The notes under the pieces: model-generated
Told to the model about the DNA's origin: nothing
The model's input: the letters and a program-made list of their open reading frames with translations, nothing else
Database searches by the model: none
Made by a program: the position numbers and the translations under genes
Shown: in pieces, positions 1-32,000 of the stretch
Position numbering within the stretch: position 1 is the stretch's first letter
Layout of the letters: each line of letters opens with the position of its first letter
Assembly (NCBI RefSeq): GCF_000009705.1
Contig: NC_003272.1
Location: forward strand, 5,400,001-5,432,000
Direction: 5' to 3'
DNA: 32,000 bases
Origin: Nostoc sp. PCC 7120 = FACHB-418
Lineage (GTDB): Bacteria; Cyanobacteriota; Cyanobacteriia; Cyanobacteriales; Nostocaceae

Positions 1-832
1 GACACATCTTATCTGTGACGAGATTACCCCCTTTTAACTCTAGGTCGATTCTTTGCAAATAGGTATTGTGATAGCGAGAACCCATTGAGATTAAACCAGT
101 TTCTAACTCAACTACCGTACCATCTACCAATTCCACACCTGACATATGATGACTTTGACCTAAAAACTGCTTAATTGGTGTTTCCACTAAGCGATAACCA
201 TACTGCTGTAATTTAGAACGTAATTCTGTACTTACAGTAAATAATCCATGAGTAAAGATAGTAATGTAAGGTGTAAACCAACTAAGATTAAACACCATTT
301 CCTCAATACTGGCTTCACTCCCCGCAAAAAAGCCGCACTGTTTATCTACCATTTCATAACCATCACAAACCATACAAACGTGCAAATTATAGCCAGCGTA
401 TTCAAAAACATTCTGCATATTTTCTAAGGATGGTAGATGGTCAATAATGCCACTAGCTGCAATCAAATACTTAGAATGCAACACAAAGTAAGTACTATTT
501 TGACGACCAACTTTCACTCGTACAGCAAAAGTATCACCTTCGTCCACAACCTCTTCAACGTAGGCGGTTAAAGAATCTCCAGCCAATGATTCATAATGTT
601 TTTTCCCTTGTTGTAACAACACACGACCGGGAGTGTCTGGAGGCAACCCTAAATAGTTATGTAATTCCTGCATCCAAAAAGAACGCGCCTTACCTTTATC
701 AATAATTAGGCTAGAAAGACGGTATCTTTGTAAGTAGATTCCAGCAGATAAACCACCAGCACCACCACCAACAATAATTGCATCATAAACATGGTCAAGA
801 CGTTCCGAAATATTAGTCTTTGATATTTGCAT
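1..832 (-). CDS. Thioredoxin-reductase-like FAD/NAD(P)-dependent disulfide oxidoreductase; partial, the 3' end lies beyond the left edge of the window
   Basis: Absent from the ORF track because its stop codon is outside the window. My reverse-strand translation from the ATG (complement of 830-832) reads MQISKTNISERLDHVYDAIIVGGGAGGLSAGIYLQRY... It has a GGGAGG dinucleotide-binding motif and a CxxC redox pair in HVCMVCDGYEM (codons near 365-380). The frame stays open to position 1. It lies 86 nt downstream of petC on the same strand. Confidence 0.75.
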   Translation of the reverse strand, partial: MQISKTNISERLDHVYDAIIVGGGAGGLSAGIYLQRYRLSSLIIDKGKARSFWMQELHNYLGLPPDTPGRVLLQQGKKHYESLAGDSLTAYVEEVVDEGDTFAVRVKVGRQNSTYFVLHSKYLIAASGIIDHLPSLENMQNVFEYAGYNLHVCMVCDGYEMVDKQCGFFAGSEASIEEMVFNLSWFTPYITIFTHGLFTVSTELRSKLQQYGYRLVETPIKQFLGQSHHMSGVELVDGTVVELETGLISMGSRYHNTYLQRIDLELKGGNLVTDKMC

Positions 833-918
833 ATTCTGGCTTTTTTGTATTTATGTGGGTAATTAATGCGGTAAGCCATGTTTTCAAAAATTATCTTTTA
901 GTAGCTTGCTCTTAAAAA

Positions 919-1455
919 TTAAACCCACCAAGGTTTTTCACCAGTACGGGGATCTGTTTCTTGCCAGGGCGAAATCCAAATGTAATCATCTTTAACCTGG
1001 ACTTGAACTAACTTCAGAGGACGGTTAGCAGGCCCACGTTCTACAGAACCTTGGGCGTCATAGCGTGAACCGTGACAAGGACATTGAAACTGTTGATCAA
1101 CAGGATTCCAAGGGAAGGTACAACCCAAATGAGTACAGTTATTAACAATACCCATCGGATCAAGAGTGCCATCTTCCCTAACAGTTAAATAGGTAGGCTC
1201 ACCAGCTAGTCCAGCAATTAAAGCCCGTGTTCCTGATGCTTGGGCTAAAATTTGGCTGGCTGGGATGGGATGACCGATTTTGTCTTGAGCGAGGATACCA
1301 CCTTCTGCGTCCGTACTTTCGGCTGGAGGCATAAAAAACTTAGTCGCTGGATATATGGCCGCACTAGCCGTAGTTGCCACAATAGCTCCAGTGAAGAAAT
1401 TCAGGAGTTGACGCCTGGACATGGAAGGATTGGCCTGATTCAACGTATCGTCCAT
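919..1455 (-). CDS. petC: Rieske 2Fe-2S protein, a paralog of the cytochrome b6f iron-sulfur subunit (PetC family)
   Basis: Carries the Rieske boxes CTHLGC and CPCHGS. The N-terminus has RRQLLNFFTG followed by a hydrophobic anchor, as in cyanobacterial PetC. The ORF-track start at 1467 is GTG; I prefer the ATG at 1455 (178 aa), which is preceded by GGTGAG. Confidence 0.88.
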   Translation of the reverse strand: MDDTLNQANPSMSRRQLLNFFTGAIVATTASAAIYPATKFFMPPAESTDAEGGILAQDKIGHPIPASQILAQASGTRALIAGLAGEPTYLTVREDGTLDPMGIVNNCTHLGCTFPWNPVDQQFQCPCHGSRYDAQGSVERGPANRPLKLVQVQVKDDYIWISPWQETDPRTGEKPWWV

Positions 1456-1742
1456 AAACTTTCTCACCTTTTCATTAAATTATATTTACACTATACTACT
1501 ATATAGTTATATGATGGGAAAATCCGAAAGAATTTTATTTTCCTTACTTCGTTTTTTACAGTCTGTAGCTTCATTAACAGCTATACAAGAGTTCTGATAG
1601 CGGACAAATAATAATGAGCAGAATCAATCTATGCTAGGGAATTTGAAAATCGAGTATAAAAAACACACACGACATCACAAACCCCAGTCTCTCAACCTTC
1701 ATTTTTGCTAATCAACAATCAAATATTCGGAGATTTCCTGCA

Positions 1743-3044
1743 ATGGCTCACATTGTTATCGTCGGTGCAGGGTTGGGTGGTTTACCCACCGCTTATGAAT
1801 TACGGCATATCCTCCCCAAACAGCATCAAGTTACCGTCATTTCAGAAACCCCTTACTTTACATTTATTCCTTCATTGCCTTGGGTAGCAATGGGTTTAAC
1901 TTCCCTAGAGTCAATTCAGGTTAGTCTGCAACAACGGCTAAAGCAAAAGGGCATTAATTGGATACTAGGGCGAGTAGATTACTTGAATCCTCAAAACCAA
2001 AAGATATCGCTTGGAGAGCAAAGTATTAGTTACGATTACTTAATTATTGCCACAGGTGCGGAACTGGCATTAGATGCAGTAGCTGGTTTAGGCCCCGATG
2101 GATATACTCAATCAGTATGCAATCCGCATCATGCAATCAAGGCGTTTCAGGCTTGGCAAAACTTTCTCTTAGCACCAGGGCCATTAGTAGTAGGGGCATT
2201 ACCAAAAACGAGTTGTTTAGGCCCTGCCTACGAGTTTACGCTATTAGCTGACTACGTACTCAGGAAACAGGGATTAAGAGAGCAAGTATCAATTACTTTT
2301 GTGACTCCAGAACCTTACGCAGGACACTTGGGTATAGGTGGGATGGCTAATTCTGCCGAGTTAGTGACAAAATTCATGGCAGAACGAGGGGTAGAGGTTA
2401 TTGAAAACGTAGCAGTTACAGCAATTGAGGCAAATCAGATTCATCTGGGAAATGGCAGAGTATTACCATTTGCTTACTCAATGCTACTCCCACCCTTCCG
2501 GGGGCCGCGCTTTGTCCGGCAAGTACCAGGATTAAGTAATCAGGATGGTTTTATTCCAGTATTGCCTACATACAGACATCCTGAATATGCCTCAATTTAT
2601 GCGGTGGGAGTTGTAGTAGAAATTAAACCATCAGAGGTAACACCTCTCCCCTTGGGAGTACCCAAAACTGGACAAATGACAGAAGCAATGGGCATGGCAG
2701 TAGCCCATAATATTGCCATTGAATTGGGAGTATTTTCTGCTCCGCCTGTGACTCCAACACTTGATGCCATTTGCTTTGCTGACTTTGGTAATTCAGGAAT
2801 TTTATTTCTCGCTAACCCCGTGTTACCAGATTTAGCCACAGGAAAACGTCGGCGAGCTGTAGCGTTGAGTGGTGCTTGGGTAACTTGGGCTAAAGCCGCA
2901 TTTGAAAGGTATTTTCTAGCTAAAATGCGCTTCGGGACTGCTGTACCTTGGTTTGAAAAACTAGCTTTGAAATTATTGGGACTGTCTTTAGTTGCGCCTC
3001 TGGCAGTAAAGAGTAGTAGAAATATCAGCCAAGAGAATTATTAA
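1743..3044 (+). CDS. sqr: Sulfide:quinone oxidoreductase, type I-like flavoprotein
   Basis: The N-terminus IVIVGAGLGGLPTA is an FAD-binding fold. Cysteines sit at residues 126 (SVCNPHH), 158 (KTSCLGPAYEF) and 344 (AICFADFGNSG), positions that match the three conserved cysteines of type I SQRs. Transcribed divergently from petC. Confidence 0.82.
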   Translation: MAHIVIVGAGLGGLPTAYELRHILPKQHQVTVISETPYFTFIPSLPWVAMGLTSLESIQVSLQQRLKQKGINWILGRVDYLNPQNQKISLGEQSISYDYLIIATGAELALDAVAGLGPDGYTQSVCNPHHAIKAFQAWQNFLLAPGPLVVGALPKTSCLGPAYEFTLLADYVLRKQGLREQVSITFVTPEPYAGHLGIGGMANSAELVTKFMAERGVEVIENVAVTAIEANQIHLGNGRVLPFAYSMLLPPFRGPRFVRQVPGLSNQDGFIPVLPTYRHPEYASIYAVGVVVEIKPSEVTPLPLGVPKTGQMTEAMGMAVAHNIAIELGVFSAPPVTPTLDAICFADFGNSGILFLANPVLPDLATGKRRRAVALSGAWVTWAKAAFERYFLAKMRFGTAVPWFEKLALKLLGLSLVAPLAVKSSRNISQENY

Positions 3045-3055
3045 AGAATATAGAG

Positions 3056-3610
3056 ATGAAGAATGAGGAATCAATTATGAATTGTCAAGGAAACCGCCGC
3101 CGACATCATCAAATATTTAGATTAAATCATAAAGGTAAAAGTGGTATGTGTGGTGTAGCGATCGCCAATACTACCACTAGACCAACTTCTGCTTTTAATC
3201 CTCATACCGAGTTAAATGCCAAAACCGAACAGGCAATGATTGATGCCATCAACGATGAATATTATGCTCGTGCTTTTTACACAGCAGTAATCAACAAATT
3301 TGGCGAAGTGCGTCCTTTTAGTAATATTGTTCACGCCGAGGATAGACACGTTTCTTTGTGGAGTCATCTATTTACCAGATACGGATTGCCGATTCCTCCT
3401 GATAATTTTATGGGAAACGTCCAAGCCCCTGACACTCTCCAAGCTGCCTGTCAAGCAGGAGTGGAATCAGAAATAGCCAATGTCCAGATGTATGACTGCT
3501 TTTTAGAATTTGTGCAAGAACCTGATTTACGAGATGCTTTCACTCAACTTCGCTATGTTTCTCAAAATCACCATCTTCCTGCTTTCCAACGTTGTGTAGG
3601 TTGTTATTAG
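3056..3610 (+). CDS. Ferritin-like protein of the DUF2202 type
   Basis: Helix motifs AINDEYYARAFY, HAEDRHVSLW and ESEIANVQMYD fit a di-iron/ferritin-like four-helix bundle as seen in DUF2202. It begins 12 nt after the sqr stop, so it is probably co-transcribed. The start is uncertain (ATG at 3056, 3077 or 3146). Confidence 0.6.
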   Translation: MKNEESIMNCQGNRRRHHQIFRLNHKGKSGMCGVAIANTTTRPTSAFNPHTELNAKTEQAMIDAINDEYYARAFYTAVINKFGEVRPFSNIVHAEDRHVSLWSHLFTRYGLPIPPDNFMGNVQAPDTLQAACQAGVESEIANVQMYDCFLEFVQEPDLRDAFTQLRYVSQNHHLPAFQRCVGCY

Positions 3611-3641
3611 AGCGTGTCCCCCGCACTATGCTGATGGCCGG

Positions 3642-3670
3642 TCTCCATATGTAAAAAAAATGGAGATTTT
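3642..3670 (+). terminator. Candidate intrinsic terminator after the sqr-DUF2202 pair
   Basis: The stem TCTCCAT (3642-3648) pairs with ATGGAGA (3660-3666), followed by TTTT (3667-3670). The stem is short and AT-rich, so this is weak. Confidence 0.3.
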
Positions 3671-4058
3671 GTCAATCAAAAATAGTGAGTAAGTTATATC
3701 GTATGTGGATCAATATTGAACTTAACTCTCGCAGTTTGGTAGCCAAACATTCTGCCCTCTCCTCAGCTTGTTCCACTATTTTCTGGGTTTATTTTATCAT
3801 TTTGGAAAAAACAGGCGATCGCCTACAATAGGCTACGCGATTCTCTTAATTAGGTTGGCCACAAAAAAGAGATAAAAATTTCAGCTTTTTTAATATTTAA
3901 TACAATATCTATCATTGGCTGATTATATATCTATACAGTTACAATTGCTAGATGGCAAAACGGTAAACTAAATAAACCTAACAGCACGCTGTCAGAAGGA
4001 AGCCGCAAAGCATACGGGCAAGTTATAATTCTCTTGCGGATGAGCGTAACAAAAATTT

Positions 4059-4391
4059 ATGAGTAACCCCCTTGTACAGGCTTTTTTTGTCGGTAGAGCT
4101 GTAGCCGAAGTCATTAACGAACGTCTAGAAGTCGCTTTTACCGATGCTTTGAGCGAAATCGGTAAATTTGATGCGGAAGCTAGAGAACAGCTACGCCAAT
4201 TCACCGACGAAGTGATAGAACGAGCAAACCGAGCCTCAGCGACGGCTGAAGCAGGTCAAACAACTACAGGTAGTGGACGACAAACTGGGGCTGCTGACTC
4301 AGTTGACTTACAAGCCACCATCGACGAGTTACGGGCAGAAATTGCCCTCTTGCGTAACGAATTACAACGTTATCGCAGTAGTTCTGTATAG
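4059..4391 (+). CDS. Conserved hypothetical protein with a C-terminal coiled coil
   Basis: A 110-aa ORF with an ATG start. The helical N-terminal half reads MSNPLVQAFFVGRAVAEVINERLE, and the C-terminus has a heptad-like stretch LQATIDELRAEIALLRNELQRY. It sits directly upstream of the ABC1 kinase gene on the same strand. Confidence 0.6.
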   Translation: MSNPLVQAFFVGRAVAEVINERLEVAFTDALSEIGKFDAEAREQLRQFTDEVIERANRASATAEAGQTTTGSGRQTGAADSVDLQATIDELRAEIALLRNELQRYRSSSV

Positions 4392-4393
4392 AT

Positions 4394-4428
4394 TTAGTTA
4401 GTGGTCAGTTGTCAGTCGTTAATTGGCG
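4394..4428. repeat. STRR-type heptamer array (TTAGTTA GTGGTCA GTTGTCA GTCGTTA ATTGGCG)
   Basis: Five consecutive 7-nt units read directly from the sequence. They resemble the TT(G/T)GTCA class of STRR repeats described for Anabaena/Calothrix. Confidence 0.75.
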
Positions 4429-4513
4429 AATGGCAATTTATGCAAACAATTTAGGGATCAGAGTGTCTTTTCTTCCAGGTGATTCAGTAATAACCCAACG
4501 GTACGCGCAGGAT

Positions 4514-6199
4514 ATGGAAACCAATTATTCGGATAAGGCTTACCGTTGGAATCGGGAAAACTACTCTAGCAAGCGGCGCTTTGTGGACATTTGGTCTTTT
4601 GTGTTGACCTTAATGTTTAAGCTTTGGCGATACAACAAATCTTGGAGTTATCCTGGTGGTGTCACGGAAGCAAAACAGGCTGCAAGACGTAAAGCTCAAG
4701 CAGTCTGGATTCGTAATACTCTGCTGGATTTGGGCCCAACCTTCATTAAAGTCGGGCAACTATTTTCTACTCGTGCAGATATATTCCCTGGCGAATACGT
4801 AGAAGAGTTAGCAAAGCTACAAGACAAAGTGCCAGCATTTGGCTATGAGCAAGTCGAAAAAATAGTTGAGCAAGAATTGGGTAAAAAAATTCCTGAACTC
4901 TTTCACAGTTTTGAGCCAATCCCTTTAGCAGCTGCTAGCTTGGGACAAGTACACAAGGCTGTCTTGCATAGCGGGGAATCTGTTGTTGTTAAGGTGCAGC
5001 GACCAGGATTAAAAAAGTTATTTGAGATAGATTTACAAATTCTTAAAGGCATTGCCCGTTACTTTCAAAGCCATCCCAAATGGGGACGAGGAAGGGATTG
5101 GATGGGGATTTACGAAGAATGTTGCCGCATTCTTTGGGAAGAAATTGACTATCTCAACGAAGGTCGCAACGCCGACACTTTTCGCCGAAACTTTCGCGGC
5201 TACGACTGGGTAAAAGTCCCCAAAGTTTATTGGCGTTATGCTTCGCCACGAGTCCTAACTTTGGAGTATCTACCAGGAATTAAAATTAGCCAATACGAAG
5301 CCATAGAAGCCGCAGGCTTAGACAGGAAGGTATTGGCACGTCAAGGCGCTCAAGCCTACCTATTGCAACTGCTCAATAACGGATTTTTCCATGCCGATCC
5401 CCATCCAGGTAATATTGCGGTTAGTGCCGATGGAGCCTTAATTTTCTACGACTTCGGCATGATGGGGCAGATTAAATCAAATATCCGCGAAGGGCTAATG
5501 CAAACGTTGTTTGGTATCGCTCAAAAAGATGGCGATCGCGTAGTCCAGTCTCTCATAGATTTGGGAGCGATCGCACCCGTAGATGATATGGGGCCAGTGC
5601 GACGTTCGGTGCAGTATATGCTCGACAATTTCATGGATAAACCCTTTGAAAATCAATCTGTTGCCGCGATTAGTGATGATTTATACGAAATAGCTTATAA
5701 TCAACCATTTAGATTTCCTGCAACTTTCACTTTTGTGATGCGCGCTTTTTCTACCCTAGAAGGGGTAGGCAAAGGTTTAGATCCAGAGTTTAACTTTATG
5801 GAAGTTGCCCAACCATACGCAATGCAGCTTATGACCGATATGAATGGTTCAGATAGCAATAGCTTCCTCAACGAATTGAGCCGACAAGCAGTCCAAGTCA
5901 GTACCACTGCCTTTGGATTACCACGGAGATTGGAAGATACACTAGAAAAATTAGAGCGGGGAGATATGCGCTTGCGGGTACGTTCTATAGAATCAGAACG
6001 ACTCCTACGGCGACAAGGTAATATTCAGATAGGCATAGGTTACGCACTGATAATCAGTGGATTTACCCTTTCAGCAACTATTTTGTTAGTTAATCATTAT
6101 GTATGGTTAGCACTGCTGGCTGGTTTAATTGCCGCAGCAGTTTCAGTGATACTGATTCGACTGCTTCTCCGCCTAGATCGTTATGACCGTATGTATTAA
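4514..6199 (+). CDS. ABC1/UbiB (AarF) family atypical kinase with two C-terminal TM helices
   Basis: Motifs present: LGPTFIKVGQLFSTRADIFP, AAASLGQVHKA, VVVKVQRPG, FFHADPHPGNI and YDFGMMG. The C-terminus is hydrophobic (IGIGYALIISGFTLSATILLV and LALLAGLIAAAVSVILI). The ORF-track start at 4409 is a TTG inside the STRR array; the ATG at 4514 (METNYSDKAYRW) is more plausible. Confidence 0.9.
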   Translation: METNYSDKAYRWNRENYSSKRRFVDIWSFVLTLMFKLWRYNKSWSYPGGVTEAKQAARRKAQAVWIRNTLLDLGPTFIKVGQLFSTRADIFPGEYVEELAKLQDKVPAFGYEQVEKIVEQELGKKIPELFHSFEPIPLAAASLGQVHKAVLHSGESVVVKVQRPGLKKLFEIDLQILKGIARYFQSHPKWGRGRDWMGIYEECCRILWEEIDYLNEGRNADTFRRNFRGYDWVKVPKVYWRYASPRVLTLEYLPGIKISQYEAIEAAGLDRKVLARQGAQAYLLQLLNNGFFHADPHPGNIAVSADGALIFYDFGMMGQIKSNIREGLMQTLFGIAQKDGDRVVQSLIDLGAIAPVDDMGPVRRSVQYMLDNFMDKPFENQSVAAISDDLYEIAYNQPFRFPATFTFVMRAFSTLEGVGKGLDPEFNFMEVAQPYAMQLMTDMNGSDSNSFLNELSRQAVQVSTTAFGLPRRLEDTLEKLERGDMRLRVRSIESERLLRRQGNIQIGIGYALIISGFTLSATILLVNHYVWLALLAGLIAAAVSVILIRLLLRLDRYDRMY

Positions 6200-6217
6200 T
6201 TGTTGTGATAAAAAGTT

Positions 6218-6940
6218 ATGAAACTCAACTTCACGGGTCATACTGATCCGGGGCTTATTCGTTCTAACAATCAGGATGATTACTATATCGACCCTGAGGG
6301 GCGATTTTTTATCGTCGCTGATGGTATGGGTGGTCATGCAGGAGGTGAAGAAGCAAGTCGCATCGCCACAAGGGAAATTAAGGCGTATTTGACCGCTAAT
6401 TGGGATGTTTCTAAACCCTCGTCCGAATTATTAGAACAAGCTCTATGGCAGGCAAATGAAGCCATTCTACAAGACCAGCAGAATCACCCTGAACGGGCTG
6501 ATATGGGTACAACAGCCGTAGTCGTTATTTTCCGTAATGACGAACAATGGTGCGCTCATGTTGGTGACTCCCGTCTGTACCGTTTGCGAGAAACACAACT
6601 AGAACAGGTTACGGAAGATCATACCTGGGTGGCCAGAGCAATTAAAATTGGCGACATTACCGCCGAAGAAGCGCGAGTTCATCCATTTCGCCACGTTTTA
6701 TCCAGGTGTTTAGGTAGAGAAGACTTACATCAAGTAGATGTGCAACCACTGGATACGAAGATAGGCGATCGCCTATTGTTATGTAGTGATGGTCTAACAG
6801 AAGAACTTCCCGATCAAAAAATCGCTCATAACTTACAAATTAATTCCTTGTTGGATCAATCTGCTCTTTCCTTAGTGGAAGACGCTAAAGAGCAAGGCGG
6901 ACACGATAACATCACCGTCGTTATCGTCGCTTTAGAATAA
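6218..6940 (+). CDS. PP2C-family Ser/Thr protein phosphatase
   Basis: Motifs present: RSNNQDDYY, VADGMGGHAGGEEAS, GTTAVV, LLCSDGL and GGHDNITVVIV. It begins 18 nt after the ABC1 stop, so it is likely in the same operon. Confidence 0.9.
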   Translation: MKLNFTGHTDPGLIRSNNQDDYYIDPEGRFFIVADGMGGHAGGEEASRIATREIKAYLTANWDVSKPSSELLEQALWQANEAILQDQQNHPERADMGTTAVVVIFRNDEQWCAHVGDSRLYRLRETQLEQVTEDHTWVARAIKIGDITAEEARVHPFRHVLSRCLGREDLHQVDVQPLDTKIGDRLLLCSDGLTEELPDQKIAHNLQINSLLDQSALSLVEDAKEQGGHDNITVVIVALE

Positions 6941-7122
6941 CGTTCCCAAAATAGCTCATTTCCAACTGGCAACTCACAACCAAAAACCGCATTTTTAGTA
7001 AATATACTCAGCAATTTGTTCAACCTGAGCATTTTTCCCATTTGCAACTTGATACAAATATTTTTAGCAGCAAATTTTCCTACTGCCAGCTTAGTTTACA
7101 TAAATTTTGTCTGTTGACATCT

Positions 7123-7151
7123 TGCACACAATAAGGTATGGCGCATATAAT
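7123..7151 (+). promoter_or_regulatory. Candidate sigma70-type promoter in the long region upstream of nblA
   Basis: TGCACA (7123-7128), a 17-nt spacer, then a perfect TATAAT (7146-7151). If used, it would give nblA a leader of about 345 nt. This is a pattern match only. Confidence 0.25.
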
Positions 7152-7502
7152 GCGATATTACTACCATTAATTTACTACCTAGTCATTAACGTCTCCCGCC
7201 AGAGAACAGTTTTGAATAGGTAGTCAATTTTAGGTATTGAACCTGCTGTAAATTTATTAAATCGATGAATTTCCCCGAAATCTGCTCTAGCAGACTTGGG
7301 TTATATACCAGTAGGCTCAGGTGCAAAACAACAAAGCACAAATTTTACCCATTAAGGATATAGGCAATCTGTCAAATAGTTGTTATCTTTCTTAATACAG
7401 AGGAATAATCAACAATATGGGGCAGGTACTAACTAAAGTCCTATGCCTGTGGGGCTTCTGTAACCGACATAACCTTTACGCGTTGTCTTTTAGGAGTCTG
7501 TT

Positions 7503-7700
7503 ATGAACCAACCAATCGAATTGTCATTAGAACAACAATTCAGCATTCGCTCATTTGCCACCCAAGTGCAGAATATGAGCCATGATCAAGCCAAAGATTT
7601 TTTGGTCAAACTTTACGAACAAATGGTTGTCCGTGAAGCCACATATCAAGAGCTACTCAAGCATCAGTGGGGCTTAGATTCTGGTTCCACTCCGGCATAG
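7503..7700 (+). CDS. nblA: Phycobilisome degradation protein NblA
   Basis: The 65-aa product MNQPIELSLEQQFSIRSFATQVQNMSHDQAKDFLVKLYEQMVVREATYQELLKHQWGL... has the size and two-helix layout of NblA, and matches my memory of the Anabaena/Nostoc NblA sequence. AGGAG lies 8 nt upstream of the ATG. Confidence 0.93.
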   Translation: MNQPIELSLEQQFSIRSFATQVQNMSHDQAKDFLVKLYEQMVVREATYQELLKHQWGLDSGSTPA

Positions 7701-8160
7701 AGTTGCTATGTGTCGCAGTGGGCGACCTCCTTCTCTTGCTCAGTTCCAGGGAGGAAAAGAGCTGGGGATGCTGGGGCGTCAACTTCCGACCGGAACAAGT
7801 TCACATTGACTAAAAAGAAATCACTCAAAACTAAACATGGCATCTACTTTCAGATGTTAAGTACTGTCGTCTTTTAACTTGTTTAGCTTTTTGTTTACCA
7901 AGCTGATAGTATTAGCAAACTTCAACCTTTAAGTGACTACTGGTTAAATCAATGCGTACCTTTGGCTTTTAAATACCGTAAGTACTCTTAGACACCCTAT
8001 TTTTATGCTTAACCAGGAGCGTATTTTTCACTAACACTGATGATCATTATATTTATTGCCAATAATAGTTACAACTACGTTATATATTTTATTTATAAAA
8101 ATTTACATATTTAGACAAGGTGTTTCACTAATACAGATGTTACAGATAATCCAGACAGTC

Positions 8161-9723
8161 CTAGCCAGATAGATCAATGGGCGAATCCGTATCAATAGCT
8201 GCCAATTTGGCTAGAATTTGGGGCTTGATTTTTTCATATTCTCCTTTGAGAAGGTTTTTACTCATTTGGGGATCAACACAGGAGACAAAGGTTTTCGCGG
8301 TCATAATCCACTGTTGTAGGCGTTGACGTTGAACAGAGGCAACACTAGCACTTAAGACATGAGAACAGCGATTTGGTGATTCTCGTGCGAAAAATAGTAA
8401 ACGATAGCTACCTGTTTTTACTAACAAGCTGGCTATCTCTTGACCGATACCCGTTTTAAGATCGAGATAGTAAGGTAACCATTTAGCTCCATATTTACGG
8501 TTATGGATAACCGTGATCCATAGCAGCATTGGATGAGGCGCTGTGATGAACAGAAATTGATTGTAACGACTGCAAATGATGCGTTTGAAAATTTCTTTTT
8601 CCGGCAGCATTACCCATAGTGCAGGTAAGACTTCTCCACTGACATTGACAGACTGAGGAAAAACAATATCAGCAATAGGTTTATTTTGTGGCCAGGAAGT
8701 ATTGTAAATAGTGTTATCCTTAGGTACAGATAACAGCACATCGGGTTTTATCTTTTGTTCAGGGACAGTATTAACTGTTAAGGTAGCAGTAGATTGACGA
8801 TTATCATAGTTTTCCTGCTTCAATAAACGTTTACTACGTTGTTGTTCCACAGACTCTAAAACTTGCAGTATTTCACTGATACTTGATGGGCGGTCTTTTG
8901 CTGACTTAGCTAGACAGTTCATTACTAAATTTTCTATTTCCTTCGGAATTGCTAAATCAGGCGCAACCTCAGAAAAAGTTCTTGGCGGTTGGTGGTGATG
9001 AGTTTTGTACCATGAGCCAAAAGAATGGGTAGGTGCAACTAATGGCATCTTACCTGTGAGCATTTCAAACATCATCACACCCAAACTATAAATATCGGAG
9101 CGATTATTTAATTCTTTACCCTCCATTTGTTCAGGAGATGAATAAGCTAGTGTCCCCAAATAAAATTTTGTCTGGTCACTATTTGACTGTAGTAATTTAG
9201 CAATACCAAAATCTAAGACCTTAACTAATTCTCCAAAGCTGGGATCTTGAATCACTAGGATATTGCTAGGTTTAATGTCACGGTGAATAATGGGGTAGAC
9301 CGTCCCATCAAATGGAATACCATTATGAGCGCACTGTAAACCCAAGCAAATTTGACGCGCCATGCTCACAAAGCGAGACAAGGATATATTTTGCTGGCGA
9401 ATTATTTGGTTGAGGCTTTGTCCTTGTAGATATTCCATGACATAAAAGGGGATTTTATTTTCATCTACGCCGTAATCCATCACGCGCACAATATGAATAC
9501 TTTTTTGCCCCAATAAGGCACAGGTTTTTGCTTCTCGCTCAAAGCGTTCTTGCAAACGCATTTTCTCATTTTGCATTGATAAAGCCAGAAATTTCACCGC
9601 AACAGGTACCCCTCCCAACAAAACATCCTTGGCACGGTAAACTCTACCCATTGCTCCAGTACCAATTAATTCCTGAAGCTGGTAACGTTTGCCAAGTAAG
9701 CGACCTATGTTGGGGTCTGACAT
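8161..9723 (-). CDS. Hanks-type Ser/Thr protein kinase with an uncharacterised C-terminal domain
   Basis: Kinase motifs present: GTGAMGRVY, VAVKFL, HRDIKPSNIL, DFGIAK and GTLAYSSPEQ. The C-terminal ~185 aa carry no motif I recognise. The ORF-track start at 9750 is TTG; I prefer the ATG at 9723 (MSDPNIGRLLGKRYQL). Confidence 0.9.
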   Translation of the reverse strand: MSDPNIGRLLGKRYQLQELIGTGAMGRVYRAKDVLLGGVPVAVKFLALSMQNEKMRLQERFEREAKTCALLGQKSIHIVRVMDYGVDENKIPFYVMEYLQGQSLNQIIRQQNISLSRFVSMARQICLGLQCAHNGIPFDGTVYPIIHRDIKPSNILVIQDPSFGELVKVLDFGIAKLLQSNSDQTKFYLGTLAYSSPEQMEGKELNNRSDIYSLGVMMFEMLTGKMPLVAPTHSFGSWYKTHHHQPPRTFSEVAPDLAIPKEIENLVMNCLAKSAKDRPSSISEILQVLESVEQQRSKRLLKQENYDNRQSTATLTVNTVPEQKIKPDVLLSVPKDNTIYNTSWPQNKPIADIVFPQSVNVSGEVLPALWVMLPEKEIFKRIICSRYNQFLFITAPHPMLLWITVIHNRKYGAKWLPYYLDLKTGIGQEIASLLVKTGSYRLLFFARESPNRCSHVLSASVASVQRQRLQQWIMTAKTFVSCVDPQMSKNLLKGEYEKIKPQILAKLAAIDTDSPIDLSG

Positions 9724-10091
9724 AGAAAATTGGACTCCAATATTCAACAATGGTGAACTACACCTGTACTGAAAAAGTGCAGAGTAGTATTAGCAGGATG
9801 ATAAGCAGTTTTCTGTTAGCGGTAGCGGGGTGTTTAGCCCGTAAAATTCACCAGCCTCTCACCTCTAAACCTCTAGTCCCCTTTTCATTTATCCTGATAT
9901 ACACAGTTCATTATGGATACTCAGGATATGAGTACTAAGTTCTGTGGTTGAGGAGCGCAAACAAAAAATAATAGGTAGATGTATCCTAATCTTCTGCACT
10001 GGGATTTTGATGTAGTTCTAGTTTGCCCAATTTTTCTGTGGTAGATAACTTAAGGGATGTCAAAATTATGGGGATTGGCGAAAAGATACCC

Positions 10092-10119
10092 ACTGACAAC
10101 TGACTATTGACTAATTATT
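10092..10119. repeat. STRR-type heptamer array (ACTGACA ACTGACT ATTGACT AATTATT)
   Basis: Four consecutive 7-nt units read directly from the sequence, just downstream of the 171-aa gene on the minus strand. Confidence 0.7.
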
Positions 10120-10122
10120 TGA

Positions 10123-10638
10123 TCAAGACTGACGCTCTAAGCTTGCTTCCATTGTGCTTGTTAAAAAATGACCTGACATAACACCACTACTGAGATAATA
10201 GGCATCGTCAGAAACGCGGTGCATGGTTTCAAATCCACTACGACGCTGCCGATCGCTCATTGCCCAGTAACGCTGCACAATTGTGTCTAGACCAATCCAA
10301 CCCTCGCCTTCAACCTGTCCTAAAAGACTATGTTGGAGTAAAAAAGTATATTGGCGTTCTTCTTGATGTAAGCGCCCCTTATACTGTAGTGAAATTTCTG
10401 GGCGATCGCTACCCGGAAATATCAGCTTTGCTGCCATAGTAAACCAGTTATCTCGATTCCAAGCTACCAAGGTCATACCCTTGACGCTGATTGGCATACC
10501 ATTCCGTTCTAGCCAACTGCCTTGTATTTTCCAGCGTCCTGGTTCCAACAAAAAAGTGTGAGCCACTTTGTATCTTCCTTGCCTTGATCGAGTAGTCCTC
10601 AGACTATAAACATATATTCTGCAAAGTCGAAATGTCAT
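10123..10638 (-). CDS. Hypothetical protein (171 aa)
   Basis: A long ORF with an ATG start, 56 nt downstream of anmK on the same strand. I see no recognisable catalytic motif. The basic N-terminal 24 aa may not be translated, since an alternative GTG lies at 10566. Confidence 0.5.
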   Translation of the reverse strand: MTFRLCRIYVYSLRTTRSRQGRYKVAHTFLLEPGRWKIQGSWLERNGMPISVKGMTLVAWNRDNWFTMAAKLIFPGSDRPEISLQYKGRLHQEERQYTFLLQHSLLGQVEGEGWIGLDTIVQRYWAMSDRQRRSGFETMHRVSDDAYYLSSGVMSGHFLTSTMEASLERQS

Positions 10639-10658
10639 TAGTCAGTGGTCAGCAGTTA
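10638..10658. repeat. STRR-type heptamers (TTAGTCA GTGGTCA GCAGTTA)
   Basis: Three 7-nt units read directly in the spacer between anmK and the 171-aa gene. Confidence 0.65.
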
Positions 10659-10694
10659 TCTTTTCTCCTTACTCCTCATTCCCATTTTCTATCT

Positions 10695-11873
10695 TCACCC
10701 TTGATGAATTTCTCCCAACAAAACTTCATGTGGTGCGCCTGTGGCTGTTGGTAGGTTGCCTGGAATGGCTAATTGTCGCCAGTGAGCTAAAACAGCAAAG
10801 GCGATCGCTTCTTTAAAGTCGGCACTCACGCCTGCTTCATCGGTGGTCAAGACTGGGACTGTTTCTAACGCTAACTGTAATCTTTGTTTTAAATACAAAT
10901 TACGACTACCACCGCCACATAAAAATACACGTTGTGGCATTTGTGGTAAAAAAGTACGGTAACTGTGAACAATGGAAGCTACAGTTAGTTCCGTAAGTGT
11001 TGCTAGCATATCAGCTGGACTAAGTTGGTATGGTTCGGCATCTTGGAAACATTGATTTAGGTAAGCCACACCAAACAATTCTCGACCAGTCGATTTAGGT
11101 GGTGAGAGATGAAAATATTCATGGGTGAGCCATTTTTCGACTAAAGGATAGCAAGGAGTTCCACTGGCTGCCCATTGACCATCTTCATCATAGGTTTTAG
11201 CACCAGCCGTCAGACGTTCTACTGCTAAATCTAACAGGCTATTACTTGGGCCTGTGTCCCAACCACAAATTTGTGAAAGCCAGTCATCAGTACGCGCTGG
11301 GATATAGGCAAGGTTACCAATACCACCTAAATTTTGAATACAACGACTTTCATGGGGATGACTCAGTAAAAAGGCATCGACTCTGGGAACAAGTGGTGCG
11401 CCATGACCACCAACAGCGATATCAGCAACACGAAAATTACTGACAGTTGTAATTCCCGTCAAATAGGCAATCATCTCACCACGACCAAGCTGGAGAGTAT
11501 AACCAAGGTTTTTCTTCCCTACTCCTGCTTCTTTTGGTGGTCGATGATACACAGTTTGACCATGAGAGCCAATTAAATTTGCTGGCTGATAACCTATTTG
11601 AATATTTTGAGCAGCTTGGGCAAAAGCTAGGGCGATCGCATCATCCATATGTGCAAGTTCCAACATGGAAATAGCTTCGCCTGCACAAACTGCCAATATG
11701 CGTTCTCTTAAGTCCGCAGGATAAGGATATGTTTTTCCTGCTAGTAACTCAACTTTCAGATCCAATTCTGTGCCAGTAATCTCTACTAAGGCGGCATCTA
11801 TACCATCTACAGATGTGCCACTGATTAAACCGACAACACGGTTAGGAACGGCAGATGCTTGAGAAGAATACAT
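10695..11873 (-). CDS. anmK: Anhydro-N-acetylmuramic acid kinase
   Basis: The N-terminus [20 protein letters not shown] matches the AnmK signature (GxMSGTSxDGxD in E. coli). Also present are GSHGQTVYH and CGGGSRN. The length of 392 aa is typical. Confidence 0.9.
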
Positions 11874-12254
11874 GATTAAATGTTGCTAATTGCCAGGGGT
11901 AGTCTAATTGATACTTGTCTTTTTGTCAAAAACTTAAATTTTCATATTGTCTTTATGAAAAGAATATAGGTTCTGACCGATTTATTAACTCTCAAATTCA
12001 TACTGCCTTCAAGATTTCTCATGTTTAGACGGAATTTTATACAAGTACAATTTTATTTCACATTTATTTTAAATTGCTTGGCAAAATCCTTCAATATAGA
12101 CAATGTTTTTACTTATTAATGTCATGCAATAAAGCACTAAGGTGTCCAGAGATGCTTTTAACTAAAGTCTAGTATTTATATCCTGTCTTTTAACCGTAAT
12201 TACTCACAGAATTGAGTTGTGTTTACTAATTAGACAAAGGCAGAGTTCAAAATT

Positions 12255-13016
12255 ATGATTCTTAAAAAACTTGTTTGTGCCGCATTAGTCTCGACATCAG
12301 CGATCGCTTCTTTTGCTTATGCTGGCTCTGCTCACGCTATTGGCTTCAAGGTGGAGACAGGTGTTGCTGGTCCTAATGGTGTTACCAATCAAGGCGCTTA
12401 TTCTCAGTTTTGGCAAGATTCAGGTGTAACAACTATTGATTTCAATAATGGTATGGCTCCAACCACCGGTTTTGCTAAATATTCATTTGAAAATGGCGGC
12501 GGTAGCAGTGTAAGAAAAGACCAATGGGCCCCAGCAGGATCCAACGGAGAAGTCAATGATACAAGTTACTTAGCTGTCTTCAATGGTGATAAAGTGACCA
12601 TTAACTTAGATAGCTATCTTAATTATTTCGGTATTAACTGGGGTGCGATCAGCAACAATAATACCTTCTCTTTTTATAATGGGGACACTTTGATCAGGTC
12701 TTTCACCACTCAAGATGTAAATACCGTAGCTCCTATTAGTGCTACACAGCATGGTGGAGAACGTAATGGTTACCTTCATTTCTACTCTGAAGGCAGTGAT
12801 GATATTTTCAACAAGATCGTCATCTCTCAAGCTAGTACAGATGGTGGTGGGTTTGAAAGTGACAACCACTCTTTTAAGATTGGAAATGGCAGATTTACAG
12901 GTTTTGACCCCCAATCTGTTCCCGAACCTGGTATGACTTTAGGGATGCTAGCTGTTGGTGGTTTATTCTTACGTCAACACAAAAAGCAAAAATTGCAAGG
13001 TGCCAGCAAATCTTAA
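12255..13016 (+). CDS. Secreted PEP-CTERM sorting-domain protein
   Basis: The N-terminal signal peptide is MILKKLVCAALVSTSAIASFAYAGSAHA. The C-terminus VPEPGMTLGMLAVGGLFLRQHKKQK has the PEP motif, a TM helix and a basic tail, which is the PEP-CTERM architecture. Confidence 0.85.
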   Translation: MILKKLVCAALVSTSAIASFAYAGSAHAIGFKVETGVAGPNGVTNQGAYSQFWQDSGVTTIDFNNGMAPTTGFAKYSFENGGGSSVRKDQWAPAGSNGEVNDTSYLAVFNGDKVTINLDSYLNYFGINWGAISNNNTFSFYNGDTLIRSFTTQDVNTVAPISATQHGGERNGYLHFYSEGSDDIFNKIVISQASTDGGGFESDNHSFKIGNGRFTGFDPQSVPEPGMTLGMLAVGGLFLRQHKKQKLQGASKS

Positions 13017-13064
13017 TCTGATTCGAGTTCGAGAATTGGTAATTTTGGAGTAACTAAATAGAAG

Positions 13065-13112
13065 ATTATCTTTTTCTCCATGATGCTTTTATAGCGTCTG
13101 GAGATAATTTTT
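13065..13112 (+). terminator. Candidate intrinsic terminator after the PEP-CTERM gene
   Basis: ATTATC (13065-13070) and TCTCCA (13075-13080) pair with TGGAGA (13099-13104) and the following TAAT, followed by a T-run (13108-13112). The loop is large and there is a bulge, so confidence is moderate to low. Confidence 0.4.
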
Positions 13113-13153
13113 ATGTGGCAATGGCTATTTTGACGGTAAAACTACAAATATAG

Positions 13154-13174
13154 CTAGGGACTAGGGACTGGGTG
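13154..13174. repeat. STRR-type heptamers (CTAGGGA CTAGGGA CTGGGTG)
   Basis: Read directly from the sequence. Confidence 0.65.
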
Positions 13175-13370
13175 AAAAGTCGTTTTGTGTCTAGGTTTTA
13201 TCATCTATGTGATGTCCTAACACTACTGGCAACAGCTATAAATAAAAAAGTTGTATATTCTCGCCAACAAATTCCCTGTAAGTATTTGGAAATATTTGCT
13301 CCAAGATTTAGTGGCGATCGCTTATCCATTGCTGTCCAACCACCAGAAGGTATAAACGCAGATCAGAAGT

Positions 13371-13599
13371 AGGGCTGTTTCATCCCTTAAAAGCCCCTAA
13401 ATTACAAGCTTATCCACCGAAGAAATCAGGTAGTTGAGAAATTTTATTTGCTTATGAGCCTAGCGATCGCCTATGGTGGGCGGAACGCCATCGTACTGAA
13501 AATTACTGCTGGAAATAGTAATTTTTCGCTTGCCGACTCCCTAAAATTTCTGGCTGATACTCTTGATAAAATACTTATCTGAGCGAATGAAACAGCCCT
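13371..13599. mobile_element. MITE-like element bounded by perfect 13-bp inverted repeats
   Basis: AGGGCTGTTTCAT (13371-13383) is the exact reverse complement of ATGAAACAGCCCT (13587-13599). The 203-nt interior is non-coding and contains a HIP1-plus-hairpin repeat at 13461-13494. I did not identify a target-site duplication. Confidence 0.3.
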
Positions 13600-13638
13600 G
13601 CTTTTTTAAGAGGGGTTAGGGGGGATCAAAACGTTATA

Positions 13639-13677
13639 GGGCAAGGTTGATCAGACTGGTGTATACACCCCTTGCCC
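13639..13677 (-). terminator. Compound stem-loop downstream of the DUF4360 gene, a candidate terminator
   Basis: GGGCAAGG (13639-13646) pairs perfectly with CCTTGCCC (13670-13677). The loop holds a 12-bp perfect palindrome GGTGTATACACC (13658-13669). Read on the minus strand, TATAACGTTTTG follows the stem. Confidence 0.4.
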
Positions 13678-13754
13678 CCACAAGGTAGAGGCTTTGAAAC
13701 ACTGTTGTCTTGTTTCTCTGCTTGTATAAAACCACCCTGCTACACCGAAAAGAC

Positions 13755-14360
13755 CTAACGACACTGGCGATATTTGATGTGATAAACCAAACCACGATGA
13801 GCAAGGTCAAAAGAGTCAACGGTGGCCATCCCTTGACCACTGGCGGTCATGGCAGCGTTCACCCGCATATTCACACTATCACCACAGCGTGACCAGACAT
13901 CAGCCACGGTCACTAATTGATCTCGGACATTGTAGTCTGTTTCGCCTCTAAATGTCCGAGAAAAAACAGGGCCACGCTGACCAGCAAAAAAGTACTCTGC
14001 CCTGAGTCTCCCTGTTGTCTTGGGAGCAACATAACCTCGATAATCAGCATCATAGAGGGAGATTTGAAAGCCTTGGGGTACTTTGATCGGAATGCTCAAA
14101 TTACAACTTTTGCGGCTTTCTCCTGACTTATTACCCACAGCTATAAAGTTGTCGAAGAGGATACTTAGTTCTTGACCATCGGGGCTGACACTGACGCTGG
14201 CAGATCCGTCAGGGCAACCATTACCGCCATATTCTGCACCTAAAATCGTAACTTTGTCATTAGCAAGAGCAGGGCCAACAGAAGCGGTAATTAGTGTAGC
14301 CGCAGTCAGAAAAGCTTGGATAAAATTGATAGATGTTTTCTTGATGTTGGGATTATTCAC
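13755..14360 (-). CDS. Secreted DUF4360-like protein
   Basis: The signal peptide is FIQAFLTAATLITASVGPALA. The mature part VTILGAEYGGNGCPDGSASVSVSPDGQELSILFDNF...RKSCNLSI...DADYRGY...WSRCGD follows the conserved Cys/aromatic pattern I associate with DUF4360. The start is GTG, preceded by AGGTGA. Confidence 0.62.
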   Translation of the reverse strand: MNNPNIKKTSINFIQAFLTAATLITASVGPALANDKVTILGAEYGGNGCPDGSASVSVSPDGQELSILFDNFIAVGNKSGESRKSCNLSIPIKVPQGFQISLYDADYRGYVAPKTTGRLRAEYFFAGQRGPVFSRTFRGETDYNVRDQLVTVADVWSRCGDSVNMRVNAAMTASGQGMATVDSFDLAHRGLVYHIKYRQCR

Positions 14361-15091
14361 GATTCACCTAACTTGAGTAATTTGAATAGTCTTAGATCCA
14401 AATATGATGTATGCAATTCCAGAAAAATTATTTAGGGAATTCTGCATGAATCATACTTTTTTTGTAGAGTAGAGCTTGTATATAACATTATTGACAGCAT
14501 GGTTTGTGGCATAGATTATAGTTATAAGATAAGCATAATCTAGCCAAATAATTAACTTATTAATCAATGAGCTAAATACAAGTTTTTAACTCTACGTTGT
14601 ATAGATTATCAATTATTAAATTAGTCGGCAAAAAATAGCAACGGATAGCATTATCAACAATTTCGATACTCATAGTTATCGATGAATTGGCTGATCATAA
14701 CTACTGAAGCCACATTTGCATACTGCATTTAAGCTAACTAAAGTTACACTGAATAGCTGATACAAACATCTAAACAGAATTCAGATTTATTAGTCAGAAG
14801 GAGCTTTTGCTTGTAATGTCGTTGGATGAATTAGCGACATTATTCGAGGTGCTAAATCCAATATTTAGCAGAGTATAATTAGTAAGATTTTTTCCACTAA
14901 TTAATTGTGATTTTCAGCTTCCGACTCCTTAGTCAAGCTTTTAATATTTAATCTATACTCGCTCAATGACTAAGAATTTTGTCTTGTGTTCCCGTAAAAT
15001 GAGTTAAGTAATCACATTGATAATTAAGTATCGATCGCCAACGGTAGGCGGAACGCCTCGCCTAAATTTTTATTGCATTTCGTTGATGTGA

Positions 15092-15181
15092 TTACTCAAT
15101 TTTGATCTCACTCCAACACGTATTGCCGGATTTATGTTTGTGATTCTGGGTATTTCCTTAGTTGCGTATGCAAAACGGTAG
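15092..15181 (+). pseudogene. Relic of the 3' end of a DMT/EamA-type transporter gene
   Basis: A stop-to-stop frame encodes LLNFDLTPTRIAGFMFVILGISLVAYAKR*. This resembles the last TM helix and basic tail of an EamA domain, but no upstream coding sequence precedes it. A HIP1-hairpin repeat lies directly upstream at 15029-15062. Confidence 0.3.
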
Positions 15182-15908
15182 CAGAAAAGAAGCGATCGCC
15201 TGTATCAGTATCATAGATGCGATCGTATCTTTTTGTTTACTGGAGTTTTACCTTACGTCGTAACACGTTAGTATTACAGAGAAGAAAAATAAGTCTGCCT
15301 AATCCAGCTTTACTCTCAAAACACCTATGTGCAGGGTTGAAGCTAGGAACGGAGGAACCAAGTTTGGGGCGTATCTGCCAAAAAAGCTGAAGCTAAAGTA
15401 TGAAAAAGAGATTTCAAATTTTAGACTTAGAGCATTTAGAGAAGGACATCTCTCAGTCCTAGCCCGTCAGCTAACTTCGTAGGCATTGAGAGGAGATTGA
15501 ACGAGCAGCATTTATACAAATAATGCCTGTCGTCAGTATCCTTGGCTGGTAAACTTACGCTTCGTTTTACCTGTCCTCGCACTGGAAGTCAGGGTTTTAT
15601 AGTCTGTGTTTCTAGGGGCTGAGGTCGGATTAGTTGCCTTGAGGTACAGTTGATCATGTTTTTGAAGATAAATCATCCCTTTACTTTCATCACAGTAGAT
15701 ATTGTTAGCGCCACCATAAATAGGATTGAAAGTTTGTTTTTTCCCATAAAGAAGATTCCAACACAGTACTGATAAAACTTTGATCAAACTGTAGAGAAAA
15801 CATCTGTCATTGTGCTAGGTGTAAATTTTTGATGCAGCTTGGTTGAATTAGTTTGTCAGAAAAACTCAGCATAGAAGCACGTATTCGTAAACATTACAGG
15901 AGAATAAA

Positions 15909-16151
15909 ATGTCTATTAAAAATCGCAACTTTTTCACTGATGTTAACTTTTTACCTGAGCATAAATTTAAGTTAATTGGAGAGTTTGCCGGGAAAAAGCT
16001 CTTACTAATTGGCAGAACTAATGCCTATGGCGATCCCATCGTAGCAGCAAGCCATAGTAGTGAACCTAACCACGAAGATTTATACGCTTATGACTTATAC
16101 GAGTTGATGAAGTGTAATCACGAACTAGTTAATCTCACTGGAGAAATCTAG
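15909..16151 (+). CDS. Hypothetical small protein (80 aa)
   Basis: ATG start preceded by ACAGGAGAATAAA (GGAG 8 nt upstream). No recognisable motif. It lies within the AT-rich, gene-poor stretch. Confidence 0.35.
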   Translation: MSIKNRNFFTDVNFLPEHKFKLIGEFAGKKLLLIGRTNAYGDPIVAASHSSEPNHEDLYAYDLYELMKCNHELVNLTGEI

Positions 16152-16695
16152 TCAATTAATGGGGTGGGGTGATAGGGATAATTTATTTTTTGGTGTTCCC
16201 TTACACCGTTCTAGTCATACACATCAATAATTAGTGCCGATCTTTTGTTATGTGGCGTGTTTTCGTGTAAAGCAACACACCATTTGAGGTTTTATAGGTG
16301 TAAATATTAACACCTATAAAATCCCAATCACTGAAATAAAAATATTGTAAAGTTTTGTAACATACCGGATAACTTTGTCCTACTTCTACAGAAATACCTA
16401 TAGAACCGCAACTGGAATCTCCATATACCGCGTTCAATAACATCAGAGATATAACAGAATTTATGTTGTATCTCTGCCTTCCTTATAAGCTTGTATGGTT
16501 TGCTAACTGCTAACACCTAACGGTAAAACCGAAAAGATATGCAAGTTAAATGTACGACAGTTTATGTATTTCTTAAATATTAATTAAAGCTATGTGTTAT
16601 GAAAGTGCCAATAGTAGATTTATTTCATCACCATCTGGGTTTTTTGTTACCAATAAAGGATAAACAATAATTATAAAATACCTGGAAATAGGGTA

Positions 16696-17016
16696 ATGAA
16701 TAATCCAATTCTCGCAACTGCTAGTGTTGTAATTGCTTTCGGTATCATTGTTGGTGTCTTCATTGTGGGATTAATTTATATCCAACGGCGACGACAAGCA
16801 GTAGACAGTTTGATCCGTATTAATAACGTGGTTGGTTGTTTTGGGATTGTGGAAGTTCCCATAAACCAAAATAGTCCAGGAAAAGTACGGATCAATCTCA
16901 AAGGTTCTCTAGTAGACTTTGTAGCTTTCACCGATGAAATTCATCAATTTAATCAAGGTGATTCTGTTGTTATCGTGCGAATTAAGGGAAATAAGGTTTG
17001 GGTGGTTAATGTTTAG
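16696..17016 (+). CDS. NfeD-family membrane protein (YuaF/YqiJ-like)
   Basis: One N-terminal TM helix (ILATASVVIAFGIIVGVFIVGLIYI), followed by a short beta-rich C-terminal domain GIVEVPINQNSPGKVRINLKGSLVDFVAFTDE...GDSVVIVRIKGNKVWV typical of the NfeD OB-fold. It sits directly upstream of the flotillin genes, as in the Bacillus yuaF-floT pair. Confidence 0.8.
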   Translation: MNNPILATASVVIAFGIIVGVFIVGLIYIQRRRQAVDSLIRINNVVGCFGIVEVPINQNSPGKVRINLKGSLVDFVAFTDEIHQFNQGDSVVIVRIKGNKVWVVNV

Positions 17017-17063
17017 CAAGAGAGGGCAGGAGGCAGTTTATAGTGCGGTTTAGAAGGATATTC

Positions 17064-17112
17064 TGATGACGGTTGACAGTTGAGAAATTACTAATGACTC
17101 TTGATAAATAAC
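17064..17112. repeat. Heptamer-periodic STRR-like array filling the NfeD-flotillin spacer
   Basis: TGATGAC GGTTGAC AGTTGAG AAATTAC TAATGAC TCTTGAT AAATAAC: seven 7-nt units ending 1 nt before the flotillin ATG. Confidence 0.7.
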
Positions 17113-17113
17113 T

Positions 17114-18457
17114 ATGAATTTAATTAAACAAGAATTAGCGACTGTAACAGTAGCACAAGTTGATCCGAATACACCTGCTACTAACAAAGAAAATAATGGC
17201 ATAGAAAGTCTACTTTATGGTGGTCTGCCTATTGCTCTATCTATTTTTGGTGCATTTGTACTTGTGTGGTTTATCAAGTCTTTTTTATGTATTTGTAAAC
17301 CCAACGAAATCTTGATACTTTCGGGACGCAAATGGCGGACTAAAGATGGACAAGAGATGGGTTATCGAGTGTTATTAGGTGGGCGCGCCATTCGGATTCC
17401 TATAGTGGAAACGGTAAAACGGATGGATGTAACAACTATGCCGGTAAGGGTGGAAGTGCGGAATGCTTACGCCAAAGGGGGAACGCCTTTAAATATTCAA
17501 GCGATCGCCAATGTGAAAATTTCCTCAGATCCGGTGGTTGTCGGTAACGCCATTGAACGCTTTTTAGACCGCGATCGCTCGGAATTGGCTCGTGTTTCCC
17601 GCGAAACCCTAGAAGGCTATCTCCGGGGTGTTGTCGCTACCCTCACACCAGAAGAACTCAACGAAGACCGCCTGAGTTTTGCCCAACGTATCGCCTCCGA
17701 TGTCAGCCGCGACCTTAGTAAACTGGGATTGCAACTGGACACCCTAAAAATTCAAAGCGTTTCTGACGATGTAGACTATCTCAAATCTTGGGGACGTAAA
17801 CAAATTGCCCTGGTGATTCGAGACGCAGAGATTGCCGAATCCAACGCACTCACCCAAGCCGAACAAATCGAAGCCCAATCCGAAGAATATGCCCAAGTCG
17901 CCAAAACCCAAGACAAAATCATTGTGTTGGAGAAAGAAAACGAACTCCGCACCATCAAAGCCCAGCTAGAACAGAGAGCCAAGTCTGAAGAAGAAATTAC
18001 CACGGCGGCTGCACAAGAAAAGAAAGCCAAAGCCGAACAAGTCTTACAAGTACTACGGGCTGAGTTAGAACGCCTACGCCTACAAGCCGATGAAGTCCTA
18101 CCCGCCGAAGCCCGTCGCCAAGCCCAAGAACTCCGAGCCAAAGGGGAAGCAGCTTTCCTAGAAGAAAATGCCAAAGCCGCAGCGTTAGTTAACGACATTC
18201 TTTCCCAAGTTTGGCAGCAAACCGGCAGCGACGCTTCTAAGTTATTCCTCATTCAACAAATTGAAACCGTTCTCCAAGAAGCAGTGCAGATTCCTAAACG
18301 TATTCACCTAGAGAAGGTAAATGTGATTGATAACGGCGATGGCAAATCCGTAGCCAGCTTGGTAAATATTTACCCCGAAATCGTGCTGCAATTCCTAGAA
18401 AACGTTAATCGTACCCTGGGTATTGATGTTACAGGGGCGTTGGGGAGTGGGGATTAG
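17114..18457 (+). CDS. Flotillin-like SPFH/Band-7 protein, paralog 1
   Basis: N-terminal hydrophobic segment LLYGGLPIALSIFGAFVLVWFI, then an SPFH core (ILILSGRK...GYRVLLGGRAIRIPIVETVKRMDV...NIQAIANVKI), then a long Ala/Glu/Gln/Lys coiled coil (EQIEAQSEEYAQVAKTQ...AEARRQAQELRAKGEAA) as in FloT/FloA-type flotillins. Confidence 0.88.
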   Translation: MNLIKQELATVTVAQVDPNTPATNKENNGIESLLYGGLPIALSIFGAFVLVWFIKSFLCICKPNEILILSGRKWRTKDGQEMGYRVLLGGRAIRIPIVETVKRMDVTTMPVRVEVRNAYAKGGTPLNIQAIANVKISSDPVVVGNAIERFLDRDRSELARVSRETLEGYLRGVVATLTPEELNEDRLSFAQRIASDVSRDLSKLGLQLDTLKIQSVSDDVDYLKSWGRKQIALVIRDAEIAESNALTQAEQIEAQSEEYAQVAKTQDKIIVLEKENELRTIKAQLEQRAKSEEEITTAAAQEKKAKAEQVLQVLRAELERLRLQADEVLPAEARRQAQELRAKGEAAFLEENAKAAALVNDILSQVWQQTGSDASKLFLIQQIETVLQEAVQIPKRIHLEKVNVIDNGDGKSVASLVNIYPEIVLQFLENVNRTLGIDVTGALGSGD

Positions 18458-18516
18458 GGACTGGGGACTGAGGATTAGGGCAGGAGTAGGAACTAATTAC
18501 CAATTACCACTAACAA
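18440..18516. repeat. STRR heptamer array of 11 units spanning the 3' end of flotillin 1
   Basis: TTGGGGA GTGGGGA TTAGGGA CTGGGGA CTGAGGA TTAGGGC AGGAGTA GGAACTA ATTACCA ATTACCA CTAACAA. The first units are the complement of the CCCCA(A/G)T class. The array encodes the last residues (LGSGD) and the stop codon of flotillin 1. Confidence 0.8.
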
Positions 18517-18522
18517 ATGTAC

Positions 18523-18542
18523 AGACGCGATTAATCGCGTCT
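18523..18542. repeat. Perfect 20-bp palindrome between the two flotillin genes
   Basis: AGACGCGATTAATCGCGTCT is its own reverse complement. It lies 17 nt upstream of the flotillin 2 ATG and could act as an RNA hairpin or as a binding site for a dimeric protein. Confidence 0.5.
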
Positions 18543-18558
18543 CTAACAACTAACAATT

Positions 18559-19827
18559 ATGGAAATTATCGCTTTACTTTTAGGAATTTTTGGAACTGGA
18601 ACCGCCGCAGGTTGGTGGGTGATTCGCAACTTGTACTATATCTGCCAACCTAGCGAAGTGCTGATTTTTGCGGGGAGTCGGACTCAGGTTGATGATAGGC
18701 GATCGGTTGGTTATCGCTTGGTGAAAGGTGGTAGTAGTATTCAAATCCCTCTGTTGGAAAAAACTTTCCGCATGGATTTGACTAACATGATTATTGAACT
18801 GAAGGTGTCCAACGCCTACTCAAGAGGTGGGATTCCTTTAACGGTGGAAGGAGTGGCAAATATTAAAATTGCTGGTGAAGAACCGACAATTCACAATGCC
18901 ATTGAGCGACTTTTGGGTAAAAGCCGCAAAGATATTGAACAATTAGCCAAGGACACATTGGAAGGTAATCTGCGGGGGGTATTGGCGAATCTCACGCCAG
19001 AACAGGTGAACGAAGATAAAATCACCTTTGCTAAAACTTTGTTGGAAGAAGCCGAAGATGATTTAGAAAAACTAGGATTGGTACTAGACAACCTGCAAAT
19101 CAAGAATATTTTTGATGAGGTTCTTTACCTAGATTCTATTGGACGCAAACAACAGGCAGAGTTGCTGCGAGATGCGCGGATAGCTGAAGCGGAAGCTAAA
19201 GCCCAAGCGATCATTAAATCTTCAGAAAATCTCCGCATTACTAAACTGAGACAAATTGAACGGGATTTGCAAATTGCTAAAGCCGAAGCAGAACGCAGAG
19301 TTAGAGATGCACTCACCAAGCGTGTTGCTGTGATTGCAGAGGTGGAATCGGTGGTCAATTCCCAAATTGCCAAGGTGCAGGCAGAAGTAGCAGTGCAAAC
19401 AGAACGGATTATTCAAGTAGAAAACCAACTACAAGCGGATATAGTTGCCCCAGCCGAGGCAGAATGTCACAGTGCGATCGCTCAAGCTAAGGGAGATGCT
19501 GCCAAAATCATCGAAGAAGGCAAAGCCCAAGCCGCAGGAACCCAGCGTCTAGCTGAATCTTGGCAAAATGCAGGCGCATCGGCGCGAGAAATCTTTATCT
19601 TCCAAAAACTCGAACCATTATTGAAAATGATGGCTGCGGGAGTACCTGAGGTAGAAGTAGAAAATTTAACTGTGATTGATGCGGCTAATGGTGGTGGTGT
19701 GCCGAAAATAGCCTCTTTAATTGAGCAATTACGTCAAACTACTGGTGTCGATGTTGCTCAAGTGATCAATCAGCTCAAGTCTGATGGTAAAAATGGCAAG
19801 GTTGGCTCAAATTTGGATCAAGGTTAG
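18559..19827 (+). CDS. Flotillin-like SPFH/Band-7 protein, paralog 2
   Basis: Same architecture as paralog 1: an N-terminal hydrophobic segment, the SPFH core VLIFAGSR...GYRLVKGGSSIQIPLLEKTFRMDL...VEGVANIKI, and a coiled coil. My hand alignment gives about 45 percent identity to paralog 1 over the SPFH core. Confidence 0.88.
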   Translation: MEIIALLLGIFGTGTAAGWWVIRNLYYICQPSEVLIFAGSRTQVDDRRSVGYRLVKGGSSIQIPLLEKTFRMDLTNMIIELKVSNAYSRGGIPLTVEGVANIKIAGEEPTIHNAIERLLGKSRKDIEQLAKDTLEGNLRGVLANLTPEQVNEDKITFAKTLLEEAEDDLEKLGLVLDNLQIKNIFDEVLYLDSIGRKQQAELLRDARIAEAEAKAQAIIKSSENLRITKLRQIERDLQIAKAEAERRVRDALTKRVAVIAEVESVVNSQIAKVQAEVAVQTERIIQVENQLQADIVAPAEAECHSAIAQAKGDAAKIIEEGKAQAAGTQRLAESWQNAGASAREIFIFQKLEPLLKMMAAGVPEVEVENLTVIDAANGGGVPKIASLIEQLRQTTGVDVAQVINQLKSDGKNGKVGSNLDQG

Positions 19828-19841
19828 TAAGAAAGTCAAGC

Positions 19842-20486
19842 ATGGATGAATTAACAGCACTTGTGAAACAAACCTGTCAGCATCCAAGGGGGAGTATTGA
19901 ACGCCAAAAAGGACTGCATGAAATTATCTGGCGGATTCAGCAGTCTGGTAAATTGTTTCGGGGTACGGGTGTACCTAATGCAGAGGAAGCATTGCAGAAA
20001 ACATGGCTGTATTTTTGCCTCAATCTCTGCGAAGCTACAACCAGTGAGGAACCATACAATTCCAGCCAAGGAAGTGTGATTACTTGGCTGAATGCCTACT
20101 TGCGGTACAGGCTGAAAGATATCGTTGTTCCTAATCAAAAAATCATTTATTCTTCGTCAGATGAAAATGGCGAAGAAATAGATCCCACAGATTTGATTCC
20201 CGCACGACCAGAACCACCACCCATTCTAGAGGAAATTCAGGAATGGTTAAAACAAGAAGCTCATACTTTACGCCGTATTTACGTAACCAATCGCCCAGAT
20301 ATCAATTGTTTGGTGTTGATTGAACGTCGCTTACCGCCAGAAACTTCTTGGAAGGACTTATCTCAAGAGTTTGATGTCTCCATTGCAACCCTGAGTGGTT
20401 TCTATCAACGCCATTGTTTTCCCCGCCTCCTAAATTTCGGCATATCCCAAGGTTATATTGATCATGAGTATGAGTTACCTAAGTGA
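19842..20486 (+). CDS. Sigma-70-family-like (ECF-sized) transcription factor
   Basis: At 214 aa it has a region-2-like segment (EEALQKTWLYFCLNL...VITWLNAYLRYRLKD) and a C-terminal region-4-like HTH (LVLIERRLPPETSWKDLSQEFDVSIATLSGFYQRHCFPRL). The ATG lies 14 nt after the flotillin 2 stop. The assignment rests on motif resemblance only. Confidence 0.6.
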   Translation: MDELTALVKQTCQHPRGSIERQKGLHEIIWRIQQSGKLFRGTGVPNAEEALQKTWLYFCLNLCEATTSEEPYNSSQGSVITWLNAYLRYRLKDIVVPNQKIIYSSSDENGEEIDPTDLIPARPEPPPILEEIQEWLKQEAHTLRRIYVTNRPDINCLVLIERRLPPETSWKDLSQEFDVSIATLSGFYQRHCFPRLLNFGISQGYIDHEYELPK

Positions 20487-21630
20487 ACAGCAAAGCATAT
20501 CTGTACCGATTCCAGAAAGTTTTCGCCAAATAGCTCTGGAATTTGCCCAAGAACAACCAATTTCTACAAAAGCGAAACAAGTATATTTAAATACATTAGC
20601 TGTACAAGTAGTTAATAGCTATTTAGCTATGTTAGATATCCCCACAGAACTAGAAGCTAGCTATAGTTGGCATCCACGGGGGCGCTTGACGGCTGATGTT
20701 GCAGATTTACTATTAACTGGTGTGGGACGTTTGGAATGTCTGCCGATGCGGACGGGCGATCGCACTTGTAAAATTCCCCCAGAAGTTTGGGATAATCGCA
20801 TTGGTTATGTTGTTGTGGAAATTAATCACACTTGTAAGGAAGGGAAAATTAGAGGGTTTGTCACCAGTGTCAACACTCCAGAAATTACCCTTGAACAACT
20901 GCGATCATTAACAGTATTAATTGAACATTTGCATCTAGTACATTTACGGCAATGGCTAGAAGGCATCTACACAAATAATTGGCAAAGTATAGAAGAATTA
21001 TCAAGCCAAAGAAGCACTCAATTAGCCTTTCGTTCTAAACGTGTGCGGGGTTGGGAATTTGACAATCCCGAAAAAGCTTGGCAAGTAGTTGAGCAATTAT
21101 ATCCTGCTCACAGTTGGGAAAAAAATTTACCGCCGGAACTATTAGCCAGTTTTCCTTGGAGAAGATTAGGCGATATAGAAGTATCTCCCACTACTAATAA
21201 TTACACTAAATTTACTGAAGCGATCGCTCATCTTTTAAAAACAACTCCAGACGAAGAAACTCGCTGGACTTTGGCAGAAATTTTGTGGACTCTTGCACCC
21301 AATCATCCTGCTGTCAGTGCTAGACGCATCATTGATTTAGGAATGCAGCTGGCAGGCCATCCTGTCGCTTTAATGGTAGCAATTTTAGCCAAACCGGATA
21401 GGAATGTGGCTGTCTTATTGCGCGTGTATCCAATGGGAAATCAGCCTTATTTACCACCAGGATTGCAATTAGCAGGACTAGATGAAAATGGCAAATCATT
21501 TTTAGAAGTCCAAGCACGAGAAAATAAAGATGATTACATCCAGTGCAAGTTTTGTGCAGAATTCGGCGAAAAATTTCAAGTTCGGGTTAGTATGAATAAT
21601 GTAAGTTTTACAGAAAATTTTGTCATTTAA
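20464..21630 (+). CDS. DUF1822 family protein
   Basis: The N-terminal pattern KAKQVYLNTLAVQVVNSYLAMLDI...GRLECLPMRTGDRTCKIPPEVWDNRIGYVVVEI...IRGFV follows the conserved layout I recall for cyanobacterial DUF1822 proteins. The ATG at 20464 overlaps the upstream gene by 23 nt; the ORF-track start at 20458 is TTG. Confidence 0.68.
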   Translation: MSMSYLSEQQSISVPIPESFRQIALEFAQEQPISTKAKQVYLNTLAVQVVNSYLAMLDIPTELEASYSWHPRGRLTADVADLLLTGVGRLECLPMRTGDRTCKIPPEVWDNRIGYVVVEINHTCKEGKIRGFVTSVNTPEITLEQLRSLTVLIEHLHLVHLRQWLEGIYTNNWQSIEELSSQRSTQLAFRSKRVRGWEFDNPEKAWQVVEQLYPAHSWEKNLPPELLASFPWRRLGDIEVSPTTNNYTKFTEAIAHLLKTTPDEETRWTLAEILWTLAPNHPAVSARRIIDLGMQLAGHPVALMVAILAKPDRNVAVLLRVYPMGNQPYLPPGLQLAGLDENGKSFLEVQARENKDDYIQCKFCAEFGEKFQVRVSMNNVSFTENFVI

Positions 21631-21657
21631 TAGACAAATTATTATAGGGAAGAAACA

Positions 21658-24600
21658 GTGGGTAAGCTGGTTATCTTCGAGATTGGAGAAGGCAGTTTTC
21701 AGCAGGGGTTTCCTGTGAAAATTAGAATTGGGGAAGAGCGTAAACCTCATTCTACGGAAATTCTCGGCAGATTGCCACCAGCATTAACAATTCCTCAACA
21801 CTATTATGAATGGCAATCAAGTTATCGTCACTTGCCAGCAAATTGGTTAATTACTGTTCCCGAAACTCAAATTACTAATGTATCCACCATAGAGACTTGT
21901 CATCATGCTGCTCAAAGATTTCAATTTAGTTTTAATGAATGGTTAAATCAACCAGTAGTTAGACAATTGGAACGGCAATTATTACAAAAAGTTGGTGATT
22001 GGCAGGATATACGCTTTATTTTACAAACACAAGATTCCTTACTAAGACGCATTCCTTGGCATCTATGGGATATTTTTCATGATATCCATCCCCGTCCAGA
22101 AATTATAGTTAGTTCTGAATATGAACCGTCTAAAAAACAATTAATAAATCCAGTGAAAATTCTGGTAGTTCTTGGCAACAATCGAGGTATTGATATTCAA
22201 CAGGATTTAGAAACAATCAAAAAATTACCTAGTGCCATTATTGAACTGTTGCAAGAACCATCACGCCAACAACTTAGAGATAAATTATGGACTCAATCTT
22301 GGGATATTTTCTTTTTTGCAGGGCATAGTTGTAGTCATCAAGATGATATTTCTGGACAAATTCAAATTAATGCCAAAGAAACTTTATCACTAGATAGTCT
22401 GCGTCACACACTCCGCCACGCTGTGAAGAAAGGATTAAAATTAGCTATATTTAATTCTTGCGATGGTGTAGGATTAGCACGCAATTTGGCTGATGTGCGG
22501 ATTCCTTATACAATTGTTATGCGGGAACCTGTTCCCGACATAGTAGCACAACATTTTTTAAGATATTTCTTAACAGCATTTGCATCAGGCGAGTCTTTAT
22601 ACGCATCAGTCCAACAAAGTCGCGCTCGCCTGCAAGAAGAATTAGAAAACGATTATCCTTGCGCTTCCTGGCTACCTGTGATTTTTCAAAATCCAGCAGC
22701 AGCAGAATTAAAATATCCCCAACCTAGTAATTGGGCAAAAATAGGATTTAAGGCAGCTATTTTTATAGGTTTGTTAGTTACTGGGAGTTATATTTTTACA
22801 ACAGTTGTTAATGAGTGGAGGTTTCGCGGACGCTTTAGTGATGGTAATAATCTTTTAGTGAAAACATTTACAAATACTCATAAACAAGATGGCATCAAAG
22901 CGTTTCAGCAAGGTAATTACCAATTAGCTCAAGAGAAGTTTCAAGCGTCCTTACGAGAGTATTATAATGACCCAGAAACATTAATCTATTTTAATAATGC
23001 TAAAGTTGCCAATCAGCCGATACTAAAAATTGGTGTTGCTGTCCCTATCGGGACTAACTCCAATGTCGCTCAAGAAATTTTGCGCGGAGTTGCACAAGCA
23101 CAACAAGAAATAAATCATCAAGGTGGCATTCACGGCAAGTTTTTAAAAGTTGTTCTTGCCAACGATGATAATAAACCAGAAATTGCCAAACAAGTAGCCC
23201 AGAGATTTGTTCAAGATGCAGATATATTAGCAGTAGTAGGACATAACAGTAGTGATGCAAGTGTCCCTGCATCTGATATTTATCAGGCAGGAAAATTAGT
23301 CATGGTTTCACCAACTAGCAGTTCTACAAGATTAACAGATCGTCCTCGTCTTGATAGTCATGGTAATTATATTTATCGCACAATTATTAGCTTTAATGTG
23401 ATTGCCGAAAGTTTAGCTGAATATGCCAAAACTGCTGGTATTAATAGGGTAATGATTTGTAGCGATTCACAAGCCGCAGATCAGTCTTTTGAACAAGCAT
23501 TTGTGAATGCAATAATTTACAAACGCTTGCAACATATTAATAATATAAATTGTGATTTCGCCTCAGAAGATTTTCGTCCAGAGACTATTGTAAAAGATGC
23601 GATCGCCCAAAATGTAGATGCTATTTTACTCAATCCCCAAGTTGATAGAATGAGTAAAGCGGTGGAGATAGGGAAATTTAATCAAGGTAAGGTACGATTA
23701 TTAGGAAATCCCAGCTTACAAACTAAAACCATACTCGATGCAGGCGATGTAATTAAGGGAATGGTGATAGCAACTCCTTGGTTAGCAGATGTTTCTCCTA
23801 ATCAAGAATTTGTGCAGAATGCCAAAAATCTCTGGCGTGAATCAGATTTAATTACTTGGCGTACAGCTACCGCCTTTGATGCTACCAAGGCTATCGCCGC
23901 AGCCTTGAAACAGGAAGACGACACCAGAAGCGGTATCCAAAAAGCCTTGGCGCGAAATTTTTCTTTACAAAGTGCGACAGGAACAATTCAGTTTTTATCT
24001 TGGGGCGATCGCAAAGGCGATCGCGTGGGCAATGCTATCTTAGTAGAAGTAAAACCAGACTCCAACGCACCCAGTGGCTACAGTTTCGTCCCGAAAAACT
24101 CTCTACAACATAGGATCAGTTTGGGAGATAAAATCTTAATCCAAGATAACCCTAGTCATGAAAAGCAACTAGGTGTAGAAGCTTTTGCTGTAGGTAATTA
24201 TCAACAGGCGATCGCCCTATTTCAACTATCTCTGCAAAAGGTATTTAATGACCCAGAAACACGCATATATTTACAAAATTCTTTGGCTGCTCGTAGTGGT
24301 AAAAGCTTGAGAATAGCGGTTAGTGTCCCTATTGGTAGTAACTTGAATGTTGCGAAAGAAATACTCCAGGGTGTAGCTCAAGCTCAAGATGAAATCAATC
24401 GCCAAGGTGGGATTCAAGGACATTTACTACAAGTAGAAATTGCCACCGATGATAATAACCCAGAAATTGCTCAAAAATTAGCAAGTTACTTTGTGACCGA
24501 TAAGCAAATTTTAGCTGTTATTGGTCATAATGCCTCAGACGCTTCTGTAGCCGCTTGTCCTATTTATCAAGCAGGTAAACTAGTTAATATTTCCCCCACC

Positions 24601-25398
24601 AGCTTTTCTGTAAAATTATCAGGATGTGGTGCGTATATATTCCGTACCGCCCCTAATATTAGACTTATTGCTGATATTCTTTCCAACTATGCGATTAAAA
24701 CAGTAAAGACAAAAAACTTAGCAATTTGCGTAGATGAACAGGCTATAGATAATCAATCATTTCGAGATGAATTTACCTCCGCTATCATTATTTATGGCGG
24801 AAATCTTGTGAATATCCCCTGTGATTTTTCTGCACCTGATTTTAACCCCAATCAAGTAATTACTGAGGCGATTAGTAGTGGTGCTAATGGCTTAGTTTTA
24901 GCACCTCATATAGATAGAATTAACAAAGCTTTAGATATAGCAGCAGCCAATAAAGGTAGATTGAGACTGTTTGCTAGCCCCACACTATACACATCCCAAA
25001 CTTTACAACAAGGGCAAGCCGACGTTAACGGTTTAATGTTAGCAGTCCCCTGGCATCCAGACGGGAATACACAAAATAATTTTAGCCAGAAAGCTCAACG
25101 CCTTTGGGGAAATTCTGTAACTTGGCGTTCCGCTACCAGTTATGATGCAACCCTAGCCGTAATTGCAGGTTTGCAGCAAAGTAAAAATCGTGAAGAATTA
25201 CAAAGAGTTCTACGTAATCCTAAATTTTATGCTGTGGGTGCCACCGGCAAAATTCGCTTTTTCCCATCAGGCGATCGCTATCTCAAAAACGATACTATCT
25301 TAGTAAAGATTCAAGCAAACAAAGCATCTGCAACTGGCTATGACTTTTTTTTGTTAAATGCAGCCAGAAACCAGATTTCCAAAACAAATAGGTTTTAA
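21658..25398 (+). CDS. CHAT-domain (caspase-fold) protease fused through one TM helix to two tandem periplasmic LivK/type-1 solute-binding domains
   Basis: GTG start preceded by AGGGAAG. The catalytic dyad candidates are His223 (FFFAGHSCSH) and Cys268 (AIFNSCDGVG). The TM helix is IGFKAAIFIGLLVTGSYIFTTVV (residues 362-384). Two modules of ~400 aa (residues ~411-815 and ~838-1233) align with each other and carry PBP1 motifs (IGVAVPIG, ILAVVGHNSSDASV, IYQAGKLVMVSPTS). Confidence 0.88.
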   Translation: MGKLVIFEIGEGSFQQGFPVKIRIGEERKPHSTEILGRLPPALTIPQHYYEWQSSYRHLPANWLITVPETQITNVSTIETCHHAAQRFQFSFNEWLNQPVVRQLERQLLQKVGDWQDIRFILQTQDSLLRRIPWHLWDIFHDIHPRPEIIVSSEYEPSKKQLINPVKILVVLGNNRGIDIQQDLETIKKLPSAIIELLQEPSRQQLRDKLWTQSWDIFFFAGHSCSHQDDISGQIQINAKETLSLDSLRHTLRHAVKKGLKLAIFNSCDGVGLARNLADVRIPYTIVMREPVPDIVAQHFLRYFLTAFASGESLYASVQQSRARLQEELENDYPCASWLPVIFQNPAAAELKYPQPSNWAKIGFKAAIFIGLLVTGSYIFTTVVNEWRFRGRFSDGNNLLVKTFTNTHKQDGIKAFQQGNYQLAQEKFQASLREYYNDPETLIYFNNAKVANQPILKIGVAVPIGTNSNVAQEILRGVAQAQQEINHQGGIHGKFLKVVLANDDNKPEIAKQVAQRFVQDADILAVVGHNSSDASVPASDIYQAGKLVMVSPTSSSTRLTDRPRLDSHGNYIYRTIISFNVIAESLAEYAKTAGINRVMICSDSQAADQSFEQAFVNAIIYKRLQHINNINCDFASEDFRPETIVKDAIAQNVDAILLNPQVDRMSKAVEIGKFNQGKVRLLGNPSLQTKTILDAGDVIKGMVIATPWLADVSPNQEFVQNAKNLWRESDLITWRTATAFDATKAIAAALKQEDDTRSGIQKALARNFSLQSATGTIQFLSWGDRKGDRVGNAILVEVKPDSNAPSGYSFVPKNSLQHRISLGDKILIQDNPSHEKQLGVEAFAVGNYQQAIALFQLSLQKVFNDPETRIYLQNSLAARSGKSLRIAVSVPIGSNLNVAKEILQGVAQAQDEINRQGGIQGHLLQVEIATDDNNPEIAQKLASYFVTDKQILAVIGHNASDASVAACPIYQAGKLVNISPTSFSVKLSGCGAYIFRTAPNIRLIADILSNYAIKTVKTKNLAICVDEQAIDNQSFRDEFTSAIIIYGGNLVNIPCDFSAPDFNPNQVITEAISSGANGLVLAPHIDRINKALDIAAANKGRLRLFASPTLYTSQTLQQGQADVNGLMLAVPWHPDGNTQNNFSQKAQRLWGNSVTWRSATSYDATLAVIAGLQQSKNREELQRVLRNPKFYAVGATGKIRFFPSGDRYLKNDTILVKIQANKASATGYDFFLLNAARNQISKTNRF

Positions 25399-25496
25399 TT
25401 TTACATATTGTGTGATGCTGAATTGAGAAAGTTGCATTCCTCCTACCCCACCGGGGAAGCAAACTACACGTAGTATCCCGTAAACAAGGGGTTATT

Positions 25497-26954
25497 ATGT
25501 CGGAAACTGTAGAAATCGAACGTCATCGAGCTGCGATCGCTCGCACGGAAATCTCTCGTCCTGTACGATTGGCTATAGAATGGGCAATCCTGAACCCAGA
25601 CAAGACTTTTTTTGACTATGGCTGTGGTTATGGTGGCGATGTCCAGCGTGTAGCTAACCTTGGCTACACCAGTACAGGTTGGGATCCGTACTACTATCCT
25701 GATGCAGCCATTAACCCCGCCGATGTGGTGAATTTGGGTTACGTCCTCAACGTCATCGAAGACCAAGAAGAACGCCGCCAAAGCCTCATCCAAGCCTGGG
25801 AACTCACTCGCAACGTTTTAATCGTCGCCGCCCAAGTATTAATTAACGCTCCCAGTAAAGCTCAACTGGCTTACAGTGACGGTATTGTCACCAGTCGTAA
25901 TACTTTTCAAAAATATTACGAACAACAAGAACTGAAAAAATATATTGATGAAGTCTTAAACGTTGAGGCTGTCCCTGTGGCGCTTGGGGTTTATTTTGTC
26001 TTCCGTGATGAAGCCGAAAAAGAAAGCTTCAAAGCCATCCGTTTCTTTTCTCGCACCTCTACACCGCGAGTCCGCATTCCGGTAAAACGGTTTGAAGACT
26101 ATCAAGAACAACTCGCGCCCCTCATGGAATTTTTCACCAAACGGGGTAGACTGCCAGTAAAAGGAGAACTAGCCACCGCACCAGAATTACTGGGTGAATT
26201 TGGCAACTTCCGCCGGGCTTTCGCAGTTGTCCTGCAAGCCACCGATGAGGCAGAATGGGATGCGATCGCCTATCGTCGTTCTTTAGATATTCAAGTTTAC
26301 CTTGCCCTCACCCACTTTGATAAACGTCCCAAATTCTCCCAACTAGCGCCAGAAATGCGCCACGACATCAAAGCTTTCTTTGGCAGCTACGAGGAAGCCT
26401 GTAATGTTGCCGACCAAAAACTCTTTAGTTTAGGTCAACCAAAAGTAGTCCAGACAGCCTGTGACAAAAGCAAAATCGGTAAACATACACGAGGCGCTTT
26501 ATACGTCCACGTTTCTGCATTAGCAGCCCTTGACCCCTTGCTACGAATTTACGAAGGTTGTGCGAGCCGTACCATTGGGCGTGTCGATGGAGCTACCCTA
26601 ATCAAATATTACACCGACCAACCGCAAATATCCTATCTGTTTTATCCAGACTTCGACACAGACCCCCACCCATCCTTAAAAGCCAGTATCACAATTGACT
26701 TAAAAACACTGTATGTAACTCACCGCGACTATAGCACCAGAGCCAATCCACCTGTACTTCACCGTAAGGAAACTTTTGTTACTCCCAACTATCCCCTGTA
26801 TGAACAATTTGCTAAACTCACCCAACAAGAGCAGGAATTAGGACTACTCCAACAGAAAAGCGAAATTGGTACTCGTGAAGGTTGGGAAAAATGCCTCGCT
26901 GCTCACGGTGTAGAAATTAGGGGACATGAAATTCATGTGATTCGGGAAGATTAA
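25497..26954 (+). CDS. Homolog of the DNA phosphorothioation-associated putative methyltransferase family
   Basis: The N-terminus RHRAAIARTEISRPVRLA...FFDYGCGYGGDVQRV...GWDPYY (a SAM motif I-like DYGCGYGGD), together with the C-terminal GALYVHVSAL...LLRIYEGCA...ISYLFYPDFDTDPHP...NPPVLHRKETFV, matches my memory of this TIGRFAMs family. No dnd genes are in the window. Confidence 0.6.
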   Translation: MSETVEIERHRAAIARTEISRPVRLAIEWAILNPDKTFFDYGCGYGGDVQRVANLGYTSTGWDPYYYPDAAINPADVVNLGYVLNVIEDQEERRQSLIQAWELTRNVLIVAAQVLINAPSKAQLAYSDGIVTSRNTFQKYYEQQELKKYIDEVLNVEAVPVALGVYFVFRDEAEKESFKAIRFFSRTSTPRVRIPVKRFEDYQEQLAPLMEFFTKRGRLPVKGELATAPELLGEFGNFRRAFAVVLQATDEAEWDAIAYRRSLDIQVYLALTHFDKRPKFSQLAPEMRHDIKAFFGSYEEACNVADQKLFSLGQPKVVQTACDKSKIGKHTRGALYVHVSALAALDPLLRIYEGCASRTIGRVDGATLIKYYTDQPQISYLFYPDFDTDPHPSLKASITIDLKTLYVTHRDYSTRANPPVLHRKETFVTPNYPLYEQFAKLTQQEQELGLLQQKSEIGTREGWEKCLAAHGVEIRGHEIHVIRED

Positions 26955-27050
26955 GAAAACCCTGATGCTCGTGGAAGTTACTAACACCATTTAGATTAAC
27001 TATGGCAATATAACGGCAATGCGCTCTGGTAAAAAGGAAAAGTATAAACG

Positions 27051-28559
27051 ATGAGAGAAGTTCAAGCACTGCGACAAGCCTTTCAAAGTCGCAAAATGGG
27101 AGCGCTACTACTGCTAGGTTTTGCATCTGGGTTGCCTTTGTTCTTGACTAGTAGAACATTGCAGCTATGGATGCAGGATGCCAAAGTTGATTTAGGAAAA
27201 ATCACCTTATTTGGGTTGTTGGCTTTGCCTTATTCCCTAAAATTTCTGTGGTCGCCCTTATTAGATAGATTTGTCCCACCACTTTTAGGAGCTAGACGGG
27301 GTTGGTTAATATGCACCCAAATTGGGTTAACATTAGCGATCGCTGCCTTAGCATTACAACAACCATCTCAAAGTGACCAAGTACTGCAAATCCTGGCTAT
27401 CAACTGTCTCATCATTACTTTTTTGAGCGCTACCCAAGACATCGCCGGAGATGCTTACCGTACCGATATTTTAAACCCCCTCGAAGCTGAACCTGGTGCA
27501 TCAGTTTGGGTGCTAGGTTATCGCATAGCCTTGTTTATCACCAGTTCCCTAGCGATAGTTTTAGCCGACTATATTCCCTGGAATGGCGTTTACTTACTTA
27601 TGGCTGTTTTCATGGCGGGGAGTATTTTAACTACCTTGTGGTCGCCGCCAGAACCAGAAATCCGCAACGCTATTGAAAAGTATGCACCTATATCTGTTAA
27701 AGACGTTATTTTTATCGTCTTAATCACAGTCTTAGTTGCGGGATTAATTGGCGGTGTCTTTGTCGGTTATATTGCTCTGCCTGTATTTTATTGGTTATTG
27801 GCGAGTTTAATAGTCGCTTGGATTGTCACCTCCTGGCTATTACCCATAGAACTTTTAGGAGAAGTCACAGAAGATAGTCCTCCCCAAAATTTGCAAGCTG
27901 CAATTTTTCTCCCCTTCAAAGAATTTTTTCACAGATTTGGCTTAACTCAAGCCAGCGTCATCCTGATTTTTATTATCCTTTATAAATTAGGTGACTCCCT
28001 AGTAGGTATTACCGCCAACCTGTTCCTGCGAGAAATTGCTTTTACCAAAACTGAGATTGGGGCAATTCAGGCTGGTATGGGTTTTATCGCCACAACTATC
28101 GGCGTATTAGCTGGTGGCGTAATCATGACGAAAATCCACCTCAATCGCAGTTTGTGGATCTTTGGTATTCTTCAATTACTGAGCAACTTAGGTTATTATG
28201 CACTAGCCGTTGCTGGCAAAAATTATTCACTTCTAGTCTTGGCAGTGAATATCGAAAACTTCAGTGCAGGATTAGTGACAGTTGCTACAGTAGCATTCTT
28301 AATGAACCTTTGTAACCATCGCTTTACTACTACTCAATTCGCTTTATTCTCTAGCTTAATGGCTATTAGTAGAGACGTTTTATCTGCACCAGCAGGAGAT
28401 TTGGCTAAAGCCACAGGCTGGCCGGCATTTTTCTTGCTTACCTTAGCAGCAGCATTACCTGGATTGCTGCTTTTGCCTGTTGTCGCCCCTTGGAATCCTA
28501 AACCAGTGGCAATAAATAGACCAGGACTTGATGACGAGGATGTATGGGAAACCAAGTAG
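27051..28559 (+). CDS. ampG: AmpG-family muropeptide MFS permease
   Basis: LLLLGFASGLPLFLTSRTLQLWMQDAKVDLGKITLFGLLALPYSLKFLWSPLLDRFVPPLLGARRGW aligns closely with the E. coli AmpG N-terminus. It has multiple TM segments throughout and is 502 aa long. Confidence 0.88.
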   Translation: MREVQALRQAFQSRKMGALLLLGFASGLPLFLTSRTLQLWMQDAKVDLGKITLFGLLALPYSLKFLWSPLLDRFVPPLLGARRGWLICTQIGLTLAIAALALQQPSQSDQVLQILAINCLIITFLSATQDIAGDAYRTDILNPLEAEPGASVWVLGYRIALFITSSLAIVLADYIPWNGVYLLMAVFMAGSILTTLWSPPEPEIRNAIEKYAPISVKDVIFIVLITVLVAGLIGGVFVGYIALPVFYWLLASLIVAWIVTSWLLPIELLGEVTEDSPPQNLQAAIFLPFKEFFHRFGLTQASVILIFIILYKLGDSLVGITANLFLREIAFTKTEIGAIQAGMGFIATTIGVLAGGVIMTKIHLNRSLWIFGILQLLSNLGYYALAVAGKNYSLLVLAVNIENFSAGLVTVATVAFLMNLCNHRFTTTQFALFSSLMAISRDVLSAPAGDLAKATGWPAFFLLTLAAALPGLLLLPVVAPWNPKPVAINRPGLDDEDVWETK

Positions 28560-28951
28560 TGATTATCGTCGGCACATTTATTCTCTTACTCACAGGTTTG
28601 TTACTCGGCTATGTTCTTTCACAGTTAGTTCTAGGTTTTTTAGCGTTTAACCTCCTAACCTTTTTCGGAACAGTCAGCCTCATCTTGATTTTTGGCACTC
28701 TATATTATGTATTGTTCTGGCAATTGAAGCGGGAACAAACGCCAGTAATACCCGCAGAAATGCCCACCCAACTAGAAGAACAAACAACAATACCCGACAA
28801 TCATCTCAAAAACAAACTGATTTCCCGATTATCTGGTGATGTCGAATCAGCAGAAAGATTAATAGAGCAAGCAAGACAAAACTATCCAGGGATGCCAGAC
28901 AATTGGTATTGCGAGAGAGTCCTTGATGACCTAGACCGTGACACTCGTTAA
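28544..28951 (+). CDS. Small membrane protein with a conserved C-terminal soluble motif
   Basis: The ATG overlaps the ampG 3' end by 16 nt. Two TM helices (VVIIVGTFILLLTGLLLGYVL and FFGTVSLILIFGTLYYVLFW) are followed by SGDVESAERLIEQARQNYPGMPDNWYCERVLDDLDRD, a motif I recall recurring in small cyanobacterial proteins of unknown function. Confidence 0.55.
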   Translation: MGNQVVIIVGTFILLLTGLLLGYVLSQLVLGFLAFNLLTFFGTVSLILIFGTLYYVLFWQLKREQTPVIPAEMPTQLEEQTTIPDNHLKNKLISRLSGDVESAERLIEQARQNYPGMPDNWYCERVLDDLDRDTR

Positions 28952-28992
28952 TTACGCATGAAAACGAAAAATCAAAGGTTTGGAAAAGGGTT

Positions 28993-29056
28993 TAGGGGTA
29001 TAGGGGTGTAGGGGTGTAAATATTTAAAACTATTACACACTTACTCCCTTACACCC
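28993..29056. repeat. Inverted octamer arrays forming an imperfect long hairpin
   Basis: TAGGGGTA TAGGGGTG TAGGGGTG (28993-29016) faces TTACACAC TTACTCCC TTACACCC (29033-29056). The innermost GTGTAA/TTACAC pairs perfectly. It lies downstream of the 135-aa gene and may act as a terminator. Confidence 0.5.
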
Positions 29057-29196
29057 AGTCTTAACAGATAACCTGGGTGCGTAAGTCCGGAATCTTTGGT
29101 TTCTCATGCCCAAATATAGCTAAAATAAGTCAAGTAAAATTTACAAATCTTTGATTAGGTCGTCTCATAACGCCTGATCCAGTGAAGAATCAAAAT

Positions 29197-29370
29197 ATGG
29201 CTATATTCAGACAATACATCGCCCCTTTACTAGTAGTACTAGTATTTATATTTGCCCTAGTTGCAGTCAGCGCCCGCATCTTCTTACCCTCAGATATGGC
29301 CGCACCAGCACCTATTGAAGAGGTAGGTGTCAGTTTTGTACCAATTAGCGATTTTCCCATAGTCCTGTGA
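29197..29370 (+). CDS. Small single-TM protein (57 aa from the ATG)
   Basis: MAIFRQYIAPLLVVLVFIFALVAVSARIFLP... contains one clear TM helix. The ORF-track start at 29182 is GTG; I prefer the ATG at 29197. No strong Shine-Dalgarno sequence. Confidence 0.4.
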   Translation: MAIFRQYIAPLLVVLVFIFALVAVSARIFLPSDMAAPAPIEEVGVSFVPISDFPIVL

Positions 29371-29393
29371 GGGAGCAGGGGGGAGGTAGAGAA

Positions 29394-29442
29394 CTATGGA
29401 CTATGGACTATGGACTAATGACAAATGACCAATGACAAATGA
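29394..29442. repeat. Heptamer array (CTATGGA x3, then CTAATGA CAAATGA CCAATGA CAAATGA)
   Basis: Seven 7-nt units read directly from the sequence. The last unit contains the GNAT start codon (29439-29441). Confidence 0.8.
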
Positions 29443-30020
29443 CTATTTATCATCTTCGACGCGGCTCAACCTTGGAGCGATCGCAACTCGTCAAATTCAT
29501 CCAGCGTACTTACCAAGAGTTGTTCCCCCAACAAAAAGAATTTGCTCATCTAGCAATAACCGTTGAGCAATACTTTTCCCAAGACACACCTTTGTGGTGG
29601 GTCGATTTTTCTCATGAGGAATCGAGGGCAGAATTAGGAAGCATGACATGGGTAGAGTCTTTGAATATTTCCTCCCCTCTGCTCCCGAAGTTCGCCCGGA
29701 GGGAAACCCTCCTTGCGACTTCTCTTCCTGCTCCCTGCTCCCCTGCCTCTTCTCCTGTGGCTTGTCTATGGATGGGAAATGCGATAGATCAAATTAAAGG
29801 CGATCGCCATGCTCATATTTTTTTGCTGTATGTCGTCCCAGAACATCGCAGACGCGGGATTGCTACAGCATTAATGCAATATGCAGAAAATTGGGCAAAG
29901 GAAAGAGGCGATCGCCAAATTGCATTACAAGTATTTCAATCAAACCCACCAGCCATAAATCTTTACAATCACTTAGGTTATCAAACCCAATCCCTCTGGA
30001 TGGTAAAGAAAATTAATTAG
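29439..30020 (+). CDS. GNAT-family N-acetyltransferase with an internal low-complexity insertion
   Basis: The acetyl-CoA binding core is LLYVVPEHRRRGIATALMQYAENWAKERG...INLYNHLGYQ. Residues ~78-106 (SSPLLPKFARRETLLATSLPAPCSPASSP) are encoded by a hairpin-plus-heptamer repeat element at 29671-29755. Confidence 0.82.
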   Translation: MTIYHLRRGSTLERSQLVKFIQRTYQELFPQQKEFAHLAITVEQYFSQDTPLWWVDFSHEESRAELGSMTWVESLNISSPLLPKFARRETLLATSLPAPCSPASSPVACLWMGNAIDQIKGDRHAHIFLLYVVPEHRRRGIATALMQYAENWAKERGDRQIALQVFQSNPPAINLYNHLGYQTQSLWMVKKIN

Positions 30021-30044
30021 TCAGCAGTCAACAGTCTCACTAAT
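30017..30044. repeat. STRR-type heptamers (TTAGTCA GCAGTCA ACAGTCT CACTAAT)
   Basis: Read directly from the sequence. The array contains the GNAT stop codon (30018-20) and resembles the CAACAGT STRR class. Confidence 0.65.
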
Positions 30045-30166
30045 TCCAAATTCATCGCGTGTGAGATGGATCGGAAAGTGTACAATTATTTAACCCATAA
30101 CAACAAAGTTTTAAATAATTAGCACGGGGGGTTTATATAAATCTCACTCGCGCGTGCAAGAGAAAT

Positions 30167-30925
30167 ATGTATGACGAAGAAGACCTAAGCCTACTCGATA
30201 TCGAGGAGGAGTTAGAAAGCCCCTTAGATAAGATAGAACCGATTACGGCTGAGTCAGAAATACCAAAGCCTGACCCAGATGAAATGCTAGCGCTCCTAGA
30301 CAATCCGCAACCACAAAAACGGATGTTAGCAGCTCGCGCTTTTTGCGATATCGAAGACTCACGCGCTACGCCAATTTTGATTCGTCTTTTGAGTGATAAC
30401 TGTCCACTGGTACGAGTGAGTGCATCCTATGGCATCGGTCGTAATCCCAGCGCAGATGCAGTTGAACCATTAATTGCCCAACTGTATCGAGATTTGAATG
30501 GCTACGTCAGAAAAGGTGTTGTTTGGGCATTAGGTAACTGCCACGATCGCCGTTGTTTAGCACCCCTAGCCGATGCTCTCAGAACGGATATTTCCGCCGT
30601 GCGCCTTTGGTCTGCTAGCGCCTTAGCCCAGATGACAGGAGTTGGCTATGAGGCGATCGTTGGTGCAATCCCACCACTAATTGAAGCTCTAGTACAAGAT
30701 ACAGTAGCCGCAGTGCGGAGTAACAGCGCGTGGTCAATTGGGCAATTGTGTAAAGAACTGCCTTCTAATATAGTTTACGCTACAGCGATCGACGCTTTAA
30801 TTCAAGCCTTCGCCGAAGACAAAGACTTAGGTGTGCGCGAAGATGCGAAAGCCTCATTATTAGGTGTAGGCGACCCCCGTGGCTTGCAACTGATTGAAAC
30901 CTTAGAACAAGAAGGCTGGTTTTAG
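30167..30925 (+). CDS. HEAT-repeat protein (phycobilisome-lyase-type HEAT-like repeats)
   Basis: Repeated units of the form xxRxxAAxALGxIxDxRAxxxLIxxL are present: MLAARAFCDIEDSRATPILIRLL, VRVSASYGIGRN...AVEPLIAQL, VRKGVVWALGNCHDRRCLAPLADAL, VRLWSASALAQM and VRSNSAWSIGQL. Confidence 0.82.
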   Translation: MYDEEDLSLLDIEEELESPLDKIEPITAESEIPKPDPDEMLALLDNPQPQKRMLAARAFCDIEDSRATPILIRLLSDNCPLVRVSASYGIGRNPSADAVEPLIAQLYRDLNGYVRKGVVWALGNCHDRRCLAPLADALRTDISAVRLWSASALAQMTGVGYEAIVGAIPPLIEALVQDTVAAVRSNSAWSIGQLCKELPSNIVYATAIDALIQAFAEDKDLGVREDAKASLLGVGDPRGLQLIETLEQEGWF

Positions 30926-30970
30926 GGTGTAGGGGTGTAGGGAAAGCAGGAGAGGATAGAAAAGAAAAGA

Positions 30971-31040
30971 CCAATGACAACTGACTATTGACTCTTACAA
31001 CTCCCCAATCCCCAGTCCCCAATCCCCAGTCCCCACTCAC
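30971..31040. repeat. STRR1-type heptamer array (10 units including CAATCCC CAGTCCC CAATCCC CAGTCCC)
   Basis: This is the CCCCA(A/G)T class read in a shifted register. It fills the spacer between the convergent HEAT-repeat and cupin genes. Shorter TAGGGTG/TAGGGGTG units lie at 30923-30944. Confidence 0.85.
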
Positions 31041-31042
31041 CT

Positions 31043-31450
31043 CTACTTATTCTCAACCCCAGGCTTAACCAAATTTAAGTCATAAGGACGCTCTGTATCG
31101 TCCTCACCTAAATATTCACCATTTTGAATTTCTAGAATTACTAACGGGATAGACCCTGGGTTATCTACTTTATGTAGTGTTGCGGCTGGTACATAAGTTG
31201 ACTGATTACGACCTAGCAAAACTTCATCATCGCCACAAGTCACCTTAGCAACACCAGAGACTACCACCCAATGTTCATTACGGTGATAATGGATTTGGGG
31301 TTTAATACCATGTCTAGGCTTGATTTCAATGCGACTAATTCTGTAGCTTTCTCCCTCTTCAATTACCTCCACATTACCCCAGTAACGTGAACCTGAGTGT
31401 GAGGAAGAATCATTAGCCTCTAACTGCCCATTGTTTTCACTCTGAGTCAT
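31043..31450 (-). CDS. Cupin-domain protein resembling the C-terminal cupin of type II phosphomannose isomerase
   Basis: RYWGNVEVIEEGESYRISRIEIKPRHGIKPQIHYHRNEHWVVVSGVAKVTCGDDEVLL...TYVPAATLHKVDNPG carries the two cupin motifs. The ORF-track start at 31456 is TTG; I prefer the ATG at 31450 (MTQSENNG). Confidence 0.82.
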   Translation of the reverse strand: MTQSENNGQLEANDSSSHSGSRYWGNVEVIEEGESYRISRIEIKPRHGIKPQIHYHRNEHWVVVSGVAKVTCGDDEVLLGRNQSTYVPAATLHKVDNPGSIPLVILEIQNGEYLGEDDTERPYDLNLVKPGVENK

Positions 31451-31629
31451 AACCAAACTTCTCAGCTAAAAGATTATTAATGTTTTCAGGTAATTTAACT
31501 TAAACCAGAGAAAACCAAGAACAAGAGGTGCAATATTATTTGATGATTACTAATGCTCTCAGTCTAGTCTAGTCCATAAATTGTATCTAAATTTAAACAT
31601 GGAATAATTCCTGTTTTTCTCTCTAATCT

Positions 31630-32000
31630 CTAACCCCCTGTATATTGAATTCGGTAAATGCGATCGTTTGCTTCTTCTGTAACTAATAGACTACCGTCAG
31701 GTAATACAAGTAAACCTACAGGTCGCCCCCAAGTGGTTGGTATATCAGGGTCTAGCATAAATCCAGTGAGAAAATCTTCATAGTAACCTTGCGGTCTTCC
31801 TTGGCTATTAAAGGGAACAAATACTACTTTATATCCAGTACCGCGATCGCGGTTCCAAGAACCTCGAAAAGCCACAAAAGCACCGTTACGATATCTTTGA
31901 GGAAAAGTTTGACCATCATAAAATTGCAAGCCCAATGCAGCTGAGTGAGCTTGAAACAAGACATCTGGGTTACGGGTACGCGCTGCTAAATCTGGGCGCT
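31630..32000 (-). CDS. PQQ-dependent sugar (glucose/sorbosone) dehydrogenase family protein; C-terminal part only, the 5' end is off the window
   Basis: FRGSWNRDRGTGYKVVFVPF...GRPVGLLVLPDGSLLVTEEANDRIYRIQY is the typical last beta-propeller blade of this family. The ORF-track start at 31959 is an internal TTG, and the frame stays open to position 32000. Confidence 0.78.
   Translation of the reverse strand, partial: RPDLAARTRNPDVLFQAHSAALGLQFYDGQTFPQRYRNGAFVAFRGSWNRDRGTGYKVVFVPFNSQGRPQGYYEDFLTGFMLDPDIPTTWGRPVGLLVLPDGSLLVTEEANDRIYRIQYTGG

Follow-up and report, generated by a model that had tools for sequence, protein, structure and literature searches.

What might three genes packed tightly on one strand of the Anabaena (Nostoc) sp. 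PCC 7120 chromosome do together, if they encode a sigma-like protein, a DUF1822 protein and a large receptor carrying a CHAT protease domain? The window analysed is a stretch of 32,000 nucleotides, and nucleotide positions are counted from its first letter. The three ORFs are as follows, with accessions assigned by exact-sequence look-up on the PCC 7120 chromosome:

19842-20486, + strand: sigma-like gene, 214 aa, ATG start, BAB76228.1 (ORF list)
20464-21630, + strand: DUF1822 gene, 388 aa, BAB76229.1 (ORF list; Pfam PF08852)
21658-25398, + strand: receptor-protease gene, 1246 aa, GTG start, BAB76230.1 (ORF list)

The flotillin gene upstream of the triad (BAB76227.1) is alr4528, and therefore the three genes presumably correspond to alr4529 (sigma-like), alr4530 (DUF1822) and alr4531 (receptor-protease). 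The mechanical start of the DUF1822 ORF is a TTG at 20458, and the 388-aa product is obtained from the ATG at 20464. With this ATG, the DUF1822 gene overlaps the sigma-like gene (stop codon at 20484-20486) by 23 nt, while 27 nt (21631-21657) separate its own stop from the GTG of the third gene; the ORF list and the junction sequences bear out this layout, as originally proposed. The two genes upstream of the receptor are translationally coupled. Among the nearby ORFs are those for flotillins, for kinases and for an MFS permease, and a neighbouring one encodes a DNA-phosphorothioation-associated methyltransferase.

The original prediction knew of no experimental description of such a system; on paper, however, it had been described. 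Kaur, Iyer, Burroughs and Aravind (eLife 2021) reported exactly this neighbourhood of EACC2-caspase, ECF sigma and DUF1822 genes, in a purely computational description (PMC8195603). In their account, the EACC2 and caspase portions are constant and the C-termini variable, the genes lie beside those for the ECF sigma factor and DUF1822, ECF-type HTHs are also found fused to proteins that NCBI names DUF1822, and it is proposed that a stimulus activates the protease, with the sigma factor as the output (PMC8195603). The triad of PCC 7120 shares with that module a constant alpha+beta N-terminal domain (EACC2-like) followed by caspase/CHAT, a variable C-terminus with TM-anchored extracellular sensors among its forms (CHASE2, 'small-molecule-binding domains'), adjacent genes for an ECF-type sigma factor and DUF1822, and a cyanobacterial distribution. 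Judged by these sequence traits, alr4529-alr4531 belongs to a computationally known cyanobacterial module, as predicted in 2021. The binding-protein version and the PCC 7120 genes are unnamed in the main text of PMC8195603, nor did the accessions turn up in its supplements. The two descriptions differ in one respect, as DUF1822 is called a 'TPR protein' in PMC8195603, whereas the AF2 model obtained here comprises alpha+beta, helical and Ig-like domains.

Well over 100 independent loci of cyanobacteria show the same gene order, so the tight packing is more than chance, and the view that the three genes are one conserved functional unit across cyanobacteria is supported, in line with the original prediction. 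In a sigma-centred survey (one genome per species, sigma identities down to 46%), 72/73 loci had DUF1822 immediately 3' of the sigma gene and in the same orientation, and an EACC2-CHAT gene came after DUF1822 in about 60 of 70. When DUF1822 was taken as the centre, a sigma-like gene lay directly upstream in 54 of 73 DUF1822-centred loci (tblastn), and complete triads were recovered by simple tblastn in 45 of 59 loci of a metagenome survey; apparent exceptions in DUF1822-centred searches turned out to carry a Sigma70_r2 ORF below threshold, together with a convergent CHAT-binding-protein gene. The linkage of the three families is strong, and it extends across cyanobacterial orders. The C-termini joined to EACC2-CHAT are remarkably diverse: CHASE2, PsbP-like, cyclase with CHASE2, multi-TM, nSTAND1 with GUN4, one or two binding modules, pentapeptide, TIR and macro. 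Loci that do not carry EACC2-CHAT have another signalling protein in its stead, e.g. TPR-CHAT (a TPR-CHAT gene follows DUF1822 in variant locus L045) or STAND plus a kinase. Therefore, sigma-DUF1822 is the invariant core pair and the third gene an exchangeable sensor-protease.

The history of the family raises the question of whether the module serves immunity or abortive infection, with a suicide or defence regulon as its output, and not nutrient or environment signalling. The EACC2-caspase family first came to light when apoptosis-like conflict systems were surveyed (PMC8195603), its paralogues fuse EACC2-CHAT to STAND NTPases, TIR and macro domains, and the DNA-phosphorothioation-associated methyltransferase adjoins the triad. 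However, none of the PADLOC defence models matches any protein of the triad or its neighbours, the locus contains neither cas genes nor a CRISPR array, the surroundings are housekeeping-like with a gene order (flotillin genes included) that is kept across Nostocales, and the sensors here are predicted extracytoplasmic solute-binding modules, not sensors of intracellular invaders. We consider this explanation improbable.

The architecture of the third protein, named 'ABC transporter substrate-binding protein' by NCBI (BAB76230.1), is the following:

21658-22167, + strand: constant N-terminal domain, residues 1 to ~170 (conservation, tblastn)
22168-22707, + strand: CHAT (caspase-fold, clan CD) catalytic domain (Pfam CHAT E 1.6e-13, residues 180-361)
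22324-22326, + strand: codon of His223 (FFAGHS), dyad of the CHAT domain
22459-22461, + strand: codon of Cys268 (FNSCDG), dyad of the CHAT domain
22741-22827, + strand: sole predicted TM helix, residues ~362-390 (Kyte-Doolittle scan)
23026-24054, + strand: type-I periplasmic binding module 1, residues 457-799 (Peripla_BP_6, ANF_receptor)
24298-25326, + strand: binding module 2, residues ~881-1223, limits approximate (second Peripla_BP_6 stretch)

The N-terminal domain, which by position and behaviour corresponds to EACC2 of Kaur et al., is kept in 58 orthologues and paralogues despite their unrelated C-termini (column match 0.48-0.59), and tblastn hits in CHASE2-type loci covered residues 1-359 with 40-50% identity. 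Both His223 and Cys268, found at the places originally named, are conserved in at least 97% of the 58 sequences; with this dyad intact, alr4531 is predicted to be a clan CD caspase-fold peptidase, and the CHAT assignment is upheld. The sensor part also agrees with what had been proposed, namely one TM helix and, by Pfam and hydropathy, two LivJ-like modules. Peripla_BP_6 matches in two stretches (E 4e-57), accompanied by ANF_receptor and weak TPR matches, and TPR-like segments precede both module 1 (~405-445) and module 2 (837-860, a TPR_2 match). Module 2 is an internal duplicate of module 1 (~45% identity, detected as an internal repeat by tblastn), models of urea/PQQ binding proteins match residues 899-1040, and the nearest solved structures are 4mlc and LivJ/LivK. 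Relatives of the receptor have one binding module (~813 aa) or two (~1240 aa). The modules would be extracytoplasmic, judging from the single hydrophobic segment and from where binding-protein and CHASE2 domains usually lie.

Taken at face value, the NCBI name and the kinship of the modules with LivJ/LivK would make alr4531 a binding protein of an ABC transporter, lying by accident next to two genes that share no function with it. Yet alr4531 lacks an N-terminal signal peptide: its chain opens with a cytoplasmic CHAT module of 350 residues, and a TM helix comes next. Neither of the adjacent positions holds a gene for a permease or an ATPase, and the gene order persists across cyanobacterial orders even where CHASE2 or PsbP-like domains replace the binding modules. 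Synteny and architecture thus effectively refute a plain transport role, despite the binding-protein fold, and we give this explanation next to no credence.

Caspases are commonly activated by autoprocessing, and the receptor might likewise be its own substrate: on a stimulus, its caspase domain would cut the chain, and the EACC2(+caspase) fragment would leave the membrane and act on, or recruit, DUF1822 and the sigma factor, with DUF1822 as an adaptor and not the primary substrate. This was put forward explicitly for the EACC2-caspase family (PMC8195603). A releasable fragment would suit the conservation pattern, in which residues 1-350 are constant and conservation falls sharply past residue 350 (58 sequences), i.e. 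the constant N-terminal module stands before a poorly conserved juxtamembrane linker. On the other hand, no conserved self-cleavage motif was found between CHAT and the TM helix in the 58-sequence alignment, and HetF, the closest characterised membrane CHAT protease, cuts PatU3 in trans. Autoproteolysis as the primary event seems to us rather unlikely.

The next question is whether alr4529 is a sigma factor at all. Its predicted organization, in residues of the 214-aa protein, is:

N-terminal part: sigma2-like domain
residues ~95-125: disordered linker
residues ~128-205: sigma4-like C-terminal HTH

The original prediction assigned the protein to the sigma factors and suggested a search with sigma models; this assignment holds for the family and the fold, but not for the individual sequence. 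The 214-aa protein itself gave no Pfam or NCBIfam sigma match at E up to 0.1 (Sigma70_r2, Sigma70_r4 and TIGR02937 included), Sigma70_r2 matched only 2 of 29 close homologues, and weakly, and a profile of close homologues found no sigma among PDB sequences. In the whole family (911 representatives), divergent members do match: Sigma70_r2 in 11/40 (best 7e-11) and Sigma70_r4_2 in 1/40, the support for sigma4 being weaker than that for sigma2. The family profile retrieved the ECF factors SigE 2q1z (4e-4) and SigK 4nqw (1.7e-3) from PDB sequences, and member P0401, which belongs to the family with E 9e-32 to its profile, passes the TIGR02937 cut-off (49.7 bits vs 42.9). The AF2 model (pLDDT 76.5; C-terminal domain >90) gave, in a Foldseek search against PDB, a top 50 consisting essentially of sigma factors, with ECF sigmas first (1or7 sigmaE, probability 0.96). 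This family-level and structural evidence supports alr4529 as a predicted divergent ECF-type sigma factor, which would bind core RNA polymerase and direct promoter-specific initiation.

In the second gene, DUF1822 (PF08852) spans the whole product (Pfam E 4e-101), as expected from the original prediction. The AF2 model (pLDDT 80.2) and the candidate cleavage site comprise:

residues ~10-145: N-terminal alpha+beta domain (AF2 fold)
residues ~200-277: helical middle with a HEAT-like hairpin (AF2 fold)
residues ~290-387: C-terminal Ig-like beta sandwich (AF2 fold)
21028-21033, + strand: candidate P1-Arg cleavage site Phe189-Arg190, motif LAFR|S (putative)

No hydrophobic segment or TM helix was found in this protein, nor an anti-sigma domain in Pfam, and a whole-model Foldseek search of this multidomain protein against PDB yielded in its top 50 only generic Ig-like/beta-sandwich matches, with neither Csx30 nor an anti-sigma domain among them. 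DUF1822 as a class I anti-sigma factor was rejected on these grounds (no anti-sigma fold, no TM helix, no Pfam anti-sigma match). Among the homologues, Phe189 is present in 30/30 and Arg190 in 24/30, the short DUF1822 subgroup (3/30) being without the Phe-Arg site, and the loop that holds the motif (182-191) is modelled with low confidence (pLDDT <50, AF2).

The reading that we favour, with a probability of about 0.5, is ligand-gated CHAT proteolysis of DUF1822 that would release the sigma factor, within an EACC2-caspase/ECF sigma/DUF1822 module. A small ligand, probably amino-acid-like, would bind the receptor modules outside the cytoplasmic membrane and change the oligomeric state or conformation of the receptor, by which the CHAT protease would be switched. 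DUF1822 would be the cognate partner of the sigma factor, as an inhibitor or adaptor, and the most likely CHAT substrate, cut after Phe189-Arg190 in the disordered loop; the sigma factor may thereby be freed or activated to set off a dedicated programme of transcription. Protease, partner protein and sigma factor make up a reasonable general logic, and the module probably converts a chemical signal from outside into altered transcription via protein cutting; that a ligand gates the protease and that DUF1822 is its substrate we infer as plausible. The experimental precedents of a CHAT protease, a sigma inhibitor and an ECF sigma (HetF-PatU3-HetZ and Craspase-Csx30-RpoE) count in favour. Against the mechanism count the preference of Kaur et al. 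for autoproteolytic activation over DUF1822 cleavage (PMC8195603), a DUF1822 protein that has no TM helix, known anti-sigma fold or Csx30-like match, an alr4529 with no sigma-model match of its own, and the short subgroup that lacks Phe-Arg.

The polarity could also be reversed, or the sigma factor itself be cut: DUF1822 would then be a positive co-factor or adaptor presenting the sigma factor to the protease, which would process it or hold its level low until the ligand turned the protease off. The near-universal sigma-DUF1822 adjacency fits an activator role equally well, and the long, variable and disordered linker of the sigma-like protein (residues 95-125, pLDDT <50), with its conserved proline-rich patch, could be a protease site. 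However, where an ECF sigma gene is followed directly by a translationally coupled gene, the latter most often encodes its inhibitor, and both characterised CHAT-sigma systems cut the sigma-binding partner and spare the sigma factor. This alternative is judged unlikely.

How the preferred mechanism, DUF1822 proteolysis by the receptor, relates to known systems may be considered from the classical case onwards. Regulated proteolysis of an ECF sigma/anti-sigma pair is classically represented by RseA-DegS-RseP with sigmaE, and in CalpL-CalpT-CalpS of type III CRISPR a second-messenger signal leads to proteolysis of a sigma inhibitor. The proposed likeness lies in an extracytoplasmic (or second-messenger) signal that leads to proteolysis of a sigma inhibitor encoded beside the sigma gene; unlike in these systems, one polypeptide with a caspase fold unites sensor and protease here, and, unlike classical anti-sigmas, the candidate inhibitor DUF1822 is soluble and has neither an anti-sigma fold nor a TM helix.

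Type III-E Craspase, composed of Cas7-11/gRAMP-Csx29 (TPR-CHAT), Csx30, Csx31 and RpoE (PMC9729208, PMC9825189, PMC11106740), was the parallel drawn in the original prediction. Its three-part logic stands, as in both cases a CHAT protease, a partner of an otherwise unknown family and an ECF sigma factor are encoded together, and so does the statement that the locus has no CRISPR component (no Cas7-11/gRAMP gene or CRISPR array by repeat search, PADLOC and neighbouring ORFs). Partner proteolysis is the signalling step of Craspase and is proposed to be so in alr4529-alr4531. Craspase is activated by target RNA on Cas7-11, whereas the input here would be a fused extracytoplasmic sensor, and the CHAT domain follows TPR repeats in Csx29 but EACC2 in alr4531. 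DUF1822 had no structural match to Csx30 in the top 50 of the whole-model search, which makes the parallel one of logic and not of homology; nor is Craspase the closest precedent.

A nearer case is found in the same organism. HetF of Anabaena sp. PCC 7120 is a membrane CHAT protease that cleaves PatU3 after Arg117 (PMC9457339), and PatU3 is an inhibitor of HetZ, a divergent ECF sigma factor encoded directly upstream of patU (PMC13342950). Like alr4531, HetF sits in the membrane and combines a CHAT domain on the cytoplasmic side with a TM segment and a periplasmic domain. In hetZ-patU, sigma gene and inhibitor gene share an operon, the inhibitor gene coming immediately after the sigma gene, as DUF1822 lies 3' of the sigma-like gene. 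The systems differ in that hetF is unlinked to hetZ-patU, whereas the CHAT gene of alr4529-alr4531 is linked, in that HetZ has 401 aa with three insertion domains compared with the 214 aa of alr4529, and in the ectodomain (TPR in HetF, solute-binding modules in alr4531); the HetF model NF045509 matches alr4531 weakly and in the CHAT core only (E 0.0037). On this analogy, HetF-PatU3-HetZ, and not Craspase, would be the closer precedent for the alr4529-alr4531 module.

The locus consists of three tightly packed forward-strand ORFs, whose products were identified by exact-sequence look-up. As the flotillin gene directly upstream is alr4528, the three genes presumably correspond to alr4529-alr4531:

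19842-20486, + strand: gene 1, sigma-like protein (214 aa, BAB76228.1, presumably alr4529)
20464-21630, + strand: gene 2, DUF1822 protein (388 aa counted from the ATG, BAB76229.1, presumably alr4530)
21658-25398, + strand: gene 3, receptor-protease (1246 aa, GTG start, BAB76230.1, presumably alr4531)

The ORF list and the junction sequences agree with the original prediction, with gene 1 (stop codon at 20484-20486) overlapping gene 2 (ATG at 20464; mechanical ORF start at the TTG at 20458) by 23 nt and a 27-nt spacer between genes 2 and 3. The predicted domains were also recovered with Pfam: DUF1822 spans the full length of the gene 2 product (E 4e-101), and the gene 3 product carries a CHAT domain (residues 180-361, E 1.6e-13) and two Peripla_BP_6/ANF_receptor modules, each preceded by a weak TPR segment, with His223 (within FFAGHS) and Cys268 (within FNSCDG) at the expected places. 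The binding modules are related to LivJ-type proteins (NCBIfam), their closest solved structures being 4mlc and LivJ/LivK, and the protein contains one hydrophobic segment only (~362-390). A phmmer search of the N-terminal half of the CHAT protein against PDB revealed no relative. The NCBI name of BAB76230.1 (21658-25398), "ABC transporter substrate-binding protein", is misleading, because its N-terminal 350 residues constitute a cytoplasmic CHAT protease module, and this public annotation is corrected by the identification of the triad.

The sigma, DUF1822 and CHAT receptor genes constitute one unit, as had been proposed from their packing. A scan centred on the sigma gene, with one genome taken per species, yielded 80 loci from Nostocales, Oscillatoriales, Chroococcidiopsidales, Pseudanabaenales, Acaryochloris and others. 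In 72 of the 73 loci with enough sequence (the only exception is locus L024) the DUF1822 gene comes directly 3' of the sigma gene and shares its strand, and a gene sharing the N-terminal 350 residues of gene 3 comes next in ~60 of 70 loci, mostly less than 300 nt away (the overlapping cases L001 and L002 were counted by hand). A DUF1822-centred metagenome scan revealed complete triads in 45 of 59 loci with both flanks. Three apparent exceptions (L112, L115 and L120) were examined, and in each of them an ORF of ~250 aa immediately precedes DUF1822 and a ~870-aa gene lies in convergent orientation; the upstream ORF gives a sub-threshold Sigma70_r2 match in L112 and L115, and the convergent gene of L112 encodes CHAT plus a binding protein.

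Among 58 receptor sequences the N-terminal 350 residues are constant, with His223 and Cys268 conserved in at least 97%, and conservation collapses past residue 350. Beyond this point the relatives carry (i) CHASE2, (ii) PsbP-like, (iii) adenylate cyclase plus CHASE2, (iv) multi-TM, (v) nSTAND1 plus GUN4, (vi) pentapeptide, TIR or macro domains, or (vii) one or two binding modules. The family defined by the constant EACC2 domain ahead of CHAT comprises more than 1000 clusters at 90% identity. Where EACC2-CHAT is absent, another signalling protein follows DUF1822: in L045 (9404-12115) it is a TPR protein with a C-terminal CHAT domain, in a Csx29-like order, whereas in L064 (5620-8121) the place is taken by a STAND NTPase plus Ser/Thr kinase. 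These replacements, together with the adjacency found in the surveys, identify the sigma-DUF1822 pair as the invariant core and the third gene as an exchangeable sensor-protease. In L072 an RVT_1 reverse-transcriptase ORF (9700-11178), possibly of a group II intron, follows DUF1822 on the opposite strand.

The sigma-like nature of gene 1, proposed in the original prediction together with a search of the 214-aa protein against sigma models, was upheld by family profiles and predicted fold, but not by direct Pfam and NCBIfam scans, in which the protein matched nothing. Among 29 close homologues just two matched Sigma70_r2, and weakly, while the close-homologue profile retrieved no sigma factor from PDB sequences, only spurious matches to designed proteins such as Top7. 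An exhaustive profile search delimited the family, which counts 911 representatives when clustered at 50% identity. Of 40 more divergent members, 11 matched Sigma70_r2 (best 7e-11) and one matched Sigma70_r4_2, and one family member (9e-32 to the family profile) exceeded the curated threshold of TIGR02937 ("sigma70-ECF"). The broadened profile found Rhodobacter ECF SigE (2q1z, 4e-4) and M. tuberculosis SigK (4nqw, 1.7e-3) as its best PDB sequences. Comparison of the family alignments with E. coli RpoE by hhalign did not contribute to the assignment: A1 placed the correct sigma4.2 HTH segment, but at E 0.12, and a match of alignment A3 to RpoE was set aside, as it falls in columns gapped in the gene 1 protein. 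The AlphaFold2 model (pLDDT 76.5, C-terminal domain above 90) has two helical domains with a disordered linker between them, and practically all of its 50 best Foldseek matches in PDB are sigma factors, the best being the ECF sigmas sigmaE, SigL, AlgU, SigK, CnrH and SigW (marginal E-values of 0.013 and above, probabilities up to 0.96). Long family members gave no HetZ-type match in NCBIfam. From these profiles and the predicted fold we conclude that gene 1 encodes a very divergent ECF-type sigma factor, the assignment of sigma2 being firmer than that of sigma4. Cys12, Cys63 and Cys192 are invariant, and Cys59 nearly so, among its close homologues (19842-20486), though not in the wider family, and these four residues may form a subfamily-specific metal or redox site.

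The AF2 model of DUF1822 (pLDDT 80.2) falls into three parts: the N-terminal domain is alpha+beta, the middle is helical and contains a HEAT-like hairpin, and the C-terminal part forms an Ig-like sandwich. Among the top 50 PDB matches of a Foldseek search with the whole model there were generic Ig-like sandwiches only, and nothing in support of similarity to Csx30, anti-sigma factors or TRADD-N. Judged from this predicted fold, DUF1822 is neither mainly a TPR protein nor recognisable kin of known sigma inhibitors, and the suggested parallel with Craspase (the type III-E CRISPR system) is on this search one of logic rather than of homology. Phe189 is invariant among 30 homologues and Arg190 is shared by 24 of them; the two residues lie in a loop that is modelled with very low confidence. 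By analogy, ligand binding at the extracytoplasmic modules would switch the CHAT protease, which would then cleave DUF1822 and release the sigma factor; we infer both this ligand-gated cleavage and its candidate site, Phe189-Arg190. According to one rival explanation the sigma factor itself is the protease substrate and DUF1822 an adaptor, and according to another the N-terminal module of the receptor is released by autoproteolysis. The broadest form of the DUF1822-cleavage model is tentative, at roughly three chances in ten: the triad would be a general, cyanobacteria-wide transmembrane signalling system, in which a caspase-fold protease gated directly by an extracytoplasmic ligand destroys a soluble anti-sigma factor of new fold (DUF1822, cut after the conserved Phe-Arg) and frees a cryptic ECF sigma, with the developmental HetF-PatU-HetZ system of PCC 7120 as a specialised, unlinked offshoot of the same ancestral module.

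A role of the triad in conflict or cell death was also considered, and it is weakened for this copy, since no PADLOC model matches the triad, neither a CRISPR array nor a cas gene is present, and the triad sits in a housekeeping-like part of the chromosome whose gene order is shared across Nostocales. The surroundings include:

4409-6199: ABC1 atypical kinase (signalling-enzyme cluster 4409-9750)
6218-6940: PP2C phosphatase (same cluster)
8161-9750, - strand: Ser/Thr protein kinase (same cluster)
10695-11873, - strand: anhydro-MurNAc kinase (AnmK)
15320-15500, + strand: c-di-AMP riboswitch (Rfam RF00379, E 1e-11; score 60 bits, gathering score 38)
16344-16361, + strand: exact HLR1 (RpaB-binding) direct repeat ATTGTAAAGTTTTGTAAC, 335 nt upstream of nfeD
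16444-16476: hairpin between the HLR1 site and nfeD
25497-26954, + strand: putative methyltransferase associated with DNA phosphorothioation (TIGR04096, E 1e-220), 98 nt past the end of the receptor gene
27051-28559, + strand: MFS permease with acetyl-CoA-transporter-like similarity, possibly AmpG-like

AnmK and the permease hint that peptidoglycan recycling genes flank the region. The methyltransferase gene occupies the same position in the closest relative (L001) only, and no dnd genes were found within the window.

Two SPFH/Band-7 flotillin genes, preceded by an nfeD-like gene (together 16696-19827, + strand), end 14 nt before the sigma gene. In the sigma-centred survey this arrangement was found in 12 Nostocales loci and none elsewhere; it is therefore a lineage-specific synteny and possibly one operon. 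The genes may be co-transcribed, or flotillin microdomains may be functionally connected with the membrane CHAT receptor. The riboswitch lies within a 2.3-kb ORF-poor gap (14360-16696); on the forward strand it is followed first by an 80-aa ORF (15909-16151) and next by the nfeD-flotillin genes. Scanning of 16000-27200 for consensus sigma-70 promoters and terminators gave chance-level results. A conserved ECF-type autoregulatory promoter was sought upstream of the sigma genes, and the sole over-represented motif, in a minority of loci, was the RpaB site HLR1 (consensus from bioRxiv 10.1101/443713), with 0.65 sites per kb (18 sites), compared with 0.19 per kb in the remaining intergenic DNA of these loci (~3.4-fold; Poisson P ~1e-5, optimistic owing to locus redundancy). 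CTGACA or CCGATA often occurs 24-27 nt downstream of the HLR1 sites in the sigma-upstream regions of loci L001-L161, and in Brasilonema the motif ends 39 nt ahead of nfeD. In a minority of loci, expression may thus be controlled by light or redox state.

The original prediction knew of no experimental description of such a system, and the literature search indeed found no experimental paper on the triad family or alr4529-alr4531 (for alr4529, alr4530 and alr4531 it gave only a list of signature proteins), but the same neighbourhood had been predicted computationally. Kaur, Iyer, Burroughs and Aravind described the association of EACC2-caspase, ECF sigma and DUF1822, and proposed autopeptidase activation on stimulus with the sigma factor as output (eLife 2021, PMC8195603). 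In their supplement, NCBI-named DUF1822 proteins adjoining EACC2+CASPASE genes are scored as TRADD-N+TPRs or HTH+TRADD-N+TPRs; the HTH fusions support physical coupling of the module parts. The PCC 7120 triad adds to this computationally known family a new member that is open to experiment, and the earlier interpretation was right in outline, although not novel in kind and with a mechanistic core that is a proposal.

No characterised member is known in the sigma family (911 representatives) or the EACC2-CHAT family (more than 1000 clusters). If the mechanism holds, cyanobacteria possess a large, overlooked class of one-polypeptide sensor-proteases controlling cryptic ECF sigmas, to be placed beside two-component systems and classical ECF/anti-sigma pairs. 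The value of this locus is that it makes the family testable in a genetically tractable model strain, where the tools developed for HetF/PatU3 and sigma(HetZ), i.e. cleavage assays and Anabaena RNA polymerase reconstituted in E. coli, can be reused directly.

Two experimentally supported systems follow the same logic as the triad model. In type III-E CRISPR, the CHAT protease Csx29 cuts Csx30, a protein with a functional link to an ECF sigma (PMC9729208, PMC9825189, PMC11106740); the triad locus differs in its lack of CRISPR components. In Anabaena 7120, HetF, whose CHAT domain is cytoplasmic and which also has a TM segment and a periplasmic domain, cuts PatU3 after Arg117 (PMC9457339), and PatU3 is the inhibitor of HetZ. 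In 2026 HetZ was identified as an ECF-type sigma that had diverged too far to be recognised from its sequence; its gene directly precedes patU in the same operon (PMC13342950). HetF-PatU3-HetZ, rather than the Craspase favoured originally, is the closer precedent for the triad (PMC9457339, PMC13342950).

Follow-up and report, generated by a model that had tools for sequence, protein, structure and literature searches.

A predicted CHAT protease receptor with tandem type-1 periplasmic-binding modules in a conserved sigma-like/DUF1822 gene cassette of Nostoc sp. PCC 7120

BAB76230 of Nostoc (Anabaena) sp. PCC 7120 appears to be a membrane receptor in which an N-terminal CHAT (caspase/separase-fold) protease is joined by one transmembrane (TM) helix to two type-1 periplasmic-binding protein (PBP1) modules, and its gene closes a conserved three-gene cassette that begins with a sigma-like gene and a DUF1822 gene. 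The architecture had been proposed from the letters of a 32,000-nucleotide stretch of DNA (the window), and this original prediction was confirmed as a whole when its elements, the CHAT domain, the TM helix and the two PBP modules, were checked one by one. It was incomplete, since it overlooked the two upstream genes, and it was unaware that the class of system had already been predicted computationally (PMC8195603). We give about an even chance to the proposal that BAB76230 is a ligand-gated protease, which acts through the DUF1822 protein or on itself to free the sigma-like protein. The host is a model organism amenable to genetics.

The open reading frame of BAB76230 starts with GTG, and its product is identical over the full length (100%) to the database protein BAB76230.1 (P0001). 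Homologs share this start position and the opening 'MxKLVIFEIGEGSF'. From the order of accessions, the gene is presumably alr4531 and that of BAB76228 alr4529; neither name occurs in any paper found in the literature search, whereas 'alr4530 Hypothetical (388)' is listed in PMC2823733. NCBI and JGI name BAB76230 an ABC-transporter or branched-chain amino-acid substrate-binding protein, a label that is misleading for reasons given below. The features of the cassette are collected in Table 1.

Table 1. Features of the three-gene cassette, in window coordinates.
Feature	Residues	Position	Strand	Basis or remark
Gene 1, putative divergent sigma-70-family protein (ECF-like, sigma2+sigma4), BAB76228	214 aa	19842..20486	+	AF2 + Foldseek
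Gene 2, DUF1822 protein, alr4530 / BAB76229	388 aa	20464..21630	+	Pfam DUF1822, E 4e-101
Gene 3, CHAT sensor gene, BAB76230	1246 aa	21658..25398	+	EACC2-CHAT-TM-PBP1-PBP1
N-terminal alpha+beta domain	1-115	21658..22002	+	AF2 model; 'EACC2' of Kaur et al. 2021
CHAT (caspase/separase-fold) protease domain	~116-350	22003..22707	+	Pfam, Foldseek
Candidate catalytic His	His223	22324-22326	+	direct reading of sequence
Candidate catalytic Cys	Cys268	22459-22461	+	direct reading of sequence
Single transmembrane helix (predicted)	362-384	22741..22809	+	only hydrophobic peak
Periplasmic module 1 (predicted)	392-818	22831..24111	+	'RFSDGNNLL' motif, TPR-like hairpin ~411-445, type-1 PBP fold
Module 1 cysteines	Cys601, Cys632	23458-23460, 23551-23553	+	conserved pair; module's only two Cys
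Periplasmic module 2 (predicted)	819-1246	24112..25395	+	'RISLGDKIL' motif, TPR-like hairpin ~838-872, type-1 PBP fold
Module 2 cysteines	Cys1024, Cys1055	24727-24729, 24820-24822	+	same alignment columns as module 1 pair

The N-terminal domain has no match in Pfam. In the AlphaFold2 (AF2) model of residues 1-400 (pLDDT 85.4, pTM 0.82) it consists of strands 3-9, 17-26 and 31-39 followed by helices 44-57, 78-96 and 99-112. The original claim that there is no signal peptide holds, because the model builds residues 3-39 into the beta-strands of a globular domain. The Pfam CHAT profile matches residues 180-361 (E 1.6e-13), and the NCBIfam HetF model gives a weak match around the catalytic dyad (residues 184-275, E 0.0037). 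Foldseek searches with the model retrieved separase (PDB code: 9hma, E 2e-9), SAVED-CHAT (8tl0, 2e-9), Csx29/TPR-CHAT (8eey, 8d9f and 7y84, TMq 0.52-0.57), DdvA (8rot, E 1.8e-5) and the caspase Dronc (2e-4). The predicted dyad, His223 and Cys268, lies at the codons originally assigned to it and does not vary in 37 homologs (23 in a separate alignment) or in 52 more distant proteins which share the module.

Residues 1-361 (EACC2 + CHAT) are conserved as one unit in 2436 representative clusters, so that the protein is not the solitary novelty it had been taken for. In a sample of 52 proteins drawn among these clusters, the module is joined to, among others, Pentapeptide (9), CHASE2 (8), NACHT (6), PBP (4) and nSTAND1+WD40 (3) domains, as one would expect if a fixed output module were combined with exchangeable sensors. 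By sequence, therefore, BAB76230 is a member of a very large family with a constant ~350-aa EACC2+CHAT module and seemingly interchangeable sensors.

The single hydrophobic span was borne out by the sole Kyte-Doolittle peak of the whole protein (1.99 near residue 366) and by an AF2 helix at residues 359-391. Across homologs the position of the span is kept and its sequence is not, as would be expected for a lipid-facing helix. The juxtamembrane segment before it (residues ~336-361, 'ASWLPVIFQNPAA.ELKYP') is conserved. Summed over the family, the residues flanking the helix carry a net charge of +67 on its N-terminal side and +7 on its C-terminal side; this favours a cytoplasmic N-terminus as a family trend and not from BAB76230 itself, where the charges are balanced (+1/+1). 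Stand-alone copies of the PBP module carry a K/R-rich N-tail and a signal-anchor with one TM helix. Together, the charge bias, these anchored copies and the conserved cysteine pairs support an N-in/C-out topology, and both binding modules would therefore lie on the periplasmic side, with the CHAT domain in the cytoplasm, as first proposed.

An alignment of the two modules spans 412 columns with 45% identity (E 2e-111), and both begin with a conserved 'R.S.G(E/D)K.L' motif. The internal duplication is thus real, and its repeat unit is slightly longer than the ~400 aa originally claimed. The LivK-like type-1 PBP fold also held for both modules: Peripla_BP_6 matches in two stretches (E 4e-57; the best stretch of module 1 is residues 457-799), ANF_receptor matches twice (E 2e-22), and the nearest solved structures are 4mlc (module 1, E 6e-22), then LivJ and LivK, with E-values from 6e-22 to 1e-14. 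The TPR-like hairpin at the start of each module fared less clearly; many homologs have TPR family matches among precomputed annotations, whereas in BAB76230 the TPR_2 match at residues 837-860 (20.2 bits) lies under the 27-bit Pfam cutoff. The cysteine pair occupies corresponding positions in both modules and in homologs with a single module, without variation.

In both modules the loops of the lobe-1 pocket are conserved, including the equivalent of LivJ Ser79. The equivalents of LivJ Tyr202 and Glu226, which hold the amino group of the ligand, are not conserved in the alignment; therefore, the ligand class and even ligand binding remain putative. The lobe-2 pocket positions differ systematically between module 1 and module 2, consistently by lineage, and at loci where the CHAT protein has a single module, the second is encoded separately with its own anchor. 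Both observations are compatible with the original suggestion of two ligands or of an intramolecular clamp, and neither is proof of it.

The start of the DUF1822 gene overlaps the stop codon of gene 1 (20484-20486), as read directly off the sequence, and 27 nt separate the DUF1822 gene from the CHAT gene. The longest reading frame of gene 2 begins at a TTG (20458) and the database start is the ATG at 20464; the 388-aa form agrees exactly with the database entry. The same three genes are found in the related genome regions L001 and L003-L006, and in L005 an LptF/G-ABC ATPase pair, unrelated to the cassette, lies several kb off. Among 80 cyanobacterial genomes, 77 of 78 loci have the sigma-like gene directly 5' of the DUF1822 gene. 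A CHAT-PBP gene is found no more than 4 kb from the DUF1822 locus in all 70 of 70 (directly downstream in 62, convergent in 5 and otherwise placed in 3). In nearly all genomes with the cassette, its three genes are neighbours with the same orientation. This synteny is stable across 80 species and several orders, the neighbours of the cassette are housekeeping genes, and some Calothrix genomes carry two adjacent cassettes.

The assignment of gene 1 to the sigma factors comes from its predicted fold, and the Foldseek E-values are weak. Searches of Pfam and NCBIfam gave no match at cutoffs as loose as E=10 and E=1, a family profile found no sigma factor among PDB sequences, and hhalign of the family against RpoE was not significant. 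In the AF2 model (pLDDT 77.7), however, the best 50 Foldseek matches in the PDB are all sigma factors with ECF members leading: SigL (6dv9_F, E 0.011, prob 0.93, TM ~0.3), then sigmaE (1or7), SigK, AlgU, CnrH and SigW. Homologs are named by NCBI 'sigma-70 family RNA polymerase sigma factor'. In the DUF1822 protein an anti-sigma domain is not recognisable, and a sequence search of the PDB gave no relative; a role as substrate is therefore a guess, and the protein may be an adaptor, a sigma inhibitor or a protease substrate. The two upstream genes probably carry the output of the receptor.

The proposed mechanism can be described as follows. One or two small molecules would bind the flytrap modules in the periplasm, which may act as an intramolecular pair, by analogy with the Venus-flytrap (VFT) dimers of other receptors. 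Binding would alter conformation or oligomerization, and this change, passed on through the one TM helix, would activate the cytoplasmic CHAT protease. Its substrate inside the cell would most plausibly be the DUF1822 protein, in the part of an adaptor or inhibitor that acts on the sigma-like protein; otherwise the protease would cut its own juxtamembrane linker. The divergent sigma-70-family protein, once freed, could then redirect transcription.

It is also conceivable, though rather doubtful, that the cassette is a conflict or programmed-cell-death system, serving immunity or altruistic death in a multicellular cyanobacterium. The periplasmic modules would then detect a danger signal such as lysis products of neighbours or damage done to the envelope by phage. 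The response of the CHAT domain would be cleavage of cellular targets or activation of a toxic effector, and the sigma-like protein would play a secondary part. Kaur et al. offer this as a general frame for EACC-type systems (PMC8195603), the NACHT, nSTAND1+WD40 and pentapeptide fusions of the EACC2-CHAT module are typical of conflict systems, and CHAT proteases work in type III-E CRISPR, in CBASS-like SAVED-CHAT and in the DdvA defence island; the paired Calothrix cassettes point the same way. However, PADLOC defence models match none of six proteins of the region, the synteny is vertically conserved among housekeeping genes and not that of variable islands, and the cassette shows no invariant partners beyond the sigma-like and DUF1822 genes, nor a conserved toxin-like effector gene next to it. 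Autoproteolysis as the only CHAT activity of a periplasmic sensor, by which a cytoplasmic EACC2-CHAT fragment is released or the ectodomain shed as the signal and the two partners act downstream and not as substrates, is unlikely. 'Autopeptidase activation' was proposed for such systems (PMC8195603), DdvA was proposed to cleave itself in trans (PMC11506125), and the conserved juxtamembrane segment separates CHAT from the TM helix; yet self-cleavage of DdvA was not in fact observed (PMC11506125), and a cleavage site is not identifiable by sequence.

The database names would be correct if BAB76230 were a membrane-tethered binding protein feeding amino acids to an ABC importer, with the CHAT domain incidental. 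Apart from these names, the similarity of the modules to Peripla_BP_6 and LivJ/LivK is all that agrees with such a role, which is scarcely credible: the window has no ABC permease or ATPase gene in the vicinity of the CHAT gene, the flanks of four related genome regions yielded no such gene bar the LptF/G pair, the LivJ-type NCBIfam model scores 134 bits against a cutoff of 477, and the equivalents of Tyr202 and Glu226 are missing, whereas the CHAT dyad is invariant and the fusion and its linkage to the sigma-like and DUF1822 genes are kept in 70 of 70 loci. A reverse or non-membrane topology is very unlikely as well. The hydrophobic stretch would be buried or peripheral and the PBP modules cytoplasmic sensors like AmiC; cytoplasmic PBP1 sensors do exist (AmiC, LacI-type), and in BAB76230 the flanking charges are balanced, with three Arg after the span. 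Against this stand the family charge bias, the classical N-terminal signal-anchor of stand-alone paralogs, the conserved cysteine pair in each module, and a span whose position is kept while its sequence is not.

The proposed ligand-gated receptor resembles several known systems. Kaur, Iyer, Burroughs and Aravind (eLife 2021) predicted computationally a class in which EACC2-caspase proteins are encoded beside ECF sigma factors and DUF1822 proteins, the latter being TPR or TRADD-N+TPR partners, and in which signal-induced caspase activation feeds the ECF sigma (PMC8195603). As in BAB76230, a constant N-terminal alpha+beta and caspase/CHAT part is followed by a highly variable C-terminus, which can lie outside the cell, after a TM helix; the domains named there are CHASE2, PDZ, kinase, STAND, macro and others, with 'several small-molecule-binding domains'. 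The text and supplements of that article, figures aside, do not mention PBP1, Peripla_BP, an ANF architecture or the accession BAB76230, and a tandem PBP1 ectodomain with TPR-like hairpins is thus not explicitly described there; the literature search gave neither an explicit mention of the tandem-PBP version nor experiments on it. The cassette therefore appears to match this predicted class, and its ectodomain to be an undescribed variation in the literature found.

By analogy, the nearest experimental precedent is Csx29 (TPR-CHAT) of the type III-E CRISPR Craspase, a His-Cys CHAT protease which is allosterically activated by a sensor and cleaves the sigma inhibitor Csx30 to release CASP-sigma, an ECF-like factor encoded at the same locus (PMC10028731). 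Csx29 is among the best structural matches of the BAB76230 N-terminus. Its sensor, however, is the cytoplasmic RNA-guided Cas7-11 complex and not a transmembrane ectodomain of ligand-binding type, it lacks an EACC2 domain, and no similarity was detected between Csx30 and DUF1822. In Myxococcus xanthus, the CHAT-containing anti-sigma DdvA, likewise a single-pass membrane protein and a structural match, pairs with the ECF sigma DdvS (PMC11506125), but its topology is inverted: TPR-CHAT lies in the periplasm, and the sigma factor is held on the cytoplasmic side by a zinc anti-sigma domain, whereas BAB76230 has a putatively cytoplasmic CHAT domain, two PBP1 ectodomain modules and no recognisable anti-sigma domain. 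HetF, from the same organism, is a membrane-associated CHAT-type protease that degrades PatU3 (PMC9457339, PMC8406250). It lacks EACC2, PBP modules and sigma/DUF1822 partners, and its similarity is limited to the catalytic core.

LivJ, LivK and other HAAT-family binding proteins (PDB codes: 1z15, 1usg, 4mlc) share fold and sequence similarity with the modules, including the Ser79 equivalent and lobe-1 loops; they are free periplasmic proteins, whereas the modules are tethered, fused to a protease, remote from transporter genes, altered at Tyr202 and Glu226, and far below the family model cutoff. Venus-flytrap receptors, such as BvgS-type sensor kinases (with two periplasmic VFTs in tandem), natriuretic-peptide receptor guanylyl cyclases, class C GPCRs and iGluR amino-terminal domains, place extracytoplasmic PBP-fold clamshells before one or few TM helices and a cytoplasmic output, and their tandem or dimeric flytraps operate as a pair; BvgS has PBP type 2 and not type 1 domains. 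The ANF_receptor match of BAB76230 is a point of resemblance to these receptors, but in place of their kinase, cyclase, G-protein coupler or channel it has a caspase-fold protease as its predicted output.

The ORF discussed here (Table) has a GTG start, and its 1246-aa product, the CHAT-PBP protein, is identical over its full length to BAB76230.1, which carries the database name 'MULTISPECIES: ABC transporter substrate-binding protein [Nostocaceae]'. In Pfam searches, a check proposed with the original prediction, both CHAT and Peripla_BP_6 were found. CHAT covers residues 180-361 (E 1.6e-13), and Peripla_BP_6 matches two stretches (E 4e-57), the best of which spans profile positions 3-339 of 343. 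ANF_receptor also matches two stretches (E 2e-22), and LivJ, LivK and 4mlc match among PDB entries, which places this part of the protein in the type-1 periplasmic binding protein (PBP) fold. The predicted CHAT dyad lies exactly at the codons proposed for it, His223 within 'AGHS' and Cys268 within 'NSCDG', and both residues are invariant in 23 homologs with tandem modules, in 37 homologs when single-module forms are included, and in 52 more distant proteins that have only the N-terminal module in common. There is only one hydrophobic peak, at about residues 362-384, in agreement with the single span that had been proposed, and the suspected internal duplication is evident, since an alignment of 412 columns gives 45% identity between the C-terminal modules (E 2e-111). 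The repeat units are residues 392-818 (module 1) and 819-1246 (module 2), and each starts with 'R.S.G(D/E)K.L' followed by a TPR-like hairpin; this hairpin has a sub-threshold TPR_2 match at 837-860 and is the weakest element in the window's sequence. As an observation on this ORF, the original prediction was borne out in all respects.

The AlphaFold2 model of residues 1-400, with 37 homologs as input (pLDDT 85.4, pTM 0.82), contains a small alpha+beta domain at residues 3-112 (three strands in 3-39 and three helices in 44-112), followed by an alpha/beta domain of the CHAT fold (118-344) and a long helix (359-391) that corresponds to the transmembrane segment. When this model was compared with the PDB by Foldseek, it matched human separase (E 2e-9), a SAVED-CHAT filament (2e-9), and the Craspase protein Csx29/TPR-CHAT (E 3e-9 to 1e-7, with TMq values of up to 0.57). 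Weaker matches were to DdvA, a transmembrane anti-sigma factor (1.8e-5), and then to caspases (Dronc, 2e-4). Therefore, the assignment of the N-terminal half as a putative CHAT protease, with the caspase-hemoglobinase fold of clan CD cysteine proteases, is solid at the fold level. Residues 1-361 were also searched against 1.84 billion representative proteins, giving 2436 clusters at E <=1e-3 and 1516 at E <=1e-30; in nearly all cases, the match runs from residue 1 to about 350, in proteins of 373-1747 aa. When 52 proteins from the top 150 that share the module were scanned with Pfam, every one had CHAT, and 89 Pfam families were seen in total, with Pentapeptide (9), CHASE2 (8), NACHT (6), Peripla_BP_6 (4), and nSTAND1+WD40 (3) as partner domains.

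Four independent lines point to an N-in/C-out topology. Export of a folded N-terminal domain of 360 residues without a signal peptide is very unlikely. The net charge summed over 23 homologs is +67 in the 15 residues before the span and +7 in the 15 residues after it. Each module has an invariant Cys pair at equivalent alignment columns (601/632 and 1024/1055), which is also present in single-module homologs, and Cys601 and Cys632 are the only Cys residues of module 1; such pairs are typical of an extracytoplasmic disulfide, as is predicted here. Finally, five single-module loci have, a few kb upstream, a separate gene for an anchored module protein of 453-475 aa without CHAT (Table). These stand-alone copies combine a K/R-rich N-tail and a single hydrophobic anchor with the 'S.G..LL' motif and the TPR-like hairpin, and their PBP module has 46-50% identity to module 2 and to the single modules; by these features they are classical signal-anchored periplasmic proteins with the same ectodomain. 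The proposed placement of the protease in the cytoplasm and of the two flytrap modules in the periplasm thus agrees with the charge bias of the family, the Cys pairs, and the stand-alone copies, although in the window's own protein the charges are balanced on both sides of the span.

Among the 23 tandem proteins, mean identity is 48% between copies of module 1 and 50% between copies of module 2, against 42% between module 1 and module 2. A rough neighbour-joining tree largely parts the two modules; the single modules of Anabaena/Dolichospermum are nested within the module 1 group of Nostocales, and most of the remaining single forms fall near module 2. This pattern is consistent with an old duplication of which both copies were retained under constraint, with loss of module 2 in some lineages. 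The ligand pocket was mapped from E. coli LivJ, with the residue numbering checked against the PDB alignment. The lobe-1 loops NxNVA, GHN(S/A)SD, and PTS show almost no variation among copies of module 1, of module 2, and of the single forms; within them, the equivalent of LivJ Ser79 (S532/S960) is kept in 64 of 66 modules. The equivalent of LivJ Ala100 is an invariant Thr, and that of LivJ Thr102 is Ser in module 1 and Phe in module 2. LivJ Tyr202 appears to be replaced by Gln/His and Glu226 by Pro, lobe-2 positions that are uncertain since the mapping is based on an alignment with about 22% identity. Altogether, seven positions of the pocket region differ systematically between the two modules, e.g. 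Ser555 versus Phe983 and Gln661 versus His1084. Since the lobe-1 loops are conserved and these seven positions are module-specific, each module has probably kept the ability to bind a ligand, and the mode of binding probably differs between the two. The anchored modules with genes of their own at single-module loci suggest that two ectodomains cooperate, in cis in the window's protein and possibly in trans elsewhere; the stand-alone copies could be trans-acting equivalents of the second module of the tandem form. Short of proof, they favour the alternative, raised in the original prediction, of a heterodimer-like clamp within one chain.

The CHAT-PBP gene is the third of a three-gene cassette. 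Directly upstream, with a gap of 27 nt, is a DUF1822 gene (Pfam E 4e-101), and upstream of that is an ORF of 214 aa, the sigma-like gene, whose stop codon overlaps the start region of the DUF1822 gene. By accession order, and from the agreement of the DUF1822 protein, BAB76229 (388 aa), with 'alr4530, Hypothetical (388)', an entry in a table published for Nostoc/Anabaena sp. PCC 7120 (PMC2823733), we infer that the three genes are alr4529, alr4530, and alr4531. The gene order is kept around homologs in a Fischerella-type genome, Anabaena cylindrica, Trichocoleus, and Microcoleus. For a wider comparison, 80 genome loci were retrieved via DUF1822 relatives, and their ORFs were scored with profiles from our own alignments. 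The sigma-like gene is immediately upstream of DUF1822 in 77 of the 78 loci that could be tested on their contigs. All 70 judgeable loci have an EACC2-CHAT-PBP gene: immediately downstream on the same strand in 62, convergent in five, and 2-4 kb away in three. Sixteen tandem-module forms and 42 single-module forms occur among the cassette loci, which range over Nostocales, Oscillatoriales-type, Leptolyngbya-type, and some unicellular genera. Since the retrieval was aimed at the DUF1822 subfamily nearest the window's, and linkage is not claimed for all DUF1822 genes, this result shows tight linkage within this orthologous cassette system. In five Calothrix/Dulcicalothrix loci (L077, L080, L081, L084, and L085), the CHAT-PBP gene and the DUF1822 gene of the cassette converge instead of being co-oriented, and a second DUF1822 + EACC2-CHAT cassette lies next door on the opposite strand, with a product of 576-790 aa without a PBP module.

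Promoter and terminator scans of 16000-26000 are uninformative on operon boundaries, because the numbers of sites (25 and 11) show no excess over shuffled sequence (24.2 and 8.6). An autoregulated sigma promoter was sought upstream of the sigma-like genes of 76 loci. The sole recurrent block, 'AAAACTGAATTGCAAT-N10-AAAAATGTAA', lies about 180 nt upstream of the sigma-like gene; it is also given as 'AAAACTGAATTGCAAT - ~10 variable nt - AAAAATGTAAAGTTTTGTAAAGATATAGGCGGATT', conserved among the loci L045-L071 of the Rivularia/Calothrix group. Only 16-20 Rivularia/Calothrix genomes, all close relatives, have this bipartite block, and the window lacks it. It may serve the cassette as a promoter or operator, or just reflect shared ancestry.

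Coordinates of the cassette, of neighbouring features in the window, and of stand-alone anchored modules in related genome loci (L numbers)
Feature	Sequence	Coordinates	Strand
ABC1 atypical kinase	window	4409-6199	
PP2C phosphatase	window	6218-6940	
Ser/Thr protein kinase	window	8161-9750	opposite to ABC1 kinase/PP2C
c-di-AMP riboswitch	window	15320-15500	+
80-aa ORF	window	15909-16151	+
Terminator-like hairpin	window	16444-16476	
NfeD and two SPFH/Band_7 genes	window	16696-19827	+
Sigma-like gene (214 aa)	window	19842-20486	
DUF1822 gene	window	20464-21630	
CHAT-PBP gene	window	21658-25398	+
Putative methyltransferase gene	window	25497-26954	+
MFS transporter gene	window	27051-28559	
Stand-alone anchored module	L005	2234-3634	
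Stand-alone anchored module	L037	615-2042	
Stand-alone anchored module	L046	2514-3875	
Stand-alone anchored module	L073	194-1561	
Stand-alone anchored module	L074	4687-6060	

Upstream of the cassette, with a gap of 14 nt to the sigma-like gene, are an NfeD gene and two flotillin-like SPFH/Band_7 genes. This synteny was found in 12 of the 80 loci, all of a Nostocales subset (the loci named are L001, L007-L013, L020, L023, L024, L029, and L049); therefore, these genes are regarded as lineage-specific neighbours and not as part of the cassette core. The Trichocoleus locus L005 has a PspA/IM30 gene in their place. Both NfeD-SPFH and PspA/IM30 belong to families linked to membrane stress, perhaps by coincidence and perhaps not. 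Directly downstream of the CHAT-PBP gene lies the gene of a putative methyltransferase associated with DNA phosphorothioation (TIGR04096, E 1e-220), with no dnd genes visible beside it and with an MFS transporter gene after it. Since the methyltransferase is downstream of the cassette in only the closest relative (L007) among the 80 related loci, it is considered to be outside the cassette. Farther upstream in the window, a c-di-AMP riboswitch of the ydaO/yuaA leader type (Rfam RF00379) matches the full-length model with 60 bits, where the gathering score is 38 (E 1e-11); the next ORF on the + strand encodes 80 aa without a Pfam match, and a terminator-like hairpin with a 13-bp stem lies between this ORF and the NfeD gene. 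A cluster of eukaryotic-type signalling genes, i.e. the two kinases and the phosphatase listed in the Table, has no tie to the CHAT-PBP cassette as far as tested.

The 214-aa protein has no Pfam match at E up to 10 and no NCBIfam match at E up to 1, and the test for a sequence match to sigma-70 region 2/region 4 families came out negative. A profile of its family (25 sequences) found no sigma factor among PDB sequences, and in hhalign the alignment to E. coli RpoE is collinear in both domains with a probability of 0.56%. Its AlphaFold2 model (pLDDT 77.7) has two helical domains, 3-95 and 128-202, with a disordered linker between them, and all 50 of the top 50 Foldseek matches in the PDB belong to the sigma-70 family (best E 0.011, prob 0.93), with the ECF sigmas SigL, sigmaE, SigK, AlgU, CnrH, and SigW at the head of the list. 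Low TM-scores are to be expected since two domains are joined by a flexible linker. Although the statistics are weak, the list of matches is uniform, and the modelled structure supports a two-domain sigma2-linker-sigma4 fold. Many homologs are named 'sigma-70 family RNA polymerase sigma factor' by NCBI, and the cassette's sigma-like protein is labelled as an ECF sigma by Kaur et al. (PMC8195603). With moderate confidence, the 214-aa protein may be taken as a very divergent member of the sigma-70 family. The DUF1822 protein has no anti-sigma domain match in Pfam or NCBIfam, and sequence comparison with the PDB gave just chance-level matches to sirtuins; within the cassette, it is the only candidate for an anti-sigma protein that the protease would cut.

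The database name of the CHAT-PBP protein implies a substrate-binding protein (SBP) of an ABC transporter, in keeping with its strong PBP match. The scores are nevertheless far below those of such proteins: the LivJ-type model NF011933 gives 134 bits against a cutoff of 477 bits, and the urea and PQQ SBP models give about 25 bits against cutoffs above 400. There is no permease or ATPase gene around the CHAT-PBP gene in the window or in the flanks of the related loci examined, the exception being an LptF/G-ABC ATPase pair in L005 that is unrelated and several kb distant, and the modules, unlike a free or lipid-anchored periplasmic SBP, are fused behind an intact CHAT domain and a TM helix, a fusion that is invariant. 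Because of the low SBP scores, the lack of transporter genes nearby, and the invariant protease fusion, the transporter reading is rejected. Nearly every one of the thousands of CHAT-TM-PBP proteins carries the name 'ABC transporter substrate-binding protein' or 'branched-chain amino acid transport system substrate-binding protein', and only rare entries of the family are 'CHAT domain-containing' or 'Transmembrane sensor'. This systematic misnaming results from the PBP match being the stronger one, and it conceals these proteins from searches for signalling or protease genes.

On the architecture, conserved dyad, gene linkage, and modelled sigma fold established here, the most likely mechanism can be outlined. 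Ligand occupancy of the periplasmic flytraps would switch on the cytoplasmic CHAT protease; the activated protease would cut the DUF1822 protein or its own linker, and this cut would release or activate the sigma-like protein. A more specific version, a single-pass 'receptor caspase' in which the tandem flytraps form an intramolecular heterodimeric clamp for one or two metabolites and directly gate a caspase-fold protease that cuts DUF1822 to free the sigma factor, is tentative and has rather less than an even chance of being correct. The main rival of the general mechanism is a conflict or cell-death system, which is the broader frame in which Kaur et al. placed such proteins (PMC8195603). 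However, when six proteins of the region were searched with PADLOC, the only match was a marginal, irrelevant one to an SPFH protein (E 0.002), and none was found for the CHAT-PBP, DUF1822, or sigma-like proteins. Together with the lack of a conserved effector gene beside the cassette and with its stable, vertically conserved synteny, this argues against conflict as the primary function.

Bacterial caspase-fold proteases are known as outputs of CRISPR and CBASS immunity, and to our knowledge, all characterised examples have either a cytoplasmic sensor or an unknown one. In the CHAT-PBP protein, a protease of this type appears to be tied to an extracellular small-molecule sensor and to a private sigma-like factor, and the cassette is conserved as a whole unit across cyanobacterial orders. 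If the mechanism holds, it would be a new bacterial route by which an outside chemical cue reaches transcription through ligand-gated cytoplasmic proteolysis; in the receptor-caspase version, this route would differ from one-component and two-component pathways as well as from classical regulated intramembrane proteolysis of anti-sigma factors. Anabaena PCC 7120 is a genetic model, and alr4531 is probably the CHAT-PBP gene. Under the proposed mechanism, the cassette would be the first experimentally tractable entry to the large EACC2-CHAT family predicted in 2021, and in the receptor-caspase version it would be the founding characterised case for more than 2,000 EACC2-CHAT sensor families of multicellular bacteria. 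The case is clean, widely conserved, and tractable; with it, the hypothesis of a sensor, a caspase-like protease, and a sigma factor acting in sequence becomes directly testable.

The class of system was already predicted, purely computationally, by Kaur, Iyer, Burroughs and Aravind (eLife 2021; PMC8195603), who described a constant 'EACC2 + caspase' module to which C-termini of very different kinds are joined, and the CHAT-PBP protein itself was already in public databases. Their constant alpha+beta domain directly before the caspase/CHAT domain is present in the CHAT-PBP protein, its probable identity as EACC2 being based here on the AlphaFold2 fold and common architectures. The variable C-terminus, extracellular with a TM segment or intracellular, is also seen among the module-sharing proteins of this study, and the ECF sigma and DUF1822 partners are both encoded upstream of the CHAT-PBP gene. 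The supplements list EACC2+CASPASE+CHASE2+TM and EACC2+CASPASE+nSTAND1+BetaPropeller (1758 aa), and the CHASE2 and nSTAND1+beta-propeller (about 1750 aa) architectures were recovered here too. In the searchable text and 26 supplements of that paper, no EACC2-caspase protein has a PBP, Peripla, ANF, or LivK architecture, and there is no accession of this locus; the phrase 'several small-molecule-binding domains' may cover the PBP1 version, Figure 3H being outside the searched material. A literature search with alr4529, alr4530, alr4531, and BAB76230 gave only a 2010 list of clade-signature proteins with alr4530 as hypothetical and no paper naming alr4531, and the ECF reclassification paper has no mention of CHAT or DUF1822. 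Overall, the CHAT-PBP protein is best rated as a tandem Venus-flytrap version of the EACC2-CHAT sensor proteases and not as categorically new.

The best experimental precedent for the proposed mechanism is Craspase, in which the activated TPR-CHAT protease Csx29 cuts Csx30, an inhibitor of the locus-encoded ECF-like CASP-sigma (PMC10028731). DdvA of the DdvA/DdvS pair (PMC11506125) is likewise a CHAT-containing single-pass protein that controls an ECF sigma; unlike the cassette's protein, however, it has the CHAT domain in the periplasm and a zinc anti-sigma domain in the cytoplasm. If the mechanism holds, the CHAT-PBP protein would in its sensor parallel the eukaryotic PBP1 receptors, with a protease as the output.
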